Part shown: positions 1-64,000 of the stretch, one piece after another
Layout of the letters: the number at the start of each line of letters is the position of its first letter
Position numbering within the stretch: position 1 is the first letter of the stretch
Origin: Escherichia coli
GTDB taxonomy: Bacteria > Pseudomonadota > Gammaproteobacteria > Enterobacterales > Enterobacteriaceae
Reading direction: 5' to 3' (one strand)
Assembly (NCBI RefSeq): GCF_022846255.1
Contig: NZ_AP025682.1
DNA: 64,000 nucleotides
Position numbers and translations under genes: made by a program
The notes under the pieces: generated by a model
What the model saw: only the letters and a program-made list of their open reading frames with translations
The model's database searches: none
What the model was told of the DNA's origin: nothing

Positions 1-1
1 T

Positions 2-157
2 GATAAAAATATCGTTATTTTCACCCATAATCATTGCCTGACATATATTGCTAAAGATAAGCGTGATGCGACATTTAAACCTGATTATCTGGATGGTTTA
101 GTCATGCATGTGGAAAAAGGCAAAGTTTATCTGGATGGGGAATTCGTTAACCACTAA
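2..157 (+). CDS. ais: 3' end of ais/pmrG-like lipopolysaccharide core heptose(II)-phosphate phosphatase (partial, 5' end outside window)
   Basis: Open frame from window edge to TAA at 155-157; translated tail [51 protein letters not shown] matches my recollection of the Ais C-terminus; position next to nudI fits K-12 synteny. Confidence 0.6.
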
Positions 158-195
158 ATTTTCAATCTGACAGCCAGTAATGGCTGTCATCATTG

Positions 196-621
196 TTACA
201 GAAGACCTTTCAAACGTAACGTTTTTCGGGTGGCGACATTCAAATCATAGTGCGCCAGATCTTCAGGTTTTACCCACGCGTAGTCCTGAAACTCTTCGTT
301 TATTTTCACTTCTCGGTTGGCAGAAACGCAGTCAAAAATCAGGTAAATCATATAAATCTCTTCCTTGCGACCATCTGCATACGTCTTGGTGCGAATATCA
401 TCGCTGAAGGTCCACGGCGTGATTTCTGTCAAAAGCAGCTGTTCTCCCAGTTCTTCGCGAATTTCGCGGCGTAGTGCCTCTTCAATTCGTTCGCCAGGCT
501 CTACGCCGCCACCCGAAAGCGCCCATTGACCGGGGAAAACGCCGCGATCGTCGGCCATTTTACACAGCAAATAAGCACCATCATTTTGAATCAAAGGGCA
601 TACAATAGTCCGTTGTCGCAC
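196..621 (-). CDS. nudI: Nudix hydrolase NudI (nucleoside triphosphatase), 141 aa
   Basis: ORF track 141 aa; Nudix box [24 protein letters not shown] present. Confidence 0.85.
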
Positions 622-899
622 AGGGGTATTCCTTATAAATAAAAAGAAACCATGAGAATACGGTAACTCAGAAATATGTGAAAGTGACAGTAATCTCTTT
701 TGCGATTATAACTGCACTTATTATTATTTTTGTGTGTATCGATAAAGTATGTTTATTTTTTCGGCGTTTAATTATTTAAGAAGTATTTAGTTACAATAAG
801 TGACTAGATCCCTTTTTTCGCTCATTGAATCCTCTGTGCCAGGCAGTACAATCCCGCAGCTTTGGGAATTTTGATTTATTGCTTGTGGGAGAGGGGAAA

Positions 900-1442
900 A
901 TGAAAAAAATTGCGCTAGCAGGTCTGGCCGGAATGCTGTTGGTTTCTGCATCGGTCAATGCAATGAGCATCAGCGGCCAGGCGGGTAAAGAATACACCAA
1001 TATTGGTGTCGGTTTTGGGACTGAATCAACGGGCCTGGCGTTAAGCGGTAACTGGACACATAACGACGACGACGGTGACGTCGCGGGCGTGGGGCTGGGG
1101 TTGAATCTGCCTCTCGGGCCGTTAATGGCGACCGTTGGCGGAAAAGGCGTTTACACCAACCCGAATTACGGCGATGAAGGTTATGCCGCAGCGGTAGGAG
1201 GTGGTTTGCAGTGGAAAATTGGCAACAGCTTCCGCTTGTTTGGTGAGTATTACTACTCTCCGGATTCGCTCTCCAGCGGAATTAAAAGTTATGAAGAAGC
1301 GAATGCTGGCGCGCGTTACACCATTATGCGTCCAGTCAGCATTGAGGCTGGCTACCGTTACCTGAACCTGGCAGGTAAAAATGGCAATCGTGATAACGCC
1401 ATTGCTGATGGTCCGTATGTTGGGGTAAATGCCAGCTTCTGA
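900..1442 (+). CDS. yfaZ: YfaZ family outer-membrane protein, 180 aa
   Basis: ATG at 900 preceded by purine-rich SD (gagagggg); signal peptide MKKIALAGLAGMLLVSASVNA; length matches K-12 YfaZ; the ORF-track start at 825 is an upstream extension. Confidence 0.8.
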   Translation: MKKIALAGLAGMLLVSASVNAMSISGQAGKEYTNIGVGFGTESTGLALSGNWTHNDDDGDVAGVGLGLNLPLGPLMATVGGKGVYTNPNYGDEGYAAAVGGGLQWKIGNSFRLFGEYYYSPDSLSSGIKSYEEANAGARYTIMRPVSIEAGYRYLNLAGKNGNRDNAIADGPYVGVNASF

Positions 1443-1541
1443 CGCCTTCCGGCGCGGCGTTCTGTCGCGCCATTCAGTTTCTTACTACGCCCTGTCTCCC
1501 TTTGCGTTATAGTGATTCGATAACAAAAGCAGGAGATAACC

Positions 1542-2744
1542 ATGTTAAAAGTGGAAATGTTATCCACCGGGGATGAAGTGTTACACGGGCAAATCGTTGA
1601 CACTAACGCTGCCTGGCTGGCCGATTTTTTCTTTCATCAGGGGCTGCCATTATCTCGCCGCAATACGGTGGGGGATAACCTTGATGACTTAGTCACCATT
1701 CTTCGCGAACGTAGTCAGTACGCCGATGTGTTGATCGTTAACGGCGGGCTGGGACCGACCAGTGATGATTTAAGCGCACTCGCCGCTGCGACAGCAAAAG
1801 GTGAAGGCCTGGTGCTGCATGAAGCCTGGCTCAAAGAGATGGAACGCTATTTCCATGAACGGGGACGAGTAATGGCACCGAGCAACCGTAAACAAGCGGA
1901 GCTGCCTGCCAGTGCTGAATTTATCAATAACCCGGTAGGCACTGCCTGTGGTTTTGCCATACAGCTTAATCGTTGCCTGATGTTCTTTACCCCCGGCGTA
2001 CCGTCAGAATTTAAGGTGATGGTCGAGCACGAAATCCTGCCGCGCCTGCGCGAGCGTTTTTCTTTACCACAGCCGCCGGTTTGCCTGCGTTTGACTACCT
2101 TTGGTCGTTCGGAAAGCGATCTGGCACAAAGCCTGGACACTCTACAACTGCCGCCGGGCGTAACAATGGGCTATCGCTCCTCAATGCCGATTATCGAACT
2201 GAAACTCACCGGACCGGCAAGCGAGGAACAGGCGATGGAAAAACTGTGGCTGGACGTTAAACGTGTTGCCGGACAGAGCGTGATTTTCGAAGGCACCGAA
2301 GGACTGCCCGCGCAGATCAGTCGCGAATTGCAGAGCCGCCAGTTCAGCCTGACGCTGAGCGAGCAATTCACCGGTGGTTTATTGGCTTTGCAACTTTCTC
2401 GCGCAGATGCTCCATTGCTGGCGTGTGAAGTGGTTCCTTCACAGGAGGAAACCCTGGCGCAAACTGCGCACTGGATTACAGAACGGCGGGCGAACCATTT
2501 TGCTGGGTTGGCACTGGCTGTTTCTGGTCTGGAAGATGAGCATCTCAACTTTGCACTAGCCACGCCAGACGGCACTTTCGCTTTGCGTGTACATTTCAGT
2601 GCCACACGCTACAGTCTGGCTATTCGCCAGGAAGTCTGCGCAATGATGGCGCTTAATATGCTACGCCGTTGGTTAAACGGCCAGGACATCGCCAGCGAGC
2701 ATGGCTGGATTGAGGTTGTTGAGTCCATGACCTTATCTGTCTGA
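1542..2744 (+). CDS. yfaY: CinA-like competence/damage-inducible domain protein YfaY, 400 aa
   Basis: SD aggag at 1531-1535; protein recognised as CinA/MoCF-binding family. Confidence 0.8.
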   Translation: MLKVEMLSTGDEVLHGQIVDTNAAWLADFFFHQGLPLSRRNTVGDNLDDLVTILRERSQYADVLIVNGGLGPTSDDLSALAAATAKGEGLVLHEAWLKEMERYFHERGRVMAPSNRKQAELPASAEFINNPVGTACGFAIQLNRCLMFFTPGVPSEFKVMVEHEILPRLRERFSLPQPPVCLRLTTFGRSESDLAQSLDTLQLPPGVTMGYRSSMPIIELKLTGPASEEQAMEKLWLDVKRVAGQSVIFEGTEGLPAQISRELQSRQFSLTLSEQFTGGLLALQLSRADAPLLACEVVPSQEETLAQTAHWITERRANHFAGLALAVSGLEDEHLNFALATPDGTFALRVHFSATRYSLAIRQEVCAMMALNMLRRWLNGQDIASEHGWIEVVESMTLSV

Positions 2745-2963
2745 TTCCGCCACTCTGTGCCGGTTTACTGCACCGGCACATTCCCCCTCCGGCAAAATTT
2801 GTCCAACCTGTTGTACTCAATAAGAAAAAATCCGTGCGCTGATTCACAAATTTGTGCGTAATTTCTCCAGTCCGCTGGACGAGAAACGGGATTTGATGCG
2901 CTTCACAATTTTACTCCCCCTGAGCAACGAGACTGATTCCAGTATCTAAGACTGGAGTCCAGT

Positions 2964-3746
2964 ATGTTGGAATCAAGCAAAGTTCCCGCCCTGACACGGG
3001 CTATTGATATTCTCAATTTGATTGCCCGGATTGGCCCCTGTAGTGCTGCGACGATCATTGACACATTGGGGATCCCTAAAAGCACAGCCTATTTGCTGCT
3101 TAATGAACTCAGGCGTCAGCGTTTTCTTAGCCTTGATCATCAGGAAAATTTTTGTTTGTGGACCAGGCTGGTGGAGCTTTCCGGTCATGCGTTAAGCAAG
3201 ATGGATCTCCGGGAACTGGCTCGACCGCGTTTGACGCAACTGATGGATACCACCGGGCTGTTATGTCACCTGGGGATTATTGATAACGGCAGCGCTTATT
3301 ACATTTTGAAAGTGGAGTCATCAGCCACTATCAGCGTGCGTTCCCATGAAGGAAAAAGCCTTTCGCTTTATCGCTCCGGAATAGGTAAATGCCTGCTTGC
3401 CTGGCAACCTGCAGCTGTACAGCAAAGCATTATCGAAGGGCTGGTCTGGGAACGGGCGACACCCACAACGATTACTCATCCACAGCAACTTCACGAAGAA
3501 CTGGCGCGTATTCGCCGCCAGGGCTGGAGCTATGACAACGGCGAAGATTACGCCGATGTCCGTTGTGTCGCTGCGCCGGTGTTTAACGCCAATAACGAGC
3601 TTACTGCTGCGATTTCGGTGGTCGGTACCCGCTTACAAATCAATGAAGAATACCGTGATTATCTGGCGGGCAAGGCCATTGCCTGCGCCAGGGATATTTC
3701 ACGTTTGTTGGGATGGAAAAGTCCCTTTGACTTACAGGCCTCATAA
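2964..3746 (+). CDS. rhmR: IclR-family transcriptional regulator of the L-rhamnonate operon
   Basis: 260 aa; N-terminal HTH plus IclR effector domain; SD ggag at 2954-2957; first gene of rhmRDTA. Confidence 0.85.
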
Positions 3747-3760
3747 CAATGGAGAACATC

Positions 3761-4966
3761 ATGACCCTACCAAAAATCAAACAGGTTCGCGCCTGGTTTA
3801 CTGGCGGTGCGACAGCAGAAAAAGGCGCTGGCGGCGGTGATTATCACGACCAGGGGGCGAATCACTGGATTGATGATCATATTGCCACCCCGATGAGTAA
3901 ATACCGCGAATACGAGCAGTCCCGCCAGTCATTTGGCATTAACGTTCTTGGCACGTTGATTGTTGAAGTTGAAGCAGAAAACGGCCAGACCGGATTCGCC
4001 GTTTCGACAGCCGGTGAAATGGGTTGTTTTATTGTCGAAAAACATCTTAACCGTTTCATTGAGGGTAAATGCGTCAGTGATATCAAACTGATCCACGATC
4101 AAATGCTCAATGCCACCCTGTATTACTCCGGCTCTGGTGGCCTGGTGATGAATACGATTTCCTGTGTCGATCTGGCTCTGTGGGATCTGTTCGGCAAAGT
4201 GGTCGGGCTTCCGGTTTATAAACTTTTAGGCGGCGCAGTTCGTGATGAGATTCAGTTCTACGCCACAGGTGCGCGTCCGGATCTGGCAAAAGAGATGGGC
4301 TTTATCGGTGGCAAAATGCCGACGCACTGGGGGCCACATGATGGCGATGCGGGGATCCGCAAAGATGCCGCTATGGTCGCGGATATGCGTGAAAAATGCG
4401 GTGAGGATTTCTGGTTAATGCTCGACTGCTGGATGAGTCAGGACGTGAACTATGCCATCAAACTGGCCCACGCTTGCGCGCCCTATAACCTGAAATGGAT
4501 CGAAGAGTGCCTGCCGCCACAGCAGTATGAAGGTTATCGCGAACTGAAACACAACGCACCAGCGGGGATGATGGTCACCAGCGGTGAGCACCACGGCACA
4601 CTGCAATCTTTCCGTACGCTTTCAGAAACCGGTATCGACATTATGCAGCCGGATGTTGGCTGGTGCGGTGGCTTAACCACGCTGGTGGAAATTGCCGCAA
4701 TCGCCAAATCCAGGGGGCAACTGGTGGTGCCGCACGGTTCGTCTGTTTACTCCCACCATGCGGTGATCACCTTCACCAATACGCCATTCAGCGAATTCCT
4801 GATGACCAGCCCGGATTGTTCAACGATGCGTCCGCAATTTGATCCGATTCTGCTTAATGAGCCAGTGCCGGTGAATGGTCGTATTCATAAATCAGTGCTT
4901 GATAAACCCGGTTTCGGCGTCGAACTCAATCGTGACTGCAATTTGAAACGCCCCTACAGCCACTAA
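3761..4966 (+). CDS. rhmD: L-rhamnonate dehydratase (enolase superfamily), 401 aa
   Basis: ATG 3761 with SD ggag 3751-3754; length matches K-12 RhmD; ORF-track start 3749 adds MENI. Confidence 0.85.
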
Positions 4967-5022
4967 TCATTCCGGGCGTTGCTGTGACAACGGTAACGCC
5001 CACATATTCTAAGGAGCTTTTT

Positions 5023-6312
5023 ATGAGCACCGCTTTGCTTGACGCCGTGGTGAAGAAAAACCGTGCGCGTTTAATTCCGTTTATGTTGGCGCTGTATGTG
5101 CTGGCGTTTCTCGACCGTTCGAATATCGGTTTTGCCAAACAGACCTACCAGATTGATACCGGGCTGAGTAATGAAGCTTATGCGCTGGGAGCAGGCATTT
5201 TCTTTGTGGTATATGCGTTTCTGGGTGTTCCGGCGAATCTTTTGATGCGCAAACTGGGGGCAAGAACCTGGATTGGTACGACAACACTGCTGTGGGGATT
5301 TCTTTCGGCAGCCATGGCATGGGCCGATACTGAAGCGAAATTTCTGATCGTTCGTACTCTGCTTGGTGCTGCGGAGGCCGGGTTCTTCCCTGGTATGATT
5401 TATCTCACCTCGCAATGGTTTCCGCAGCGTAATCGCGCCAGCATTATGGGGCTGTTCTATATGGGCGCACCGTTGGCGTTAACACTGGGATCACCGCTTT
5501 CCGGCGCGCTGCTGGAGATGCATGGATTTATGGGGCATCCCGGCTGGTTCTGGATGTTTGTGATTGAAGGATTGCTGGCAGTCGGCGCTGGGGTATTCAC
5601 ATTCTTTTGGCTTGATGACACGCCGGAGCAGGCACGTTTTCTGAGTAAAGAAGAAAAAACGTTGCTTATCAACCAACTGGCAAGTGAAGAACAACAGAAA
5701 GTGACTTCTCGATTGAGCGATGCGCTGCGTAATGGCCGAGTCTGGCAACTGGCGATTATCTACCTGACCATTCAGGTGGCGGTTTACGGATTAATTTTCT
5801 TCCTGCCGACGCAGGTTGCTGCATTGTTGGGGACAAAAGTGGGCTTTACGGCGTCGGTGGTCACCGCCATTCCGTGGGTCGCGGCCTTGTTTGGGACCTG
5901 GCTTATTCCGCGCTATTCCGATAAAACCGGCGAGCGGCGTAATGTCGCGGCGCTGACATTACTGGCGGCAGGCATTGGTATTGGTCTCTCCGGGCTGCTT
6001 TCTCCAGTACTGGCGATCGTTGCGCTGTGTGTTGCAGCCATCGGGTTTATTGCCGTACAGCCAGTGTTCTGGACGATGCCGACACAGCTTCTTTCCGGTA
6101 CGGCGCTGGCTGCGGGGATTGGTTTTATAAACCTGTTTGGTGCAGTGGGCGGGTTTATTGCCCCGATCCTGCGCGTGAAAGCAGAAACGTTATTTTCCAG
6201 CGATGCGGCGGGATTACTGACGCTGGCAGCGGTGGCGGTCATCGGTTCGCTGATTATTTTCACTCTGCGTGTAAATCGCACTGTTGCGCAGACCGACGTG
6301 GCACATCATTAA
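5023..6312 (+). CDS. rhmT: MFS transporter for L-rhamnonate, 429 aa
   Basis: ATG 5023 with SD aaggag 5011-5016; multi-pass hydrophobic protein; ORF-track start 4984 is an extension. Confidence 0.85.
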   Translation: MSTALLDAVVKKNRARLIPFMLALYVLAFLDRSNIGFAKQTYQIDTGLSNEAYALGAGIFFVVYAFLGVPANLLMRKLGARTWIGTTTLLWGFLSAAMAWADTEAKFLIVRTLLGAAEAGFFPGMIYLTSQWFPQRNRASIMGLFYMGAPLALTLGSPLSGALLEMHGFMGHPGWFWMFVIEGLLAVGAGVFTFFWLDDTPEQARFLSKEEKTLLINQLASEEQQKVTSRLSDALRNGRVWQLAIIYLTIQVAVYGLIFFLPTQVAALLGTKVGFTASVVTAIPWVAALFGTWLIPRYSDKTGERRNVAALTLLAAGIGIGLSGLLSPVLAIVALCVAAIGFIAVQPVFWTMPTQLLSGTALAAGIGFINLFGAVGGFIAPILRVKAETLFSSDAAGLLTLAAVAVIGSLIIFTLRVNRTVAQTDVAHH

Positions 6313-6328
6313 ATAGTTAAGGAACACG

Positions 6329-7132
6329 ATGAACGCATTATTAACCAATCCCTTTAAAGAACGTTTACGCAAGGGCGAAGTGCAAATTGGTCTGTGGTTA
6401 AGCTCAACGACTGCCTATATGGCAGAAATTGCCGCCACTTCCGGTTATGACTGGTTGCTGATTGACGGGGAGCATGCGCCAAACACCATTCAGGATCTTT
6501 ATCACCAGCTACAGGCGGTAGCGCCCTATGCCAGCCACCCCGTGATCCGTCCGGTGGAAGGCAGTAAGCCGCTGATTAAACAAGTCCTGGATATTGGCGC
6601 GCAAACTCTACTGATCCCAATGGTCGATACTGCCGATCAGGCACGTCAGGTGGTGTCTGCCACGCGCTATCCTCCCTACGGTGAGCGTGGTGTTGGGGCC
6701 AGTGTGGCACGGGCTGCGCGCTGGGGACGCATTGAGAATTACATGGCGCAAGTCAACGATTCGCTTTGTCTGTTGGTGCAGGTGGAAAGTAAAACGGCAC
6801 TGGATAACCTGGACGAAATCCTCGATGTTGAAGGGATTGATGGCGTGTTTATTGGACCTGCGGATCTTTCTGCGTCGTTGGGCTACCCGGATAACGCCGG
6901 GCACCCGGAAGTGCAGCGAATTATTGAAACCAGCATTCGGCGGATCCGTGCTGCGGGTAAAGCGGCTGGTTTTCTGGCTGTGGCTCCTGATATGGCGCAG
7001 CAATGCCTGGCGTGGGGAGCGAACTTTGTCGCTGTTGGCGTTGACACGATGCTCTACAGCGATGCCCTGGATCAACGACTGGCGATGTTTAAATCAGGCA
7101 AAAATGGGCCACGCGTAAAAGGTAGTTATTGA
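6329..7132 (+). CDS. rhmA: 2-keto-3-deoxy-L-rhamnonate aldolase (HpcH/HpaI family), 267 aa
   Basis: Protein recognised; last gene of rhm operon. Confidence 0.85.
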
Positions 7133-7172
7133 TATCAAAGGCCCATGGGGATCGGCTGTGGGCCTGTGTTAA

Positions 7173-7346
7173 TTAGTGGTTATTCGCTGCCAGATCGGCT
7201 TCGCTTAGCTGAGTGGCCGCGAGCACCTGATCACGATCAATGCCCTGCTCCAGCATGCGCAAAGCAATTTTAATGGCTTGTTCATGCATGCCTTCCTGCC
7301 AGCCAATTTGATGTCCTTCCTGCCGTAGCCGTTCAGCAATAGTCAT
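7173..7346 (-). CDS. ypaA: Small Rpn C-terminal-domain-only protein (RpnE/YpaA-like), 57 aa
   Basis: Hand-translated: [57 protein letters not shown]; paralogous to the last ~75 aa of the adjacent yfaD product; same SD-containing sequence attaatctctcctttt precedes it; below the 60-aa ORF-track cutoff. Confidence 0.6.
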   Translation of the reverse strand: MTIAERLRQEGHQIGWQEGMHEQAIKIALRMLEQGIDRDQVLAATQLSEADLAANNH

Positions 7347-7358
7347 TAATCTCTCCTT

Positions 7359-8318
7359 TTAATGACCGTTCGGAATATCAGCATCAGTGAGTTGGGTTGT
7401 CGCCAGCACAATCTCACGTTCAAAGCCCTGTTCCAGCATGCGCAAGGCAATTTTAATGGCTTGTTCATGCATACCTTCTACTTTGCCTTTCTGCAAACCC
7501 TCCAATTTCCCCTCCTGCCAGCCTTCTAATTTACCTTCCTGCCAGCCAATTTGATGTCCTTCCTGCCGCAGCCGTTCAGCAATAGTCATTAATCTCTCCT
7601 TTTGTAGTGGTGAACGTTCGGCAATCTCCTCAATAAAACGGGTGAAACGGGAGGTATCGCCGCATTGCAGCAGATAATTAAACAGCGTTTGTAGCTGGCT
7701 GTCATTAGTGAAGCCTCTAACCAAAAGCGTGGTAATCCTGTCGACCATACCGATTAAATCGCGGTCGCGAATATGCTTTTGAATCAGTTCCAGCAGAGCT
7801 ATACGCCGATGTTGCATGATCTCATCGTCAGGTACGATGGTGATATCCACCAACGGAAAAGCTTCGGTGTACAACTGCCGGGCAAGTTGCGGATCGTCAA
7901 ACTCATCCAGCCAGTTGAGTGAGTACGGGTAGGGCGAGGTTTCGCCATGATAAAACAGCAATGGTACCACCAGCGGAACTCTGTCATAGCCTTTATCCAG
8001 GTGACGTTGCATGGCGGCAGTGGCATAGCGCATTAGTCGAAAAGCCATATTCTTTTCTGCAGAACTTTGATGTTCAATCACGCAGTAGATATAGCCGTCA
8101 CCGTCGCTGGTTTCCACCGACCACAAAACATCCGAGTAGTAAGCGCGTAAACTTTTTTCAATAAAGCTGGTGGGTTCCAGGCGTAAGGTTTGCAGGTTGC
8201 AAAGCTTGCGCAGCGGCTCTGGCAGATGTATTTCGAGAAAATCTCGCGCCGTATCGGGCGAGAACATAAAGGTTTTAAATACCGCATCATGCGGGGAGGA
8301 GGTTGTTGATTCGGTCAT
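7359..8318 (-). CDS. yfaD: Recombination-promoting nuclease RpnB (PD-(D/E)XK, transposase_31/YhgA-like family), 319 aa
   Basis: N-terminus [17 protein letters not shown] typical of Rpn/YhgA family; C-terminal xxEG tetrapeptide repeats. Confidence 0.8.
7473..7544 (-). repeat. In-frame tandem repeat inside yfaD encoding [24 protein letters not shown] (three 24-bp units)
   Basis: Read directly from codons 7473-7544; the ypaA copy has only one WQEG unit. Confidence 0.7.
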
Positions 8319-8511
8319 GGTTGTCCGTCACCTGATGTTTATGATGACGCGACATTACGGTTATCCCAGGCCTTTGACATCTGCCAGTTTCAGCCTTTGC
8401 GAGACGTTTTCAGAGGAATTTTCACTGCGTTGCAACGTATACATTGAGCGCGGAATCGTGGACGCAAAAATGCCCGGTAACAACATGCTTACCGGGCATC
8501 AGATGGGAGTT

Positions 8512-12576
<4,065 letters not shown>

Positions 12577-12848
12577 TGTTATCCCTCTGAAGTTCGTTTT
12601 TTACCATTTAGCCATAGTAAAAACATGAATTGTTTGATTTCGCGCATATTCGCTCATAATTCGAAAGTGAAACGTGATTTCATGCGTCATTTTGAACATT
12701 CTGTAAATCTTATTTAATAATGTGTGCGGTAATTCACATTTAATTTCTGAATGTTTTCTTAACATCGCGGCAACTCAAGAAACGGCAGGTTCTCCCACTG
12801 AATCAGGCTGTTAATCATAAATAAGACCACGGGCCACGGAGGCTTTCA
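12577..12848. promoter_or_regulatory. Divergent glpACB / glpTQ control region
   Basis: 272-bp AT-rich spacer between divergent glpA and glpT starts; contains a CRP-like site and tandem ttcgc-containing repeats (tttcgcgcat attcgctcat aattcgaaag) resembling GlpR operator half-sites. Confidence 0.6.
12723..12738. promoter_or_regulatory. CRP-binding site candidate (TGTGC-N6-TCACA)
   Basis: tgtgcggtaattcaca matches the CRP consensus TGTGA-N6-TCACA with one mismatch. Confidence 0.55.
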
Positions 12849-14207
12849 ATGTTGAGTATTTTTAAACCAGCGCCACACAAAGCGCGCTTACCTGCCGCGG
12901 AGATCGATCCGACTTATCGTCGATTGCGCTGGCAAATTTTCCTGGGGATATTCTTTGGCTATGCTGCTTACTATTTGGTTCGTAAGAACTTTGCGCTTGC
13001 TATGCCTTACCTGGTCGAGCAGGGATTCTCACGCGGTGATTTAGGTTTCGCGCTTTCTGGGATCTCGATCGCTTATGGATTTTCGAAATTCATCATGGGC
13101 TCGGTGTCGGATCGCTCGAATCCGCGCGTTTTCCTGCCCGCAGGTTTGATTCTGGCGGCGGCAGTGATGTTGTTTATGGGCTTTGTGCCGTGGGCGACGT
13201 CGAGCATTGCGGTGATGTTTGTACTGTTGTTCCTCTGCGGTTGGTTCCAGGGGATGGGGTGGCCGCCGTGTGGTCGTACTATGGTGCACTGGTGGTCGCA
13301 GAAAGAACGTGGCGGCATTGTGTCAGTGTGGAACTGTGCGCACAACGTCGGTGGTGGTATTCCGCCGCTGCTGTTCCTGCTGGGGATGGCCTGGTTCAAT
13401 GACTGGCACGCGGCGCTCTATATGCCCGCTTTCTGCGCCATTCTGGTGGCACTGTTCGCCTTTGCGATGATGCGCGATACCCCGCAATCTTGTGGCCTGC
13501 CGCCGATCGAAGAGTACAAAAATGATTATCCGGACGACTATAACGAAAAAGCGGAACAGGAACTGACTGCGAAGCAAATCTTCATGCAGTACGTGCTGCC
13601 GAACAAATTGCTGTGGTACATCGCTATCGCCAACGTGTTCGTTTATCTGCTGCGTTACGGCATCCTCGACTGGTCACCGACTTATCTGAAAGAGGTGAAA
13701 CACTTCGCGCTGGATAAATCCTCCTGGGCCTACTTCTTCTATGAGTATGCGGGCATTCCGGGCACCCTGCTGTGCGGCTGGATGTCGGATAAAGTCTTCC
13801 GTGGCAACCGTGGGGCCACCGGCGTCTTCTTTATGACACTGGTGACCATCGCGACTATCGTTTACTGGATGAACCCGGCAGGTAACCCAACCGTAGATAT
13901 GATTTGTATGATTGTTATCGGCTTCCTGATCTACGGCCCTGTGATGCTGATCGGTCTGCATGCGCTGGAACTGGCACCGAAAAAAGCGGCAGGTACGGCA
14001 GCGGGCTTTACCGGGCTGTTTGGTTACCTCGGCGGTTCGGTGGCGGCGAGCGCGATTGTTGGCTACACCGTGGACTTCTTCGGCTGGGATGGCGGCTTTA
14101 TGGTAATGATTGGCGGCAGCATTCTCGCGGTTATCTTGTTGATTGTTGTGATGATTGGCGAAAAACGTCGCCATCAGGAATTACTGCAAAAACGCAACGG
14201 AGGCTAA
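12849..14207 (+). CDS. glpT: Glycerol-3-phosphate:phosphate antiporter (MFS), 452 aa
   Basis: Protein recognised; 452 aa. Confidence 0.9.
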
Positions 14208-14211
14208 TGGC

Positions 14212-15288
14212 ATGAAATTGACGCTGAAAAACCTTAGCATGGCGATCATGATGAGCACTATGGTCATGGGAAGTAGTGCAATGGCGGCGGACAGCAACGA
14301 AAAAATAGTCATCGCCCATCGCGGTGCCAGTGGATATTTGCCGGAGCATACGCTGCCAGCAAAAGCGATGGCTTATGCGCAGGGAGCGGATTATCTGGAA
14401 CAGGATTTGGTGATGACGAAGGACGACCATCTGGTTGTCCTGCATGACCATTATCTCGATCGTGTTACTGATGTTGCCGATCGTTTCCCGGATCGGGCGC
14501 GCAAAGACGGTCGTTACTACGCGATAGATTTCACGCTCGATGAAATTAAGTCACTGAAATTTACCGAAGGTTTCGATATTGAAAACGGTAAGAAAGTACA
14601 GACTTATCCGGGGCGTTTCCCGATGGGTAAATCTGACTTCCGGGTACACACTTTCGAAGAAGAGATTGAATTTGTTCAGGGGTTAAATCACTCTACCGGG
14701 AAAAATATCGGTATCTATCCAGAAATTAAAGCGCCGTGGTTCCATCATCAGGAAGGGAAGGATATTGCGGCAAAAACGCTGGAAGTGCTGAAGAAATATG
14801 GTTACACCGGTAAGGACGACAAAGTTTATTTGCAATGTTTTGATGCTGATGAGCTGAAGCGTATTAAGAATGTGCTGGAACCCAAAATGGGTATGGATCT
14901 CAATCTGGTACAGCTGATTGCCTATACCGACTGGAATGAAACGCAGCAGAAACAGCCGGACGGAAGCTGGGTTAATTACAACTACGACTGGATGTTTAAG
15001 CCGGGGGCCATGAAACAGGTGGCGGAATATGCTGATGGTATTGGTCCGGATTACCATATGTTGATTGAGGAGACATCGCAGCCGGGTAATATCAAACTCA
15101 CTGGCATGGTGCAAGATGCTCAGCAGAACAAGCTGGTAGTGCATCCTTATACCGTGCGGTCAGATAAACTGCCTGAATACACTACTGATGTGAATCAGTT
15201 ATATGATGCTCTGTATAACAAAGCGGGTGTAAATGGGCTATTTACTGATTTCCCTGATAAGGCAGTAAAATTCCTTAATAAAGAGTAA
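14212..15288 (+). CDS. glpQ: Periplasmic glycerophosphodiester phosphodiesterase, 358 aa
   Basis: ATG 14212 with SD ggagg 14199-14203 inside glpT 3' end; signal peptide MKLTLKNLSMAIMMSTMVMGSSAMA; ORF-track start 14155 is an extension. Confidence 0.9.
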   Translation: MKLTLKNLSMAIMMSTMVMGSSAMAADSNEKIVIAHRGASGYLPEHTLPAKAMAYAQGADYLEQDLVMTKDDHLVVLHDHYLDRVTDVADRFPDRARKDGRYYAIDFTLDEIKSLKFTEGFDIENGKKVQTYPGRFPMGKSDFRVHTFEEEIEFVQGLNHSTGKNIGIYPEIKAPWFHHQEGKDIAAKTLEVLKKYGYTGKDDKVYLQCFDADELKRIKNVLEPKMGMDLNLVQLIAYTDWNETQQKQPDGSWVNYNYDWMFKPGAMKQVAEYADGIGPDYHMLIEETSQPGNIKLTGMVQDAQQNKLVVHPYTVRSDKLPEYTTDVNQLYDALYNKAGVNGLFTDFPDKAVKFLNKE

Positions 15289-15490
15289 ATTAACTACCGG
15301 ATGGCACTTATGTGCTATCCGATACCACTCTTCATTAAAGTCTGTGGGTTATCCTTAATTGCAATTATTTTGAGCGAGATGACTTGTTCCCGGCATAAGA
15401 TACTCGTCAATACAACACGTATTATTAAGATTTTCCTCAGCTAAACATCTATAGTCATTGTCGTTAATAAAAAACGACAGGCGATAGGGT

Positions 15491-16141
15491 ATGGCAGTTT
15501 CAGCAAAGCACGACGAATTTAATCACTGGTGGGCAACAGAGGGCGACTGGGTTGAAGAGCCTAACTATCGCCGTAATGGTATGAGCGGGGTGCAATGCGT
15601 CGAGCGCAACGGCAAAAAGCTGTATGTAAAGCGCATGACGCATCATCTGTTTCATTCCGTACGTTATCCGTTCGGCCGACCAACGATTGTCCGTGAGGTT
15701 GCGGTAATTAAAGAACTGGAACGGGCCGGTGTCATCGTGCCGAAGATCGTTTTTGGTGAAGCGGTGAAAATTGAGGGTGAATGGCGCGCGTTGCTGGTGA
15801 CTGAAGATATGGCGGGGTTCATCAGCATTGCTGACTGGTATGCCCGGCATGCAGTATCGCCTTATTCTGACGAAGTACGGCAAGCCATGTTGAAAGCAGT
15901 GGCGCTGGCGTTTAAGAAAATGCATAGCGTTAATCGTCAGCATGGCTGTTGTTATGTTCGCCATATCTATGTGAAAACAGAAGGTAAGGCAGAAGCTGGA
16001 TTTCTTGACCTGGAGAAAAGTCGTCGCCGCTTGCGTCGTGATAAAGCGATTAATCATGACTTCCGCCAGCTGGAAAAATATCTGGAGCCGATCCCCAAAG
16101 CGGACTGGGAGCAGGTGAAAGCATATTACTACGCTATGTAA
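15491..16141 (+). CDS. inaA: Acid-inducible Kdo/WaaP-family kinase-like protein InaA, 216 aa
   Basis: Protein recognised. Confidence 0.85.
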   Translation: MAVSAKHDEFNHWWATEGDWVEEPNYRRNGMSGVQCVERNGKKLYVKRMTHHLFHSVRYPFGRPTIVREVAVIKELERAGVIVPKIVFGEAVKIEGEWRALLVTEDMAGFISIADWYARHAVSPYSDEVRQAMLKAVALAFKKMHSVNRQHGCCYVRHIYVKTEGKAEAGFLDLEKSRRRLRRDKAINHDFRQLEKYLEPIPKADWEQVKAYYYAM

Positions 16142-16150
16142 TCGTTGTAG

Positions 16151-16182
16151 GCCAGATAAGACGTATAAGCGTCGTATCTGGC
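16151..16182. repeat. REP-like palindrome between convergent inaA and yfaE
   Basis: gccagataagacg-tataag-cgtcgtatctggc: 13-bp arms with one mismatch; no adjacent U-run. Confidence 0.5.
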
Positions 16183-16194
16183 GTTAAAACCAAT

Positions 16195-16449
16195 TCACAT
16201 CTCGATTTCAATATCGCCTTTTGCCCGGCAACAACAGGGCAAAATTTCCCCCGGCTGAATAAAAGCTAACGGTTCGGCAATCCAGTCCACCTGGCCTGCG
16301 ACCAGTCGGGTGCGACAGGAGCCGCAGTAACCTTCGCGGCACTGGTACTCAACCGCCACATTGTGGGATTCCAGCGCCGCCAGAAGGGAAGGGTGTTCAT
16401 CCTGGCACAGCAGTTGTGTGCCAGTAATGCGCAGGGTAACGCGGGCCAT
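16195..16449 (-). CDS. yfaE: 2Fe-2S ferredoxin YfaE (NrdB cofactor maintenance), 84 aa
   Basis: Cys-rich ferredoxin; start overlaps nrdB stop by 1 nt (TGATG). Confidence 0.85.
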   Translation of the reverse strand: MARVTLRITGTQLLCQDEHPSLLAALESHNVAVEYQCREGYCGSCRTRLVAGQVDWIAEPLAFIQPGEILPCCCRAKGDIEIEM

Positions 16450-17579
16450 CAGAGCTGGAAGTTACTCAAATCGTCGGTGTCCACTTCCGCGTCAATCTGC
16501 CCGACCAGATAAGAACTGACTTCCACTTCCTGCGGAGCAACCTGCACGTTATCAGACACCAGCCAGGTGTTGATCCACGGGATCGGGTTGGAACGCGTCT
16601 GGAACGGCAGATCCAAACCGACTGCCTGCATACGGATATTGGTGATGTATTCAACGTACTGGCAGAGGATGTCTTTATTCAGACCAATCATCGAACCATC
16701 ACGGAACAGATAATCCGCCCAGTCTTTCTCTTGCTGTGCCGCCTGGACAAACAGGTCATAGCACTCCTGCTTACATTCTTCGGCAATTTCCGCCATCTCC
16801 GGATCATCCGCGCCGCTGCGCAGCAGATTCAGCATATGCTGGGTGCCGGTCAGGTGCAGGGCTTCGTCACGGGCAATCAGGCGAATAATCTTGGCGTTGC
16901 CTTCCATCAATTCGCGTTCTGCAAAGGCAAAGGAACAAGCAAAGCTGACGTAGAAACGAATCGCTTCCAGCGCGTTAACGCTCATCAGGCAGAGATACAG
17001 TTTTTTCTTCAGCTCGCGCAGGCTGACGGTCACGGTTTTACCGTTGACGGTGTGGGTGCCTTCGCCCAGCAAATGCCAGTAGCTGGTCATCTCGATCAGT
17101 TCATCGTAATAGCGGGAAATGCCTTCTGCGCGTTTCTGGATCTGCTCGTTAGTGACGATATCGTCAAACACAACCGACGGATCGTTAACGATATTACGAA
17201 TGATATGAGTATAGGAACGGGAATGAATCGTTTCTGAGAACGCCCAGGTTTCTACCCAGGTTTCCAGTTCCGGGATCGAGATCAGCGGCAGCAGTGCCAC
17301 GTTCGGACTGCGACCCTGAATGGAATCCAGCAGCGTCTGATATTTCAGGTTGCTGATAAAGATGTGTTTTTCGTGTTCAGGCAGTGCCTGGTAATCGATA
17401 CGGTCGCGGGAGACGTCAACTTCTTCCGGACGCCAGAAGAAAGAGAGCTGCTTTTCGATCAGCTTTTCGAAGATGTCATATTTTTGCTGATCGTAGCGAG
17501 CCACGTTGACCGGCTGACCAAAGAACATCGGTTCTTTGAGCTGATCATTTTTCGTCTGTGAAAAGGTGGTATATGCCAT
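16449..17579 (-). CDS. nrdB: Class Ia ribonucleotide reductase beta subunit, 376 aa
   Basis: Starts [17 protein letters not shown]; ORF-track start 17723 is an extension through REP sequence. Confidence 0.9.
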
Positions 17580-17602
17580 GAATGTGTCCTGTTGGGAGTT
17601 TA

Positions 17603-17718
17603 ATGCCGGATAAGGCATTTTACGCCGCATCCTGTGCCTGATGCGACGCTGGCGCATCTTATCAGGCCTACAAAACCGAGCCGTAGGCCGGATAAGGCGT
17701 TCACGCCGCATCCTGCAT
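17603..17718. repeat. REP/BIME cluster in nrdA-nrdB intergenic region
   Basis: gccggataaggc...gccgcatc and gcctgatgcgacgc...cttatcaggcctac palindromic REP units. Confidence 0.8.
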
Positions 17719-17725
17719 CTCAATA

Positions 17726-20011
17726 TCAGATCTTACATGCGCCGCTTTCGCAGCCATCGTCCTGGATTGACGGCACCAGATCGTCTTGTGCGTCTTCAGC
17801 ACCGTCACGGGTGTTCTGATAATACAGCGTTTTGACCCCGAATTTGTAGGCGGTGAGCAGGTCTTTCAGCAGTTGCTGCATCGGCACTTTTCCTGACGGG
17901 AAGCGTGACGGATCGTAGTTGGTGTTAGCAGAGATCGACTGATCGATAAATTTCTGCATGATACCCACCAGTTGCAGGTAGCCATCGTTACCCGGCATTT
18001 CCCACAGCAGTTCATAGGCGTCGTGCAGATGCTCGTAGTCCGGCACCACCTGGCGCAGAATACCGTCTTTCGACGCTTTGATGCTGACGTAACCACGCGG
18101 CGGTTCAATACCGTTAGTGGCGTTAGAGATCTGCGAAGAGGTCTCGGACGGCATCAGGGCAGAAAGCGTGGAGTTACGCAGGCCGTGCGTTTTGATTGAC
18201 TCACGCAGTGCTTCCCAGTCGTAATGCAGCGGCTCATTAGCGATGGCATCCAGATCTTTCTTATAGGTATCGATCGGCAGGATCCCTTTCGCGTAAGTGG
18301 TTTCGTTAAACCACGGGCACGCCCCTTGCTCTTTCGCCAGCTCATTAGACGCTTTCAGCAGGTAATACTGAATGGCTTCGAAGGTTTTATGCGTCAGGTT
18401 GTTGGCGCTGCCGTCGGAGTAGCGTTTACCATGCTTCGCCAGGTAGTAAGCGAAGTTGATCACACCAATACCCAGCGTACGACGACCCATCGCTCCACGT
18501 TTGGCGGCCGGGATCGGGTAATCCTGATAATCCAGCAGCGCGTCGAGTGCGCGTACTGCCAGAATTGCCAGCTCTTCCAGTTCATCCAGGCTGTTAATTG
18601 CGCCCAGGTTGAAAGCAGACAGCGTACACAGCGCGATTTCACCGTTCTCGTCGTTGACGTCGTTCAGCGGTTTGGTCGGCAGGGCGATTTCCAGGCACAG
18701 GTTAGACTGGCGCACTGGCGCGATGGCCGGATCAAACGGGCTATGGGTATTGCAGTGGTCAACGTTCTGAATATAGATACGACCGGTAGATGCACGTTCC
18801 TGCATCATCAGCGAGAACAGCTCAACGGCTTTCACACGCTGCTTGCGGATGCTGTCGTCTTTCTCATATTTGGTGTACAGGCGTTCAAACTCTTCCTGAT
18901 CGGCGAAGAACGCGTCGTACAGCCCCGGTACGTCGGACGGGCTGAATAGGGTGATATCTTCACCTTTCAGCAGACGGGTATACATCAGTTTGTTGATTTG
19001 TACCCCGTAGTCCATATGACGCACGCGGTTGCCTTCCACCCCACGGTTGTTTTTCAACACCAGCAGGCTTTCCACTTCCAGATGCCACATCGGGTAGAAC
19101 AGTGTTGCCGCACCGCCACGCACACCGCCCTGAGAGCAGGATTTCACCGCTGTCTGGAAATGTTTGTAGAACGGAATACAACCGGTATGGAACGCTTCGC
19201 CACCGCGAATCGGGCTACCCAGCGCACGAATACGCCCGGCGTTGATGCCGATCCCGGCACGCTGGGAAACGTATTTAACAATCGCGCTGGAGGTGGCGTT
19301 AATGGAATCCAGGCTGTCGCCGCACTCGATCAGCACGCATGAGCTGAACTGACGAGTCGGGGTACGCACGCCGGACATGATTGGCGTCGGCAGCGAAATT
19401 TTAAATGTGGAAACCGCGTCGTAAAAACGCTTCACGTATTGCAGGCGCGTTTCACGCGGGTAGTTCGAGAACAGGCACGCGGCAACCAGAATATAAAGGA
19501 ACTGGGCGCTTTCGTAGATTTCGCCGGTCACGCGGTTCTGTACCAGATATTTGCCTTCCAGCTGCTTAACGGCAGCATAAGAGAAGGTCATATCACGGTC
19601 GTGATCGATAAACGTGTCCATCTGCTTGAACTCTTCTTCCGTGTAGTCTTCCAGCAGATGATTATCGTATTTGCCCATCTCGACCATTTTCACCACATGG
19701 TCGTACAGTGCAGGCGGCTCAAACTGACCGTAGGCTTTTTTACGCAGGTGGAAGATCGCCAGACGTGCGGCGAGATACTGATAATCCGGCGCATCACGGG
19801 AGATCAGGTCTGCGGCAGCCTTGATAATGGTTTCGTGGATGTCAGAGGTCTTGATACCGTCATAAAACTGAATGTGGGAGCGCAGCTCGACCTGGGAAAT
19901 CGAAACGTTATGCAGTCCTTCTGCCGCCCAATCCAGAACGCGATGGATTTTGTCGAGATTGATGCGCTCTGTGCTACCGTCGCGCTTTGTCACCAGCAGA
20001 TTCTGATTCAT
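17726..20011 (-). CDS. nrdA: Class Ia ribonucleotide reductase alpha subunit, 761 aa
   Basis: 761 aa; ATP-cone N-terminus; C-terminal Cys pair. Confidence 0.95.
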
Positions 20012-20075
20012 GTATGTCGTACCTGTTTTTCAATAGCTTCATGCAGACTACCTGTAGTGAGGGAAGCTGCTAAGA

Positions 20076-20121
20076 ACACTATATATAGGGGGTATGTTTG
20101 GGATTCACTGCAAGATAGTGT
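20076..20121 (-). promoter_or_regulatory. Two candidate NrdR boxes in nrdAB leader/promoter
   Basis: acactatatataggg (20076-20091) and cactgcaagatagtgt (20106-20121) resemble the NrdR palindrome acaCwAtATaTwGtgt; centres ~30 bp apart. Confidence 0.5.
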
Positions 20122-20151
20122 GAAACTGGCCCTCTTGCAAGTGCATAACTT

Positions 20152-20160
20152 TGTGGATAA
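20152..20160 (-). promoter_or_regulatory. DnaA box upstream of nrdA
   Basis: Minus strand reads TTATCCACA, a perfect DnaA box. Confidence 0.65.
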
Positions 20161-20692
20161 CTCAGGAAGGAAAAAGTGGCTTCCGCGCACCTTAGGTCAG
20201 ACAAGGTGTCCGGGAAAGTCAATGGGAAGAGAAAAATTTGTTAAAAATAACCGTTCGGTGAATTCTTGAACGGTAAAATAGGATAGGTAAATTGATATAG
20301 ATGGTTTATTAATCTTGTTGCTAATGATTGCCAAAATTGATCTAGGCACAAGTCGTCACATAATCTGATGTATCAGTTGTGGTCAATATATAAGCGAGTG
20401 TAAGCGATTGTTGAGTCGGAAATGGTTGTTTTATATTCGGTTATTGTTAAATACTAAGCCAATTTGTTACTTTTGTATTTATTATAAGAATATTATTTAT
20501 TGCTTTAATTCAGTTTAAATATAACCGATTTACCTTAAAGTTATTAATTTGAATTGTGATGCATCTAAATTAATTATCAGATAATAACAAAATAGTTATT
20601 ACATCAGGGGCAGAATTTACAAAAGAAAAATACCCTATATCGCATAATGCGATTAAATACGCCATCTTATAGAAAATGATGGTTAGATGAAT

Positions 20693-23600
20693 ATGCGGAT
20701 TATCTCTCTACGCAAGGAGTATTTATCTTTACTCCCGTCAATGATTGCATCTCTTTTCTCTGCTAACGGTGCCGCAGCGGTCATTGATTCATGCCAGGGA
20801 TATGATATCAAAGCGAGCTGTCAGGCCAGCAGGCAAAGCCTTTCGGGTAATATACAGGACTGGAGCATCGCGGATGGACAATGGTTGATTTTTTCGGGTA
20901 TGGTCAATAATACCAGCGGTGGCGCAGTATTTTTGCAGCACAGTGCTGAATTTACGATATCACCACAAAATGAAACAGGGATGACCCTGTTTGCTGATAA
21001 CTCGGTTAGTGGCGAATATAATAATGGTGGGGCTATCTTTGCTAAAGAAAACTCAACGATAAATCTTGCGAATGTTATTTTCGACAGTAATGTTGCAGGA
21101 GGCTATGGCGGAGCAATCTATTCTGCCGGTACCAATGATACCGGTGCCGCCGATTTACGTGTCACTAACGCCGTATTTCACAATAACATCGCTAATGACG
21201 GCAAAGGCGGTGCAATTTATACCATCAATAATGACGTCTATTTAAGTGATGATGCTTTTAATAATAATCAGGCATATACATCAACCAGCTATAGTGATGG
21301 GGACGGCGGTGCCATTGATGTTACGGATAATAGTACGGATAACACACATCTTTCAGGAAAAACGATAATTAATAATACCTCCTTTACCAATAACTATGCA
21401 GAAGGTTATGGCGGAGCAATTTATACCAGCAGCACCACATCCCCGTATCTTATTGATATTTCTGTTGATGATAATTATGACCAAAACAATGGTGTGATGA
21501 TTGATGAAAATAACAGCGCCTCGGGATATGACCATTCGGCGACGGCAGCGGCGGGGGGCTTTATGTATATCGGTCATAGTGTGGCTGAATTTAACATTGC
21601 CGCCGATAAAACGCTGGTAATAGGCAACACCAGCAACGATGGTGCGATTGATTCTCTTGCCGGAACGGGAGTCATCGTGAAAGAGGGAGCGGGAGAGTTA
21701 GTCCTCAATGCCGACAATAATGCGTTTACCGGCGAGATGAGTATCCAGAATGGCGAGGTGACGCTGGGGCGCAGCGATGAGTTAATGAATGTCGGCGACA
21801 CGCACTGTCAGAGCGATCCGCAGGATTGCTTTGGTCTGATGGTCGGCAGCACTGTTCATTCTGAGTATCAGGCAGAACTGAATGTTGGCAATACACAACA
21901 AACGTTTGTGCACTCATTAACCGGTTTTGCTAATGGCATTTTGAATATCGACGCAGGCGGCAATGTTACCGTAAACCAGGGCGGTTTTTCCGGCTCGATT
22001 CAGGGTGAAGGACAGTTGACGGTAGCGCAAGATGGCAGCTATCTCCTGACAGGGGCGCAGTCGATGGCATTAACCGGCGATATTGTGGTGGAAGATAACG
22101 CCGTATTGTCGCTAGCGGGGAATCAGGCCGATTTACGGGCAATGCAGAGCGATCCGCAATCGATCGTGCTAAATGGCGGAGTATTGGATCTCTCTGATTT
22201 CACCACCTGGGATGGCGATAGCTCATACAATGACGGTCTGCAAATCAGCGGCAGCGGGGGGACAGTGATTGGCAGTAATGATGTCGTTGATATCAGCAGT
22301 GGCGATGATTTACATATTGGCGGCAGTGATGCCAGCCAGAATGGCGTTTATGTCGTCATTAATGCGGGGGATCAGCGCGTAACGCTGGCGAATAACAACG
22401 GTTATCTCGGTAATACGCAAATCGCCTCCGGTACGCTTGAAGTCAGCGATAATTCGCAATTGGGGGACACAAGTTACAACCGTTCAGTGATCTTCACAGA
22501 TCCCCAACAACACAGTGAAATGGATGTGACGACTGATGTTGACACTCGCTCGGCTACAACAGGTCAGGGCAGGAATATTGAAATGCGCGCTGATGGCGAA
22601 ATACACGTTGAGGATGGCGTAGATACGCAATGGGGCGGATTGATGGCGGATAGTACCGGGCAACAACTGGATAGCGTAAGCACGTTGACTAAAAGTGGCG
22701 GCGGTACGCTGGAGTTGACCGCCAGCGGCACTGCGACGTCTGCGGTACGTGTGGAGGACGGAACGCTAAAAGGTGAAGCGGAGAATATTATTCCTTATGT
22801 TTCTTCACTGTGGGTGGGGGAAGACGGTGTTTTTGAAACCGGGCAAAATCAGGATATTCGCTCAATCGATGCCACCTCTGGCGGCGATATCGACATAACC
22901 GATGGTACTGTGTTGCGATTGACGCAGCAGGATACGAACCAGGTGCTGGATGCCTCGCTGTTTAGCGGCGACGGTACGCTGGTGAATGCCACCGATGGCG
23001 TGACGCTGGCAGGTGAGCTTAATACCAACCTTGAAACTGACAGCCTGACTTATCTTTCCGACGTGACGGTCAATGGTGATCTAACTAATACTTCCGGTGC
23101 TGTCAGTCTGCAAAATGGCGTCGCTGGCGACACGCTCACGGTAAACGGTGATTACATCGGTGGCGGTACGTTGTTTCTCGACAGCGAATTAAACGGCGAT
23201 GACTCGGCAAGCGACCAACTGGTGTTGAACGGCAATACCTCGGGTAACACGACCGTGGTGGTTAACCCCATTACTGGCATTGGTGAACCGACATCTACAG
23301 GTATTAAAGTGGTTGATTTCGCAGCTGATCCCGCGCAGTTTCAAAACAATGCGCAGTTCAGTCTGGCAGGAAGCGGCTACGTCAATATGGGGGCGTATGA
23401 CTACACGCTGGTGGAAGATAACAACGACTGGTATCTGCGATCACAAGAAGTCAATCCGACGCCGCCGCCCGATCCAGACCCGACTCCAGATCCTGATCCC
23501 ACGCCGGATCCCGACCCAACCCCCGACCCAACCCCCGACCCGGAACCTACGCCTGCCTACCAGCCGGTGTTGAATGCCAAAGTTGGTGGATATTTTAATA

Positions 23601-24463
23601 ACCTGCGGGCGGCAAATCAGGCATTTGTGATGGAGCGACGCGATCACGCTGGTGGCGATGGTCAGACGCTGAATTTACGCGTTATCGGCGGGCGTTATCA
23701 TTACACGGCGGTAGGGCAGTTGGCTCAGCATGAAGACACTTCTACGGTGCAGCTTAGCGGCAACCTGTTTAGCGGGCACTGGGGTGATGATGGCGAGTGG
23801 ATGCTTGGGATTGTTGGTGGCTACAGCGATAACCAGGGCGACAGCCGCTCGAATATGACCGGAACTCGCGCCGATAACCAGAACCACGGTTATGCCGTTG
23901 GGCTGACCTCAAGCTGGTATCAGCACGGTAATCAGAAGCAGGGGGCCTGGTTGGATAGCTGGCTGCAATATGTGTGGTTTAACAATGATGTTTCCGAACA
24001 AGACGATGGCGTGGATCATTACCACTCGTCGGGGATTATCGCCTCGCTGGAAGCCGGTTATCAGTGGTTACCGGGGCATGGTGTGGTGATTGAACCGCAG
24101 ACGCAGGTGATTTATCAGGGCGTGCAGCAGGATGATTTTACCACCGCTAACCATGCGCGCGTGTCACAATCGCAGGGTGATGATATTCAGACGCGGCTGG
24201 GTTTACACAGCGAATGGCGTACTGCTGTTGGTGTCACGCCAACGTTAGATCTGAATTATTATCACGATCCCCATTCGACGGGAATTGAAGAAGATGGCAG
24301 CACTATCAGTGACGATGCGGCGAAGCAACGGGGTGAAATAAAAGTGGGAATAACGGGCAATATCAGTCAGCGAGTTTCGCTGCGTGGTAGCGTGGCGTGG
24401 CAGAAAGGGAGTGATGATTTTGCCCAGACGGCAGGGTTTTTGTCGATGACAGTGAAATGGTAA
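20693..24463 (+). CDS. yfaL: AIDA-I-type autotransporter adhesin YfaL, ~1256 aa
   Basis: Signal peptide, Asn/Gly-rich beta-helix passenger, Pro-rich linker and C-terminal beta-barrel ending in W; alternative ATG at 20687. Confidence 0.85.
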   Translation: MRIISLRKEYLSLLPSMIASLFSANGAAAVIDSCQGYDIKASCQASRQSLSGNIQDWSIADGQWLIFSGMVNNTSGGAVFLQHSAEFTISPQNETGMTLFADNSVSGEYNNGGAIFAKENSTINLANVIFDSNVAGGYGGAIYSAGTNDTGAADLRVTNAVFHNNIANDGKGGAIYTINNDVYLSDDAFNNNQAYTSTSYSDGDGGAIDVTDNSTDNTHLSGKTIINNTSFTNNYAEGYGGAIYTSSTTSPYLIDISVDDNYDQNNGVMIDENNSASGYDHSATAAAGGFMYIGHSVAEFNIAADKTLVIGNTSNDGAIDSLAGTGVIVKEGAGELVLNADNNAFTGEMSIQNGEVTLGRSDELMNVGDTHCQSDPQDCFGLMVGSTVHSEYQAELNVGNTQQTFVHSLTGFANGILNIDAGGNVTVNQGGFSGSIQGEGQLTVAQDGSYLLTGAQSMALTGDIVVEDNAVLSLAGNQADLRAMQSDPQSIVLNGGVLDLSDFTTWDGDSSYNDGLQISGSGGTVIGSNDVVDISSGDDLHIGGSDASQNGVYVVINAGDQRVTLANNNGYLGNTQIASGTLEVSDNSQLGDTSYNRSVIFTDPQQHSEMDVTTDVDTRSATTGQGRNIEMRADGEIHVEDGVDTQWGGLMADSTGQQLDSVSTLTKSGGGTLELTASGTATSAVRVEDGTLKGEAENIIPYVSSLWVGEDGVFETGQNQDIRSIDATSGGDIDITDGTVLRLTQQDTNQVLDASLFSGDGTLVNATDGVTLAGELNTNLETDSLTYLSDVTVNGDLTNTSGAVSLQNGVAGDTLTVNGDYIGGGTLFLDSELNGDDSASDQLVLNGNTSGNTTVVVNPITGIGEPTSTGIKVVDFAADPAQFQNNAQFSLAGSGYVNMGAYDYTLVEDNNDWYLRSQEVNPTPPPDPDPTPDPDPTPDPDPTPDPTPDPEPTPAYQPVLNAKVGGYFNNLRAANQAFVMERRDHAGGDGQTLNLRVIGGRYHYTAVGQLAQHEDTSTVQLSGNLFSGHWGDDGEWMLGIVGGYSDNQGDSRSNMTGTRADNQNHGYAVGLTSSWYQHGNQKQGAWLDSWLQYVWFNNDVSEQDDGVDHYHSSGIIASLEAGYQWLPGHGVVIEPQTQVIYQGVQQDDFTTANHARVSQSQGDDIQTRLGLHSEWRTAVGVTPTLDLNYYHDPHSTGIEEDGSTISDDAAKQRGEIKVGITGNISQRVSLRGSVAWQKGSDDFAQTAGFLSMTVKW
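23456..23553 (+). repeat. Short tandem repeats encoding Pro-Thr/Asp linker (PTPPPDPDPTPDPDPTPDPDPTPDPTPDPEPTP) in yfaL
   Basis: Visible 6-18-bp periodicity (ccggatcccgaccc / cccgaccc). Confidence 0.7.
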
Positions 24464-24485
24464 TCGCTGTCTGACCGGCACTGTT

Positions 24486-24567
24486 GCCGGATGCGGCGTA
24501 AACGCCTTATCTGGCCTACGGGGAGCATTTGTAGGTCTGATAAGACGCGGCAAGCGCCGCATCAGGC
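24486..24567. repeat. REP/BIME element between yfaL and ubiG
   Basis: gccggatgcggcgtaaacgccttatctggcctac ... gtaggtctgataagacgcggcaagcgccgcatcaggc. Confidence 0.8.
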
Positions 24568-24602
24568 TTGGCTCGGTTGCCGGATGAATCCAAACAACAA
24601 CC

Positions 24603-25325
24603 TCACTTATTCTGCGTGTGCAGCATATAGTTCACATCCACGCCGGGGCCGAGCTTAAAGGAATTAGTGATAGGGTTGTAATGCAGCCCGGTCATATGCC
24701 GTTCTTTAAGACTGGTCTGATCCACCCAGCCCAGCAATTCTGCCGGTTTAATAAACTTCTTCACATCATGTGTACCTTTAGGCACCATGCGCAAAATATA
24801 TTCCGCACCAACCACCGCCATCAGCCATGACTTGCCGTTGCGGTTAAGCGTCGAGAAAAAGACATCGCCGCCCGGTTTCACCAGTTGCGCACAGGCTCTG
24901 ACCACTGACTGAGGATCGGGGACGTGCTCCAGCATCTCCATACAGGTCACCACGTCATACTGTCCGGCATGTTTTGCCGCGTGCTCTTCCACGGTTTCCT
25001 GCACGTAATCCACCTGAATGCCGCTTTCCAGTGCGTGCAGTTTTGCCACCTGCAATGGCTCAAAGCCCATATCCAGACCGGTCACCGTCGCGCCCTCCCG
25101 CGCCATACTCTCGGCCAGAATGCCGCCGCCACAACCGACATCGAGCACCTTTTTGCCAAATAAACCGCCAGCACGCTCGGCAATATAGCCCAGACGCAGC
25201 GGGTTAATGCGGTGCAGCGGTTTGAACTCACCTTCAAGATCCCACCAGCGGGAGGCGACGGCTTCAAATTTAGCGATCTCTTCGTGGTCTACGTTGTGGT
25301 TTACCGGCGATTTTTCGGCATTCAT
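24603..25325 (-). CDS. ubiG: Ubiquinone biosynthesis O-methyltransferase, 240 aa
   Basis: Starts [20 protein letters not shown]; SAM motif VLDVGCGGG; ORF-track start 25373 is an extension. Confidence 0.9.
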
Positions 25326-25418
25326 TGGCACTTCTACTCCGTAATTGGCAAGACAAACGAGTATATCAGGCATTGGATGTGAATAAAGCGTATAGGTTTA
25401 CCTCAAACTGCGCGGCTG

Positions 25419-25427
25419 TGTTATAAT
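25419..25427 (+). promoter_or_regulatory. gyrA promoter extended -10 (TGnTATAAT)
   Basis: tgttataat lies 45 bp upstream of the gyrA ATG. Confidence 0.5.
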
Positions 25428-25471
25428 TTGCGACCTTTGAATCCGGGATACAGTAGAGGGATAGCGGTTAG

Positions 25472-28099
25472 ATGAGCGACCTTGCGAGAGAAATTACACC
25501 GGTCAACATTGAGGAAGAGCTGAAGAGCTCCTATCTGGATTATGCGATGTCGGTCATTGTTGGCCGTGCGCTGCCAGATGTCCGAGATGGCCTGAAGCCG
25601 GTACACCGTCGCGTACTTTACGCCATGAACGTACTAGGCAATGACTGGAACAAAGCCTATAAAAAATCTGCCCGTGTCGTTGGTGACGTAATCGGTAAAT
25701 ACCATCCCCATGGTGACTCGGCGGTTTATGACACGATCGTCCGTATGGCGCAGCCATTCTCGCTGCGTTACATGCTGGTAGACGGTCAGGGTAACTTCGG
25801 TTCCATCGACGGCGACTCTGCGGCGGCAATGCGTTATACGGAAATCCGTCTGGCGAAAATTGCCCATGAACTGATGGCTGATCTCGAAAAAGAGACGGTC
25901 GATTTCGTTGATAACTATGACGGCACGGAAAAAATTCCGGACGTCATGCCAACCAAAATTCCTAACCTGCTGGTGAACGGTTCTTCCGGTATCGCCGTAG
26001 GTATGGCAACCAACATCCCGCCGCACAACCTGACGGAAGTCATCAACGGTTGTCTGGCGTATATCGATGATGAAGACATCAGCATTGAAGGGCTGATGGA
26101 ACACATCCCGGGGCCGGACTTCCCGACGGCGGCAATCATTAACGGTCGTCGCGGTATTGAAGAAGCTTACCGTACCGGTCGCGGCAAGGTATATATCCGC
26201 GCCCGTGCTGAAGTGGAAGTTGACGCCAAAACCGGACGTGAAACCATTATCGTCCACGAAATTCCTTATCAGGTGAACAAAGCGCGCCTGATCGAGAAGA
26301 TTGCGGAACTGGTAAAAGAAAAACGCGTGGAAGGCATCAGCGCGCTGCGTGACGAGTCTGACAAAGACGGTATGCGCATCGTGATTGAAGTGAAACGCGA
26401 TGCGGTCGGTGAAGTTGTGCTCAACAACCTCTACTCCCAGACCCAGTTGCAGGTTTCTTTCGGTATCAACATGGTGGCATTGCACCATGGTCAGCCGAAG
26501 ATCATGAACCTGAAAGACATCATCGCGGCGTTTGTTCGTCACCGCCGCGAAGTGGTGACTCGTCGTACTATTTTCGAACTGCGTAAAGCTCGCGATCGTG
26601 CTCATATCCTTGAAGCATTAGCCGTGGCACTGGCGAACATCGACCCGATCATCGAACTGATCCGTCATGCGCCGACGCCTGCAGAAGCGAAAACCGCGCT
26701 GGTTGCTAATCCGTGGCAGCTGGGCAACGTTGCCGCGATGCTGGAACGTGCGGGCGACGATGCTGCGCGTCCGGAATGGCTGGAGCCAGAGTTCGGCGTG
26801 CGTGATGGTCTGTACTACCTGACCGAACAGCAAGCTCAGGCGATTCTGGATCTGCGTTTGCAGAAACTGACCGGCCTTGAGCACGAAAAACTGCTCGACG
26901 AATACAAAGAGCTGCTGGATCAGATCGCGGAACTGTTGCGTATTCTTGGTAGCGCCGATCGTCTGATGGAAGTGATCCGCGAAGAGCTGGAGCTGGTTCG
27001 TGAACAGTTCGGTGACAAACGTCGTACTGAAATCACCGCCAACAGCGCAGACATCAACCTGGAAGATCTGATCACCCAGGAAGATGTGGTCGTGACGCTC
27101 TCTCACCAGGGCTACGTGAAGTATCAGCCGCTTTCTGAATACGAAGCGCAGCGTCGTGGCGGGAAAGGTAAATCTGCCGCACGTATTAAAGAAGAAGACT
27201 TTATCGACCGACTGCTGGTGGCGAATACCCACGACCATATTCTGTGCTTCTCCAGCCGTGGTCGCGTCTATTCGATGAAGGTCTACCAGTTGCCAGAAGC
27301 TACTCGTGGCGCGCGTGGTCGTCCGATCGTCAACCTGCTGCCGCTGGAACAGGACGAACGTATCACCGCGATCCTGCCGGTGACCGAGTTTGAAGAAGGC
27401 GTGAAAGTCTTCATGGCGACCGCTAACGGTACGGTGAAGAAAACCGTCCTCACCGAGTTCAACCGTCTGCGTACCGCCGGTAAAGTGGCGATCAAACTGG
27501 TTGAAGGCGATGAGCTGATCGGCGTTGACCTGACCAGCGGCGAAGACGAAGTAATGCTGTTCTCCGCTGAAGGTAAAGTGGTGCGCTTTAAAGAGTCTTC
27601 TGTCCGTGCGATGGGCTGCAACACCACCGGTGTTCGTGGTATTCGTTTAGGCGAAGGCGATAAAGTCGTCTCTCTGATCGTGCCTCGTGGCGATGGCGCA
27701 ATCCTCACCGCAACGCAGAACGGTTATGGTAAACGTACCGCAGTGGCGGAATACCCAACCAAGTCGCGTGCGACGAAAGGGGTTATCTCCATCAAGGTTA
27801 CCGAACGTAACGGTTTAGTGGTTGGCGCGGTGCAGGTAGATGACTGCGACCAGATCATGATGATCACCGATGCCGGTACGCTGGTACGTACTCGCGTTTC
27901 GGAAATCAGCATCGTAGGCCGTAACACCCAGGGCGTAATCCTTATCCGTACTTCGGAAGATGAAAACGTGGTGGGTCTGCAACGTGTTGCTGAACCGGTT
28001 GACGAGGAAGATCTGGATACCATCGACGGCAGTGCCGCGGAAGGGGACGATGAAATCGCTCCGGAAGTGGACGTTGACGACGAGCCAGAAGAAGAATAA
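25472..28099 (+). CDS. gyrA: DNA gyrase subunit A, 875 aa
   Basis: Unmistakable GyrA sequence; QRDR wild-type (Ser83 TCG at 25718-25720, Asp87 GAC at 25730-25732). Confidence 0.97.
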
Positions 28100-28120
28100 T
28101 TTCATCGCTTCATGCCAAAA

Positions 28121-28140
28121 GGGAGCCATCTCCCTTTTTT
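28121..28140 (+). terminator. Rho-independent terminator after gyrA
   Basis: gggag-ccat-ctccc hairpin followed by tttttt. Confidence 0.7.
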
Positions 28141-28247
28141 GAATTGAAAAGTCCAGGCTGTAAAGTCTGGGCTTTTGTCGTATTAGGGCGCGGTAAAGTT
28201 TGGCTGTGCCCGTAAAAAATGGCTGGCTATACACAAGGAATGTGGCA

Positions 28248-35094
<6,847 letters not shown>

Positions 35095-36744
35095 GTGAAC
35101 TGGCGCAGAATCGTCTGGCTATTGGCGTTGGTTACTCTGCCAACGCTTGCGGAGGAGACGCCGTTACAACTGGTGCTGCGCGGTGCGCAGCACGATCAAC
35201 TGTATCAGCTGTCGTCATCAGGCGTGACCAAAGTCTCGGCATTACCTGACACGCTCACCACGCCGTTAGGGAGTTTGTGGAAACTGTATGTTTACGCCTG
35301 GCTGGAGGATACCCATCAACCGGAGCAGCCCTACCAGTGTCGCGGAAACTCCCCGGAAGAGGTTTATTGTTGTCAGGCTGGGGAGAGTATAACGCGCGAT
35401 ACCGCGCTGGTACGTTCCTGTGGGCTCTATTTTGCGCCGCAGCGGTTGCATATTGGCGCAGATGTGTGGGGGCAATACTGGCAACAGCGTCAGGCACCTG
35501 CGTGGTTAGCGTCTCTTACTACGCTGAAGCCAGAAACCTCGGTAACGGTTAACTCGCTGCTTGATTCATTAGCGACGTTACCTGCGCAAAACAAAGCTCA
35601 GGAAGTCTTACTGGATGTGGTGCTGGACGAGGCGAAAATCGGTGTCGCATCCATGCTCGGCAGTCGGGTACGGGTGAAAACCTGGAGCTGGTTTGCCGAT
35701 GATAAACAGGAAATCCGTCAGGGTGGTTTTGCCGGCTGGTTAACCGATGGTACACCGCTGTGGGTGACTGGCAGTGGCACCAGCAAAACGGTACTGACCC
35801 GTTATGCGACGGTGCTTAATCGGGTTTTGCCAGTGCCGACGCAAGTTGCCAGTGGGCAATGTGTCCTGGTGGAGCTGTTTGCCCGCTATCCGCTGAAGAA
35901 AATCACGGCGGAAAAGAGTTCGACGGCAGTAAAACCCGGCGTACTTAATGGGCGCTATCGTGTGACGTTTGCCAATGGTAACCACATTATGTTTGTCAGC
36001 CACGGTGAGACGACCTTACTGAGCGAAAAGGGCAAACTGAAATTGCAGTCGCATCTCGATCGTGAAGAGTACGTTGCCAGAGTTCTGGATCGTGAGGCGA
36101 AAAGTACGCCACCTGAGGCAGCGAAAGCCATGACCGTGGCGATACGCACTTTTTTACAGCAAAACGCCAATCGGGAAGGCGATTGCCTGACCATCCCTGA
36201 CAGCAGCGCCACGCAGCGTGTTTCTGCTTCGCCAGCTACCACGGGGGCGCGAACGATGACCGCCTGGACGCAGGATCTTATCTATGCGGGCGATCCGGTT
36301 CATTATCACGGCAGTCGCGCTACCGAAGGGACGCTTTCCTGGCGGCAAGCCACGGCCCAGGCGGGGCAGGGAGAGCGTTACGATCAGATACTCGCGTTTG
36401 CTTATCCCGACAATAGCCTTAGCCGCTGGGGAGCGCCACGCTCAACCTGCCAGTTATTACCCAAAGCGAAAGCCTGGCTGGCGAAAAAAATGCCGCAGTG
36501 GCGGCGTATATTACAAGGTAAGACGGGGTACAACGAACCAGACGTGTTTGCGGTTTGCCGTTTAGTCTCAGGTTTCCCCTATACCGATCGGCAGCAGAAA
36601 CGGCTGTTTATTCGTAACTTCTTTACGCTTCAGGATCGGCTGGATTTAACCCATGAGTATCTGCACCTGGCCTTTGATGGTTATCCCACCGGGCTTGATG
36701 AGAACTATATCGAAACGCTTACCCGACAATTATTAATGGACTAA
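35095..36744 (+). CDS. yfaQ: YfaQ (DUF2300) exported protein, 549 aa
   Basis: GTG start immediately after the yfaS stop; signal peptide. Confidence 0.75.
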   Translation: MNWRRIVWLLALVTLPTLAEETPLQLVLRGAQHDQLYQLSSSGVTKVSALPDTLTTPLGSLWKLYVYAWLEDTHQPEQPYQCRGNSPEEVYCCQAGESITRDTALVRSCGLYFAPQRLHIGADVWGQYWQQRQAPAWLASLTTLKPETSVTVNSLLDSLATLPAQNKAQEVLLDVVLDEAKIGVASMLGSRVRVKTWSWFADDKQEIRQGGFAGWLTDGTPLWVTGSGTSKTVLTRYATVLNRVLPVPTQVASGQCVLVELFARYPLKKITAEKSSTAVKPGVLNGRYRVTFANGNHIMFVSHGETTLLSEKGKLKLQSHLDREEYVARVLDREAKSTPPEAAKAMTVAIRTFLQQNANREGDCLTIPDSSATQRVSASPATTGARTMTAWTQDLIYAGDPVHYHGSRATEGTLSWRQATAQAGQGERYDQILAFAYPDNSLSRWGAPRSTCQLLPKAKAWLAKKMPQWRRILQGKTGYNEPDVFAVCRLVSGFPYTDRQQKRLFIRNFFTLQDRLDLTHEYLHLAFDGYPTGLDENYIETLTRQLLMD

Positions 36745-36748
36745 TGCT

Positions 36749-37525
36749 ATGCGAAAGATTTTTCTTCCGTTGTTACTGGTGGCGCTTTCGCCTGTCGCTC
36801 ACAGTGAAGGTGTGCAGGAAGTCGAGATTGATGCACCGCTCTCTGGCTGGCATCCGGCAGAGGGTGAAGATGCCAGTTTTTCACAATCGATCAATTACCC
36901 GGCGTCGTCCGTCAACATGGCAGATGATCAAAATATCTCAGCGCAGATCCGCGGCAAAATAAAGAATTATGCTGCGGCGGGTAAAGTTCAGCAGGGCCGG
37001 CTGGTGGTCAACGGTGCCAGTATGCCGCAGAGAATTGAATCCGATGGTTCATTTGCACGCCCTTATATTTTCACGGAAGGCAGCAACAGCGTGCAGGTCA
37101 TCAGCCCGGATGGGCAAAGCCGGCAAAAAATGCAGTTTTACTCAACGCCGGGTACAGGAACGATTCGTGCACGTTTACGGCTGGTTCTCTCGTGGGATAC
37201 GGACAATACCGATCTCGATCTCCATGTTGTCACGCCCGATGGCGAACACGCCTGGTACGGTAACACGGTGCTGAAAAACAGTGGTGCACTGGATATGGAT
37301 GTCACGACGGGGTACGGACCCGAGATTTTCGCCATGCCAGCGCCGATTCACGGACGTTATCAGGTGTATATCAACTACTATGGCGGACGCAGCGAAACGG
37401 AATTGACGACCGCCCAACTGACGCTGATCACCGATGAAGGATCGGTCAATGAGAAACAGGAAACATTTATTGTACCGATGCGTAATGCTGGCGAGCTGAC
37501 GCTGGTGAAAAGTTTTGACTGGTGA
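36749..37525 (+). CDS. yfaP: YfaP (DUF2135) exported protein, 258 aa
   Basis: Signal peptide MRKIFLPLLLVALSPVAHS; starts 4 nt after yfaQ stop. Confidence 0.8.
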   Translation: MRKIFLPLLLVALSPVAHSEGVQEVEIDAPLSGWHPAEGEDASFSQSINYPASSVNMADDQNISAQIRGKIKNYAAAGKVQQGRLVVNGASMPQRIESDGSFARPYIFTEGSNSVQVISPDGQSRQKMQFYSTPGTGTIRARLRLVLSWDTDNTDLDLHVVTPDGEHAWYGNTVLKNSGALDMDVTTGYGPEIFAMPAPIHGRYQVYINYYGGRSETELTTAQLTLITDEGSVNEKQETFIVPMRNAGELTLVKSFDW

Positions 37526-37561
37526 TTAATGGGGTTACCTTCGCCGTCGATGTTCAAGAAA

Positions 37562-37596
37562 ACACCCGATAACTTTCGCTATCGGGTGTTTTTATT
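37562..37596. terminator. Bidirectional intrinsic terminator between convergent yfaP and atoB
   Basis: Perfect 9-bp stem acacccgat/atcgggtgt, 10-nt loop, T-run downstream and A-run upstream. Confidence 0.7.
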
Positions 37597-37598
37597 GA

Positions 37599-38783
37599 TT
37601 AATTCAACCGTTCAATCACCATCGCAATTCCCTGGCCGCCACCAATGCATAGTGTTGCCAGCCCCAGCGTTTTATCGCGTGCCTGCATGGCATGTAATAG
37701 TGTGACCAGAATACGAGCACCACTGGCACCGATAGGATGCCCGAGCGCGATGGCCCCGCCGTTGACATTCACTTTCTCAGGCTCAAAGCCCAGGGTTTTC
37801 CCAACGGCAAGGAACTGTGCAGCAAATGCTTCATTAGCCTCAATGAGATCAATATCCGCCAGTTGCAGCCCCGCCAGTTGTAACGCTTTTTGCGTGGCAG
37901 GTACTGGCCCCATACCCATCAATGCGGGGGGCACGCCACCGCTGGCATAACTTTTAATGCGAGCCAGGGGGGTAAGGCCTGCTGCCAGCGCCGCAGATTC
38001 TTCCATAATCACCAGAGCGGCAGCACCGTCGTTAATACCAGACGCGTTCCCGGCGGTGACTGTTCCTGCTTTATCGAAGGCCGGGCGCAATGCGCCTAAC
38101 GCTTCAGTCGTAGAATCCGCTTTCGGGAATTCGTCTTGACTGAAGACGAAGGTTTTCTTCCGAGTGACAACATTTACCGGGACGATTTCGGCTGTAAAAG
38201 CACCGGACTCAATTGCGGCAGCCGCTTTACGCTGTGAATGTAGCGCCAGTTCATCCTGCATTTCTCGGGTAATTCCGTACTCTTTGGCCACGTTCTCGGC
38301 GGTAATCCCCATATGATAACCATGGGTGGCGCACATCAGACCATCGCGCAGGATTACGTCATAAACCTGTCCGTCTCCAAGACGATAACCAGAGCGTGCT
38401 TTTGCATCGAGTAAGTAGGGCGCTAAACTCATATTTTCCATACCCCCCGCCACAATGCTTTGCGCCTGACCTGCCTGAATTGCCTGGGCGGCAAGCGCCA
38501 CACTTTTAAGACCCGAACCACACACTTTATTGACCGTGAATCCGCACACCGTTTCTGCCAGCCCGCTTTTTAACAGTGCCTGACGTGCCGGATTTTGCCC
38601 CAACCCGGCTTGCAACACGTTACCCATAATCACTTCATCAATGTGTAGTGAATCGATTTTTGCACGTTCAATGGCGGCTTTAATTACTGTCGCCCCCAGG
38701 TCGATGGCGCTGGTGGACGCGAGTGAACCGTTAAAACTACCGATAGCAGTACGTACCGCACTGACGATGACACAATTTTTCAT
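37599..38783 (-). CDS. atoB: Acetyl-CoA acetyltransferase (thiolase II), 394 aa
   Basis: Protein recognised. Confidence 0.9.
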
Positions 38784-38813
38784 TTTTTAATCCTTCTGTC
38801 TGTAGGGTTGCCG

Positions 38814-40136
38814 TCAGAACAGCGTTAAACCAATGACGAAAATGACGCCGGAGAAGAGCAGGGCAGTGATGCAATAGCCCATGATGTCGCGGACACCGAG
38901 TCCGGCGATTGCCAGTGCTGGCAGCGCCCAGAATGGTTGTGCCATGTTCATCCATTGCTCGCCGTAGGCGATCGCCATTACCGATTTACCGAGATCAGCG
39001 CCCAGCGCCTGGGCTGCGGGTATCACGAAAGGTCCCTGAATAACCCAGTGACCGCCGCCAGACGGAACGGCGAAGTTAATCAGTGCAGAACTAAAAAAGG
39101 TCATTACCGGGAAGGTGTCTTTGTTCGCAACATTGATGAAGAATTCGGTAATGAGTCCGCCCAGACCGGAATGCTCCATCATCAGTTGGATCCCAGCGTA
39201 GAAGGGGAATTGCACCAGAATACCGGCAGTACTGCGTGCTGCCGCGCTGATAGCACGCATATAAGCCATTGGCGTTTTATGTAGCAGCAGACCCGCAATC
39301 ATAAACATCAGGTTGACGGTATTGATGGTGATGTTGAAGCCATGTTCGCTGAAGTACATCGCAAGGTAAGCGATACCGAGTGCGCCGATGATCAACGTCA
39401 GAATGCGGCTTTCTTCCAGTCGCTCGGATGGTGGGGCATCTTTCGGTAGCTGCTTTTGAAAATCAGCCTCTTCCATGAGTAGTTTCGGATCGATACTCAC
39501 CACGTCAGACGGTTTTGGCATCATCATGCGGGTGATAAATGGCATCACCACAATCAACGCCACAGTGATGAAAATATTAAAACCACTGAACAGAGTATCG
39601 CCCACCGGGATCAGCCCGGCGATATGCTCAACCGGGTTGCCCGGTGTTGCAGCCAACAGAGGCATTGAGCCAGAGAAACCGCCACCCCAGGTGAGAAAAC
39701 CAATGTAGGCGCAGGCAATGAGCAACGGATAATCAGAACCGGGTACTCGCCGGGCGACTTCACGGGCGAACATTGCACCGACAACCAAACCAAATCCCCA
39801 GTTGATGACACAAGCGACTGAACCGAAGAAAGTAACCAGCATGACGCCCTGTACGGGCGTCTTTGCGGCGGAGGCGGCAGTACGCAGCAAACTTTTCACC
39901 GGAGCGGAGCTGGCAAGGGCATGACCGGTAACGATGATAAGCGCCATCTGCATACCAAACGCCAGCAAGTTCCAGAAACCGTCACCCCACATTTTCACCA
40001 TGCTGATCGGCGTTTGTGGTGTTAACCAAAGCGCGATCACGAATGTTAGCAATGTCAGCAACATGGCAAAGATCAGTGGATCGGGAAGCCACCGGCTGAC
40101 AAAACGCGTCATAAAACGCGATATGCGACCAATCAT
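38814..40136 (-). CDS. atoE: Short-chain fatty acid transporter, 440 aa
   Basis: Protein recognised. Confidence 0.85.
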   Translation of the reverse strand: MIGRISRFMTRFVSRWLPDPLIFAMLLTLLTFVIALWLTPQTPISMVKMWGDGFWNLLAFGMQMALIIVTGHALASSAPVKSLLRTAASAAKTPVQGVMLVTFFGSVACVINWGFGLVVGAMFAREVARRVPGSDYPLLIACAYIGFLTWGGGFSGSMPLLAATPGNPVEHIAGLIPVGDTLFSGFNIFITVALIVVMPFITRMMMPKPSDVVSIDPKLLMEEADFQKQLPKDAPPSERLEESRILTLIIGALGIAYLAMYFSEHGFNITINTVNLMFMIAGLLLHKTPMAYMRAISAAARSTAGILVQFPFYAGIQLMMEHSGLGGLITEFFINVANKDTFPVMTFFSSALINFAVPSGGGHWVIQGPFVIPAAQALGADLGKSVMAIAYGEQWMNMAQPFWALPALAIAGLGVRDIMGYCITALLFSGVIFVIGLTLF

Positions 40137-40783
40137 AAATCACCCCGTTGCGTATTCAGATCGGCAGCGACTTCAAACCGAGCTTCTGTTTTGGCACGCA
40201 CGGTGGCTAAATCACACCCGTCGGCAATTTCGGTGAGCCACATTTTGCCGTCAATAAAACGAAAGACAGCCAGTTCAGTAACCAGCATATGCACCGCATG
40301 TTGCGCAGTGAGTGGCATGGTGCAGCGGCGCAAAATTTTTGCTGAACCATCTTTGGCGCAATGTTCCATGGCGATGATCACTTTGCGCGACCCGGTCACC
40401 AGATCCATCGCGCCACCCATACCGGGCACCATTTTCCCAGGCACTACCCAGTTCGCGAGGTTTGCTTCTTCGTCTACTTGCAAACCGCCGAGCACGCAGG
40501 CATCAATATGACCGCCACGGATTAGCGCAAATGACATGGCGCTATCAAACATGGCTGCACCGGGTAAAATGCCGCACGGTTGTCCGCCAGCGTTCACCAG
40601 ATCGGGATGCGCTGTTGTGACCGGGCCTAAACCGAGGAAGCCGTTTTCCGATTGCAGAGTGATATGAATACCCTCCGGTAAATAATTGGCGACCATTGTG
40701 GGTAAACCGATCCCTAAGTTAACGATGTCACCATCACGAAGCTCTTGCGCCACACGGCGCGCAATACGTTGTTTCGCATCCAT
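40133..40783 (-). CDS. atoA: Acetate CoA-transferase beta subunit, 216 aa
   Basis: Protein recognised; 4-bp overlap with atoE. Confidence 0.9.
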   Translation of the reverse strand: MDAKQRIARRVAQELRDGDIVNLGIGLPTMVANYLPEGIHITLQSENGFLGLGPVTTAHPDLVNAGGQPCGILPGAAMFDSAMSFALIRGGHIDACVLGGLQVDEEANLANWVVPGKMVPGMGGAMDLVTGSRKVIIAMEHCAKDGSAKILRRCTMPLTAQHAVHMLVTELAVFRFIDGKMWLTEIADGCDLATVRAKTEARFEVAADLNTQRGDL

Positions 40784-41445
40784 TATTTGCTCTCCTGTGA
40801 AACGATGATGTGGTCGATAACGGCACCAGGGGTGACAATATGGTCAGGTTGCAGCTCGCCGGTTTCGACCAGTTCATCTGGCTCTACCAGCGTGATATCA
40901 GCCGCAAGGGCTATCAGGGGGTTAAAGTTGCGGGCGCTAAGGTGATAGGTCAGGTTGCCAAGTGTGTCGCAACGATGAGCGCGAATTAGCGCCAGGTCGG
41001 CGCGCAGCGGGCGTTCGAGCAGCCAGGTTTTACCGTCGAGTGTCAGTGTCTGTTTGCCTTCCTCTACGACGGTGCCGACACCCGTTGGGGTGAGAAAACC
41101 ACCAAGTCCAGCTCCGCCACAGCGAATTTGCTCGATTAGCGTACCTTGCGGCACCAGAACGACGTCCATCTCACCAGATATCATGCGCCGACCTGTTTCC
41201 GGGTTGGTGCCGATATGTGAAGCAATCACTTTGCGGACTCGACCATTGACGATGAGCGGACCGATGCCGGTATCAACAAACGCGGTATCATTGGCTATCA
41301 ATGTCAGGTCGCGAACACCAGATTCCAGTAATGCTTCAACCAGGCGGGATGGAGTGCCAATCCCCATAAATCCGCCCACCATGATGGTCATGCCGTCACG
41401 AAAGAAGCCGGTGGCGTCTTGTAATGTCATCAATTTTGTTTTCAT
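40783..41445 (-). CDS. atoD: Acetate CoA-transferase alpha subunit, 220 aa
   Basis: Protein recognised; 1-bp overlap with atoA. Confidence 0.9.
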
Positions 41446-41490
41446 TTTTTATCCCTCTTGCATACACCGTTGTGGGTACAGTCAGGGAAT

Positions 41491-41506
41491 AGCAAGGGGA
41501 GTGCCA
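41491..41506 (-). promoter_or_regulatory. Sigma-54 promoter of atoDAEB (-24/-12)
   Basis: Minus strand reads TGGCAC-TCCCC-TTGCT, matching TGGCAC-N5-TTGCW, ~45 bp upstream of the atoD ATG. Confidence 0.75.
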
Positions 41507-41588
41507 GAATGAGATTATTGGGGGGTGTTATTTAACTAATTGAATAAAAAAGGATAAATTAGATGGGGGTTTATAAGGAGAATGAGCG

Positions 41589-41629
41589 GCTATGCAGAAA
41601 ATTGCGCACTGTGCAAATTTCTGCATAGC
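41589..41629. promoter_or_regulatory. AtoC upstream activating sequence (inverted 20-bp repeats)
   Basis: gctatgcagaaaattgcgca-c-tgtgcaaatttctgcatagc, near-perfect palindrome ~100 bp upstream of the sigma-54 element. Confidence 0.75.
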
Positions 41630-41640
41630 AAGTTTTGGCG

Positions 41641-41819
41641 TTATACATCCGCCGGATCGATACCGTATTCCTGGAGTTTATACATCAATGCACGGCGACT
41701 GATGCCCAGCATTAATGCAGTGCGGGTTCGGTTTCCTTCTTGTTGTTCCAGCACTTCCATAATGATGCGTTTTTCGACGCGTTTAATTTCCTCTTTTAAA
41801 TTACGCTCACCGACAGGGG
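41641..41819 (-). pseudogene. atoC: atoC 3' fragment (C-terminal HTH domain) separated from the rest of the gene by IS4
   Basis: Hand-translated in frame with the 5' part across the TSD: ...PVGERNLKEEIKRVEKRIIMEVLEQQEGNRTRTALMLGISRRALMYKLQEYGIDPADV*. Confidence 0.85.
41808..41819. repeat. IS4 target-site duplication, left copy (CACCGACAGGGG)
   Basis: Identical 12-mer directly flanks the other IS4 end at 43246-43257. Confidence 0.9.
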
Positions 41820-43245
41820 TAATGCCAGTCAGTTAAGCAACTGACTGGCTCTTTTTCGGGGCTGTGGGGTATTTCCAGGGCCTCTCCTTTACCACTCTCG
41901 GGAAGGCCCTTTCCCTTCTTGTCGGTAATTTCACAAGTTGTCCCATACTTGCAAGATCGCGCATCAGCTCCGGTATACGTCCCGGTGAAGCGCCCTGCAA
42001 TGTCATCAGCATTCTCATCACCATTCCACATGATTCTGAGAAACTCAGTTGATTCGGCCAGTAACCTTTCAGATGTTCCGCCATTTTAATCATCTGATAT
42101 CTCACCAGATTATAAGCCAGTAAGACACCCCACAGCTCTTGCTCCACAAGCTCCGGTTTTTTACTTCTCAGCGTCAGCCTGCTCAGTTGCATCGTCTGTT
42201 TTATCTCCCTGTATCCCAGTTCGATTTCCCAGCGATGACTGTACAGATCCGCCATTTCTCCTCCGGGGAAGCGCATGGCGTCCGTCATCGACGTCAGCAG
42301 ATGGCAGACTTTTCCTTTGCGCGTCACGGTCAGCAGGCGGGCTGTCACTTCATTTCCCAGTCCCGGCCACTTTTTTCGTGCCTGCGGGCTGGTTTTCAGC
42401 TTCACCAGATGATCGCCTTTACCCAGTTTTCTGATCTCTTCATATTGCGCTCCCTTTCTGAGAGGTATCATCCAGTGGCGGTGTTCTCCCGCCAGGCTCC
42501 AGGCATTTAACAGTCCCAGTGAGTAATAACCTTTATCCATTAACGTCAGAGTGTTATCGCCGGTTTGTTCTATAAGTTGCTCAGCAAGCTCATTTTCGCT
42601 GTTCTTCATCGTGCCGAAGGCTGCAGCCGTCAGCAGATGGCTGGTCAGTTCCATCTGGCAGACCATTTTGACCTGCGGGTAGAGCGCCGGGTTCCCGGCA
42701 TGTGTCTGGCGGGGGAAGGCTGCATCGTTCTCTGGTGTATCCGGTGTGCGCCAGAACACACCATCGATGGCCAGCAGGGTCAGGCCGCACCAGTGCGGAT
42801 GCGGCGTGGCGTTATGCCAGAGCTGCGCTGTTTTCGTGAACACGCGGCGGACAGCCTCACTTCCCAGGCGCTGGCGGGCCTGAATAACGGCACTGGGGGC
42901 AACGAAGGGGCGATTGCCCGGCAGCATGATGTCCAGGCGATTCACAATCTGGTGAAGAGGTTCTTTACGCTCAAGCGCCATGCCAACAATACACCAGACC
43001 ATCATTTCGAGGGGAAGACGGCGCTTGCGTAGCGTTACAGTACCTGATTCGGCAAGGCAACGAGAGATGAGTTCGGGGTCGAGGTAATCCCCCAGAGAAG
43101 TCAGTGGGTTACGCAGAGAATCGTAACGGGATACCAGATCAAGAGCCTGTCCAATGTGCATAAAAAAATCCGGAAACAAGTGAGCGTTTCCGGATTCTTA
43201 CACAGCCACTGGATCGGTCAACTGATCCTTAACTGATCGGCATTA
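41820..43245 (-). mobile_element. IS4 insertion sequence, complete (1426 bp)
   Basis: Terminal inverted repeats TAATGCCAGTCAGTTAAG / TAATGCCGATCAGTTAAG (16/18 match); 1426 bp between them; single 442-aa IS4-family transposase; flanked by 12-bp direct repeat. Confidence 0.9.
41833..43161 (-). CDS. insG: IS4 transposase InsG, 442 aa
   Basis: Starts [16 protein letters not shown]; the ORF-track 448-aa version begins 6 codons upstream. Confidence 0.9.
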
Positions 43246-44464
43246 CACCGACAGGGGCTGTTTTTGCCTCACCAGCATTACAGACTGGCTGACGAATCTG
43301 CGGCGGAAGATCCTCAGAGAAAATGATCGGGCCTGAGTTCATCACGACGGCGCGTTCAATGACGTTGGAAAGCTCTCGAATATTACCCGGCCATGACCAG
43401 GCGGTAAGCAGCGACATTGCCATCGGATCGATGTCGATAATATCGCGCTGATTCTCACTACTGAATTTTTGCAAAAAGTGATTAGCTAACAGGGAAATAT
43501 CTTCCCGGCGATCGCGCAGAGGCGGCAGTATTAAATGAATAACGTTAAGGCGATAAAAGAGATCTTCACGGAAGGTGCCTTCTTTCACCATTGCCTGCAA
43601 GTCGCGGTTGGTGGCAGCAATGATGCGGATATCAACTTTTATGGTCTGATGACCGCCAATCCGTTCAAATTCCCGTTCCTGCAGAATGCGTAGTAATTTG
43701 GCTTGCAGTACCAGCGGCATTTCGCCAATTTCGTCGAGGAGCAGAGTACCTTCGTTGGCACGTTCAAATAATCCCTGACGTAAGGTTTGTGCACCAGTAA
43801 ATGCGCCTTTTTCATGACCAAACAGTTCACTTTCGAGCAACGATTCCGGCAGCGCCGCGCAGTTGACTTTAATGAACGGCCCCTTTGCCCTCCGCGAATT
43901 GTAGTGAATCGCTCTGGCAATCAACTCTTTCCCGGTGCCGCTTTCACCGCTAATCAAGACGCTGGCCTGAGAAAGGGCAATTTTGGCGGTGTCTTTGCAG
44001 ATGTCCATCATCGCCGGGCTGTTGGTGAGAATGTGCCCCCATTGCCAGCTGGTGCTCAGTGCCTGGTGCAGATGACGGATCTCTTTTTTCATTGACTGGA
44101 GTTGTAAAGCGCGCTGAACGATTAAATTCAACTCATCGAGATCAAACGGTTTGATAACATAGTCGAAGGCTCCGCAGCGTAGTGCTTCGACGGCGGTTTC
44201 CACTTCAGCATAGGCCGTCATCAGAATAACGGGTGTCCGGGTCTCATGGCTGCGCATCTCCTTGAGTGCCTTGATGCCGTCCATCTCTGGCATGCGGATA
44301 TCCATCAACACCACGTCAGGGTGAATATCGGCAAACAGGTGTAATGCTGTGCGCCCGTTGTTCGCACAATGTGTTTCGAATCCTTGTAGTGCAAAAGCGG
44401 TGCTCAGCATACGGCGAACATTATCTTCATCATCCACAATAAGGATGCGATTAATAGCAGTCAT
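43229..44464 (-). pseudogene. atoC: atoC 5' part: receiver plus sigma-54 AAA+ domains, truncated by IS4 (406 native codons + VMPIS from the IS end)
   Basis: ORF of 411 aa ends 17 nt inside the IS4 terminal repeat; GESGTGKE Walker A and GAFTGA motif present; HTH absent. Confidence 0.85.
43246..43257. repeat. IS4 target-site duplication, right copy (CACCGACAGGGG)
   Basis: Identical to 41808-41819. Confidence 0.9.
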
Positions 44465-46287
44465 ACAGTCTGATTTCCCTGCGGGTTGATCGGTAAAATA
44501 AGCGTGAAGGTTGCGCCGTAGCCCGGCAAACTGGCGACGCGAATATCACCCTGATGGGCATTAATGATGCGTTGACTTAACGCCAGACCAAGCCCGGTTC
44601 CTGAGGCTTTGGTAGTGAAAAAGGGATCGAAGATCTTTTTTTGCAGCGAGAGATCAATGCCACTGCCGTTGTCCTCTATCGAAATGGCCTGTTGTGAGTC
44701 GCTATACTGCCAGGTTCGAATGCGAATTTTCCCTCGTGCACTGATAGCCTGGACGGCATTGATCAGGATATTCAGTAGTACCTGTTTGAGCAGTTCACGA
44801 TCGGCGTTAATCGGGCTTAATTCATTATCCAGTTCGCTTATGAAGTCGACCCGCGCTTGTACGCCGGCGGTTTGTACCAGTACCAGAGTTTCTTCAACCA
44901 ATGCATTGAGGCTGACTTGTTGCCATTGACTGTGGCGTGGACGTGAAAATTCGAGCAATTGCTGAATAACTTTGTTAATTGAATCGATTTCTTTGAGTAC
45001 TACGGACAGATATTCCTGATGTATTGGGTCACGGGTTTGTTGGCGCAAGATCTGTACATAACCACGAATAGCTGTTAGCGGATTACGTAATTCATGCGCC
45101 ACGCCAGCCATCAGCTCACCCAGTGTGGCGAGGCGTTCTGCTTGCGCCATGCGGCGCTGGGTTTCTTTGCGGGCAGTTAAATCAGAGAAAATCACCAAAG
45201 CACCTATCATTTCACCGTGCGTGTTATGAATACGACTGGTCGTGACACTGAGTTCAATGGTGCGGTCACGGCCTGGAAAACTGATCTCCAGTGCTACATG
45301 TTCGGTGCCATGTTCCAGCGTATCCAGTACTGGACTGTAGAACTGAGTATTGTCGAACAACATGGAGTAAGGCTGCCCTACCAGTTCATGACGTTGATAG
45401 CCAGTGATGACTTCTGCTGCTGGGTTCATGGTGGTTACATCACCCTGGCGGTCAATGGCAATGACGCCATCGGCAGCGTTTTCAATAATCAGATCGTTAA
45501 GTGTTCGCGTTTCACGCAGTGCCTGGGCGAGGTTGTTAACACTCTGACTGATTTGCCCCATTTCACCGGGCAATTGTGGTAATCGAGTGGGAATATTTTG
45601 TGCCAGAGTCGAGAGGCCATCGGTGATGATATCTATATTGGCGCTCAGGCGACGGGAGAAAAGGACAATCAACAGCAGGCTTATCAGCAAACCGGCGGTG
45701 AGCACAATGATAATCCTCACATCCATTTTCCAGGCCTGGCGGCGAATATCTTCGGTTAATTCATTGGCCCAGATATAGCCGAGGATTTCACCATTACGCT
45801 CAATGGGAATCATTGAATTCAAAATATCGCCGCGCACCTGCCTGCCTGAATAAACCAAAGGGGTATTTGTACGCATGACTTCGCGACCAGGGTGATCTGC
45901 GGCAATGGTAACGCCCACATTATTCTGATATAGCGCTGAAGGCGCGTAGGTGATTATCGCATCCAGCGTTTTGTTGTAATAACCAGCGCCGATGCCAGGG
46001 AAGGCGTGAGTGATATTTTCGGTAATGGGGGCAAGTTCTGCATTTAATGCGCGGATATGCTCCTCACGCGGTAAGTCGATGTAGAGATCGTAGCGATTGC
46101 CTAGCGCCTGATTAAGCAGGTTGACCACGGCAGAAAGTTTTTTCTCTTTTTCAGATAAGACTGCTGAACGTCCTTCCGTTTCTACGATATAACCAATAGT
46201 AAGCGTTGGGACAATGACCATCAGGATTGCCATCAGGATCATTTGATTGCGTAAGCGGCGTGGATAAATCCACTTCATATAATGCAT
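44461..46287 (-). CDS. atoS: Sensor histidine kinase AtoS, 608 aa
   Basis: Starts [15 protein letters not shown]; ATGA overlap with atoC start. Confidence 0.9.
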
Positions 46288-46453
46288 GCTGAAATCCACT
46301 AGTCTTGTCCGGTATATGACGATTATCAGAGGTTAAGGTGATGATTTCTCGGCGGTGTATCATATTCCAGAGAAGAGAGAACATTGCGGTAACACGCTTT
46401 TACCGCTACCTTAACCACACTCCATCGGTCACCTGAGGCGGAGCTTCGCCCCT

Positions 46454-49303
46454 TTGAAATACCTTGCTTCTTTTCGTACAACCCTGAAAGCCTCGCGCTA
46501 CATGTTCAGAGCATTGGCGTTAGTGCTCTGGCTGTTGATTGCTTTTTCATCCGTTTTTTACATCGTTAATGCGTTACATCAGCGAGAATCGGAAATTCGT
46601 CAGGAATTTAATCTGAGTTCCGATCAGGCTCAGCGCTTTATTCAACGCACCTCTGATGTGATGAAAGAGCTGAAGTACATAGCTGAAAATCGCTTATCGG
46701 CAGAAAACGGTGTGCTTTCCCCGCGTGGACGAGAAACGCAGACGGATGTGCCTGCGTTTGAACCGCTGTTTGCTGACTCTGATTGTTCCGCAATGAGTAA
46801 CACCTGGCGAGGTTCTCTGGAGTCATTGGCGTGGTTTATGCGCTACTGGCGCGATAATTTTTCTGCGGCTTACGATCTAAACCGGGTATTTTTAATCGGC
46901 AGCGATAACCTCTGCATGGCTAATTTCGGTCTGCGTGATATGCCAGTGGAACGCGATACCGCGTTAAAAGCTTTGCATGAACGCATTAATAAATATCGAA
47001 ATGCACCACAAGATGATAGTGGCAGTAACCTCTACTGGATCAGCGAAGGTCCGCGCCCTGGCGTCGGGTATTTTTACGCCTTGACGCCAGTTTATCTGGC
47101 GAACCGGTTGCAGGCGCTTTTGGGTGTCGAGCAAACCATCCGGATGGAGAACTTTTTCTTACCTGGTACGTTGCCGATGGGGGTTACCATTCTTGATGAA
47201 AATGGTCATACCCTGATTTCGCTTACCGGACCAGAAAGCAAAATTAAGGGCGATCCTCGCTGGATGCAGGAACGCTCCTGGTTTGGCTATACGGAAGGGT
47301 TCCGGGAGCTGGTGCTGAAGAAAAATCTGCCACCCTCATCGCTAAGCATCGTGTATTCGGTGCCGGTTGATAAGGTGCTGGAACGCATTCGCATGTTGAT
47401 CCTTAACGCAATTTTGCTGAATGTGCTTGCCGGAGCTGCATTGTTTACTCTCGCGCGGATGTACGAGCGGCGTATTTTCATTCCGGCGGAAAGCGACGCC
47501 TTGCGACTGGAAGAACATGAGCAGTTTAATCGCAAGATTGTCGCCTCCGCGCCAGTGGGTATCTGCATTTTGCGTACCGCTGATGGCGTCAATATTTTAA
47601 GTAACGAACTGGCGCATACCTATCTCAATATGCTTACGCATGAGGATCGCCAACGGCTGACACAAATTATCTGTGGGCAGCAGGTCAATTTTGTTGATGT
47701 CCTGACCAGCAACAATACCAATCTGCAAATCAGCTTCGTCCATTCGCGCTATCGTAATGAAAACGTGGCCATTTGTGTGCTTGTGGATGTTTCTTCGCGC
47801 GTGAAGATGGAAGAGTCGTTGCAGGAGATGGCACAAGCAGCGGAACAGGCGAGTCAGTCAAAATCGATGTTCCTTGCCACCGTCAGTCATGAGCTGCGAA
47901 CGCCGCTGTATGGCATTATCGGTAACCTGGATCTGTTGCAAACCAAAGAGTTACCGAAAGGCGTCGATCGTCTGGTGACGGCAATGAACAACTCTTCCAG
48001 CCTGTTGTTGAAAATTATCAGCGATATTCTCGATTTCTCGAAGATTGAATCGGAACAGTTGAAGATCGAACCGCGTGAGTTTTCACCGCGTGAAGTGATG
48101 AACCACATCACCGCCAACTATTTACCGCTGGTGGTACGCAAGCAGTTAGGCTTGTACTGCTTTATTGAACCGGATGTGCCAGTGGCCTTAAATGGCGACC
48201 CGATGCGTTTACAGCAGGTCATCTCCAACCTGTTGAGTAACGCCATAAAATTCACCGATACCGGCTGTATAGTTTTGCATGTTCGCGCTGATGGCGATTA
48301 TCTCTCTATCCGTGTTCGCGATACCGGCGTGGGGATTCCGGCGAAAGAAGTCGTGCGCTTGTTTGATCCCTTCTTCCAGGTCGGAACGGGCGTACAGCGA
48401 AACTTCCAGGGGACCGGTCTGGGTCTGGCGATTTGTGAAAAACTGATCAGCATGATGGACGGCGATATCTCGGTAGATTCAGAACCGGGAATGGGCAGCC
48501 AGTTTACCGTGCGTATTCCGTTGTACGGCGCTCAGTACCCGCAGAAAAAAGGCGTGGAAGGGTTGAGTGGTAAACGCTGCTGGCTGGCGGTCCGCAATGC
48601 GTCGCTCTGTCAGTTCCTGGAAACCAGTTTGCAGCGCAGCGGCATCGTCGTTACAACATACGAAGGGCAGGAACCGACTCCCGAAGATGTGTTAATCACT
48701 GACGAGGTAGTGAGCAAAAAATGGCAGGGTAGAGCGGTAGTGACCTTCTGTCGTCGCCATATTGGTATTCCGCTGGAGAAAGCGCCAGGGGAGTGGGTAC
48801 ACAGTGTGGCTGCCCCGCATGAGCTACCGGCATTGTTGGCGCGTATTTATTTGATCGAGATGGAGAGCGATGATCCTGCTAACGCTCTGCCGTCGACGGA
48901 CAAAGCGGTCAGCGATAACGACGATATGATGATTCTGGTCGTGGATGATCATCCGATTAACCGGCGTCTTCTGGCAGATCAGTTGGGATCGTTGGGCTAT
49001 CAATGTAAAACCGCGAATGATGGCGTCGATGCGCTTAATGTACTTAGCAAGAATCATATTGATATCGTGCTTAGCGACGTCAACATGCCAAATATGGATG
49101 GTTACCGCTTGACGCAACGCATTCGTCAGTTGGGACTGACGTTGCCGGTTATCGGAGTAACTGCTAATGCGTTGGCTGAAGAGAAGCAGCGGTGTCTGGA
49201 GTCCGGTATGGACAGCTGCCTGTCGAAGCCGGTAACGCTGGATGTGATAAAACAGACGCTAACGGTATATGCCGAGAGGGTCAGGAAATCGCGGGATTCG
49301 TAG
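46454..49303 (+). CDS. rcsC: Hybrid sensor kinase RcsC, 949 aa (TTG start) or 933 aa from ATG 46502
   Basis: HisKA/HATPase plus C-terminal receiver; the ORF-track start is TTG. Confidence 0.9.
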   Translation: MKYLASFRTTLKASRYMFRALALVLWLLIAFSSVFYIVNALHQRESEIRQEFNLSSDQAQRFIQRTSDVMKELKYIAENRLSAENGVLSPRGRETQTDVPAFEPLFADSDCSAMSNTWRGSLESLAWFMRYWRDNFSAAYDLNRVFLIGSDNLCMANFGLRDMPVERDTALKALHERINKYRNAPQDDSGSNLYWISEGPRPGVGYFYALTPVYLANRLQALLGVEQTIRMENFFLPGTLPMGVTILDENGHTLISLTGPESKIKGDPRWMQERSWFGYTEGFRELVLKKNLPPSSLSIVYSVPVDKVLERIRMLILNAILLNVLAGAALFTLARMYERRIFIPAESDALRLEEHEQFNRKIVASAPVGICILRTADGVNILSNELAHTYLNMLTHEDRQRLTQIICGQQVNFVDVLTSNNTNLQISFVHSRYRNENVAICVLVDVSSRVKMEESLQEMAQAAEQASQSKSMFLATVSHELRTPLYGIIGNLDLLQTKELPKGVDRLVTAMNNSSSLLLKIISDILDFSKIESEQLKIEPREFSPREVMNHITANYLPLVVRKQLGLYCFIEPDVPVALNGDPMRLQQVISNLLSNAIKFTDTGCIVLHVRADGDYLSIRVRDTGVGIPAKEVVRLFDPFFQVGTGVQRNFQGTGLGLAICEKLISMMDGDISVDSEPGMGSQFTVRIPLYGAQYPQKKGVEGLSGKRCWLAVRNASLCQFLETSLQRSGIVVTTYEGQEPTPEDVLITDEVVSKKWQGRAVVTFCRRHIGIPLEKAPGEWVHSVAAPHELPALLARIYLIEMESDDPANALPSTDKAVSDNDDMMILVVDDHPINRRLLADQLGSLGYQCKTANDGVDALNVLSKNHIDIVLSDVNMPNMDGYRLTQRIRQLGLTLPVIGVTANALAEEKQRCLESGMDSCLSKPVTLDVIKQTLTVYAERVRKSRDS

Positions 49304-49497
49304 GACGGATAAGGCGTTTACGCCGCATCTGGCATTCAGTGCAAATGCCAGATGCGACGCTGACGTGTCTTATCTGGCCTACTTTAATGTAATCTGTTGA
49401 AATAATGGGAATCGTAGGACGGATAAGGCGTTTACGCCGCATCCGGCAATCGGTGCAAATGCCAGATAAGACACTAACGCGTCTTATCTGGCCTACA
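49304..49497. repeat. REP/BIME cluster between convergent rcsC and rcsB
   Basis: Two copies of cgtaggacggataaggcgtttacgccgcatc (about 49297 and 49412) plus inverted partners ending cttatctggcctac. Confidence 0.8.
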
Positions 49498-49502
49498 GGT
49501 GA

Positions 49503-50153
49503 TTAGTCTTTATCTGCCGGACTTAACGTCACTGAAGAGAGATAATTCAGCAGAGCAATATCGTTCTCGACACCCAGCTTCATCATCGCAGATTTCTTCT
49601 GGCTACTGATGGTTTTGATACTGCGGTTCAGCTTTTTAGCGATCTCGGTCACCAGGAAACCTTCCGCAAACAGGCGTAGAACTTCACTCTCTTTTGGCGA
49701 GAGACGCTTGTCACCGTAACCACCAGCACTGATTTTTTCCAACAGGCGAGAAACGCTTTCCGGGGTAAATTTCTTCCCTTTCTGCAGCGCGGCGAGAGCT
49801 TTCGGCAGATCGGTCGGTGCACCTTGTTTCAGCACGATCCCTTCGATATCCAGATCCAATACCGCACTAAGAATCGCCGGGTTGTTGTTCATGGTCAGAA
49901 CAATGATCGACAGGCTTGGGAAATGGCGCTTGATGTACTTGATTAAGGTAATGCCATCGCCGTACTTATCGCCAGGCATGGAGAGATCGGTAATCAACAC
50001 ATGCGCATCCAGTTTCGGCAGGTTGTTGATCAGTGCTGTAGAGTCTTCAAATTCGCCGACAACATTCACCCACTCAATTTGCTCAAGTGATTTGCGAATA
50101 CCGAACAAGACTATCGGATGGTCATCGGCAATAATTACGTTCATATTGTTCAT
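49503..50153 (-). CDS. rcsB: Response regulator RcsB (LuxR/FixJ family), 216 aa
   Basis: Starts MNNMNVIIADDHPIVLFGIRKSL; ORF-track start 50198 is an extension. Confidence 0.9.
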   Translation of the reverse strand: MNNMNVIIADDHPIVLFGIRKSLEQIEWVNVVGEFEDSTALINNLPKLDAHVLITDLSMPGDKYGDGITLIKYIKRHFPSLSIIVLTMNNNPAILSAVLDLDIEGIVLKQGAPTDLPKALAALQKGKKFTPESVSRLLEKISAGGYGDKRLSPKESEVLRLFAEGFLVTEIAKKLNRSIKTISSQKKSAMMKLGVENDIALLNYLSSVTLSPADKD

Positions 50154-50169
50154 GTAATAGGCTACCTTG

Positions 50170-52842
50170 CTACAGCAAGCTCTTGACATAACTGTCAATG
50201 TCGCTGATGTATTTTTCTATTCCTGGAACATCCTTCTCACGAATCAGATGTTCCAGCGTTTCACATAACTGCTTGCCGGGTACCAGATTTAGCATGGCAA
50301 ATACGCCTTTAAGACGATGAGCCGTTTGGGCTAACGCAGCAAAGTCACTGGTTGCTGCTTCAGTATACAGCCTCTTAACATCATCCGGTACTGTGTCTAC
50401 AAAGAGCGCATAATAGCCGCTGGCATGGAGTTGCGCATTTTCATCTCCGCCCAGAGGCGATTCTGTCACCTCTTCCTGCGCCAGTTGCACTTCAATTAAT
50501 TGTAAGACCGCTTCCTGCATAGCGTTGCTCATATTGAAATTGACGCACAATTGACCAGGCCCAATTTCCCGTACGCCAGACTCATCATCGCTTAAAAGCA
50601 AGCCAGAGGCAGTAAGATTAGACGGATTATCCGTTAAAAAGATATCATAATCTTGACTAATTAATCTTTCATCGGGTGTGATACAGGTTGCACCCCAATT
50701 TTCTAACTGGCGAGTGACAATATTCCGAATTTCTGCCGAAGTAACATCCACCATTACGCAGACATCATCCAGTAATCGCTCTTCTTCCTCTTCAACTTCC
50801 GGGTCAGCTGCGAGCATTTTGATATGCACAGAGTAGCGTGTACCGAGCCCATCCCGCGTTTTGATGTTTAAATGACCGCCCAGTTTACGCGCCAGTTGAT
50901 CGCTCAGCCAGAATGCCAGCGGGTCCGCCTTGCCATAGCGATCGTTTTGGGTCTGGTTGATAAACGGGAAGTGCAAATTATCCATTTCATGAATACTTAC
51001 GCCTTCTCCCGTGTCCAGAATGCGGAACGTCAGGCGGTCTTCGGAGGACTCATCCTGATCAACCTCAAGGGTGATTTTTCCCAATTGCGTTGAGGTCACG
51101 GCATATTGCATCAGTAGTAGCAAAATACGTCGTAAGGCATCGCGATCGCCGCGGCGCATATCGTGTGCTTTCAGATGATTGTTAATCAGCAGTTGCAGAC
51201 CTTTACGCTTGATGGCAGGCAACACTGAAGGCACAACTTCATCAATTAAATCCTGCACGGAGAACAGCTCCGTCTCACTTTTCCAGCTATCGTCCGCAAG
51301 CATGTTCGCTAACTGTATTTCATCGACCAGCCGCACCAGCACATCTGCCTGATTCGCCAGTTGTTTGCCTTCCGGGGCGTTGAGTTTAGCCGCGCTCTCC
51401 GCCAGGGACTGTGCGGGTTCTTTCAGCGCATCGCCAATGTTTTTCATAAAGGTCATCCGCCCCTGCTGGTTTTTCTCATACAGACGCTGCGCCTGCTTGA
51501 GTTTCTTGTTTACCAGCACTTCGCGATCCTGATCGCGAATAATGAAAATTTGTGTGCGCGGCGCAACCTGGCTGCGGAACATGCGGATCTCATACAGCTC
51601 GTTATTGATCGTCGCCTGAATAATCCCCTGATGCTGTTCCGCCATGGTGGTGATGTTTTGCAGATTCAAATGCGGCAGCAAATGATCGGCAATTTTGTTA
51701 CTTATGACTGTGCGGTTCGATTCCTGATCGTGAACCAGCAGGCCGAGCGGCAGCAGTGAGACTATCTCTTCATTAATTGCCCGTAAAATGCGCAATTCGT
51801 TATTGACCGCCGTGCTGGGGACGCTTTCTGTACTGCGGCTGGAGAAATGGCGGAATGTGGTATAGCCAAATAACGCCAGCGCCAGCAAACCGATGTTCAG
51901 CAGCAGTGGCAGCAGAATGTTTTGCAACGTATCCAGCAGTAAGGTGCCGTAAGGAACCTGCCAGACCAGGCGCATATCGGTAGAGTTGAGTGCCGAGGAG
52001 ATTTCAATCTTCGTACTGTTAAAGTGGATACTGACGCTATCCGTCCCTTCTTTCTCATTTTCATTGTTTCCCGTTGCCGTCGCGTCTGGCTCAAGGCGGA
52101 AACTGTCCAGCGGCATACCCGGTGGGATCAAATCATTAATCGGCAGATCAAAAGCCACGACCGTTGCCAGATGTCCCGGCTGGTTGAACGTGGTACGCAA
52201 GGTAAAGTAATGACCGTTCTGCCAGGCCAGGCGGCGCATGTTAGAAAAACTTTCGCGTTCATCGAGGGCGTTGGCCTGTTGCAACATCTCTGCACGACGT
52301 GAATCAACAATGTCGCTGACGGTCGATTCTTTAAATCCGGAGGTGAGATCTTTGAGGGGCAGGGTTGAGATCAGCACCAGACTGTTATCCTGACCATTCA
52401 GGTAATACATCGACCACGGTACATTTTCTGCGCCCCACAATGTGTCCAGATAGGTGGACATCCGTTGAGTCATCTCAAGCGTTGAGTTGTCGTGAGAGCC
52501 AAAGATTAACGCTTCCGTTTTGCGGCGTGGTTTCTCCAGATAGTAGACATCCTGTTTCAGGCGCGTCTCTTGTAAACCTTCGCCGGAGGAGGGGGAGGTT
52601 GTCGCGGCAATGTTGTCGTAGATCTGCCAGGTCACGTAACGCCAGGTATCGACGCGCTTTTGGATAGCGTGGGTAATGTCGACAATCTGGTAACTTTTAT
52701 CTTTCAGCCAGGCGTTAACGGCGCTTTGTACCATTACACCCATCGTCACCAGTAACACAATGATCAACAGTAAAAAGAAGCGGGTAATGCTCCCCGGTAG
52801 GAGTGAAAAGCGGGTCGTGGCCGTTGTCTCTTTCTGACGCAT
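50170..52842 (-). CDS. rcsD: Phosphotransfer intermediate RcsD (YojN), 890 aa
   Basis: Protein recognised; C-terminal HPt domain. Confidence 0.9.
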   Translation of the reverse strand: MRQKETTATTRFSLLPGSITRFFLLLIIVLLVTMGVMVQSAVNAWLKDKSYQIVDITHAIQKRVDTWRYVTWQIYDNIAATTSPSSGEGLQETRLKQDVYYLEKPRRKTEALIFGSHDNSTLEMTQRMSTYLDTLWGAENVPWSMYYLNGQDNSLVLISTLPLKDLTSGFKESTVSDIVDSRRAEMLQQANALDERESFSNMRRLAWQNGHYFTLRTTFNQPGHLATVVAFDLPINDLIPPGMPLDSFRLEPDATATGNNENEKEGTDSVSIHFNSTKIEISSALNSTDMRLVWQVPYGTLLLDTLQNILLPLLLNIGLLALALFGYTTFRHFSSRSTESVPSTAVNNELRILRAINEEIVSLLPLGLLVHDQESNRTVISNKIADHLLPHLNLQNITTMAEQHQGIIQATINNELYEIRMFRSQVAPRTQIFIIRDQDREVLVNKKLKQAQRLYEKNQQGRMTFMKNIGDALKEPAQSLAESAAKLNAPEGKQLANQADVLVRLVDEIQLANMLADDSWKSETELFSVQDLIDEVVPSVLPAIKRKGLQLLINNHLKAHDMRRGDRDALRRILLLLMQYAVTSTQLGKITLEVDQDESSEDRLTFRILDTGEGVSIHEMDNLHFPFINQTQNDRYGKADPLAFWLSDQLARKLGGHLNIKTRDGLGTRYSVHIKMLAADPEVEEEEERLLDDVCVMVDVTSAEIRNIVTRQLENWGATCITPDERLISQDYDIFLTDNPSNLTASGLLLSDDESGVREIGPGQLCVNFNMSNAMQEAVLQLIEVQLAQEEVTESPLGGDENAQLHASGYYALFVDTVPDDVKRLYTEAATSDFAALAQTAHRLKGVFAMLNLVPGKQLCETLEHLIREKDVPGIEKYISDIDSYVKSLL

Positions 52843-53153
52843 TCGTGTTTATGACCTGTTAAAACTTCGCGAAGTGATAGGGCAGTATAAAGGGTACAGT
52901 GTGAAATTCCAGACTCTTACCTGATTGATGATTCTCTATTCTCCAGTGATATTTATCATCCTGCATTGGGGGAAATAGATGTACAAGCGCCATTTTGCTG
53001 TACAAATAACCTACAAAAAGCCTAACGAAATTAATTGCAAATAAACGAAGATTGCTGGAAATTATGCTGATGTTAATTATTTGTGAAATAGTTAACAAGC
53101 GTTATAGTTTTTCTGTGGTAGCACAGAATAATGAAAAGTGTGTAAAGAAGGGT

Positions 53154-53246
53154 AAAAAAAACCGGATGCGAGGCATCCGGTTGAAATAGGGGTAAACAGA
53201 CATTCAGAAATGAATGACGGTAATAAATAAAGTTAATGATGATAGC
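53154..53246 (-). ncRNA. micF: MicF antisense sRNA (93 nt), repressor of ompF translation
   Basis: Minus strand reads GCTATCATCATTAACTTTATTTATTACCGTCATTCATTTCTGAATGTCTGTTTACCCCTATTTCAACCGGATGCCTCGCATCCGGTTTTTTTT, ending in a hairpin plus U8 terminator; divergent from ompC. Confidence 0.9.
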
Positions 53247-53401
53247 GGGAGATATTCTAGTTGCGAGTGAAGGTTTTGTTTTGACATTCAGTGCTGTCAA
53301 ATACTTAAGAATAAGTTATTGATTTTAACCTTGAATTATTATTGCTTGATGTTAGGTGCTTATTTCGCCATTCCGCAATAATCTTAAAAAGTTCCCTTAT
53401 A

Positions 53402-53461
53402 TTTACATTTTGAAACATCTATAGCGATAAATGAAACATCTTAAAAGTTTTAGTATCATAT
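53402..53461 (+). promoter_or_regulatory. OmpR-binding sites C1-C2-C3 of the ompC promoter
   Basis: tttacattttgaaacatcta / tagcgataaatgaaacatct / taaaagttttagtatcatat match the known three tandem 20-bp OmpR boxes. Confidence 0.75.
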
Positions 53462-53580
53462 TCGTGTTGGATTATTCTGCATTTTTGGGGAGAATGGACT
53501 TGCCGACTGATTAATGAGGGTTAATCAGTATGCAGTGGCATAAAAAAGCAAATAAAGGCATATAACAGAGGGTTAATAAC

Positions 53581-54696
53581 ATGAAAGTTAAAGTACTGTC
53601 CCTCCTGGTCCCAGCTCTGCTGGTAGCAGGCGCAGCAAACGCTGCTGAAATTTACAACAAAGACGGCAACAAATTAGATCTGTACGGTAAAGTTGACGGC
53701 CTGCACTATTTCTCCGATAACGACTCTAAAGATGGCGACAAGACCTACATGCGTCTTGGCTTCAAAGGTGAAACTCAGGTTACTGATCAACTGACCGGTT
53801 ATGGTCAGTGGGAATATCAGATTCAAGGTAACGAACCTGAAAGTGACAATAGTTCCTGGACCCGTGTGGCATTCGCTGGTCTGAAATTCCAGGACGTTGG
53901 TTCTTTTGACTATGGTCGTAACTACGGCGTTGTTTATGACGTAACATCCTGGACCGACGTGCTGCCAGAATTCGGTGGTGACACCTACAGCTCTGACAAC
54001 TTCATGCAGCAGCGTGGTAACGGCTTCGCGACCTACCGTAACACCGACTTCTTCGGTCTGGTTGATGGCCTGAACTTTGCTGTTCAGTACCAGGGTAAAA
54101 ACGGTAGCCCGTCTGGCGAAGGTATGACTGGTGTGACCAACAATGGTCGTGATGTTCTGGAACAGAACGGTGACGGCGTTGGTGGTTCTATCACTTATGA
54201 CATCGGTGAAGGCTTCAGCTTCGGTGGTGCAATCTCCAGCTCCAAACGTACCGCAGAGCAGAACAATTATGGCATCGGTAACGGCGATCGTGCAGAAACC
54301 TACACTGGTGGTCTGAAATACGACGCTAACAATGTATACCTGGCTGCTCAGTACACCCAGACTTACAACGCAACTCTGGCTGGTGATTTAGGTTGGGCGA
54401 ACAAAGCTCAGAACTTTGAAGTGGTTGCACAGTACCAGTTCGACTTCGGTCTGCGTCCTTCTGTAGCTTACCTGCAGTCCAAAGGTAAAAACCTGAATGC
54501 CAACATCGCTGGTCGTACTTACGACGACGAAGATCTGCTGAAATATGTTGATGTTGGTGCGACCTACTACTTCAACAAAAACATGTCCACCTACGTTGAC
54601 TACAAAATCAACCTGCTGGACGACAACCAGTTCACCCGCGCTGCTGGCATCAACACTGATAACATCGTAGCTCTGGGTCTGGTTTACCAGTTCTAA
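53581..54696 (+). CDS. ompC: Outer membrane porin OmpC, 371 aa (non-K-12 allele)
   Basis: Signal peptide [21 protein letters not shown]; ends LVYQF; differs from my recollection of K-12 OmpC (367 aa) in loop segments. Confidence 0.9.
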
Positions 54697-54716
54697 TCTC
54701 GATTGATATCGAACAA

Positions 54717-54737
54717 AGGGCCTGCGGGCCCTTTTTT
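54717..54737 (+). terminator. Rho-independent terminator of ompC
   Basis: agggcc-tgcg-ggccct hairpin followed by T6. Confidence 0.75.
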
Positions 54738-54807
54738 CATTGTTTTCAGCGTACAAACACAGTTTTTTGGTGTACTCTTGCGACCGTTCGCATGAGGATA
54801 ATCACGT

Positions 54808-55863
54808 ATGGAAATAAGCTTTACCCGCGTGGCACTGCTGGCTGCCGCGCTCTTCTTTGTTGGTTGCGATCAAAAACCACAACCCGCCAAAACCCACGCT
54901 ACTGAAGTTACCGTTCTTGAAGGCAAAACCATGGGTACCTTCTGGCGTGCCAGCATTCCGGGCATTGACGCCAAACGCAGTGCCGAACTTAAAGAAAAGA
55001 TTCAGACCCAGCTGGACGCCGACGATCAGCTGCTTTCGACCTATAAAAAAGATTCCGCGCTGATGCGCTTTAACGACTCGCAAAGTTTGTCGCCGTGGCC
55101 AGTAAGTGAAGCGATGGCCGATATCGTCACCACCTCGCTACGCATTGGCGCGAAGACCGATGGCGCGATGGATATAACCGTCGGGCCGCTGGTGAATCTG
55201 TGGGGCTTTGGCCCGGAACAACAGCCGGTTCAAATTCCGAGCCAGGAACAGATCGATGCGATGAAAGCCAAAACCGGCTTACAGCACCTGACGGTCATTA
55301 ATCAGTCGCATCAGCAATATCTGCAAAAAAACCTGCCGGATTTATATGTCGATCTCTCCACTGTCGGCGAAGGCTATGCGGCGGATCATCTGGCACGCTT
55401 GATGGAGCAGGAAGGGATTTCCCGCTATCTGGTGTCGGTGGGCGGCGCGCTGAACAGCCGTGGCATGAACGGTGAAGGCCAGCCGTGGCGGGTAGCGATT
55501 CAAAAACCAACCGATAAAGAAAACGCGGTTCAGGCTGTGGTGGATATCAACGGTCATGGCATTAGCACCTCTGGCAGCTACCGTAACTATTACGAACTGG
55601 ACGGCAAACGTCTTTCTCATGTTATCGATCCGCAAACCGGGCGTCCTATCGAACACAATCTGGTATCCGTGACGGTGATTGCCCCGACGGCGCTGGAAGC
55701 CGATGCCTGGGATACTGGCTTAATGGTACTGGGGCCGGAGAAAGCCAAAGAGGTTGTTCGCCGGGAAGGACTGGCGGTCTACATGATCACCAAAGAGGGC
55801 GATAATTTTAAAGCCTGGATGTCGCCGCAGTTTAAAAGCTTCCTTATCAGCGAAAAAAATTAA
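54808..55863 (+). CDS. apbE: FAD:protein FMN transferase ApbE (lipoprotein), 351 aa
   Basis: Lipobox LFFVGC near the N-terminus. Confidence 0.85.
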   Translation: MEISFTRVALLAAALFFVGCDQKPQPAKTHATEVTVLEGKTMGTFWRASIPGIDAKRSAELKEKIQTQLDADDQLLSTYKKDSALMRFNDSQSLSPWPVSEAMADIVTTSLRIGAKTDGAMDITVGPLVNLWGFGPEQQPVQIPSQEQIDAMKAKTGLQHLTVINQSHQQYLQKNLPDLYVDLSTVGEGYAADHLARLMEQEGISRYLVSVGGALNSRGMNGEGQPWRVAIQKPTDKENAVQAVVDINGHGISTSGSYRNYYELDGKRLSHVIDPQTGRPIEHNLVSVTVIAPTALEADAWDTGLMVLGPEKAKEVVRREGLAVYMITKEGDNFKAWMSPQFKSFLISEKN

Positions 55864-55869
55864 AGCGCA
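55857..55869 (+). promoter_or_regulatory. Ada box of the ada-alkB promoter
   Basis: AAATTAAAGCGCA matches AAANNAAAGCGCA; overlaps the apbE stop codon. Confidence 0.7.
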
Positions 55870-55936
55870 AGATTGTTGGTTTTTGTGCGATGGTGACCGG
55901 GCAGACTAAAGGCTATCCTTAACCAGGGAGCTGATT

Positions 55937-57001
55937 ATGAAATACGCCACATGCTTAACTGACGATCAACGCTGGCAATCTGTCTTAGCCCGCGACTCGA
56001 ATGCCGACGGCGAATTCGTTTTCGCCGTGCGCACCACGGGTATCTTTTGCCGTCCGTCTTGCCGAGCCAGACATGCCTTGCGGGAAAATGTCTCCTTCTA
56101 CGCAAATGCCAGCGAGGCGCTTGCCGCTGGCTTTCGTCCCTGCAAACGTTGTCAGCCAGACAAAGCCAATCCCCTGCAACATCGCCTTGATAAAATTACC
56201 CACGCCTGCCGACTTCTGGAACAGGAAACGCCTGTAACGCTGGAAGCCTTAGCCGACCAGGTGGCGATGAGTCCATTTCATTTGCATCGGTTGTTTAAAG
56301 CGACTACCGGAATGACGCCTAAAGCCTGGCAACAGGCCTGGCGCGCTCGCCGTTTGCGCGAATTGCTGGCGAAAGGGGAGAGCGTGACTACATCTATTAT
56401 TAACGCCGGATTCCCCGACAGCAGCAGTTACTACCGCAAAGCCGACGAAACGCTGGGCATGACGGCTAAACAATTCCGTCACGGTGGCGAAAATCTGGCG
56501 GTGCGTTACGCGCTGGCTGATTGTGAGCTGGGCCGTTGCCTGGTGGCAGAAAGTGAGCGGGGGATTTGCGCGATATTACTGGGCGATGATGACGCGACAC
56601 TAATCAGCGAGTTACAGCAGATGTTTCCCGCTGCCGACAGCGCGCCTGCCGATCTGACGTTTCAGCAACATGTGCGTGAAGTGATCGCCAGCCTCAATCA
56701 ACGCGATACGCCGCTGACGTTACCGCTGGACATTCGCGGCACTGCTTTTCAGCAACAAGTCTGGCAGGCACTGCGCACGATACCTTGCGGTGAAACCGTC
56801 AGTTATCAGCAACTGGCTAACGCCATCGGCAAACCGAAAGCGGTACGGGCCGTTGCCAGCGCCTGTGCCGCCAACAAGCTGGCTATCATAATACCCTGTC
56901 ATCGGGTGGTCCGTGGTGATGGCACACTTTCCGGTTACCGCTGGGGCGTGTCGCGTAAAGCGCAACTGCTGCGCCGCGAAGCTGAGAATGAGGAGAGGTA
57001 A
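55937..57001 (+). CDS. ada: Bifunctional regulator / O6-methylguanine-DNA methyltransferase Ada, 354 aa
   Basis: N-terminal Zn Cys cluster; C-terminal PCHRV active site. Confidence 0.95.
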   Translation: MKYATCLTDDQRWQSVLARDSNADGEFVFAVRTTGIFCRPSCRARHALRENVSFYANASEALAAGFRPCKRCQPDKANPLQHRLDKITHACRLLEQETPVTLEALADQVAMSPFHLHRLFKATTGMTPKAWQQAWRARRLRELLAKGESVTTSIINAGFPDSSSYYRKADETLGMTAKQFRHGGENLAVRYALADCELGRCLVAESERGICAILLGDDDATLISELQQMFPAADSAPADLTFQQHVREVIASLNQRDTPLTLPLDIRGTAFQQQVWQALRTIPCGETVSYQQLANAIGKPKAVRAVASACAANKLAIIIPCHRVVRGDGTLSGYRWGVSRKAQLLRREAENEER

Positions 57002-57651
57002 TGTTGGATCTGTTTGCCGATGATGAACCGTGGCAAGAGCCACTGGCGGCTGGTGCGGTAATTTTACGGCGTTTTGCTTTTAACGCTGCGGAGCAACTGA
57101 TCCGCGATATTAATGATGTTGCCAGCCAGTCGCCGTTTCGCCAGATGGTCACTCCAGGCGGATATACCATGTCGGTGGCGATGACCAACTGTGGGCATCT
57201 GGGCTGGACGACCCATCGGCAAGGTTATCTCTATTCGCCCATTGATCCGCAAACAAATAAACCGTGGCCCGCCATGCCGCAGAGTTTTCATCATTTATGT
57301 CAACGTGCGGCTACGGCGGCGGGCTATCCAGATTTCCAGCCAGATGCCTGTTTGATCAACCGCTACGCTCCTGGCGCGAAACTGTCGCTGCATCAGGATA
57401 AAGACGAACCGGATCTGCGCGCGCCGATTGTTTCTGTTTCTCTGGGCTTACCCGCGATTTTTCAATTTGGCGGCCTGAAACGAAATGATCCGCTAAAACG
57501 TTTGTTGTTGGAACATGGCGATGTGGTGGTATGGGGCGGTGAATCGCGGCTGTTTTATCATGGCATTCAACCGTTGAAAGCGGGGTTTCATCCACTCACC
57601 GCCGACTGCCGCTACAACCTGACATTCCGTCAGGCAGGTAAAAAAGAATAA
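57001..57651 (+). CDS. alkB: Alkylated-DNA repair dioxygenase AlkB, 216 aa
   Basis: Start overlaps ada stop by 1 nt (TAATG). Confidence 0.95.
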   Translation: MLDLFADDEPWQEPLAAGAVILRRFAFNAAEQLIRDINDVASQSPFRQMVTPGGYTMSVAMTNCGHLGWTTHRQGYLYSPIDPQTNKPWPAMPQSFHHLCQRAATAAGYPDFQPDACLINRYAPGAKLSLHQDKDEPDLRAPIVSVSLGLPAIFQFGGLKRNDPLKRLLLEHGDVVVWGGESRLFYHGIQPLKAGFHPLTADCRYNLTFRQAGKKE

Positions 57652-57726
57652 AAATAAGAATTATTATTGCTGTGCGCACGAAGATGTTTAAACTGCGGGC
57701 TGTAATTCATTGTCCGGGTTTTCTGC

Positions 57727-59370
57727 ATGGAACTTCTTGTACTTGTCTGGCGGCAGTATCGCTGGCCATTTATCAGTGTGATGGCGCTAAGCCTCGCCAG
57801 TGCGGCATTAGGCATTGGCTTAATTGCTTTTATCAATCAGCGCCTTATCGAAACGGCGGATACCAGTCTGCTGGTGTTGCCGGAGTTTCTGGGATTATTG
57901 TTGCTGTTGATGGCAGTCACTCTCGGATCGCAACTGGCGCTCACCACTTTGGGGCATCACTTCGTTTACCAACTGCGTAGTGAATTTATCAAGCGGATTC
58001 TGGATACCCACGTCGAGCGCATTGAACAACTTGGTAGCGCTTCGTTGCTGGCGGGGTTAACCAGCGATGTGCGCAATATCACCATTGCTTTTGTGCGTCT
58101 GCCGGAACTGGTGCAGGGGATCATTCTCACTATCGGTTCCGCGGCGTATTTGTGGATGCTGTCGGGCAAAATGTTGCTGGTAACGGCTATCTGGATGGCA
58201 GTCACCATCTGGGGCGGTTTTGTGCTGGTGGCGCGGGTGTACAAACATATGGCGACCCTGCGTGAAACCGAAGATAAGCTGTACACGGATTTTCAAACCG
58301 TACTCGAAGGGCGCAAAGAGCTGACTCTGAACCGGGAACGCGCCGAGTATGTGTTTAACAACCTCTACATTCCTGATGCGCAAGAGTATCGCCATCATAT
58401 TATCCGCGCAGACACCTTCCATCTTAGTGCCGTGAACTGGTCAAACATCATGATGCTGGGCGCTATCGGCCTGGTGTTCTGGATGGCGAACAGTCTCGGT
58501 TGGGCTGATACCAACGTTGCCGCGACCTATTCGTTGACGCTGTTATTCCTGCGTACGCCGCTGCTTTCGGCAGTTGGCGCATTGCCGACGCTGCTGACGG
58601 CGCAGGTGGCGTTTAACAAGCTGAACAAATTCGCGCTCGCACCTTTCAAAGCAGAGTTTCCACGCCCGCAGGCGTTTCCCAACTGGCAAACGCTGGAGCT
58701 GCGTAACGTGACGTTTGCTTATCAGGATAACGCGTTTTCCGTTGGGCCGATTAACCTCACCATCAAACGTGGCGAACTGCTGTTTCTGATTGGTGGCAAC
58801 GGTAGCGGAAAATCGACGCTGGCGATGTTGCTGACGGGCTTGTATCAGCCACAAAGCGGCGAAATCTTGCTGGATGGCAAACCTGTCAGCGGCGAACAAC
58901 CGGAAGATTATCGCAAACTGTTTTCGGCAGTGTTTACCGATGTCTGGCTGTTTGATCAACTGCTGGGGCCGGAGGGTCAACCCGCTAACCCGCAACTGAT
59001 TGAGAAGTGGCTGGCGCAACTGAAAATGGCTCATAAGCTTGAGTTAAGCAACGGACGTATTGTTAACCTGAAGTTATCAAAAGGGCAGAAAAAACGCGTC
59101 GCGCTGTTGCTGGCGCTGGCAGAAGAACGCGATATTATCCTGCTGGATGAATGGGCGGCGGATCAGGACCCACACTTCCGTCGTGAGTTTTATCAGGTGC
59201 TGCTACCGCTGATGCAGGAGATGGGTAAAACGATTTTCGCCATCAGTCATGATGATCATTACTTTATCCACGCTGACCGCCTGCTGGAAATGCGCAACGG
59301 GCAACTTAGCGAGCTGACAGGCGAAGAGCGCGATGCTGCTTCGCGTGATGCCGTTGCCCGGACGGCATAA
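57727..59370 (+). CDS. yojI: ABC transporter (fused permease/ATPase) YojI, microcin J25 efflux, 547 aa
   Basis: Walker [10 protein letters not shown]; N-terminal transmembrane domain. Confidence 0.85.
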
Positions 59371-59382
59371 TATTTCGACGCT

Positions 59383-59409
59383 GACCTGGCGGACTGCTGC
59401 CGCCAGGTC
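59383..59409 (+). terminator. Stem-loop downstream of yojI (candidate terminator)
   Basis: Perfect 10-bp stem gacctggcgg/ccgccaggtc with 7-nt loop; followed by AT-rich sequence but no clean U-run. Confidence 0.45.
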
Positions 59410-59575
59410 AATATTCTAAAAATCCCTTCATTTCTAATAACCCTATAATTAATCAACGAAATTATAATGTTTCTAAAATTAGAATATAATTTATAAACAT
59501 TATTTAAATGTTGTTACTTAAGTGTTACCGTTGATGCCGCGCAAATCTCACCTGCAATAAAGCGACTAAAAGTAA

Positions 59576-61234
<1,659 letters not shown>

Positions 61235-61236
61235 TG

Positions 61237-61365
61237 ATGTGCCACATCCGGCATGGTATGCCGGATGTGGCGTATGCAGATAAGACGCGTCAGCGTCGCA
61301 TCAGGCAACCGGCTCGGGCGTTAGATGTCGGATGCGGCGTAACCGCCTTATCCGACCTGGCGGTT
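61237..61365. repeat. REP/BIME cluster between mqo and eco
   Basis: gatgtgccacatccggcatggtatgccggatgtggcg ... gatgtcggatgcggcgtaaccgccttatccgacctggcgg. Confidence 0.8.
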
Positions 61366-61383
61366 GCAGCACTTCACAGCAGT

Positions 61384-61872
61384 TTAGCGAACTACCGCGT
61401 TGTCAATTTTCTCTTCCGCCTTCCAGACGCGGTACTTCACATCTACATTGTCTGGCGTATACACCACGATCGGCAGCTTGCTGTTATAACGCAGCATTCC
61501 GGCATCGCCCAGATACGCGGTGACAAATTTCTTCTCTTTCTTGCCATCCGGGCAGGCCATCATCGTCGAAACCGGGGAACTGACTTTATCAAAGACATAA
61601 TAATCATAGCCCCAGCCTTCCAGCGTTTTGCTTTCCAGCTTCCCGCCGAGACGATGCAAATTGCAATCGACTTCCAGCGTCTGGCCGATTAACAGTTCTA
61701 CTTTCAGGGTAGATTCATCTTCTTGCGGGGTTAACTGAATCACCTGGCGCTTCATGCCTTTTTCAGCTTGTGGATAAGGTGCGATTTTTTCCAGTGGCTG
61801 GACGCTTTCTGCCGCCCAGGCGGAAGTGGTGGCGAAAGCGGCAAACAATACTGCAGGTAGAATGGTCTTCAT
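61384..61872 (-). CDS. eco: Ecotin, periplasmic serine protease inhibitor, 162 aa
   Basis: Starts [20 protein letters not shown]; ORF-track start 61893 is an extension. Confidence 0.9.
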
Positions 61873-62131
61873 TTTTTTGCTTTCCTTCTTCATTTATAGG
61901 TTTTCACCGATGATGACGCTGAAGGTTAACATATTCATCAGATTTATTAATTTGCTTTATGAATAACTTAAAGAACATTCAGATAATTTTACCTGCTCTT
62001 TTAGTGTTAAATTCTGATGAGAAAACAAACCAGCAGAAATATCTCTGGCGAATTAATCGATATATAAATATGTTTATAACCATTTGAAATGTGAGCAAAA
62101 GCCCGTTTTTGCCACGCTTCCCGCCACTCTT

Positions 62132-62166
62132 TTGATCCTGCTACAGGTTTTACCCCGATCGGGGTA
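62132..62166 (+). promoter_or_regulatory. napF promoter: FNR-like site (62132-62145) and NarP/NarL 7-2-7 palindrome (62151-62166)
   Basis: ttgatcctgctaca, then perfect palindrome TACCCCGATCGGGGTA 20 bp downstream; spacing fits the known -64.5/-44.5 arrangement; taatat -10 candidate at 62187-62192. Confidence 0.65.
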
Positions 62167-62279
62167 TGCATCTTTGACACATCCTTTAATATCTTAGCGG
62201 CTATAAAAATGGCTTATTAATTATGCGGTTTATTTGGTCGCTCTCAATTTTCAGAGCGCGTTAATGATGGAAGGTCAAT

Positions 62280-62774
62280 GTGAAGATTGATGCATCCCGT
62301 CGGGGCATACTCACTGGTCGCTGGCGCAAAGCCAGTAACGGTATCCGTCCGCCCTGGTCCGGTGATGAATCTCATTTTCTGACCCATTGCACCCGCTGCG
62401 ACGCCTGTATTAATGCTTGTGAAAACAACATTCTGCAACGCGGCGCGGGTGGCTATCCGAGCGTTAATTTCAAAAATAACGAGTGCAGCTTCTGTTACGC
62501 CTGCGCGCAGGCTTGCCCCGAATCGCTATTTTCTCCGCGCCACACCAGGGCCTGGGATTTGCAGTTCACCATTGGGGACGCGTGCCTGGCGTATCAGTCA
62601 GTTGAATGCCGCCGCTGTCAGGATAGCTGTGAGCCAATGGCAATTATCTTTCGCCCGACGCTCTCCGGGATCTACCAGCCGCAACTTAATAGCCAACTTT
62701 GCAACGGATGTGGAGCATGTGCAGCCAGCTGTCCGGTATCAGCCATAACTGCGGAGTATCTCCATGCACACTAA
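62280..62774 (+). CDS. napF: Ferredoxin-type protein NapF, 164 aa
   Basis: GTG start with SD ggaagg 62269-62274; multiple CxxCxxC clusters. Confidence 0.85.
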   Translation: MKIDASRRGILTGRWRKASNGIRPPWSGDESHFLTHCTRCDACINACENNILQRGAGGYPSVNFKNNECSFCYACAQACPESLFSPRHTRAWDLQFTIGDACLAYQSVECRRCQDSCEPMAIIFRPTLSGIYQPQLNSQLCNGCGACAASCPVSAITAEYLHAH

Positions 62775-63027
62775 CTGGCAAGTTTGCAGCCTGGTCGTGC
62801 AGGCCAAAAGCGAACGAATTTCAGACATCAGCACCCAACTGAACGCCTTTACCGGCTGTGAAGTTGCTGTCAGCGACGCGCCGAGCGGTCAGTTGATTGT
62901 GGTGGTGGAAGCAGAAGACAGCGAAACGCTGATCCAAACCATTGAGTCAGTACGCAACGTAGAGGGCGTGCTGGCGGTGTCGCTGGTTTATCACCAGCAG
63001 GAAGAGCAAGGTGAGGAAACACCATGA
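62764..63027 (+). CDS. napD: NapA chaperone NapD, 87 aa
   Basis: Overlaps napF by 11 bp and napA by 4 bp. Confidence 0.85.
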
Positions 63028-64000
63028 AACTCAGTCGTCGTAGCTTTATGAAAGCTAACGCCGTTGCGGCCGCTGCGGCGGCTGCCGGTCTCAGCGTGCC
63101 GGGCGTTGCCCGCGCCGTTGTTGGTCAGCAGGAAGCCATTAAATGGGATAAAGCGCCGTGCCGTTTCTGCGGTACGGGTTGCGGCGTTCTGGTCGGAACG
63201 CAGCAGGGGCGTGTGGTGGCCTGTCAGGGCGACCCGGACGCACCGGTTAACCGTGGCCTGAACTGCATTAAGGGCTATTTCCTGCCCAAAATCATGTACG
63301 GTAAAGACCGTTTGACGCAGCCGCTGCTGCGTATGAAAAACGGTAAATATGACAAAGAAGGCGAATTTACCCCAATCACCTGGGATCAGGCCTTCGATGT
63401 GATGGAAGAGAAATTCAAAACCGCCCTGAAAGAAAAAGGGCCGGAATCGATCGGTATGTTCGGTTCTGGTCAGTGGACTATCTGGGAAGGTTATGCCGCG
63501 TCCAAGTTGTTCAAAGCGGGCTTCCGTTCGAACAACATCGACCCGAACGCGCGTCACTGTATGGCGTCGGCAGTAGTTGGCTTTATGCGTACCTTTGGTA
63601 TGGATGAGCCGATGGGCTGCTATGACGACATCGAGCAGGCTGACGCGTTTGTGCTGTGGGGCTCCAACATGGCGGAGATGCACCCGATCCTCTGGTCGCG
63701 CATCACTAACCGTCGTCTTTCTAACCAGAACGTCACCGTGGCGGTGCTTTCTACCTACCAGCATCGTAGCTTCGAGCTGGCGGATAACGGCATCATCTTT
63801 ACGCCGCAATCTGACCTGGTGATCCTGAACTATATCGCCAACTATATCATTCAAAACAATGCGATAAATCAGGACTTCTTCAGCAAACACGTTAACCTGC
63901 GCAAAGGGGCGACGGACATCGGCTACGGTTTACGTCCGACCCATCCGCTGGAAAAAGCAGCGAAGAATCCGGGTTCTGACGCCTCCGAACCGATGAGCTT
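63024..64000 (+). CDS. napA: Periplasmic nitrate reductase catalytic subunit NapA, N-terminal part (runs off window)
   Basis: Twin-arginine signal [31 protein letters not shown]; Cys cluster CRFCGTGC; not in ORF track because it has no stop inside the window. Confidence 0.9.

Follow-up and report, generated by a model that had tools for sequence, protein, structure and literature searches.

IS4, the founding member of the IS4 family, is represented in Escherichia coli K-12 by a 1426-bp element (insG) with a single 442-aa YREK transposase, located between yjgZ and nanX and bordered by a 12-bp duplication (CAGAACCAAGAT); atoC is intact in that strain. The target-site duplications of IS4 span about one helical turn of DNA, 11-13 bp, and terminator-like targets have been reported for it. 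The hallmarks of the family have been listed, and a striking specificity for the target arms has been described in the IS4 subgroup (PMC2266710). One widely occupied IS4 site lies between rpoD and mug, and consists of an A-run, 3 nt, and a duplicated core of 12-14 bp. AtoSC, the system concerned here, has a regulon centred on short-chain fatty-acid catabolism; AtoC has also been reported to affect motility and polyamine synthesis and to act as an ornithine-decarboxylase antizyme. The AtoC site, upstream of atoDAEB, is an inverted palindrome of 40 bp that controls both inducibility and AtoC binding (PMC3118216).

Natural inactivations of AtoSC-atoDAEB occur in other E. coli: about 28% of complete genomes had no match to atoC-atoD, and strain SCU-172 carries an IS1A in atoS. 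Like these cases, the locus described here, in a 64-kb stretch of E. coli DNA (the window), is one where a dispensable module for short-chain fatty-acid catabolism has been lost or disrupted; it differs from them in that the operon and its promoter were kept and only the DNA-binding domain of the activator was detached. We consider it highly likely that the locus as a whole is best explained as a canonical IS4 insertion that disables DNA binding by AtoC, at a target that IS4 has entered recurrently.

The element occupies positions 41820..43245 on the minus strand, with its transposase co-directional with atoC and atoDAEB, and is both the sole IS4 copy and the only IS in the window. It is exactly 1426 bp long between two identical 12-mers, is 100% identical over that length to IS4/insG copies annotated in numerous E. 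coli genomes, and matches the IS4 mobile-element feature of MG1655 (NC_000913.3) at 1421/1426 positions, with 5 mismatches and no gaps. Its terminal inverted repeats, TAATGCCAGTCAGTTAAG at the transposase-distal end (41820..41837) and CTTAACTGATCGGCATTA at the transposase-proximal end (43228..43245), agree at 16/18 positions when the second is reverse-complemented, follow the pattern TAATGCC(AG/GA)TCAGTTAAG, and are the same as the ends of the MG1655 feature. The sole open reading frame in the element (43161..41833, minus strand) is intact and encodes 442 aa from an ATG or 448 aa from an upstream TTG. Its product is assigned to the NCBIfam IS4 equivalog NF033592 with 304 bits (cut-off 115), a protein identical to it is matched by Pfam Nterm_IS4 and DDE_Tnp_1, and a Y(2)R(3)E(6)K motif is found at residues 307-321. 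The original prediction of a complete 1426-bp IS4 with 18-bp imperfect terminal inverted repeats and one 442-aa transposase was thus borne out in each part. Only its location sets this copy apart from that of K-12 in the features compared above, and its intact frame and ends, together with recent insertions elsewhere, suggest that it is active.

Exact copies of the 12-mer CACCGACAGGGG flank the element at 41808..41819 on the atoD side and at 43246..43257 on the side of the atoC 5' end. The 12-mer is present just twice in the 64-kb window, counting either strand, the repeat cannot be extended by even one base at either side, and K-12 atoC contains it in single copy at codons 403-406. Alignment to K-12 MG1655 produced two gapless, collinear pieces that overlap by 12 bp in K-12 and are separated by 1426 bp in the window, so that the IS and one duplicate account for all of the length difference. 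Deletion of 41820-43257 gave an unbroken 461-codon atoC frame whose 461-aa product has one substitution relative to K-12 (V400A). Both the duplication and the continuous frame had been anticipated from the window alone. The site was empty in K-12, and equally so in every one of the 3,911 complete E. coli genomes in which this part of atoC is present.

On the evidence of its profile match and domain order, the interrupted gene is atoC. The reconstructed protein has the NtrC-family architecture, with Response_reg at residues 7-115, Sigma54_activat at 145-311, AAA_lid_14 at 317-394 and the Fis-type HTH_8 at 415-454; the phospho-acceptor D55 and the GAFTGA loop can be read directly in the translation. 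What remains upstream of the IS is a 411-aa frame (43229..44464, minus strand) consisting of AtoC residues 1-406 and the tail VMPIS contributed by the IS end, and NF008469 (AtoC) matched it with 883 bits over profile positions 1-406 of 461. This product includes the receiver, the sigma-54 AAA+ domain and the lid. The break falls between the lid and HTH_8, much as foreseen by the claim that AtoC was cut after about residue 406 and its receiver and AAA+ domains split from the C-terminal helix-turn-helix. The HTH_8 region was located, by reconstruction and Pfam, on a detached 3' remnant (residues 403-461; 41641..41819, minus strand), and a full-length, DNA-binding-competent AtoC is not encoded by the window as it stands. 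The transposase stop codon happens to be in frame with this remnant, which raised the possibility of a transposase-AtoC C-terminal fusion; no ATG, GTG or TTG start was found between that stop and the HTH, nor any mechanism for read-through, and we regard the shared frame as coincidence.

The rest of the ato system is present and intact, all on the minus strand. The sensor kinase gene atoS (44461..46287, 608 aa) was identified in the ORF list and was also called as a gene on L004, whose sequence has 100% identity to that of the window. Upstream of atoD are the AtoC-binding inverted palindrome (2 x ~20 bp, GCTATGCAGAAATTTGCACA/GTGCGCAATTTTCTGCATAGC; 41589..41629) and a -24/-12 element, TGGCAC-N5-TTGC (41492..41506), which was found by pattern matching to the established sigma-54 consensus. 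The block 37599..41445 contains full-length atoD (40783-41445, 220 aa), atoA (40133-40783, 216 aa), atoE (38814-40136, 440 aa) and atoB (37599-38783, 394 aa), with the same lengths as in K-12 and 0-7 amino-acid differences.

These features are best explained by a simple series of events. IS4 entered atoC by its usual cut-and-paste DDE transposition with a 12-bp staggered cut of the target, and came to rest past the AAA+ lid but short of the C-terminal Fis-type helix-turn-helix. The 411-aa AtoC keeps its phospho-receiver (D55) and its sigma-54 ATPase module (GAFTGA) but would be unable to bind its 40-bp palindrome ahead of atoD, and the atoDAEB sigma-54 promoter, although intact, should therefore no longer respond to acetoacetate. 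It is reasonable to conclude from the domain loss that acetoacetate-inducible atoDAEB expression would be absent, and induction of short-chain fatty-acid (acetoacetate/butyrate) catabolism is expected to fail in this strain. The predicted defect comprises the loss of acetoacetate- and butyrate-inducible ato expression and of AtoC-dependent regulation.

Transcripts running on from atoS-atoC into the IS would contain a strong hairpin followed by a U-run directly upstream of the transposase ATG (43164..43199, minus strand; inverted repeat I7, 14-nt arms, 93% complementary), and would probably terminate or be occluded there, before the transposase start. The RNA fold of 43260..43140 contained this hairpin (MFE -46.5 kcal/mol, z -4.95), and a sigma-70-like -35/-10 pair at 43221..43194 overlaps its 5' arm. 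A terminator scan missed the hairpin, probably because the stem runs into the T-run, but it was revealed by a repeat finder as well as by the RNA fold. Inside the other IS4 end is a terminator-like hairpin on the plus strand (41824..41849) with an 11-bp stem, a 4-nt loop and then TCTTTTT, which faces transcription entering on that strand.

An alternative outcome, that the insertion is neutral or even activating, seems improbable to us. Some NtrC-family activators lacking a DNA-binding domain still activate from solution when abundant, so residual activity of the truncated AtoC, with its AAA+ module and GAFTGA loop intact, is possible; the IS might also supply constitutive low ato expression by reading outward, as its transposase is co-oriented with atoD and the T-run of the distal-end hairpin lies on the opposite strand only, leaving outward read-through not obviously terminated. 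The only sigma-70-like site found, however, was a weak one, the transposase's own, and no strong outward promoter is known for IS4. Reversed copies of the element also occur at this atoC site, which argues against selection for outward transcription, and the AtoC palindrome is reported to control both inducibility and AtoC binding (PMC3118216).

Although atoC::IS4 was absent from all 5,426 complete RefSeq E. coli genomes, the same junction was found elsewhere in public contigs, at least 14 of them, representing at least 7 flank haplotypes. The exact truncated protein was encoded on 12 contigs, in the orientation of the window; two more had the opposite end of IS4 joined at exactly this junction, with the tail VMPVS that had been predicted beforehand for a reversed element. 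The flanks of the 12 contigs differed from the window by 0.6-1.1%, and within atoC all of the differences were synonymous. Logan contigs DRR322657 and DRR322658 were 100% identical to the window. The flanks of the window itself reached no more than 98.9% identity over 20 kb to any complete E. coli genome; its lineage is missing from the RefSeq complete set. A Shigella origin, which these flanks and the lack of the insertion in complete genomes had suggested, was discarded, as the exact protein is assigned to E. coli in public records and the window contains a single IS. Both junctions could be followed in the window and L001 only, the other contigs ending inside the IS. The insertion had originally been called strain-specific, which is correct in relation to K-12, where the site is empty, but it is not unique, as the junction recurs in other lineages.

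Varied flanks and opposite orientations at one position identify the atoC site as a recurrent IS4 target, and show that IS4 inserted there independently and in both orientations. A single ancestral insertion, either passed down vertically and diverging later, or moved between backgrounds by transduction or homologous recombination, would account for the identical junction and AtoC amino-acid sequence in all 12 same-orientation contigs, and for the haplotype common to the window, L001 and L005 over the first ~280 bp beside the IS. It does not account for the two contigs in which the IS is reversed at the same position, nor for L003 and L002, whose 4219-nt flanks are 100.0% identical, up to the junction, to complete genomes with an intact atoC. 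Four contigs differ from the window at a SNP just 11 bp from the duplication, and L001 differs from the window at 2/1426 positions in the IS against 53/5810 in the flanks. This reading is therefore largely refuted, and we consider it very unlikely. IS elements are often misassembled, and misplacement of IS4 in atoC through repeat collapse would be another way to generate such a structure, but we find this exceedingly improbable given the perfect 12-bp duplication, the precise junctions and the exact restoration of the empty site. The same junction was moreover present in independent assemblies from other samples; among these are short-read contigs that cross from atoC into the end of the IS, together with an NCTC assembly in which both junctions are present.

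The position is not a random one; IS4 favours targets made up of an A-run, a palindrome and a T-run. In ten other IS4 copies the duplications measured 12-14 bp and were bordered by AAAAA-N3 and N3-TTTTT. These 10 sites were used to construct a half-site weight matrix, a crude model, which, scored on the 62.5-kb window without the IS, placed the atoC site in the extreme upper tail, 25th of 250,080 position-and-length combinations and about 21st among distinct loci, with 20 loci scoring higher. Its score of 10.6 was below those of all 10 training sites (15-35), and one of its arms contributed nothing. The site resembles that at rpoD-mug: the atoC target also has an A-run, 3 nt and a core of similar kind, and the two cores (CCCCTGTCGGTG in atoC, CACCTTTTCGGTG in rpoD-mug) are close enough that BLAST matches extended ~22 nt past both IS ends. 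Unlike rpoD-mug, the atoC site is inside a coding sequence, has one consensus arm with the T-run on the other side shifted by 4 nt, and carries an insertion only in rare lineages. What atoC offers to IS4 is a single good arm and a core like that of a widely occupied site. Sequence preference explains the hotspot only partially, and selection for atoC loss, or the sheer number of genomes sampled, may contribute to the recurrence.

The element and the mechanism are known and the knock-out is an ordinary one, leaving the understanding of IS4 and of AtoC unchanged; what is new is the recurrence of the atoC junction across lineages in spite of its absence from the complete genomes. No published description of the allele was found in the literature searched. 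The insertions amount to a clean natural case in which the target selectivity of IS4 delivers the same knock-out allele repeatedly to unrelated lineages, and they call for caution in using IS insertions as phylogenetic or typing markers, since common descent cannot be deduced from a shared atoC::IS4 junction. In principle, atoC::IS4 is reversible by precise excision. We can imagine, as an outside chance that we think unlikely, that IS4 has a true preference for landing in atoC codons 403-406, and that in natural E. coli populations recurrent insertion there serves as a possibly reversible on/off switch for the AtoSC regulon, one that selection in certain gut niches maintains or favours, instead of being mutational noise; if so, reversal would proceed by excision across the 12-bp repeat. 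The predicted defect would be masked in public annotation, where the exact truncated protein is recorded from E. coli under the simple name AtoC.

The IS4 copy in atoC is a precise insertion with a 12-bp duplication of its target, through which AtoC loses its helix-turn-helix and keeps its receiver and ATPase modules. The 12-mer CACCGACAGGGG occurs at 41808-41819 and 43246-43257 and nowhere else on either strand of the 64-kb window, and the match between the two copies stops at 12 bp with no extra base on either side, bearing out the target duplication put forward in the original prediction. Alignment to K-12, the check suggested with the original prediction, bore it out: it gave two gapless blocks that overlap by exactly 12 bp in K-12, with a 1426-bp gap in the window. 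Deletion of 41820-43257 in silico (the element and one 12-mer) restored the expected continuous frame, an unbroken 461-aa protein that differs from K-12 AtoC by a single residue change, V400A. In 3,911 complete E. coli genomes, atoC-atoD aligned as a single block with an 800-nt reconstruction of the empty site, with identities as high as 99.5%.

The segment between the 12-mers (1426 bp, 41820-43245) is IS4 itself, disrupting the gene by the textbook mechanism. Its termini, TAATGCCAGTCAGTTAAG and CTTAACTGATCGGCATTA, are inverted repeats matching at 16/18 positions, and the one long ORF it contains (43161..41833, minus strand) encodes 442 aa counted from the ATG, as anticipated for a complete element with 18-bp imperfect ends. 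Many E. coli genomes hold copies, annotated "IS4-like element IS4 family transposase / insG", that match the element at 100% identity over its full 1426 bp. It is equal in length to the K-12 MG1655 mobile-element feature "insertion sequence:IS4", with 5 differing positions and no gaps. The transposase scored 304 bits against the NCBIfam IS4 transposase equivalog (cut-off 115), Pfam Nterm_IS4 and DDE_Tnp_1 were found on a protein identical to it, and the Y(2)R(3)E(6)K signature lies at residues 307-321. PMC2266710 counts that motif among the hallmarks of the IS4 family, along with a single ORF and a target duplication close to one helical turn in length. The window holds one IS4 copy; near-full copies, one or more per genome, occur in 2,479 of the 5,426 complete E. 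coli genomes.

As it stands, ORF 44464..43229 encodes AtoC residues 1-406 followed by VMPIS, and the AtoC equivalog model aligned to this product only over model positions 1-406 of 461. Pfam places Response_reg at AtoC residues 7-115, Sigma54_activat at 145-311, AAA_lid_14 at 317-394 and HTH_8 at 415-454; because the AtoC part of the ORF and the model alignment both end at residue 406, the entire DNA-binding domain is detached. The earlier finding of an IS4 insertion that cuts AtoC after about residue 406 and separates the C-terminal helix-turn-helix is real, correctly interpreted and ordinary. The detached HTH_8 is carried on a remnant (41641-41819) with no preceding start codon. The transposase stop codon (41833-41835) is in frame with this remnant (…*LTGITPVGERNLKEE…), probably by coincidence, since no start codon lies between them. 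Public records BDH32766.1, STH81807.1 and STL76347.1 hold the 411-aa truncated product, its last five residues IS4-derived, deposited as ordinary "AtoC" without a pseudogene flag.

The insertion leaves the target operon, atoDAEB, and its promoter intact. The gene call for atoS, made on a contig that matches the window at 100% identity, is full length (608 aa); atoD (220 aa), atoA (216 aa), atoE (440 aa) and atoB (394 aa) are also full length, with 0-7 substitutions each relative to K-12. The inverted palindrome GCTATGCAGAAATTTGCACA/GTGCGCAATTTTCTGCATAGC (41589-41629) and the sigma-54 element TGGCAC-N5-TTGC (41492-41506), both located between the IS and atoD, are untouched; PMC3118216 places AtoC binding at a 40-bp inverted palindrome 5' of atoDAEB. 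Without its HTH, AtoC could not be tethered to the enhancer, and for this reason we infer that acetoacetate induction of atoDAEB via sigma-54 should fail. As a caveat, some NtrC-family activators keep activity from solution without a DNA-binding domain, and the transposase gene, which is co-oriented with atoD, may allow weak read-out into atoD. Transcripts entering the IS from atoS-atoC would carry a hairpin (14-15 bp) and then a U-run just 5' of the transposase ATG (43199..43164), and this hairpin dominates the predicted RNA fold (-46.5 kcal/mol, z -4.95). A sigma-70-like promoter (TTGACC-16-AAGAAT, 43221..43194) overlaps its 5' arm, so the hairpin would be absent from transcripts started at IS4's own promoter and would fold in read-through RNA, a familiar arrangement that protects insertion sequences against transcription coming from outside. 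A terminator-like hairpin at the other IS end faces inward (+ strand, 41824-41849). The ato locus is dispensable and often lost or broken in nature: in about 28% of the 5,426 complete genomes nothing matched the atoC 3' end and atoD 5' end, and SCU-172 has an IS1A within atoS.

Evidence from public contigs indicates that this exact position in atoC is a recurrent IS4 target, occupied in both orientations. A query spanning both junctions recovered the insertion in 0 of 5,426 complete RefSeq E. coli genomes, the best matches reaching only about 22 nt beyond the IS at either end. Twelve public contigs encode the exact 411-aa product, among them two from NCBI assemblies and several from assembled Logan read sets; the sources label it simply AtoC of E. 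coli. The DRR322657 and DRR322658 contigs are 100% identical to the window, and the remainder diverge from it by 0.6-1.1% in rcsC-atoS-atoC, with all differences within atoC synonymous. The original description of the insertion as strain-specific relative to K-12 holds in that K-12 atoC is an empty site, but the same junction is also found on other public contigs. One of these (L001) carries the whole element and also a 12-bp duplication, with 2/1426 differences in the IS versus 53/5810 in the flanks; the flanks of two others (L002 and L003; 4219 nt, ending at the junction itself) show 100.0% identity to complete genomes, such as ATCC 11775, in which atoC is annotated and intact. Two haplotypes directly adjoin the IS, with one SNP just 11 bp from the duplication, and at least seven flank haplotypes were found overall. 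A hotspot in a quasi-palindromic target should also receive IS4 in the opposite orientation, giving the tail VMPVS; the predicted VMPVS-tailed protein was found on two contigs, where the junction is CCCCTGTCGGTG|TAATGCCAGTCAGTTAAGCAACTGAC, the opposite terminus of IS4 abutting exactly the same position. Three or more independent insertions have firm support, and there were probably more than that. The 20.7-kb flank at 43246-64000 reached a best identity of 98.9% to any of the 5,426 complete genomes, so the source lineage is not closely represented at this locus in that set.

In one genome (GCA_900448835.1; loci L009-L018, with IS4 at locus positions 1417-2842), ten further IS4 copies have 12-14-bp duplications flanked by AAAAA-N3 / N3-TTTTT, in agreement with the target-arm specificity reported as "spectacular" for the IS4 subgroup (PMC2266710). 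Almost all are in intergenic terminator-like palindromes (A-run, stem-loop, T-run), such as those at adhE/tdk, rpoD/mug, degS/mdh and eno, and one splits bcsG. The atoC site, gcAAAAAcag[CCCCTGTCGGTG]agcgtaaTTT, has one good arm, and the T-run of the other is displaced 4 nt. Its duplicated core (CCCCTGTCGGTG) resembles the core at rpoD-mug (CACCTTTTCGGTG), a site that IS4 occupies widely, which hints that sequence preference extends to the duplicated bases and is not confined to the arms. This resemblance accounts for the flank extension in the both-junction search; BLAST alignments to mug-adjacent IS4 copies (H1-H11, L013) run about 22 nt past both IS ends (41797-41819, 43246-43267). In a crude half-site matrix the atoC site is among the very highest scores in the window (rank 25/250,080), and below all ten training sites and 20 other window loci, so sequence preference is part of the explanation for recurrence and not clearly the whole; loss of atoC may also be selected for, or the recurrence may partly reflect how very many genomes have been sampled.

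None of the papers covered by a literature search describes IS4 in atoC; the allele is already in public assemblies, unremarked. What is new is the allele and its target site, the element being a known one, and recurrence in both orientations at one exact position is a modest addition that matters where IS junctions serve as lineage markers.

Elsewhere in the window, an ORF for an Rpn-family recombination-promoting nuclease (7359-8318, minus strand; NF007418, 707 bits) has its C-terminal tail duplicated in a 70-nt direct repeat (7291-7360 and 7534-7603, 98.6% identical), with a second, detached tail-like segment downstream, an arrangement that resembles K-12 yfaD/ypaA. An uninterrupted 1539-aa ORF (30475-35094, plus strand), with no NCBIfam match at E<=1e-10, occupies the position of yfaS, which we take to be a split pseudogene in K-12. 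GyrA (25472-28099, plus strand) is wild-type at the quinolone-resistance-determining residues S83 and D87. Two naRNA4 (REP325-type) units between rcsC and rcsB (49303-49379 and 49417-49493, plus strand) and MicF upstream of ompC (53154-53247, minus strand) are expected in this chromosomal region.

What the first reader, a model, noticed from the sequence alone, without database searches (positions are those of the whole stretch)
49288..49500. Duplicated REP module between convergent rcsC and rcsB
The approximately 35-bp unit cgtaggacggataaggcgtttacgccgcatc occurs twice, about 115 bp apart, each with an inverted partner, forming a compound BIME that fills the whole convergent intergenic space. 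Such structures act as transcription barriers and mRNA stabilisers and are local recombination substrates. Similar clusters lie at 17603-17718, 24486-24567 and 61237-61365.
Basis: seen in the sequence. Interest (0 to 1): 0.2.

Follow-up and report, generated by a model that had tools for sequence, protein, structure and literature searches.

The report
Tandem REP (BIME-2) array between rcsC/rcsB
The 199-bp gap between the converging E. coli genes rcsC and rcsB is filled by two tandem copies of a well-known repetitive palindromic element (a BIME-2 array of four REP hairpins), which published 3'-end mapping in K-12 places at the end of the rcsC mRNA; it is real but ordinary.

Summary
The window is E. 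coli. rcsC (+, 46454-49303) and rcsB (-, 49503-50153) converge on a 199-bp spacer that holds two 114-bp tandem units. Each unit is a Y REP, an 11-nt linker and an inverted Z2 REP, which is the BIME-2 architecture. Both units exceed the Rfam gathering score for naRNA4 (RF02564), the model built on the REP325 BIME-2 unit.

It includes a diverged copy of the last 15 nt of rcsC, so it is a local tandem duplication. The rcsC stop codon lies inside the first REP's GTAG, and the rcsB stop is 6 nt from the last REP.

Unit number varies from 1 to 4 among 5,426 E. coli genomes, with mosaic recombinant units. The two-unit form is also in E. albertii. Other genera carry a short hairpin with flanking A and T runs, or their own REPs, at this site.

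Published K-12 Term-seq puts an abundant 3' end on the rcsC strand 1 nt past the distal REP. Rho-dependent termination lies about 150 nt beyond the array on both strands. The array therefore looks like a 3'-end protector, not a transcription stop.

This is a known kind of element and of low interest.

The parts
46454..49303 (+). rcsC coding sequence. The stop codon TAG (49301-49303) lies inside the GTAG of the first REP.
   Evidence: ORF list; RefSeq annotation of an identical sequence; sequence
49285..49299 (+). Last 15 nt of rcsC before the stop (GAAATCGCGGGATTC). This is the left end of repeat copy 1.
   Evidence: family D1. The K(S/T/A)RES C-terminus is ancestral in other genera.
49300..49334 (+). 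Unit 1 Y-type REP, GTAG-first on the + strand
   Evidence: Its hairpin is -12.2 kcal/mol alone.
49335..49345 (.). Unit 1 short head-to-head linker (TTCAGTGCAAA)
   Evidence: The architecture matches the REP325 Y-linker-Z2 unit.
49346..49382 (-). Unit 1 Z2-type REP (GTAG-first on the - strand), with the usual stem mismatch
49383..49413 (.). 31-bp AT-rich tail-to-tail spacer specific to this locus. Its last 15 nt (49399-49413, GAAATAATGGGAATC) are a diverged copy of the rcsC 3' tail.
   Evidence: found once per genome only at this locus; not a general BIME-2 flank
49414..49448 (+). Unit 2 Y-type REP
49449..49459 (.). Unit 2 short linker (ATCGGTGCAAA)
49460..49496 (-). Unit 2 Z2-type REP whose outer stem has become a perfect palindrome (GATAAGAC/GTCTTATC)
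   Evidence: I3: 12 nt, 100%; -20.3 kcal/mol; comparison with other lineages
49303..49379 (+). Rfam naRNA4 (RF02564) match, unit 1: 70.0 bits against a gathering score of 59.5
49417..49493 (+). Rfam naRNA4 (RF02564) match, unit 2: 73.7 bits
49497..49497 (+). Position equivalent to the K-12 Term-seq 3' end at 2316833 (- strand in K-12), 1 nt past the distal REP. I read it as the rcsC transcript end.
   Evidence: Adams et al. 2021, PMC7815308, Supplementary file 1, two conditions. The coordinate transfer is mine.
49503..50153 (-). rcsB coding sequence. The stop codon (49503-49505) is 6 nt from the foot of the distal REP.

Best explanation
This is a BIME-2 array: two tandem 114-bp units, each a Y REP and an inverted Z2 REP joined by a short linker, occupying the whole rcsC-rcsB convergent spacer.

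Origin (inferred):
- A REP pair became fixed directly against the rcsC stop codon in an Escherichia ancestor, at a site where other genera carry a short hairpin with flanking A and T runs.
- A 114-bp tandem duplication then copied the unit together with the last 15 nt of rcsC.
- Unequal recombination between units has since produced alleles with 1 to 4 units.

Action (partly shown in K-12 by published data, partly inferred):
- RNA polymerase from either gene reads through the array.
- Rho terminates about 150 nt further on, inside the antisense of the opposite gene.
- 3'-5' exonucleases trim back to the REP hairpins, leaving a defined, protected 3' end on the rcsC strand at the foot of the distal REP.

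The array is a 3'-end protector that took over the site of an intrinsic terminator. It is not itself a terminator.
For: Identity:
- Four REPs with GTAG/CTAC feet alternate in orientation.
- The unit architecture is the same as REP325 (Y, linker, Z2; 77-nt units).
- Both units pass the Rfam naRNA4 gathering score. REP325 units score 95-111 bits, and another BIME-2 unit scores 69 bits.

Tandem duplication:
- 98 nt at 88% identity with a 114-bp period.
- The similarity extends 15 nt left of GTAG into the rcsC tail: 11 of 15 in the window, 12 of 15 in most strains.
- That tail is ancestral coding sequence. It is not a general BIME-2 flank.
- The spacer occurs only at this locus.

Recombination:
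- Alleles with 1, 2 and 3 units were read directly.
- The spacer is present in 4,436 of 5,426 genomes, at 4,471 places, at most 3 per genome.
- The ATCC 25922 single unit is a unit-1/unit-2 chimera, and the QA-1986 630 middle unit is mosaic.

Age: E. albertii and cryptic Escherichia lineages carry the homologous spacer.

Replacement of a terminator:
- In several other genera the spacer is only 36-60 bp and consists of an A-run, a GC-rich hairpin and a T-run.
- The terminator scan was run on only one of them (L038) and found one site on one strand.
- No terminator-like site is found in the window.

3'-end role:
- K-12 Term-seq has a 3' end at 2316833(-), which equals window 49497, in two conditions.
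- Rho termination regions lie at 2317179(+) with Rho score 22 (p 1e-49) and at 2316687(-) with score 2.6.
- The general terminate-downstream-then-trim model is from PMC6061677.
Against: - The transcript data are from K-12, not this strain. The alleles differ at a few bases.
- No stable 3' end for rcsB mRNA is listed inside the array, so protection is shown for one strand only.
- Rho regions were called with 800-nt windows, so their positions are coarse.
- BIMEs have themselves been reported to cause Rho-dependent attenuation. This is cited as Espeli et al. 2001, which I did not read.
- The first 16 nt of the spacer cannot be matched convincingly to the rcsB-side flank. The duplication junction is therefore only half reconstructed.
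- A neutral, selfish persistence of the element cannot be excluded.
Confidence: 0.8

Rival explanations
1. Translation damper. Both stop codons sit within 15 nt of a REP hairpin (rcsC 0 nt, rcsB 6 nt). Terminating ribosomes would stall, leading to tmRNA tagging and mRNA cleavage, which would lower RcsC and RcsB output. Unit-number alleles would then be expression alleles.
For: The distances are read from the sequence. The rule that REPs fewer than 16 nt from a stop codon down-regulate translation comes from Liang et al. 2015, as summarised in PMC12306157. The nrdAB REP model case lies in this same window at 17603-17716.
Against: It has not been tested for rcsC or rcsB. I could not open the primary paper, so I do not know whether these genes were on its list. 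The REP nearest each stop codon is present in all alleles, so unit number need not change the effect.
Confidence: 0.3
2. Source of naRNA4-like nucleoid-associated RNA. The two 77-nt units in the rcsC 3' UTR would be processed into RNAs that bind HU and help bridge cruciform DNA.
For: Both units exceed the Rfam RF02564 gathering score on the rcsC-sense strand. That strand is transcribed through the array in K-12. naRNA4 function is described for REP325.
Against: The scores (70 and 74 bits) are well below those of REP325 units (95-111 bits). Generic BIME-2 units elsewhere also pass, so the model recognises the repeat class, not a function. No internal 3' end between the units is listed. No HU-binding data exist for this locus.
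Confidence: 0.1
3. DNA-level gyrase site or topological buffer. BIME-2 binds gyrase, and between two converging genes it would relieve the positive supercoils that both polymerases push into the spacer.
For: BIME-2 elements are enriched for gyrase cleavage sites, preferentially in Y REPs, independently of transcription (PMC6379681). The location between convergent genes fits.
Against: Only a subset of BIME-2 is cleaved. The held supplementary text of that paper has no entry naming rcsB or rcsC, and one of its files was cut when stored.
Confidence: 0.2
4. Two independent REP-pair insertions side by side, rather than one tandem duplication.
For: REP pairs are dispersed in high copy number. The two units differ at 8 of 83 positions.
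Against: The similarity extends beyond the REPs into 15 nt of rcsC-derived flank. A three-unit allele has two identical spacers. A different REP type in another genus forms a 79-bp-period array that also runs 12 nt into rcsC.
Confidence: 0.05

Closest known systems
BIME-2 (bacterial interspersed mosaic element type 2) of E. coli
   Same: Y and Z2 REPs alternate in orientation. A short head-to-head linker joins them. Units are repeated in tandem. Unit number varies between strains. There is no long linker with an IHF site (definition).
   Different: There are only two units. The 31-bp tail-to-tail spacer is specific to this locus and partly derived from the rcsC coding tail. I could not assign it to the classical s, l or r motifs.
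REP325 / naRNA4 (Rfam RF02564), yjdM-yjdN spacer
   Same: The 77-nt Y-linker-Z2 unit and its orientation relative to the upstream gene's transcript are the same. Both units here exceed the gathering score.
   Different: REP325 has six units with a 100-bp period and a different 23-bp spacer. Its units score 95-111 bits against 70-74 here. HU binding and nucleoid effects have been shown only for REP325.
nrdA-nrdB REP (REP close to a stop codon, model of Liang et al. 2015)
   Same: A REP lies within 15 nt of an upstream stop codon. The case is present in the same window at 17603-17716.
   Different: That case sits between co-directional genes of one operon. Here a convergent pair has a REP against each stop codon, and rcsC's stop lies inside the GTAG itself.
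Bidirectional intrinsic terminator between convergent genes
   Same: It occupies the same position in several other Enterobacteriaceae, by sequence inspection. It is a hairpin at the 3' ends of both transcripts.
   Different: The Escherichia array has no U-tracts and no terminator-like site. Termination in K-12 is Rho-dependent and lies downstream of the array.

Membership tests
REP (E. coli Y / Z2 classes) | GTAG (or CTAC on the other strand) tetranucleotide at the foot of the palindrome | tested here: met
   All four REPs have it: 49300, 49379-82, 49414, 49493-96.
REP (E. coli Y / Z2 classes) | Imperfect palindrome of about 35 nt with a conserved stem mismatch | tested here: met
   Three of the four keep the mismatch. 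The distal Z2 has a perfect outer stem, which is a derived state absent from L004, L005, E. albertii and L014.
REP (E. coli Y / Z2 classes) | High copy number dispersed in the genome, in extragenic positions | tested here: met
   A median of 26 megablast places per E. coli genome for the 301-bp query, and five REP clusters in the window. The first REP overlaps rcsC by its stop codon only.
BIME-2 | Y and Z2 REPs in alternating orientation joined head-to-head by a short linker | tested here: met
   same layout as REP325; definition
BIME-2 | Tandem repetition with s, l or r flanking motifs | tested here: inconclusive
   Two tandem units are present. The spacer is locus-specific and differs from the spacers at REP325, sucB-sucC and phnE-phnD. 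I did not have the s, l and r consensus sequences.
BIME-2 | Copy number at a locus varies between strains | tested here: met
   1, 2 and 3 units were read directly, and up to 3 spacers occur per genome.
BIME-2 | Bound and cleaved by DNA gyrase | not testable with these tools
   This is a property of a subset of BIME-2. No entry for this locus was found.
BIME-1 / RIP (IHF-binding BIME) | Y and Z1 REPs separated by a long linker carrying an IHF site | tested here: not met
   The linkers are 11 nt. The only IHF-like match (49390-49402, 1 mismatch) is at chance frequency: 59 found against 52 expected in the window.
naRNA4 (Rfam RF02564) | Covariance-model score above the curated gathering score | tested here: met
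   70.0 and 73.7 bits against 59.5, on the + strand. The - strand scores 48.7 and 52.5, below the threshold.
naRNA4 (Rfam RF02564) | Discrete RNA of about 77 nt that binds HU and condenses DNA | not testable with these tools
   The only evidence is read-through transcription as the rcsC 3' UTR in K-12. No internal 3' end is listed.
Intrinsic (Rho-independent) terminator | GC-rich hairpin followed by a U-tract | tested here: not met
   0 terminator-like sites in 49000-49800 on either strand

The most novel reading that the evidence does not exclude
The unit number of this array (1 in about 18% of E. coli genomes, 2 in most, 3-4 in a few) would act as a heritable expression dial for the Rcs phosphorelay. 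A REP touches both stop codons and forms the rcsC 3' end, so alleles could differ in RcsC and RcsB levels through ribosome stalling and mRNA stability. That would link a 'junk' repeat polymorphism to capsule and biofilm signalling differences between lineages. Alternatively, the rcsC 3' UTR could supply naRNA4-like HU-binding RNAs.
Probability: 0.08. Interest if true: 0.45.

Novelty: already known. Interest (0 to 1): 0.12.

Why it matters
It matters little beyond annotation. REP/BIME-2 arrays are a textbook feature of E. coli intergenic regions, and K-12 carries the same two-unit array at this site.

The locus is nonetheless a tidy worked example of four points:
- A REP array can sit where other genera have a short terminator-like hairpin between convergent genes.
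- The 3' end on the rcsC strand maps to the distal REP while Rho acts further downstream.
- Tandem amplification of such units drags along a piece of the neighbouring gene.
- Unequal recombination generates copy-number alleles.

Two practical consequences follow. Assemblies tend to break here, as the E. albertii contig does. Annotators should also expect a spurious naRNA4 call in the rcsC 3' UTR.

Tried and rejected
- **IHF site in the AT-rich spacer.** TTTCAACAGATTA (49390-49402, - strand) is a one-mismatch match. Such matches occur at chance frequency (59 against 52 expected). No IHF ChIP entry for rcsB or rcsC was found in the supplements I could read.
- **Intrinsic terminator.** None was found.
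- **The rcsC C-terminus donated by the element.** Rejected, because K(S/T/A)RES is present in genera without the element.
- **GGGAAT before GTAG as a general BIME-2 flank.** REP325 has GCGGGAATTT there, but sucB-sucC and phnE-phnD do not. I treat the REP325 resemblance as coincidence.
- **Gyrase cleavage data for this locus.** Not found.
- **Papers and supplements not held.** The Liang 2015 primary paper was unavailable. So were the supplements of Dar & Sorek 2018, Qian 2015, Ton-Hoang 2012 and Prieto 2012.
- **Named REP feature in K-12.** The RefSeq copies searched carry no REP features, so I could not confirm the element's official REP number.
- **Tandem Repeats Finder.** It did not report the 114-bp repeat. 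The repeat finder did.
- **Literature search.** A search for rcsC, rcsB and REP together found nothing specific to this locus.
Full report
**Observation**

The window is Escherichia coli. A 301-bp query around the finding is 100% identical to strain 104 and 97.7% identical to K-12. It lies between the annotated genes rcsC and rcsB in thousands of genomes.

In the window, rcsC runs 46454-49303 on the + strand and rcsB runs 49503-50153 on the - strand, followed by rcsD. The genes converge on a 199-bp spacer.

Segments 49285-49382 and 49399-49496 align over 98 nt at 88% identity.

Each copy contains two inverted palindromes. The segment folds far better than shuffled controls, with z-scores of -6.3 and -9.3.

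**Anatomy**

Each unit consists of three parts:
- a Y-type REP written GTAG-first on the + strand (49300-49334 and 49414-49448);
- an 11-nt linker;
- a Z2-type REP in the opposite orientation (49346-49382 and 49460-49496).

A 31-bp AT-rich spacer (49383-49413) separates the two units. This is the Y / short linker / Z2 layout that defines BIME-2. It is also the layout of the 77-nt units of REP325.

Both units exceed the Rfam gathering score for naRNA4 (RF02564), with 70.0 and 73.7 bits against 59.5. They do so only on the rcsC-sense strand, and they are the only such hits in the 64-kb window. For calibration:
- REP325 units score 95-111 bits.
- An unrelated BIME-2 unit between phnE and phnD scores 69 bits.
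- The tail-to-tail REP pairs of Salmonella and Citrobacter do not hit.

The Rfam match therefore identifies the repeat class. It does not demonstrate a function.

**Relation to the two genes**

The rcsC stop codon TAG (49301-49303) is part of the first REP's GTAG. The rcsB stop codon (49503-49505) is 6 nt from the foot of the last REP. The array fills the spacer completely. No promoter-like or intrinsic-terminator-like site is present.

**Origin**

The similarity between the two copies runs 15 nt to the left of GTAG. GAAATCGCGGGATTC is the end of rcsC, and GAAATAATGGGAATC is the end of the spacer. They match at 11 of 15 positions here and 12 of 15 in most strains.

This tail is ancestral coding sequence. 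RcsC ends in K(S/T/A)RES in genera that lack the element, for example Pseudocitrobacter and Trabulsiella. It is not a general BIME-2 flank, because the flanks at REP325, sucB-sucC and phnE-phnD differ.

The spacer occurs only at this locus. The simplest reading is one 114-bp tandem duplication that carried the rcsC tail with it. That is an inference.

A striking parallel supports this reading. In an unrelated Enterobacteriaceae genome (L040), a different REP type forms a 79-bp-period, 3.2-copy array at the same site, and that array also runs 12 nt into rcsC.

**Evolution of the site**

I compared 76 rcsB-rcsC spacers from other Enterobacteriaceae species.
- Several genera have only 36-60 bp, consisting of an A-run, a GC-rich hairpin and a T-run. 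By eye this looks like a bidirectional intrinsic terminator.
- I ran the terminator scan on only one of these (Lelliottia, L038). It reported one terminator-like site, on one strand.
- Citrobacter, Salmonella, Buttiauxella and some Kluyvera carry their own REP pairs.
- The Escherichia lineages recovered whole (L013, L014, L019) have the Y/Z2 element abutting rcsC ...TCG TAG. The E. albertii contig ends before rcsC.
- E. albertii and two cryptic lineages also carry the homologous spacer.

The two-unit state therefore predates E. coli.

**Polymorphism**

- ATCC 25922 has one unit, K-12 and the window have two, and QA-1986 630 has three with identical spacers.
- Across 5,426 complete genomes, the spacer is found in 4,436, at 4,471 places, with at most three per genome.
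- That implies about 18% of genomes with one unit (or a spacer too diverged to match). It also implies at most about 35 genomes with three or four units.
- Units are positional orthologues between strains, differing at 1-2 positions. Units 1 and 2 within the window differ at 8 of 83 positions.
- The ATCC 25922 unit combines a unit-1 Y REP with a unit-2 linker and Z2 REP. The middle unit of the three-unit allele is mosaic.

These are the products expected of unequal recombination.

**Function**

Adams et al. 2021 (PMC7815308) list a Term-seq 3' end at 2316833 on the - strand in two growth conditions, with read counts of 40,047 and 29,672.

Both strains have a 199-bp spacer. Transferring coordinates on that basis places this end at window 49497, 1 nt past the distal Z2 REP. 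The source classifies it only as antisense to rcsB; I assign it to the rcsC transcript because it lies on the rcsC-sense strand 194 nt past the rcsC stop codon. No other 3' end is listed inside the array.

Their Rho-inhibition (bicyclomycin, BCM) data give two termination regions:
- **2317179(+).** Rho score 22, p 1e-49. Coverage falls from 274 to 14 without BCM, and goes from 246 to 276 with it.
- **2316687(-).** Rho score 2.6.

These positions lie about 150 nt beyond the array on the rcsB-sense and rcsC-sense strands respectively, inside the antisense of the opposite gene. This fits the general model in which Rho terminates downstream and exonucleases trim back to a stable hairpin, often a REP (PMC6061677).

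So the array acts as a 3'-end protector. It is not a transcription barrier in the sense of stopping polymerase. This is shown in K-12 for the rcsC strand and inferred for this strain and for rcsB.

**Details of the hairpins**

In this window, unit 1 folds as one long Y:Z2 hairpin (-45.4 kcal/mol). Unit 2 folds as two separate REP hairpins (-37.6 kcal/mol).

The difference arises because the distal Z2 REP has lost the usual stem mismatch: GATAAGAC now pairs perfectly with GTCTTATC. In vitro, the equivalent change in a Y REP abolishes TnpA-REP binding and cleavage (PMC3333891). This REP may therefore be immobile. That is an inference.

**Rival and additional roles**

- **Translation damping.** REPs closer than 16 nt to a stop codon are reported to damp translation (Liang et al. 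2015). Both genes here qualify by distance, but this has not been tested.
- **Gyrase.** BIME-2 arrays are preferred gyrase sites. No data were found for this locus.
- **naRNA4-like function.** It is possible but unsupported beyond the sequence-class match.
- **IHF.** An IHF-like motif in the spacer is at chance level.

**Verdict**

This is a correctly observed, correctly interpreted, well-known kind of element (BIME-2) at a locus where K-12 has the same array. It is ordinary and of low interest. The local details are:
- the stop codon sits inside the GTAG;
- the duplication includes the gene tail;
- a terminator-like hairpin occupies this site in other genera;
- copy-number alleles exist;
- the mapped 3' end lies at the distal REP.

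Noticed in passing
L040 3239-3490 (Enterobacteriaceae bacterium MGYG-HGUT-00110): The same rcsC-rcsB site holds an independent tandem array of a different REP type (period 79, 3.2 copies). It also extends 12 nt into the rcsC coding end, a parallel to the Escherichia duplication.
   Followed up: partly
window 17603-17716: This REP cluster (truncated Y, Z1, Y) lies between nrdA (17726-20011, -) and nrdB. It is the nrdAB REP used in the literature as the model for stop-codon-proximal REP control of translation. The Y REP ends 10 nt from the nrdA stop.
   Followed up: partly
window 24486-24567 and 61237-61365: Two further REP clusters. Going by the strain 104 annotation, one lies between convergent yfaL and ubiG and the other between convergent mqo and eco. 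The first is a tail-to-tail Y/Z pair and the second is degenerate. Neither reaches the naRNA4 gathering score.
   Followed up: partly
window 16147-16182 (-): A solitary Z-like REP about 265 bp downstream of the nrdB stop codon (ORF end at 16449), beyond where yfaE should lie.
   Followed up: no
window 49460-49496: The distal Z2 REP has lost the conserved stem mismatch and has a perfect 12-bp outer stem. This derived state is shared by K-12, ATCC 25922 and the window. It is absent from strains L6-21 and SCU-482, E. albertii and L014. The equivalent mutation abolishes TnpA-REP binding in vitro.
   Followed up: partly
window 53154-53247 (-): The MicF antisense sRNA gene (Rfam RF00033, 116.8 bits) lies between rcsD and ompC, as expected.
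   Followed up: no
window about 1-20000 versus NZ_CP029164.1: The window is identical to strain 104 at rcsC-rcsB. Upstream genes, however, are offset by 1,435 bp (nrdA at 17726 in the window against 19161 in strain 104). This is consistent with the ISNCY-family transposase annotated in strain 104 being absent from the window.
   Followed up: partly
window 23466-23541: Short tandem repeats with 12-nt and 18-nt periods (CCCGACCCAACC). By the 1,435-bp offset they lie inside the yfaL autotransporter gene.
   Followed up: no
L022 (Leclercia adecarboxylata) and L087 (Mangrovibacter plantisponsor), rcsB-rcsC spacer: The spacers are expanded to 697 bp and 1,193 bp. L087 contains long internal direct repeats. 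These insertions are of unknown nature.
   Followed up: no
L023 (E. albertii NBRC 107761): The held locus, 200 bp past rcsB, stops inside the upstream unit of the array. The contig range shows this is not the contig terminus, so I cannot tell why the stored stretch stops there.
   Followed up: no

Follow-up and report, generated by a model that had tools for sequence, protein, structure and literature searches.

The translation start of RcsC in Escherichia coli K-12 has a documented annotation history. The 2006 record U00096.2 contained an rcsC model of 2802 nt (933 aa) with an ATG start, and it was this record with which Nakahigashi et al. (2016) compared tetracycline-inhibited ribosome profiling (TetRP) data. 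Table S2 of that study (row 32) lists a new rcsC initiation site at -48 nt with the codon TTG. The TetRP depths were 117.1, 39.4, and 44.1 at the TTG, versus 0, 0, and 3.2 at the 2006 ATG (average ratio 112), and the table contains no second initiation candidate for rcsC (PMC4909307). The 2014 record U00096.3 gives rcsC as 2317027-2319876, 2850 nt (949 aa), with its start exactly at the TetRP site; the entry 'New_2014_diff' is 0, meaning that the 2014 record had already been corrected and that TetRP only confirmed it (PMC4909307). N-terminal proteomics has been added recently. In Table S1 of TRAINSPOTTER, row 477 contains MKYLASFR (residues 1-8 of P0DMC5) as an N-terminal peptide. Its site belongs to the category dbTIS, has the codon TTG, is supported by 'Ribo-RET (BL21)' and REPARATION, and has two Shine-Dalgarno (SD) cores at a best spacing of 11, while rcsC (b2218) is absent from Table S2, which covers multi-start genes such as rcsB (Van Damme, 2026; PMC13245402). 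Together, the published TetRP and N-terminomics data show one dominant rcsC start. Cryo-EM structures describe TM1 and TM2 and a long helix alpha1, which comprises residues 11-81 in the E. coli protein and 2-82 in the Klebsiella protein, and in the Klebsiella structure F7 is among the residues of the dimer interface. A literature search yielded nothing specific on the rcsC TTG start or on a 933-residue RcsC, and the annotation history given here was taken from the TetRP supplement.

Here we describe the start region of the envelope-stress sensor gene rcsC in a 64,000-nucleotide stretch of E. coli DNA (the window). The preliminary description of this DNA had regarded the start as ambiguous between a TTG and an ATG 16 codons further downstream, and had proposed N-terminal proteomics and initiation-site mapping as checks. 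Both point to the same codon: MKYLASFR has been detected and the entry for its TTG site includes Ribo-RET support, and TetRP mapping, with 117/39/44 at the TTG but 0/0/3.2 at the ATG, singles out the TTG. In practice, the choice of the rcsC start is settled.

The rcsC gene and its two candidate start codons

Of 5426 complete E. coli genomes, 5422 contain a match to 46250-46750 of the window, many of them with 100% identity, and the feature annotated there is rcsC, with the divergent atoS gene upstream. One of the records with 100% identity in this region is that of strain SK1144, in which the RefSeq rcsC CDS starts at the position equivalent to 46454 and comprises 2850 nt (WP_000876055.1, 949 aa). 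RefSeq/PGAP places the TTG start identically in a strain without the ato operon, where the upstream gene is yfaP. The translation matches the NCBIfam RcsC equivalog NF008099 with 1841.5 bits (cutoff 920), and residues 1-948 align to positions 1-948 of the 949 profile positions. The curated family model therefore takes in the 16-residue extension, because the alignment begins at residue 1. The earlier naming of the gene as rcsC is thus borne out by both the profile match and the RefSeq annotation. rcsB and rcsD are adjacent and convergent to rcsC, which is the expected genomic context, and by orthology the product would act as kinase and phosphatase toward RcsD and RcsB. K-12 RcsC (b2218, UniProt P0DMC5, 949 aa) has the same TTG start, length, and neighbours. 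In the window, the 60 nt around the start agree fully with the K-12 context given in TRAINSPOTTER Table S1 (PMC13245402), and the few substitutions that distinguish the two genes lie elsewhere and leave the start site unaffected, e.g., residue 97 is T in the window and A in K-12. The features of the region are collected in Table 1.

Table 1. Features of the rcsC start region and its surroundings (window coordinates).
Feature	Coordinates	Strand	Basis and remarks
rcsC CDS	46454..49303	+	949 codons plus stop; ORF list and translation, NF008099 match, identical RefSeq limits
TTG initiation codon of rcsC	46454..46456	+	TetRP peak, N-terminal peptide, cross-species codon 1, entropy 0.07/0/0 bits
Codon 17 ATG, internal Met, start of the obsolete 933-aa model	46502..46504	+	Leu in most species, no SD, TetRP 0/0/3.2
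In-frame TAA closing the rcsC frame upstream	46412..46414	+	Frame scan
SD-like GAGGCGGAG upstream of the TTG	46435..46443	+	Anti-SD duplex -7.6 kcal/mol; GGAG ends 10 nt before the TTG
Codons 2-16 (KYLASFRTTLKASRY), N-terminal segment, translated and cytoplasmic, where helix alpha1 starts	46457..46501	+	Coding signature, orthologues, cryo-EM
First transmembrane segment, about residues 20-41 (approximate limits)	46511..46576	+	Kyte-Doolittle; cryo-EM TM1/TM2
ORF matching SK1144 rcsB	49503..50198	-	Convergent to rcsC, downstream
ORF matching SK1144 rcsD	50170..52842	-	Convergent to rcsC, downstream

The longest rcsC frame on the plus strand opens at the TTG and encodes a protein that begins (L/M)KYLASFRTTLKASRYMFRALALVLWLL...; in this frame, ATG first occurs at codon 17, which would give a protein beginning MFRAL.... 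Both had been placed and described exactly in the preliminary description. Between the upstream TAA and the TTG the E. coli window contains no in-frame ATG, GTG, or TTG. Methionine accounts for 2.8% of the rcsC codons, and at this frequency about 37% of starts would be expected to have an ATG among the next 16 codons, so that the combination of a TTG and an ATG 16 codons further on is not statistically remarkable.

The two codons differ in their ribosome-binding signals. It had been noted earlier that neither has a strong SD; this holds for the ATG, for which the anti-SD duplex of -0.1 kcal/mol amounts to no SD in E. coli, but not for the TTG, as the duplex of GAGGCGGAG is within the top ~1% of the positions scored inside rcsC. 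TTG is an inefficient start codon, and a spacing of 10 nt after the GGAG is longer than optimal. A search for RNA structures gave a small predicted GGCG/CGCC hairpin over the SD and another hairpin after the ATG at 46506-46531. However, the folds of 46415-46545, 46425-46475, and 46480-46540 were not above shuffled sequence (z-scores of 0.23, 0.69, and -0.70, respectively). The two hairpins are therefore not evidence of regulation, and a start-occluding RNA structure was rejected because the local folds are no more stable than shuffles. An Rfam scan of 45900-46900 (E<=1) returned no match, and a sigma-70 consensus scan of 46200-46600 revealed no promoter-like site.

The 16 additional residues lengthen the cytoplasmic N-terminus ahead of TM1, as had been proposed. 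Kyte-Doolittle windows of 19 residues that begin at residues 16-24 exceed 1.6, another hydrophobic segment is present at about residues 308-338, and residues 1-19 (MKYLASFRTTLKASRYMFR) contain five K/R and no D/E. Hydropathy thus gives the arrangement of RcsC, two transmembrane segments around a periplasmic domain and a short basic cytoplasmic N-terminus, and the basic residues in front of TM1 fit an N-in topology. This arrangement is consistent with the one described by cryo-EM. The cryo-EM data show that the segment is structured, which is a statement about recombinant proteins and not about the start that is used natively.

Conservation of the N-terminal codons in Enterobacterales

For the cross-species comparison, one genome per species was scanned with a degenerate DNA pattern for K2-Y-L-x-S-x-x-x-T-L-(K/R)-x-S-R-Y-x-F-R-x-L, in which codons 1 and 17 were left free. 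The scan covered at least 120 Enterobacterales loci, one per species, in five families: Enterobacteriaceae (Escherichia, Salmonella, Citrobacter, Klebsiella, Enterobacter, Kluyvera, Cedecea, Buttiauxella, and others), Erwiniaceae (Erwinia, Pantoea, Tatumella, Mixta), Yersiniaceae (Yersinia, Serratia, Rahnella, Rouxiella), Pectobacteriaceae (Pectobacterium, Brenneria, Samsonia), and Hafniaceae (Hafnia, Edwardsiella); no Morganellaceae were among the matches listed. Because the search pattern fixes many residues in codons 2-21, residue conservation there is in part by construction; bias is absent only from codons 1, 5, 7, 8, 9, 13, 17, and 20 and from third positions left free.

Codon 17 encoded leucine in 115 of the 120 matches listed and was ATG in only five, namely in two Escherichia representatives, two Superficieibacter, and Buttiauxella agrestis, while the other two Buttiauxella were without it. 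In most of the listed species the next in-frame ATG is codon 24, which is inside TM1, or codon 70, and elsewhere it is codon 88, 155, or another; with a start at such later ATGs the membrane anchor would be lost. One substitution, T to A or T to G, is enough to turn a TTG into a stronger start codon, yet codon 1 was TTG in 119 of the 120 listed species and GTG in the remaining one (Pantoea sp. 1.19). In 90 of them the frame contains no in-frame ATG, GTG, or TTG between the TTG and the preceding stop, and in several the stop is only two codons upstream of the TTG.

Column entropies were calculated from the 117 loci with enough flanking sequence. The 45 nt upstream of the TTG have a mean of 1.78 bits without periodicity, whereas the TTG itself has 0.07, 0, and 0 bits. 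The pattern-free codons of the extension (5, 7, 8, 9, 13, 17, and 20) have 0.49 bits at positions 1 and 2 and 1.29 bits at position 3, compared to 0.61 and 1.31 bits for codons 22-45, the coding status of which is unquestioned. These values show that the extension is under normal coding constraint, indistinguishable from that of codons 22-45, and that the boundary of conservation is sharp at the TTG, with a collapse directly upstream. The second codon is almost always AAA across the listed species, with a third-position entropy of 0.12 bits. A signal independent of the pattern came from similarity hits to the whole 349-residue sensor region, which are about 50% identical overall, include Erwinia and Pantoea, and keep MKYL(A/V)SF(R/H)TTL(K/R)(I/V)SRYLFR at the N-terminus. 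The protein-database search gave mostly fragments and served only for reading N-termini.

The SD score before the TTG has a cross-species mean of -3.9 versus a background of -2.1 (Mann-Whitney p ~1e-16, for species that are not independent), i.e., a weak SD-like signal is kept. The mean before codon 17 is -0.01 and thus weaker than the in-gene background of -2.08.

Alternative readings of the start region

All these lines of evidence lead us to conclude with near certainty that rcsC starts at the TTG at 46454 and that the ATG at 46502 is an ordinary internal codon for Met17. The TTG would be decoded as fMet, giving the 949-residue hybrid sensor kinase RcsC, and residues 1-19 would form a conserved, positively charged cytoplasmic lead-in with a helix that continues into TM1. 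The change from Leu to Met at codon 17 probably took place in the Escherichia lineage and, as separate events, in Superficieibacter and in Buttiauxella agrestis.

The alternative that fares best is dual initiation in Escherichia, with the TTG as the main start of the 949-aa protein and the ATG at codon 17 as the start of a low-level 933-aa proteoform, in which helix alpha1 would be missing its cytoplasmic part. Dual starts occur commonly in E. coli, no start codon is stronger than ATG, and Met17 is nearly fixed in the species, the 91 nt of 46430-46520 being 100% identical in 5374 of 5422 complete genomes. A minor Met17 product is conceivable because the ATG is not entirely silent in TetRP: in one of three replicates it has a low depth of 3.2, compared to 44.1 at the TTG (PMC4909307). 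N-terminomics is silent on it, as the Arg-terminated peptide of a Met17 start would be MFR, which is too short for mass spectrometry; MKYLASFR is the sole rcsC N-terminal peptide reported. Nevertheless, the ATG accounts for about 1.6% of the summed TetRP depth, which bounds a minor second start roughly at this level, and neither the TetRP candidates (PMC4909307) nor the multi-start genes of TRAINSPOTTER (PMC13245402) include a second rcsC start. The predicted local fold, which is not significant versus shuffles, partly pairs the ATG and has its hairpin directly after it. The hallmarks of a dual start would be initiation-complex footprints at both codons, a ribosome-binding signal upstream of the internal ATG, and evolutionary preservation of this ATG. 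What was found is a TetRP footprint at the TTG only, no SD before codon 17 (-0.1 kcal/mol), and ATG in 5 of the 120 listed species. We therefore regard dual initiation as quite improbable. Any such isoform could not be a conserved Rcs feature, because 115 of the 120 listed species are without the ATG.

The two remaining readings have a vanishingly small probability. The first takes the ATG at 46502 as the sole real start of a 933-aa protein, as in the 2006 K-12 annotation, with the 48 nt upstream as 5' UTR. It has in its favor that this is the first ATG of the frame and that the older annotation started there, but it is refuted by the TetRP peak at the TTG instead of the ATG (PMC4909307), by the detection of MKYLASFR (PMC13245402), by the prevalence of leucine at codon 17 (115 of the 120 listed species) with the next ATG often inside or beyond TM1, by codons 2-16 evolving as coding sequence while the region upstream of the TTG does not, and by the lack of an SD before the ATG both in E. 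coli and across species. The second, a near-cognate start further upstream at CTG 46433 or ATC 46424 in the frame that is open from 46415, would yield a protein of more than 949 aa and is just as effectively refuted, since the detected peptide begins with Met at the TTG position (PMC13245402), TetRP calls the TTG (PMC4909307), the upstream region is unconserved (1.78 bits, no periodicity), several listed species have a stop two codons before the TTG, and the SD-like element would fall inside the extension.

Implications and comparison with known systems

The TTG start of rcsC is already known from the current annotation and from experimental mapping, and for this reason the finding as such is ordinary. 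The choice of the start has nevertheless practical consequences. The difference of 16 codons shifts the residue numbering between the 933-aa and the 949-aa models, and it matters when deletions, tags, and expression constructs are designed. The long dimer-interface helix seen by cryo-EM would lose a conserved segment if translation began at Met17. In genome scans, the decision between the longest TTG frame and the first ATG can be quickly settled by a cross-species comparison of codons.

The conservation of a weak start codon throughout the order is a small, testable hint of dosage control in the Rcs system. The weak TTG, the near-invariant AAA as second codon, and the modest SD are probably kept by selection for a low, tuned synthesis of RcsC. 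It is tempting to speculate, although we put this at somewhat below even chances, that the order-wide combination of TTG, AAA, and weak SD acts as a translational set-point, kept by selection, by which RcsC synthesis is capped relative to RcsD and IgaA. If so, a conversion of TTG to ATG would disturb the balance of kinase and phosphatase activities in the Rcs phosphorelay. As a lesser variant of this speculation, the Escherichia-specific Met17 may support a trace 933-aa isoform.

Two kinds of described cases can be compared with rcsC. ArcB, with its internal product ArcB-C, is like RcsC a hybrid histidine kinase with an in-frame internal start-like codon, and for the internal start of arcB a Ribo-RET peak, an SD-like sequence, cross-species conservation, and a product in western blots have been reported (Meydan et al., 2019 preprint); rcsC is not mentioned in the text of that preprint. 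In contrast to arcB, codon 17 of rcsC is without an initiation peak, an SD-like sequence, and cross-species conservation. Other parallels are genes such as ybeZ, yliA, and ftsH (TetRP Tables S2 and S3), for which the first-ATG model was likewise replaced by an upstream TTG or GTG (PMC4909307). While rcsC differs from these TetRP re-annotations in that it had been corrected already in the 2014 record, it shares with the re-annotated E. coli genes that both the initiation-complex footprint and comparative evidence support an upstream near-cognate start (PMC4909307).

Start codon of rcsC

Among the matches listed, codon 1 of rcsC, the gene of the envelope-stress sensor, is TTG in 119 of 120 species and GTG in the remaining one (window positions 46454-46459 together with L004-L123, Enterobacterales loci from one genome per species, collected with a pattern that left codons 1 and 17 free). 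Codon 2 is nearly always AAA in L004-L123, with a third-position entropy of 0.12 bits among the matches listed, and the species comparison revealed, again among the matches listed, essentially no conservation of the sequence 5' of the TTG. Because TTG and AAA are near-constant while the upstream sequence is unconserved, the alignment suggests that the weak start codon of rcsC is kept by purifying selection.

A terminator-like scan found a hairpin that starts 2 nt past the internal ATG at codon 17, within the part of rcsC coding for the first transmembrane segment, but its stability is no greater than that of shuffled sequence (z = -0.70). In the E. coli laboratory strain ET12567, ISVsa5 (IS4-like) splits rcsC 126 nt past the TTG.

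Features of the rcsC and ato regions
Feature	Location	Strand	Remark
Hairpin TCAGAGCATTGGCGTTAGTGCTCTGG	46506-46531	+	11 pairs; terminator-like scan
AtoC ORF	43229..44464	-	matches profile positions 1-406 of 461 only
IS4-family transposase ORF, 448 aa	41833..43179	-	adjoins AtoC ORF
Split rcsC, locus L003 (E. coli ET12567)	NZ_CP045457.1 2705-5329		RefSeq: two partial pseudogene pieces

The ato genes upstream of rcsC

Of 5,422 E. coli genomes, about 1,540 show homology to the window only from about 46375 onward, 79 nt 5' of the rcsC TTG, and in the one such genome that was inspected yfaP, not atoS, lies upstream of rcsC. Therefore, a junction of presence versus absence of the ato operon lies just 5' of the rcsC 5' region. 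The longest atoS frame has 612 aa from a GTG at 46299 (- strand), and RefSeq annotates 608 aa from about 46287 (- strand); this start ambiguity (46287-46299, -) is of the same kind as in rcsC. The atoC gene of the window appears to be interrupted (41833-44464, -), and a search of 5,426 complete E. coli genomes found no genome with at least 80% of 41500-44600 at a single site.

Candidate internal starts in rcsD and rcsB

The N-terminomics study TRAINSPOTTER (Table S1, PMC13245402) lists candidate internal near-cognate starts, with Ribo-seq support given for neither, in two further Rcs genes of K-12, which in the window lie downstream of rcsC: an AAG at residue 149 of rcsB (row 476), and a CTG at residue 552 of rcsD (row 474), which would yield a C-terminal product of 339 aa.

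Follow-up and report, generated by a model that had tools for sequence, protein, structure and literature searches.

Does a strain of Escherichia coli that carries an unusual allele of the porin gene ompC also carry unusual control of that gene and of micF, the regulatory RNA gene beside it? The question is raised by a 64-kb stretch of E. coli DNA (64,000 nucleotides of contig NZ_AP025682.1, assembly GCF_022846255.1; hereafter the window), and in particular by the interval 53154-53461, whose left edge is exactly the 3' end of micF and whose right edge leaves out the last base of the third OmpR box of ompC. Here, we have located the cis elements of this interval and compared them with those of K-12, folded the RNA, predicted its duplex with ompF and counted how often each variant occurs among 5,426 complete E. 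coli genomes. We conclude with high confidence that the stretch is the standard E. coli micF-ompC divergent control region, and that its DNA elements appear to be in working order. The locus is already known biology and does not depart from textbook knowledge. Our judgement concerns elements acting in cis; ompF, ompR/envZ, the mar/sox/rob loci (marRAB, soxRS and rob) and hfq lie outside the window.

The order of the locus, rcsD - micF - ompC - apbE, is that of K-12, with micF placed between ompC and rcsD and divergent from ompC; the window as a whole runs in reverse of the K-12 map (Table 1). Over the 758 bp that comprise the rcsD-ompC intergenic region and the first ompC codons, comparison with K-12 MG1655 gives 10 substitutions and no indels, and gene order, orientation and intergenic length are all kept. 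Within 53154-53461, 304 of 308 bases are identical (98.7%), the four exceptions being the bases entered as variants 1 to 3 in Table 1. Substitutions relative to K-12 are densest in the intergenic region at 53023-53068, between the micF terminator and the start of rcsD, where five fall within 46 bp. Elsewhere in the window, the Rfam model naRNA4 (RF02564, REP-type repeats) matched twice on the + strand, at 49303-49379 and 49417-49493 (70.0 and 73.7 bits); the pair lies just upstream of an rcsB-sized ORF (49503-50198), in the position of the rcsC/rcsB convergence gap of related genomes. The other 45 kb, when scanned with Rfam, gave no matches.

Table 1. Features of the micF-ompC locus, in window coordinates; identity refers to K-12.
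Feature	Position	Strand	Remarks
rcsD	50170-52842	-	ORF, 890 aa
micF	53154-53246	-	93 nt; Rfam RF00033 and mapping of K-12 b4439
MicF Rho-independent terminator	53154-53182	-	10-bp stem, 3-nt loop, U8 tail; from fold and terminator scan
Variant 1	53165	-	MicF nt 82: C here, U in K-12
Internal MicF hairpin, nt 26-51	53196-53221	-	MFE and centroid folds, Rfam consensus structure
MicF nt 1-34, ompF-pairing region	53213-53246	-	predicted duplex; identical
MicF 13-nt 5' seed GCUAUCAUCAUUA	53234-53246	-	identical; unpaired in fold
Variant 2	53252	-	micF promoter -6: T on the micF strand, A in K-12; just downstream of TAGAAT
micF -10 hexamer TAGAAT (putative)	53254-53259	-	-13 to -8; read from sequence; identical
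Marbox (putative MarA/SoxS/Rob site) ACAGCACTGAATGTCAAAAC	53278-53297	-	-51 to -32 of micF; pattern match; identical
Variant 3	53399-53400	+	AT for K-12 GC; ompC -101/-100, 2-3 bp upstream of C1
OmpR box C1 TTTACATTTTGAAACATCTA	53402-53421	+	identical; inside the C1 oligonucleotide of PMC2586830
OmpR box C2 AGCGATAAATGAAACATCTT	53423-53442	+	identical
OmpR box C3 AAAAGTTTTAGTATCATATT	53443-53462	+	identical; abuts the -35 region
ompC core promoter (putative)	53467-53495	+	-35 TTGGAT 53467-72, 17-bp spacer, -10 GAGAAT 53490-95; identical
ompC 5' untranslated leader	53500-53580	+	~81 nt; identical
ompC	53581-54696	+	ORF, 371 aa, rare allele
apbE/ftp gene	54808-55863	+	ORF

The RNA gene itself is complete. 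The Rfam MicF model RF00033 matched the - strand over all of its 94 positions and scored 116.8 bits, the gathering score being 79 (E 2.8e-18); its match spans 53154-53247, and the 93 nt annotated as b4439 in K-12 map by pairwise alignment to the micF interval of Table 1. Between the window and b4439 there is a single substitution, and the first 81 nt are the same. Both hairpins and the U tail of the Rfam consensus are present; one weakly paired position of the first hairpin is non-canonical in the window, as it is in K-12. We would like to point out that, among the RefSeq E. coli records listed, those of most genomes have no annotation under the micF match. Some genomes, e.g. O55:H7 TB182A, match the control region only partly, and 52 of the 5,426 complete genomes have no micF match of any kind.

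The predicted fold of the window MicF contains the two expected hairpins (z = -5.4). An independent terminator scan placed 10 pairs followed by a T run at 53182-53160, the sole terminator-like site in the intergenic region, where 0.2 would be expected. At the other end of the RNA, the first 13 nt of MicF constitute the seed, which is enough to regulate ompF and lrp (PMC11676804). When nt 1-34 of MicF were paired with the K-12 ompF leader by RNAduplex, the predicted energy was -27.4 kcal/mol, as against -14.4 +/- 2.9 for shuffled MicF, and the predicted duplex covers positions 94-121 of the ompF stretch used, including the Shine-Dalgarno sequence and the AUG. In 5396 of 5419 E. coli genomes the K-12 ompF leader is present with no more than one mismatch; since it is nearly invariant in the species, the source strain almost certainly has the target as well.

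On the micF promoter, the evidence comes from the arrangement of motifs. From its spacing to the annotated +1, we infer that the hexamer TAGAAT would serve as the micF -10. Class II micF promoters are activated by MarA, SoxS, Rob or RamA. The 20-bp marbox consensus, which is reportedly AYnGCACnnWnnRYYAAAYn as given by Martin et al. in 1999, is fitted by ACAGCACTGAATGTCAAAAC at all specified positions but position 19. As far as the sequence goes, this candidate marbox overlaps the micF -35 position and is centred near -41, in a class II layout, and it carries the motif CACT-7N-AAA. Such a motif centred near -41 defines the class II character of the micF promoter (PMC8811837). In the Klebsiella RamA-micF complex of the same study, the activator site likewise lies near -41, overlaps the -35 and has CACT-7N-AAA, as in the window; that structure used the K. 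pneumoniae promoter, whereas the site in the window is known from its sequence only.

On the ompC side, the published architecture consists of three tandem 20-bp OmpR sites with two 10-bp half-sites each, of which C1 is filled first by OmpR-P, and C2-C3 later, at high OmpR-P (PMC3050692). The same sites serve ompC and micF alike across a 253-bp interval (PMC1489923), and MicF belongs to both the OmpR and the SoxS regulons. The window has three tandem 20-bp OmpR sites from about -98 to -38 of the putative ompC start, with the end of C3 lying 4 bp ahead of the TTGGAT of the -35. C1 and C2 have in common the 10-mer core TGAAACATCT, 21 bp apart, which is found nowhere else in the 64 kb (0.19 occurrences expected). 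Of 5371 genomes, 5286 have the stretch from C1 to the core promoter (53401-53500) with no more than one mismatch. We also scanned the window with a loose OmpR-type pattern, GNNACNNNNNGNNAC, and rejected it as badly chosen: it gave 39 matches with 27 expected, none of them in C1-C3.

Because of the 253-bp micF-ompC interval (PMC1489923), we place the probable start of ompC transcription near 53500, and the hexamers listed in Table 1 would then be the ompC -35 and -10. A sigma-70 consensus scan of 52843-53600 missed the promoters of micF and ompC alike; its two promoter-like matches were fewer than in shuffled sequence. Such a miss is to be expected for activator-dependent promoters, so the scan is uninformative and lends them no independent support. 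The MicC target presumably sits within the ompC leader; as the leader is the same as in K-12, this target looks unchanged too.

What, then, do the four differing bases amount to? All four lie outside the seed, the marbox, the OmpR boxes and the core-promoter hexamers, and the seed, the ompF-pairing region, the marbox, C1-C3, the ompC -35 and -10, the leader and the signal-peptide codons are all as in K-12. Variant 1 lies in the terminator stem, where G70 pairs with C82 in the window and with U82, as G·U, in K-12. The predicted energy of the whole RNA is -21.4 kcal/mol for the window and -18.5 kcal/mol for K-12, with the same structure, and the terminator of the window MicF is thus predicted to be stronger than that of K-12. 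At this variable terminator position the Rfam RF00033 consensus has C, as in the window. The exact 93-nt micF of the window occurs in 3231 of 5374 genomes and the K-12 allele in 2030 of 5374; the window carries the majority form of E. coli micF, and K-12 the minority G·U form. An exact 61-mer with variant 2 was found in 935 of 5366 genomes (17%). Variant 3 is much rarer: the exact 61-mer with the AT dinucleotide occurs in 27 of 5364 genomes (about 0.5%), most genomes being mismatched at both bases and of the K-12 type.

These comparisons bear on what a first-pass annotation had said of the interval. It had recognised a 93-nt micF with its terminator, and three tandem 20-bp OmpR boxes of ompC; the Rfam score and the independently found terminator bear out the former, and the base-for-base identity of C1-C3 with K-12 the latter. 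Its description of the region as "fully conserved" does not hold literally, as 4 of 308 bases differ from K-12, but it does hold for the known motifs, none of which is hit. It had also proposed aligning the region to K-12 to look for mismatches that disrupt the MicF seed or terminator. The alignment revealed none: the seed is identical, and the sole terminator change is from G·U to G-C.

How the elements may act together can be outlined from what is established for this locus, which is our source for protein binding, transcription starts, Hfq dependence and physiological output. On the - strand, a weak promoter with TAGAAT as its -10, overlapped by a class II marbox, would drive the 93-nt MicF. 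The unstructured 5' end of MicF, with its 13-nt seed and pairing extending to about nt 34, would bind the ompF mRNA at its ribosome-binding site and start codon, and MicF together with Hfq, for which the U-tailed 3' end would be the binding site, would block OmpF synthesis. On the + strand, OmpR-P bound at C1-C3 beside a weak -35 would switch on ompC when osmolarity is high, and the literature credits the OmpR-P sites with a stimulation of micF as well. The net result would be that OmpC gains over OmpF in the porin balance when the cell is under osmotic, oxidative or drug stress. The first-pass annotation had held that the osmoregulatory and Mar/Sox/Rob-linked control of this balance is intact. 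For the cis elements, which are unchanged or improved, we agree; as a statement about control it goes too far, since control also needs ompF, ompR/envZ, marA/soxS/rob and hfq, which are outside the window.

The coding sequence behind this standard control region is far from standard. OmpC of the window agrees with K-12 OmpC at 333 of 373 positions (89% amino-acid identity over the full length). Residues 1-23 are identical to those of K-12, and both the signal peptide and the C-terminal Phe are present, the protein ending in ...LVYQF. The differences, together with 4 indels, cluster in discrete segments of the mature protein, which look like surface-loop regions. At the DNA level, none of the 5,426 complete E. 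coli genomes has exactly this ompC; A25 (monkey) and CP090611 (pig) come closest, at 99.6%, followed by E2348/69 records at 98.4%, and 5215 genomes are only 80-90% identical to it. Differences from K-12 number 0-5 per 100 bp from rcsD through 53629, rise to 8-27 from about 53630 to 54580 and fall to 0-4 thereafter, so that the promoter-side boundary of divergence lies just past the signal peptide. The allele looks mosaic. In a neighbouring part of the window, at 30000-53000, even the closest complete E. coli genomes reach just 98.0-98.9% identity, and coverage stands at 94% for most genomes; the source strain is evidently absent from the set. An IS insertion suspected there was ruled out: the IS4 of the best-covering genome is absent from the window, and a 216-aa yfaT-like ORF at 29906-30556 is intact.

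Comparison of the window with three other genomes shows how the control region and the allele are connected. No difference separates the window from A25, E2348/69 and CFSAN061771 between 53027 and about 53880, a stretch that includes the rare AT; deeper in ompC, the four diverge from one another. In A25, micF and the control region are those of the window, and a few substitutions lie near the ompC 3' end; in EPEC E2348/69, micF and the control region are again the same, and the ompC substitutions are in 53881-54080. CP090611, too, has the micF and control region of the window, with the rare AT, next to its 99.6% identical ompC. The identity among the four genomes indicates that a single haplotype block, which travels as a unit, takes in micF, the control region and the initial ~300 bp of this ompC allele. 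It had been said of the control region that it is intact despite the allelic ompC. The allele is indeed rare, but the control region is not independent of it, the two being joined in this block through the 5' part of ompC.

It is then conceivable that the control region and the 5' part of ompC arrived in one import, and that the control region looks conserved as donor and recipient were nearly identical there, species diversity in this region being low. We regard this as about an even chance. The four-genome identity spans micF, the control region and the beginning of ompC, and the rare AT marker lies inside the shared block, both of which argue for a joint import; the case depends on three other genomes, by direct comparison. 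Moreover, an import would be a matter of history, not of function, and is compatible with a standard control region in working order. We argue that the control region is conserved because species diversity there is almost nil, rather than through any demonstrable sparing from exchange.

A different possibility is that the control region works but has been quantitatively re-tuned relative to K-12, by the AT dinucleotide and/or the -6 variant, perhaps in co-adaptation with the rare OmpC allele. The rarity of AT would fit such a change, as would its presence on the same haplotype as the ompC 5' part in all three carriers examined, and the dinucleotide lies inside the flank of an oligonucleotide that was used experimentally as the C1 site (PMC2586830). 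Nevertheless, AT is outside the 20-bp C1 box, and every base of C1-C3 and of the core promoter is unchanged; its linkage to the allele is explained equally well by hitch-hiking in one recombination tract; and the -6 variant, being common, is probably neutral. We therefore consider re-tuning improbable, and less probable still the specific version in which AT alters OmpR-P loading at C1, and hence ompC and micF output, and was kept with a rare surface-loop OmpC allele. Most likely, the AT dinucleotide is a neutral passenger on the ompC haplotype. Decay of micF or of the ompC promoter, with loss of function, was considered as about 1% of complete genomes are without a micF match, but nothing was found for it, and a pseudogene or decayed copy can practically be dismissed in view of an Rfam match over the full length, a seed identical to that of K-12, a stronger predicted terminator, the intact ompC ORF (371 aa, with signal peptide and ...LVYQF) and the absence of indels from the intergenic region.

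The reading we prefer is thus that of a standard E. coli micF-ompC control region, and it has a bearing on the biology of the strain. At this locus a near-invariant control region gives way sharply to a hypervariable coding region, and the locus also reminds us that most RefSeq records of E. coli leave micF unannotated. Here, the standard regulatory wiring in cis is kept by a strain whose OmpC surface allele is unusual. Since this wiring is kept, differences at the locus in the response to phage, colicin, antibody or antibiotic would more likely come from the exposed loops of the porin than from the control of its expression.

Follow-up and report, generated by a model that had tools for sequence, protein, structure and literature searches.

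A mosaic ompC allele in Escherichia coli that very probably arose by intragenic recombination with an allele class common to Escherichia fergusonii and non-coli Escherichia

The ompC gene carried by the 64,000-nucleotide stretch of E. coli DNA analyzed here (contig NZ_AP025682.1; hereafter, the window) is very probably a mosaic of a rare allele class, produced by intragenic recombination, that remains a functional ompC with a changed outward face. In the sequence of events that we propose, a common E. coli 5' third, encoding the signal peptide and extracellular loops L1 and L2, would have been joined by intragenic homologous recombination to a tract of about 0.65 kb, encoding late L3 through L7, from an allele class that also occurs in E. 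fergusonii and in non-coli ("cryptic") Escherichia. Ordinary E. coli sequence makes up the promoter, micF, and the genes downstream.

The open reading frame list places an ATG-initiated frame of 371 codons plus a stop codon at the canonical position in the gene order rcsD-micF-ompC-apbE-ada, with micF divergent from ompC and with apbE, ada, alkB, and yojI downstream. The encoded protein matched the NCBIfam model NF007841 ("porin OmpC") at 745.8 bits (cutoff of 484), while its scores for the OmpF model (473 bits; cutoff of 583) and the PhoE model (462.8 bits; cutoff of 599) were both under the cutoff. It also matched Pfam family PF00267 (Porin_1; E = 5e-141) and the solved OmpC structure, PDB 2J1N (E = 1.5e-200). 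These matches identify the window protein as OmpC rather than as OmpF or PhoE. A Sec signal peptide, identical to that of K-12 at residues 1 to 21, is present, and the protein ends in VYQF, which supplies the C-terminal aromatic beta-signal. The features of the locus are as follows.

50170-52842, minus strand: rcsD, upstream of ompC
53154-53247, minus strand: micF antisense sRNA gene, divergent from ompC (Rfam RF00033, 116.8 bits against a gathering score of 79)
53248-53580, plus strand: ompC promoter and 5' leader, conserved with K-12
53581-54696, plus strand: ompC coding sequence
53581-53643, plus strand: signal peptide (residues 1 to 21), identical to that of K-12; the mature chains in the PDB begin at query residue 22
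54715-54734, plus strand: intrinsic-terminator-like hairpin and T-run, just past the ompC stop codon
57001-57651: alkB, full length in the window

Identity to K-12 is 98 to 99% across the regulatory region, micF, and the flanking genes. Because the intergenic region upstream of ompC, which includes a promoter-like site at 53431 to 53459, is 98.6% identical to that of K-12 (and 99.7 to 100% identical to those of strains E2348/69 and A25), nothing in the sequence suggests altered ompC regulation. The micF gene, with a terminator hairpin at 53182 to 53160, is intact and essentially identical to that of K-12 although it adjoins a hypervariable ompC.

A sequence-only reading of this locus had proposed that the gene is a non-K-12 allele with altered surface-loop segments. 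The lengths that it gave, 371 amino acids versus 367 for K-12 OmpC, were borne out by the open reading frame list and by translation of the K-12 MG1655 gene (NC_000913.3, b2215), and residues 45 to 59 read exactly as it had quoted them. A MAFFT alignment to K-12 OmpC showed that the two proteins are not identical: 333 of 373 aligned columns match and 40 differ. To assign the differences to parts of the protein, we took the loop boundaries from the strands of a predicted AlphaFold2 (AF2) model. On this basis, 31 of the 40 differing columns lie in the extracellular loops L1 to L8, in agreement with the altered surface loops of that reading. In terms of residues, 30 of 131 in the loops differ from K-12, compared to 9 of 219 in the rest of the mature protein (odds ratio of 6.9; Fisher p = 2e-7). 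The differing columns are distributed as four in L1, five in L2, one in L3, five in L4, six in L5, three in L6, six in L7, one in L8, and nine in strands, and four of the nine strand changes flank the periplasmic turn T4. The net gain of four amino acids relative to K-12 results from five additional residues in L7 (NANIA) and an additional G209 near turn T4, together with two single-residue deletions, one after T183 in L4 and one after G231 in L5. The loops, all on the plus strand, are as follows.

53716-53745, plus strand: L1 (residues 46 to 55), four substitutions relative to K-12; boundaries from AF2 strands
53827-53853, plus strand: L2 (residues 83 to 91, GNEPESDNS), five substitutions relative to K-12; boundaries from AF2 strands
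53926-54012, plus strand: L3, the constriction loop (residues 116 to 144), with the PEFGG motif and a single change relative to K-12, G137S
54094-54174, plus strand: L4 (residues 172 to 198), type a3 of Beck et al., with F182M and a one-residue deletion relative to K-12
54247-54288, plus strand: L5 (residues 223 to 236), Beck type a8, six differing columns relative to K-12
54367-54402, plus strand: L6 (residues 263 to 274), with R to L, V to A, and S to D relative to K-12
54490-54528, plus strand: L7 (residues 304 to 316), Beck type l, with a 15-nucleotide insertion at 54496 to 54510 relative to K-12
54613-54663, plus strand: L8 (residues 345 to 361), with D to A at window residue 354 relative to K-12

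Compared to K-12 OmpC (P06996; PDB 2J1N), the window allele has the same locus, predicted regulation, signal peptide, 16-strand fold, and constriction residues but differs in these 40 columns, among them F182M in L4, a new L5, and the five-residue L7 insertion, and in a synonymous divergence (dS) of 0.34.

We next considered where along the gene the divergence falls. Divergence from K-12 is limited to approximately positions 53650 to 54642, between flanks that are 98 to 99% identical, and the two parts of the gene have different closest relatives. The two modules are as follows.

53581-53930, plus strand: 5' module encoding L1 and L2, of a type frequent in E. coli; the same sequence in E2348/69, E. 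coli 7/2, and A25 (100% identity)
53976-54600, plus strand: 3' module encoding L4 to L7, rare in E. coli and resembling both non-coli Escherichia and E. fergusonii, with the E. fergusonii type at 103 of 111 informative sites

All 35 informative sites in the 5' module are E. coli-like, and its identity to the window is 100% in E2348/69 and E. coli 7/2, 87% in K-12, and 88% in E. fergusonii. The corresponding values for the L4-to-L7 core (54071 to 54560) are 100% in E2348/69, 79% in E. coli 7/2, 81% in K-12, and 97.8% in an E. fergusonii locus (L012), and the core is 96.5% identical to that of non-coli Escherichia (loci L016 and L019). The DNA immediately outside ompC is only 64 to 76% identical to that of E. 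fergusonii. With E. coli 7/2 and E. fergusonii as the parental types, a maximum chi-square analysis gave a value of 101.5 and a breakpoint at 53928/53937 in the L3 coding region (permutation p <= 0.0005); the breakpoint zone, 53931 to 53975, lies inside L3. All 35 informative sites to the left of the breakpoint match the E. coli type; of the 125 to the right, 111 match the E. fergusonii type; and past the stop codon, 73 of 74 match the E. coli type again. Judged by these informative sites, the E. fergusonii-like tract is about 0.65 kb long and wholly intragenic. Finer patches are visible as well, since E2348/69 differs from the window by 13 substitutions clustered at 53937 to 54069 and A25 differs by a K-12-like 4-nucleotide patch at 54636 to 54642.

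The synonymous divergence points to recombination between old allele classes rather than to recent mutation. The dS of ompC relative to K-12 is 0.344, compared to 0.042 to 0.115 for rcsD, apbE, ada, alkB, and yojI, and because of this excess over its neighbors we take the gene to consist of old classes exchanged by recombination. Between the window and E. fergusonii, the 3' part of ompC has a dS of 0.125, which is below the values for the flanking genes of the same pair (0.34 for yojI, 0.53 for apbE, and 1.77 for rcsD) and therefore favors horizontal exchange over a polymorphism that predates the species. A whole-gene signal of positive selection was also considered and was set aside, as the whole-gene dN/dS relative to K-12 is only 0.16. 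An origin of the window as a whole from Shigella or from non-coli Escherichia was likewise rejected, given flanks that are 98 to 99% identical to E. coli compared to approximately 91% for non-coli Escherichia and 64 to 87% for E. fergusonii.

Other histories of the gene have to be set against intragenic recombination. We give almost no credence to an assembly artifact or a nonfunctional copy, for which we found no supporting point: the reading frame is intact, with its K-12-identical signal peptide and C-terminal YQF; conservation extends to the promoter region, to micF, and to the terminator; the ompC DNA recurs unchanged in at least three public assemblies of independent origin (L004, L005, and L010); and the exact protein is known from 98 contigs. 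A more substantial proposal is that a K-12-like ancestral gene acquired the differences in place, through accumulated point mutations and small indels under positive selection on the loops and without recombination. The clustering of the changes in loops fits such an origin, as do the earlier genome scans, cited in bioRxiv 10.1101/2021.09.21.461324, that list ompC as positively selected. However, in-place mutation does not account for a dS that is 3 to 8 times that of the neighboring genes alongside a dN/dS of 0.16, for the sharp boundaries of the divergence, for two halves that have different nearest relatives and are separated by a significant breakpoint, or for a 3' half that is 97.8% identical to the ompC of another species. 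It is already contradicted by these sequence data, and we regard it as extremely unlikely. The 3' module could instead be an ancient polymorphism, maintained by balancing selection since before the species split, rather than the product of horizontal exchange. Several deeply diverged ompC classes do coexist in E. coli, classes are common to several Escherichia species, and long-term diversifying selection on receptors is plausible. An ancient polymorphism nevertheless predicts a dS at least as high as that of flanking genes, whereas the dS of the module is 0.125 against 0.34 to 1.77 for yojI, apbE, and rcsD, and the module contains 147-bp stretches without any mismatch. We consider this history quite improbable.

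To assess how common the recombinant is, we compared its parts to 5,426 complete RefSeq E. coli genomes. The 5' part (53640 to 53930, encoding L1 and L2) reaches at least 99% identity in 526 of these genomes (~10%), while the L4-to-L7 part (54060 to 54560) does so in only 6 and reaches 95 to 99% in 1. Over the whole gene, only two complete genomes have at least 99% identity, one from a monkey (A25) and one from a pig (CP090611), and the E2348/69 genomes have 98.4%. The recombinant allele is thus rare, at ~0.1% of complete genomes. The sequence-only reading had stressed L1, which does differ from K-12, but L1 is of a common type and the unusual part of the protein is L4 to L7. Only 938 of 5,430 matching complete-genome records are at least 99% identical to K-12 ompC, and ~83% fall below that level, so a non-K-12 ompC is the norm in E. 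coli and an allele of this kind is unremarkable. Approximately 98 contigs encode exactly the window protein, which is deposited as "porin OmpC [Escherichia coli]" (e.g., BDH32771.1; UniRef A0A376PU45). In a degenerate-codon scan of 100,044 species representatives, the L7 peptide was present in only two, E. whittamii and SCPM-O-B-8794, the latter labeled E. coli but ~91% identical to the window and apparently a non-coli Escherichia.

The surroundings of the gene vary among strains that share it. Eight public loci that carry the identical protein have flanks 98.6 to 99.3% identical to the window, and none is a full match. Among strains with this protein, one locus (L004) has an alkB shortened to 158 amino acids; another (L010) has no called alkB and carries a gene for a DDE transposase between ada and yojI. 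Positions 54700 to 64000 had no match of at least 99% among the 5,426 complete genomes, with a best match of 98.6%. For positions 28001 to 53000, the best full-length match was 97.8%; other close genomes were at 98.3 to 98.6%, with ~6% of the query uncovered in most.

The allele class is already known, as it has been cataloged and public databases contain the exact protein. In a survey of 2,707 E. coli OmpC proteins, Beck et al. (2016; PMC5056734) distinguished over 220 sequences, which vary mainly in L4, L5, and L7, in many combinations. Their S2 Table includes L4 type a3, L5 type a8, and L7 type l, each with WP_000865540.1 from DEC1A as its type sequence, and the window protein contains all three of these strings. 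WP_000865540.1 is the OmpC of enteropathogenic E. coli (EPEC) O127:H6 E2348/69 and DEC1A, which shares 369 of 371 residues with the window protein, including identical L1, L2, and L4 to L7, and in E2348/69 the 5' module and the L4-to-L7 module are 100% identical to the window in DNA. E2348/69 differs in having D rather than S at L3 residue 137 and D rather than N at L8 residue 361, in the 13-substitution patch described above, and in a flanking background that is ~1% different. Mosaic evolution of the ompC hypervariable regions in L1, L2, L4, L5, and L7 has also been described (bioRxiv 10.1101/2021.09.21.461324). The window allele agrees with the mosaic-porin model of these two papers in its conserved barrel, its modular loop sets, and their recombinant combination. 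Both papers use E. fergusonii only as an outgroup, whereas here, for this allele only, a module is found to be common to E. fergusonii, E. whittamii, and another non-coli Escherichia. What our analysis adds to the catalog is that L4 to L7 are the unusual part, that the allele is a rare recombinant, and that its back two-thirds are common to E. fergusonii and non-coli Escherichia. It offers an example of porin diversity in which existing loop modules are recombined, apparently across Escherichia species, rather than new mutations accumulated, and in which the pore is left untouched.

Comparison with the other Escherichia species bears on the source of the 3' module. The OmpC proteins of E. fergusonii (P0004, P0008, and P0016) are 97% identical to the window protein, with L3 to L7 essentially identical; they differ in L1 (SDDKSVDGDK) and L2 (NAPESENNS), in a 5' module that is 88% identical, and in flanking DNA that is 64 to 76% identical. 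Entries from both E. coli and E. fergusonii occur together in protein clusters at 90% identity, and L7 varies within E. fergusonii, in which one protein (P0006) has a K-12-like L7. With mixed clusters and a polymorphic E. fergusonii, the exchange between the two species could have run in either direction. We offer only tentatively, at somewhat less than even chances, the reading that a non-coli Escherichia (E. fergusonii or a cryptic clade) donated the L3-to-L7 tract to E. coli by intragenic homologous recombination and that the tract persists at ~0.1% as a receptor escape from OmpC-binding phages and contact-dependent inhibition (CDI) systems adapted to E. coli. If true, this would be a cross-species borrowing of a receptor-escape module.

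Assemblies labeled E. coli (loci L016 to L019; e.g., CP057162.1 and the GTDB species representative SCPM-O-B-8794) are ~91% identical to the window over 11 to 16 kb and appear to be non-coli (cryptic-clade) Escherichia with a related ompC class (P0003). Separately, a second E. fergusonii-like tract lies at approximately 55457 to 56956, covering the 3' end of apbE and ada, with 0 to 7 mismatches per 150 bp relative to the same E. fergusonii locus used above (L012). The dS of ada relative to that locus is 0.098, and the 5' half of apbE and rcsD are only 70 to 80% identical to it, which suggests a further interspecies exchange within Escherichia beside ompC.

We next asked what the changes may mean for the structure and the pore. 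The AF2 model, which was computed from a 72-sequence alignment drawn from a 50%-identity representative cluster library, has a mean confidence (pLDDT) of 90.9 and a pTM of 0.86, although residues 179 to 187 in L4 have a pLDDT of <50. It contains 16 strands, with the N-terminal segment 22 to 27 forming an extra short strand, and an inward-folded L3 with PEFGG at residues 129 to 133; a Foldseek comparison to 2J1N gave a target-normalized TM score of 0.97 and a root mean square deviation of 1.5 Å. The OmpC constriction residues, which we take to be mature K16, R37, R74, R124, D105, and E109, correspond to precursor K37, R58, R95, R145, D126, and E130, and these residues and PEFGG are invariant across the aligned OmpC proteins. 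Because the constriction residues and PEFGG are invariant, a normal pore is expected, and with barrel and constriction residues conserved, the protein should work as a normal osmoporin. A trimeric, OmpR-regulated diffusion pore would be expected, for which the 98.6% identity of the upstream region to K-12 gives indirect support. This bears on the proposal that the main consequence of the allele is a change in pore permeability and antibiotic uptake, comparable to the clinical OmpC20-to-OmpC33 series, and not in surface recognition. Clinical OmpC variants do affect drug transport (PDB 2XE1 to 2XE5 and 2XG6), and the window protein has one change in the constriction loop, G137S, at which E2348/69 has D. 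However, neither the basic ladder nor the acidic residues of L3 vary, and all but one of the 31 loop changes are located in other loops. We judge an effect mainly on permeability to be very unlikely.

A changed outward face would matter for the ligands that read it. Since L1, L2, and L4 to L7 differ from those of K-12, such ligands would meet a different receptor; they would include T4 gp37, the gp38 adhesins of T-even phages, the J fibers of lambda-like phages, CdiA of the EC536 class, and antibodies. We infer that the selective cause would be escape from phages, CDI, or antibodies. The sequence-only reading had suggested that the allele may alter phage susceptibility or serum resistance, on the grounds that OmpC loops are phage and colicin receptors and antigenic determinants, and in general terms this functional suggestion seems to be supported by the OmpC loop literature. 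The colicin part of that rationale is weak, as OmpC is not known as a classical receptor for colicins; phages and CDI systems are its better-supported ligands.

For CDI, L4 and L5 of OmpC together decide target recognition by CdiA-EC536, and the receptor-competent L4/L5 types are those of EC536, UTI89, F11, and A33H (PMC5056734). The L4/L5 combination of the window, a3/a8, is absent from both the competent and the resistant sets tested by Beck et al. For T4, the review PMC9603124, citing Suga 2021, names P177 and F182 in L4 of K-12 OmpC as key for the long tail fiber and states that either P177V or F182A blocks infection by wild-type T4. The window protein keeps P177 but has Met at residue 182, and the next Ser is deleted, so the K-12-type receptor pair is not present; the change in the window is F182M, whereas the published substitution is F182A. 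T4 is also unable to use O157 OmpC, which is 94% similar to that of K-12 (PMC5221442). Phage PP01 gp38 contacts L5 and L7 of O157 OmpC and requires the GVIN insertion in L7 (PMC12892980), and in both of these loops the window differs from the K-12 and the O157 versions. Altered recognition by T4, other T-even phages, or CDI systems is plausible given F182M in L4 and the new L5 and L7. We put the chance that OmpC-dependent T4 adsorption is reduced or lost at slightly better than even, and PP01-type adhesins probably do not recognize the window allele. In a smooth strain, O-antigen may mask OmpC, whatever the allele (PMC5221442). As engagement of a strain by T-even and lambda-like phages, by CDI toxins, and by antibodies depends on the OmpC loops, the practical use of the allele lies in the prediction of phage host range and in phage therapy; current understanding is unchanged by it.

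Elsewhere in the window, the spacer between rcsC and rcsB contains two REP/BIME-like palindromic elements, at 49293 to 49382 and 49407 to 49496. Tandem Repeats Finder detected no tandem repeat in this spacer, and the two copies are dispersed REP-like elements. K-12 and E2348/69 each have a single REP/BIME-like copy there, which results in a 114-bp indel between the strains.

Follow-up and report, generated by a model that had tools for sequence, protein, structure and literature searches.

The Ada operator of the ada-alkB promoter overlaps the last codon and the stop codon of apbE in an Escherichia coli chromosomal window

The 64,000-nucleotide stretch of E. coli chromosomal DNA that was analysed in this work, which we will refer to as the window, carries on its plus strand the genes ompC (53581-54696), apbE (54808-55863), ada (55937-57001), alkB (57001-57651), and yojI (57727-59370), in that order. 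This gene order is given by the list of open reading frames, and it agrees with the RefSeq annotations of strain A25, whose locus is identical, and of K-12. The identities of the ApbE, Ada, and AlkB proteins are supported by matches to NCBIfam equivalog models. The apbE gene (also named ftp), which has 351 codons and encodes an FAD:protein FMN transferase, matched NF007774 over its full length with a score of 723 bits; ada, which encodes the bifunctional regulator and O6-methylguanine-DNA methyltransferase, matched NF011964, also over its full length (745 bits), and alkB matched NF011930. The start of alkB overlaps the stop codon of ada (TAATG, 56999-57003). A scan of the alkB-yojI interval (57651-57727) revealed no terminator-like site, which is in line with the induced ada-alkB-yojI transcript that has been reported from array data. 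Elsewhere in the window, the MicF sRNA is encoded on the minus strand upstream of ompC (53154-53247), and two tandem naRNA4 (REP-type) elements are present on the plus strand at 49303-49493. A clear intrinsic terminator, consisting of AAAGGGCCTGCGGGCCCTTT followed by a T-run, is located 3' of ompC on the plus strand (54715-54734), in contrast to apbE, which lacks one.

The region covering the apbE-ada junction (55600-56100) is identical (100%) to that of strain A25 and about 94% identical to that of K-12, and it was matched in 5,421 of 5,426 complete E. coli genomes. The allele found in the window is a rare one, as only 14 of these 5,421 genomes are at least 99% identical to it, while 2,807 show only 90-95% identity. 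Its rarity suggests high diversity, or recombination, in the region adjoining ompC.

The 3' end of apbE reads ...AGC GAA AAA AAT TAA, with the stop codon TAA at 55861-55863. On the same strand lies the classical 13-mer Ada box AAATTAAAGCGCA (55857-55869), which is an exact match to the consensus AAANNAAAGCGCA (PMC6505713; PMC3788762) and is identical in K-12. The 13-mer starts at the third base of the penultimate codon (Lys, 55857), runs through the AAT and TAA codons, and ends 6 nt past the latter; the overlap of this element with the apbE stop codon, which a preliminary description of the locus had pointed out, is thus correct to the base. In the refined description of the Ada site, an A box (AAT) is separated by a 6-nt spacer from a B box (GCAA) (PMC4437013; PMC3788762), and in the definition of the Ada regulon the A box may be either AAT or ATT (PMC6505713; PMC3788762; PMC4437013). 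In the window, the A box (55858-55860) is the final codon of apbE (Asn351), and the A/T pairs that follow it (TAAA, extending the segment to 55864) are supplied by the stop codon and one further base. The spacer between the two boxes is TAAAGC, and the B box (55867-55870), which begins 4 nt after the apbE stop codon, is followed by an invariant G (55871). The ATG of ada follows the operator at a distance of 80 nt, in the same register as in K-12, and the spacer between apbE and ada measures 73 nt.

According to a review of the He 2005 structure, residues R45 and R71 of Ada make contacts to AAT and to the three A/T pairs after it, and the B box is contacted by residues F114, H115, and R118 (PMC4437013). 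Inspection of the window Ada sequence showed that all five of these residues are retained, along with the methyl-acceptor Cys38/Zn site (C38, C42, C69, and C72) and C321. The locus has the features of an Ada operator, viz. an A box, a 6-nt spacer and a B box, a placement upstream of a -35-like region, a cognate Ada protein, and conserved contact bases. From the work of Sakumi and Sekiguchi in 1989 and of Landini and Volkert in 1995, the footprint of Ada reportedly extends from about -63 to -31, with the alpha-CTD contacting an A/T-rich region.

The number of motif matches by itself provides weak and only mildly significant evidence for this site. The consensus AAANNAAAGCGCA has one match in the window when both strands are counted, compared with a mean of 0.09 in shuffled windows, and at least one match to the 13-mer was seen in 9 of 100 shuffles, which is an argument for regarding the site as a chance match without function. 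The minimal pattern AAT-N6-GCAA was also tried as a genome-scan tool and was found to be uninformative, with 7 occurrences in the window against 16.4 expected. The site is considered real because of its context, that is, its position before a full-length Ada equivalog, its identity with the K-12 site, and its invariance across genera. Since its position relative to ada is the same as in K-12, its core is invariant in about 20 genera, and its cognate regulator, with contact residues intact, is encoded directly downstream, a fortuitous match is so improbable that it can for practical purposes be set aside.

A comparison with the K-12 ada promoter showed base-for-base identity over 39 nt (55847-55885), a stretch within which the operator lies entirely. 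K-12 also shares the neighboring genes, the spacing to the ada ATG, and the overlap with the stop codon of apbE (ftp, b2214), and the sequence in K-12 has been published as the Ada box of the ada promoter (PMC6505713; PMC3788762). The element was accordingly correctly recognized in the preliminary description as the Ada box of the ada promoter. Its further statement that methylated Ada would bind on the 3' end of apbE follows from the overlap, and such binding is known for the identical K-12 sequence. The literature on that sequence is likewise the source of what is said here on the A- and B-box contacts, the induction of ada, and its basal level. The K-12 spacer differs from that of the window at three positions, viz. 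55886 (T, where K-12 has C), 55888 (C, T in K-12), and 55905 (A, C in K-12). The first two of these substitutions fall at non-conserved spacer positions. The third lies within the -10-like hexamer, where the window has CAGACT, as do most Escherichia, whereas K-12 has CAGCCT, which is less consensus-like at position 4 of the hexamer.

Other known Ada sites, including that of alkA, are built in the same way, from an AAT A box and a GCAA B box with 6 nt between them, the alkA form being AAAGCAA (PMC3788762; PMC4437013). They differ in their distance to the core promoter, and at alkA also in the mode of polymerase contact (PMC4437013). For the Salmonella typhimurium ada promoter (GAATTAAAACGCA), both Salmonella loci in our dataset read ...AAG AAT TAA AACGCAAG, which contains the published motif (PMC3788762). 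In these loci the apbE stop codon is overlapped as in the window, but AAC replaces AGC in the spacer, and ada begins after a gap of 80 nt. The Salmonella Ada protein is known to have weaker activator activity (PMC3788762).

To place the overlap in a broader context, the Ada protein was used to scan species-representative genomes, which yielded 80 loci from Enterobacteriaceae, including Escherichia, Citrobacter, Salmonella, Kluyvera, Enterobacter, Kosakonia, Klebsiella, Raoultella, and other genera. In all 80 of these loci, which are phylogenetically related so that the counts do not represent independent events, apbE is present directly upstream of ada on the same strand and its stop codon is TAA; the variable synonymous sites of the same alignment serve as an internal control. 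The gap between the two genes is 66-83 nt in 79 of the loci. The single outlier, with a gap of 227 nt, is from Citrobacter sedlakii (L024), where an insertion of about 150 nt (about 2330-2480) lies between the core of the ada promoter (Pada) and the ada Shine-Dalgarno sequence; this locus still has the overlap between operator and stop codon. The pattern A[AT]T-N6-GCAA begins 3 nt before the apbE stop codon in 79/80 loci, the exception carrying CAT. In a per-position alignment covering about 20 genera, AATTAAA (55858-55864) is invariant in 80-81 of 81 sequences and GCAAG (55867-55871) in all 81, whereas the third-codon positions just 5' of AATTAAA vary freely. Outside of Escherichia, the exact AAAGCGCA form is largely absent, and most genera carry the alkA-like AAAAAGCAA. 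In the region corresponding to 55867-55876 of the window, the B box of most genera (loci L009-L082) lies within a perfect palindrome, GCAAGATTGC; the corresponding sequence is GCAAGATTGT in Escherichia and GCAAGATTGA in locus L005. The ATTG located 3' of the B box is 90-100% conserved, and it may represent a second contact of the AraC-type domain of Ada.

The invariance of AAT-TAA-A could in principle reflect the function of the ApbE C-terminus or the context of translation termination rather than Ada binding. The terminal residue of ApbE is Asn in 73 of 74 aligned sequences, as such a constraint would require, and TAA is the commonest strong stop codon. However, the three residues that precede the terminal Asn vary freely (e.g., SEKN, SDKN, SGKN, REQN, NGAN, and GEPN, among others), and although a constraint on the protein would permit AAC, the terminal codon is AAT in 73/73 sequences and never AAC. 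At six other conserved Asn columns of apbE the proportion of AAT is 15-74%, with AAC mixed in, and only 5 of 207 conserved degenerate apbE columns show a single codon in at least 98% of the sequences. The invariance also extends past the open reading frame into GCAAG, at the exact spacing of the A and B boxes. An explanation in terms of ApbE or of termination is therefore highly improbable. The invariant AATTAAA and GCAAG, together with the exclusive use of AAT as terminal codon, indicate that the constraint acts on the DNA, where it matches the contacts made by Ada. These sequence comparisons thus point to Ada binding, and not ApbE function, as what would fix the terminal codon (AAT) and the stop codon (TAA, never TAG or TGA) of apbE, and the overlap of the operator with the apbE stop codon is ancestral to the Enterobacteriaceae.

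Downstream of the operator, the positions of the core promoter elements of ada can be proposed from conservation and from an array boundary with a resolution of 7-14 nt. The putative -35 region of Pada is GGTTTTT (55878-55884, plus strand), which lies directly 3' of the Ada site, is 86-100% conserved per position, and is separated by 17 nt from the -10-like hexamer. The latter, CAGACT (55902-55907), conforms to the pattern CA-n-A-n-T, in which the C and the A are each found in 80 of 81 sequences, the A at position 4 in 74%, and the T at position 6 again in 80/81; judged by these counts, it would keep the two bases on which a -10 element depends most. The transcription start of ada would be approximately at 55913-55920, which is 6-13 nt past the putative -10 hexamer and includes the array boundary at about 55917. 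The ada Shine-Dalgarno sequence AGGGAG is located at 55925-55930, its GGAG (55927-55930) being present in 92-96% of the sequences. A promoter-like TCTACA-17-GATAAT inside apbE (55778-55806) was also considered, but such a pattern occurs at chance frequency and it is weaker in K-12.

Based upon these observations, the most probable interpretation, to which we assign a probability of about 0.9, is that this site is the canonical and already known operator of the ada-alkB promoter of E. coli, overlapping the end of apbE. Methylated Ada would recognize the B box as well as the A box and the A/T pairs beside it. As the A box is the final Asn codon of apbE, the stop codon TAA would supply the next three A/T pairs that are contacted. 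The bound Ada would then recruit RNA polymerase to the weak core promoter, with transcription starting near 55915. The operator would lie over the end of apbE because the spacer between apbE and ada is only 73 nt. The few apbE transcripts would run across the operator, as apbE would have no terminator of its own before ada, while the induction of ada would be autonomous and read-through would be limited to a very low basal level.

A consensus scan of the window and our own scan of 83 sequences, over the interval from 30 nt upstream of the apbE stop codon to the ada ATG, detected no hairpin with a T-run in any of them, in agreement with the earlier remark that no terminator is obvious in the sequence. 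Since the operator overlaps the stop codon, the geometry leaves no room for a terminator that would separate apbE from the Ada box, and the 3' end of apbE must be located within or beyond the operator; for the same reason, all complete apbE transcripts must cross it. The 73-nt gap is G-rich (median C/G of 0.7) and hence a poor substrate for the loading of Rho. With both genes on the same strand, a short gap, and no terminator, the sequence features of apbE-ada-alkB co-transcription are present. The predicted RNA fold of 55840-55945 is not unusual in comparison to shuffled sequences (z = -0.67), and no Rfam family matched the junction, where a sub-threshold snoRNA hit scored 15.6 bits against a gathering score of 38. 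The two arms of a 12-nt inverted repeat (55840-55851 and 55930-55941, 83% complementary) lie on either side of the entire promoter, the second arm including the ada AUG, and the repeat is not conserved beyond Escherichia. It was considered as an insulating stem by which the ada start codon would be sequestered in read-through transcripts and in no others; it was rejected as a conserved mechanism, as duplexes between the upstream region and the translation initiation region (TIR) at 73 loci (median z = -0.13; window z = -0.17) were no better than those of shuffled sequences.

For any transcripts that cross the junction, some information can be derived from a published tiling array. Version-3 coordinates were used here for the MG1655 locus, and the offset between genome versions presumably amounts to about 1,978 nt, which is consistent with the array paper placing position 2309559 in the apbE/ompC spacer. 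With this offset, the array segment 2308447-2309581 on the minus strand of MG1655 would consist of apbE plus about 25 nt upstream of it and about 52-55 nt past its stop codon. The end of the segment, about 20 nt upstream of the ada ATG (about 55917 in the window), would then coincide with the proposed start of ada. The segment was scored as 'similarly expressed' (PMC6505713 supplement), its log2 signal being 10.34 in the reference and 9.98 after MNNG; the background of the array is 9.0 and the apbE signal is about 1.3 log2 units above it (PMC6505713). The segmentation compares treated with reference samples, and the induced transcript covers ada-alkB-yojI and not apbE (PMC6505713). The boundary near the ada start may hence be where induction begins rather than a 3' end. 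No entry for apbE or ada was present among the rows listed in the supplements of PMC7815308, PMC6131387, and PMC10687069 (Term-seq, SMRT-Cappable-seq, and TRS).

These data also bear upon the suggestion, made in the preliminary description, that read-through from apbE could interfere with the expression of ada. In this view, polymerases arriving from apbE would occlude Pada or displace Ada, or, conversely, Ada and polymerase at Pada would block the apbE polymerase at its stop codon and thereby lower ApbE under alkylation stress. With the operator over the stop codon and no terminator present, the geometry of the locus permits this, and the apbE signal is slightly lower after MNNG. However, this change is the one that was scored as similar expression, so that the apbE signal is in effect unchanged and the suggestion is not borne out. 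Additionally, ApbE/Ftp and Ada are both zero in every condition of an absolute proteome (Mori 2021). As ApbE/Ftp is undetected, transcription from upstream must be very weak, which makes strong interference unlikely and collisions rare. Lastly, the induction of ada at its native locus matches that of ectopic reporters, where there is no apbE transcription (PMC8643705). Considered together, interference in either direction is very unlikely. In the same proteome, AlkB is found at mass fractions of about 3e-6 to 3e-5, which is odd for the promoter-distal gene of the ada operon; its detection without Ada may be due to a detection bias or to an internal alkB promoter.

The preliminary description had also proposed that read-through across the operator could contribute to the expression of ada-alkB. 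The lack of a terminator and the apbE signal past the stop codon are in favor of read-through, which is, however, not needed for induction. A fragment covering -100 to -1 of ada is strongly induced when present on a plasmid (PMC3788762), and a Pada-CFP fusion placed at intS is activated in concert with the native regulon (PMC8643705); since both are inducible outside of the locus, apbE transcription is unnecessary for the induction of ada. In uninduced cells, Ada expressed from its native locus is present at about one molecule per cell with Poisson statistics, 20-30% of the cells having no Ada, and AlkB is absent from most cells (PMC8643705). Translated read-through can therefore be at most of that order. 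Nonetheless, a small amount of read-through could constitute a non-trivial share of so tiny a basal flux.

This leads to an alternative form of coupling, in which read-through from a weak apbE promoter, translated from the ada ribosome-binding site, would account for an appreciable part of the MMS-independent basal Ada (and AlkB) by which the positive-feedback loop is primed. Every complete apbE transcript crosses the operator, no hairpin with a T-run is present in any of the 83 sequences, the gap is poorly suited for Rho, and the array segment of apbE seems to continue past its stop codon. Furthermore, with both ApbE/Ftp and Ada below proteomic detection, a tiny flux from upstream is compatible with about one Ada per cell, and models have treated basal Ada only as a constant rate that is assumed to come from Pada. 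Against this, a transcript spanning the junction has not been reported, apbE being absent among the rows listed in the supplements noted above, our literature search found no discussion of apbE read-through into ada, and the array boundary may just mark the onset of differential expression. The accepted source of basal Ada is the weak firing of Pada, either unactivated or dependent on RpoS (PMC4437013). We therefore regard such a contribution as rather unlikely. A stronger version, in which the basal level of about one Ada per cell would derive largely from rare apbE read-through instead of unactivated Pada, and the conserved adjacency of apbE and ada would act as a 'pilot light' for the feedback loop, is offered as a similarly tentative proposal that we consider doubtful.

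The reading of the site as the known Ada operator places it within a common bacterial arrangement, in which a promoter lies in the 3' end of an upstream gene on the same strand that has no terminator, transcripts of the upstream gene must pass through the downstream promoter, and bases shared between operator and coding sequence are under a dual constraint. In comparison to this general arrangement, only the last codon and the stop codon are shared here, so that the cost to the ApbE protein is negligible. As the ada promoter is a textbook case of activation by a chemically modified regulator, finding it again represents annotation and not discovery. The position of the operator on the last codon and stop codon of apbE nevertheless provides a clean example of a regulatory site that constrains synonymous and stop-codon usage. 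In regard to the cell, the basal level of one Ada molecule drives the heterogeneity among cells in alkylation repair; as apbE lacks a terminator, this basal Ada may come from Pada or from apbE. Its stochastic, damage-independent production determines how long and how variable the delay of the adaptive response is, and with it the resulting heterogeneity in mutation rate.

Follow-up and report, generated by a model that had tools for sequence, protein, structure and literature searches.

The DNA between the divergently oriented eco and napF genes of this Escherichia coli strain raises a simple question: is it the control region of the napFDAGHBC operon, which is the operon for periplasmic nitrate reductase, and, if it is, which of its elements can be assigned to which regulator and to which promoter? 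An earlier note, made from the letters alone, had called it a napF promoter with FNR and NarP sites. We refer to the whole stretch of 64,000 nucleotides that was analysed as the window, and all coordinates are those of the window. The region is almost certainly the napFDAGHBC control region. It is followed immediately by napF, napD and napA, and eco diverges from it on the other side, the open reading frames being named from the annotation of matching E. coli genomes (SK1144 and K-12):

upstream of napF, minus strand: eco, a divergent 169-aa open reading frame
62280–62774, plus strand: napF, with which the operon opens; coding sequence of 164 aa beginning with GTG
62764–63027, plus strand: napD, an 87-aa open reading frame following napF
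63024 to the end of the window, plus strand: napA, a long open reading frame that runs off the window

NapF is identical to K-12 NapF; NapD and residues 1–325 of NapA each differ from K-12 by one residue and contain no stops. At the level of the DNA, identity to E. coli K-12 MG1655 is 100% from 62073 to the napF start and the first napF codons. The Fnr 14-mer, the 7-2-7 site, their 20-bp spacing, the overlapping -10 hexamers, the 5' UTR and NapF are all shared with the K-12 napF (aeg-46.5) region, whereas nine base differences are found upstream of -130 over the aligned eco–napF gap (61894–62072). Curated sites for napF (b2208), comprising a Fnr 14-mer and two NarL/NarP heptamers, are given in the supplement of PMC2718512, and the same sequences are present here with their centres 20 bp apart. 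The identification made in the earlier note is thus upheld by the gene context, by the identity to K-12 and by the curated b2208 sequences. We consider the feature real on grounds other than the strength of its motifs: it lies upstream of napFDA, it is identical to the characterised K-12 promoter, and it shows a cross-species footprint in which the spacing is fixed. The sequences, their spacing, the K-12 identity and the conservation are direct observations on this DNA. What has been found is an already known, textbook promoter, correctly re-identified; it is real but ordinary. The strain carries the standard cis wiring for low-nitrate anaerobic respiration, which is of little importance beyond annotation.

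The elements of the promoter itself are the following, with distances given relative to a P1 start at 62203:

62132–62145, plus strand: Fnr site TTGAT-CCTG-CTACA (TTGATCCTGCTACA), centre 62138.5, which is -64.5 if +1 is 62203
62151–62166, no strand assigned: NarP/NarL 7-2-7 site TACCCCG-AT-CGGGGTA (TACCCCGATCGGGGTA), a perfect inverted repeat, centre 62158.5, at -44.5
62187–62192, plus strand: TAATAT, putative -10 of a minor upstream promoter P2 with its start at about 62200, overlapping TATCTT with a 3-nt offset
62190–62195, plus strand: TATCTT, putative -10 of P1 (Fnr/NarP-activated), at -13 to -8 relative to +1 at 62203
62203, plus strand: putative P1 start (+1), placed from a 7-2-7 site at -40 to -49 (PMC4549865), leaving a 77-nt 5' UTR before the napF GTG at 62280

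The FNR-like TTGAT-N4-nTACA site and the perfect 7-2-7 palindrome of the earlier note are both found, at 62132–62145 and 62151–62166, and the distance between their centres (62138.5 and 62158.5) is exactly the 20 bp that had been claimed. Compared with TTGAT-N4-ATCAA, the Fnr site matches at all five positions of the left half and at two of the five positions (ATCAA) of the right half. The curated b2208 Fnr entry, CTCTTTTGATCCTGCTACAGGTTT, contains the 14-mer TTGATCCTGCTACA (PMC2718512 supplement), and there is a napF peak in K-12 FNR ChIP-seq, transcription needing co-activation by NarP (PMC3688515). A position weight matrix (PWM) built from 48 curated E. coli FNR sites (PMC2718512 supplement), with napF excluded, nevertheless gives the site only 2.1 bits, which places it 992nd among the 63,987 positions of the window and 13th in the eco–napF gap. 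The curated sites themselves have a median of 10.3 bits and a minimum of -1.4, such that the napF site falls within their range as a weak half-site. Nor are matches to the FNR consensus TTGATNNNNATCAA with up to three mismatches above chance in the window when taken as a stand-alone test (348 against 255 expected). The napF Fnr site is not callable by the matrix alone, being a weak half-site. There is a lesson of method in this: the site is among the best-characterised Fnr sites of E. coli, yet a matrix scan does not see it, and only homology and the NarP site at a constant distance of 20 bp allow it to be recognised.

The strongest matches to the FNR matrix in the window sit away from napF. 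One, TTGATATCGAACAA at 54703–54716 (14.5 bits), lies shortly past ompC, ahead of the next gene; another, GTGATATTTATCAT at 52946–52959 (12.2 bits), lies in the gap between a long minus-strand open reading frame ending at 52842 and micF. The MicF RNA is itself called by Rfam at 53154–53247 on the minus strand, upstream of ompC.

The palindrome TACCCCGATCGGGGTA is perfect over 16 bp and does not extend further; each of its heptamers, TACCCCG, matches the inverted TACYYMT element at six of seven positions, and the gap between them is exactly 2 bp. The curated b2208 NarL heptamers are TACCCCG in forward and reverse orientation, flagged as a 7-2-7' pair (PMC2718512 supplement). It has been reported that NarP binds only 7-2-7' sites and that napF is one of four classic promoters with such a site (PMC2718512); its position at napF is given as -40 to -49 (PMC4549865). 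With a 7-2-7 matrix constructed from 70 curated NarL heptamers (PMC2718512 supplement), napF again excluded, the palindrome, with 12.0 bits, is the top match of the window; simulated sequence reaches as much 1.3 times per 64 kb. Two further counts in the window are likewise at chance level: matches to the 7-2-7 consensus TACYYMTNNAKRRGTA with up to two mismatches (three against 2.8 expected), and perfect 16-bp palindromes (two against 1.3 expected). The joint expectation for a Fnr site and a 7-2-7 site at a fixed offset, in one orientation, is approximately 1.3 x 0.0155, or about 0.02, per 64 kb. The coincidence is thus rare, but this is no independent test, since napF itself is the sole source of the offset. 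The matrix scan that the earlier note had proposed as a check put the 7-2-7 site first in the window (12.0 bits) and the FNR site far down the list, with neither above chance. Besides the napF palindrome, the window holds one more that is perfect over 16 bp, ACACCAATATTGGTGT at 994–1009, which is inside or at the start of a 205-aa open reading frame (825–1442).

Among 5421 complete E. coli genomes, 4947 have an identical 86-bp core (62125–62210). For comparison across species, a NapF scan with one genome per species yielded seven close relatives, namely a divergent Escherichia, E. albertii, four Citrobacter and Leclercia. In the alignment of upstream regions, TTGAT is invariant in eight species, as are 11 of the 14 heptamer positions and both spacer bases; there is no gap in any aligned sequence from the Fnr site to the -10, and in the flanks identity falls to about three or four of the seven relatives. 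Upstream of napF in E. albertii, Citrobacter and Leclercia, TTGAT is followed by the 7-2-7 site and then by TATCTT at unchanged distances, without indels. What differs in these relatives is the Fnr site, which reads TTGATCCGGCAACA (TTGATCTACCTACT in Leclercia), together with the innermost heptamer positions, which vary, and TAATAT, which is not conserved; Leclercia is also without the ModE and Crp blocks described below. In two Citrobacter strains the 7-2-7 site reads TACCCCA-AT-TGGGGTA, a symmetric change that preserves the dyad, which is what a binding site for a dimer predicts. The E. coli Fnr allele, CCTGCTACA, differs at 62139 and 62142 from the CCGGCAACA of E. albertii, the divergent Escherichia and Citrobacter, and no exact carrier of this ancestral-type allele was found among complete E. 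coli genomes. Over the 12 kb from 52000 to 64000 of the window, the best identity among 5426 complete E. coli genomes is only 98.8%, so that the strain belongs to a somewhat divergent lineage, or else variation is unusually high in some portion of these 12 kb, possibly in ompC.

The motif scans stand at chance level, and it could be argued from this that the motifs are chance matches and that the local conservation reflects coding constraint from yojO, which in many E. coli genomes is annotated over these very bases:

62171–62007, minus strand: yojO open reading frame, annotated in many E. coli genomes, overlapping the NarP and Fnr sites

There is scarcely any probability in such an account. 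In E. albertii and the divergent Escherichia the frame of yojO is cut short, and in Citrobacter and Leclercia it has no Met, but the sites and their spacing are still kept; coding constraint from a frame that is broken or startless in the relatives was rejected on this ground. Furthermore, conservation runs past the yojO start (62171) and through the -10, and in K-12 the same sequence is curated as a site and is bound in ChIP. It is probable that yojO is not a real gene. A different objection is that the palindrome, with its GGGG/CCCC core and its perfect inverted symmetry over 16 bp, is a G+C-rich RNA or DNA hairpin acting as a terminator or attenuator, with no protein site involved. This too has next to no chance of being correct, and the palindrome was rejected as a terminator: the terminator scan is negative at the palindrome on both strands, no run of T follows it, and, being located before the putative start of transcription, it is expected to be absent from nap mRNA. 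The symmetric change at the innermost heptamer position in two Citrobacter, along with the fixed spacing to TTGAT, fits a dimeric protein site instead.

If the 7-2-7 site spans -40 to -49, with its centre at -44.5, then +1 is 62203; from this it follows that the Fnr site is at -64.5, TAATAT at -16 to -11 and TATCTT at -13 to -8. The earlier note had taken a TAATAT hexamer about 30 bp beyond the palindrome as the -10. The hexamer is indeed there, at 62187–62192, its centre 31 bp past the palindrome centre, and as the -10 of the activated promoter it probably fails on grounds of geometry and conservation. The proposal that TAATAT is the -10 of the Fnr/NarP-activated promoter and that TATCTT is irrelevant can appeal to the distance of 31 bp from the NarP centre and to a match to TATAAT at four of six positions, equal to that of TATCTT; it is nonetheless improbable. 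At -16 to -11, TAATAT is too far upstream for a start at 62203, whereas TATCTT occupies -13 to -8. TATCTT also shows no variation among the eight species, nor does it change in the outlier E. coli MFDS1006657, whereas TAATAT becomes AAATAT in Citrobacter and Leclercia (first T to A) and TTATAT in MFDS1006657. Stewart, Bledsoe and Williams, in 2003, reportedly described napF as having two overlapping promoters, whose starts or -10 regions are separated by about 3 nt. Of these, P1, the downstream promoter, is said there to carry the Fnr/NarP activation, which places this regulation on the downstream -10, and the upstream promoter P2 to be weak and inhibited by both NarP and NarL. That paper and one by Darwin in 1998 are those that define -64.5/-44.5 and P1/P2. 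An assignment of TATCTT to P1 and TAATAT to P2 fits because of the 3-nt offset, each hexamer being at -13 to -8 of its own start (62203 and 62200). From geometry and conservation, and partly from the published work, we infer both this allotment of the two hexamers and the position of +1; TAATAT would then probably be the -10 of the minor promoter and not that of the Fnr/NarP-activated one.

The best explanation includes a sigma-70 promoter that is activator-dependent and has no usable -35 element. A scan of the plus strand for sigma-70 -35/-10 pairs with 16–18 bp spacing found none; the -10 candidates match at four of six positions and the sequence at the -35 position, TGCATC, at two of six. 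The lack of a pair is what an activator-dependent promoter would show. A perfect TTGACA at 62174–62179 was considered as a -35 and rejected, as only 7–10 bp separate it from the -10 candidates and Citrobacter does not keep it. Downstream, the napF 5' UTR shows no significant fold (z-score -0.72, consensus energy -2.4 kcal/mol). A scan of 62000–62300 for the IscR type-2 motif gave a best match on the minus strand at 62208–62232 with two of the nine specified positions mismatched, which is about the level of chance.

How the promoter would work can be set out by analogy with the identical K-12 sequence, for which the binding of Fnr and of phospho-NarP or NarL and the anaerobic nitrate-dependent activation are documented (PMC9262595, PMC3688515, PMC2718512); the protein binding and the regulatory logic assumed for this strain are taken from that literature. 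Under anaerobic conditions a Fnr dimer would occupy the half-consensus site at -64.5 (62132–62145). When nitrate or nitrite is sensed, a dimer of phospho-NarP would bind the 7-2-7 repeat at -44.5 (62151–62166), beside the would-be -35 position, and the two proteins would jointly activate P1 through TATCTT at 62190–62195, with transcription starting at about 62203. Phospho-NarL is expected to compete for the same 7-2-7 site and to be a poor activator, so that nap expression would peak at low nitrate and drop at high nitrate. Upstream, a candidate ModE site (-133.5) and a probable Crp site may add molybdate and carbon-source inputs, and TAATAT, 3 nt upstream of TATCTT, may serve the weak overlapping P2. 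Co-activation by Fnr and NarP, with competition by NarL, is the published model for the identical sequence, and nothing in the window speaks against its applying here. The earlier note had further argued that anaerobic, nitrate-responsive nap expression is intact. As far as the sequence in cis goes this appears to hold; fnr, narP, narQ, narL and napGHBC are outside the window.

The arrangement can be compared with that of other promoters under the same regulators. At nirB and nrfA, Fnr binds in class II position, at -41.5, and further upstream comes the 7-2-7 site, at about -69.5 and -74.5, respectively. The order at napF is the opposite one: Fnr is the upstream protein, at -64.5, and NarP adjoins the polymerase. 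At yeaR-yoaG and ogt, the 7-2-7 site is near -43 and the promoters are Fnr-independent, whereas napF requires Fnr 20 bp further upstream. With nirB and nrfA, napF has in common the two regulators and the 7-2-7' type of NarP site (PMC2718512); with yeaR-yoaG and ogt it has in common a near-identical position of that site, which spans -38 to -47 at yeaR and -40 to -49 at napF (PMC4549865).

Further upstream lie two elements through which other signals may be received:

62056–62083, no strand assigned: ModE-like operator ATCGATATATA-N6-TTTATAACCAT, core TATAT-N7-TTTAT at 62061–62077, centre 62069.5, at -133.5
62085–62110, no strand assigned: conserved block with TGTGA at 62090–62094, probable Crp site, upstream of the Fnr site

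The ModE-like operator is conserved in Escherichia and Citrobacter. Its core, TATAT-N7-TTTAT, may be compared with the consensus TATAT-N7-TAYAT; Citrobacter has TATAT-N7-TATAT. McNicholas and Gunsalus reportedly described, in 2002, both the operator consensus and a ModE site at -133.5, and the centre of the candidate operator agrees with this position. Activation of nap by ModE has been stated (PMC8139620). Two of the nine base differences from K-12 fall in this ModE region, 62060 being changed from C to A and 62072 from A to G, and the only strain-specific feature is found here. The second of these changes is common to strain SK1144. The first is private, since none of the 5096 complete E. 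coli genomes that match this stretch has it, and is located immediately 5' of the left TATAT; the segment 62040–62100 has an exact match in no complete E. coli genome. The change at 62060 is probably tolerated because the relatives have C or T there. That the lineage differs from K-12 in an upstream input, outside the Fnr/NarP core, with the C to A change altering molybdate-dependent control of nap, is conceivable from the sequence and very unlikely. In the neighbouring block, 62085–62110, a mean of 5.9 of the seven relatives match the window per column across Escherichia and Citrobacter, Leclercia being the usual exception. A Crp site upstream of the Fnr site of napF was reportedly described by Stewart et al. 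in 2009, and the TGTGA block is probably this site.

Several minor observations concern the same region and its surroundings. Only two GATC (Dam) sites are found in 62000–62300. One, at 62134, is in the Fnr half-site (TTGATC). The other, at 62157, coincides exactly with the centre of the NarP dyad (CGATCG) and is missing in some Citrobacter, which have CAATTG. Speculatively, these two sites might make occupancy by Fnr and NarP sensitive to Dam methylation. A promoter-like sequence on the minus strand, TTGAGA-16-CATAAT (10 of 12 matches, 62220–62247), lies in the napF 5' UTR and points across the regulatory sites to yojO and eco. The conserved yojO peptide ‘HTPIGV’ is the NarP site read on the opposite strand. 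On the far side of eco, the mqo–eco gap (61235–61383) contains one REP/BIME unit of about 113 bp, as against six tandem copies (714 bp) in K-12. Two REP-derived naRNA4 elements are called by Rfam at 49303–49379 and 49417–49493, after a 949-aa open reading frame that ends at 49303.
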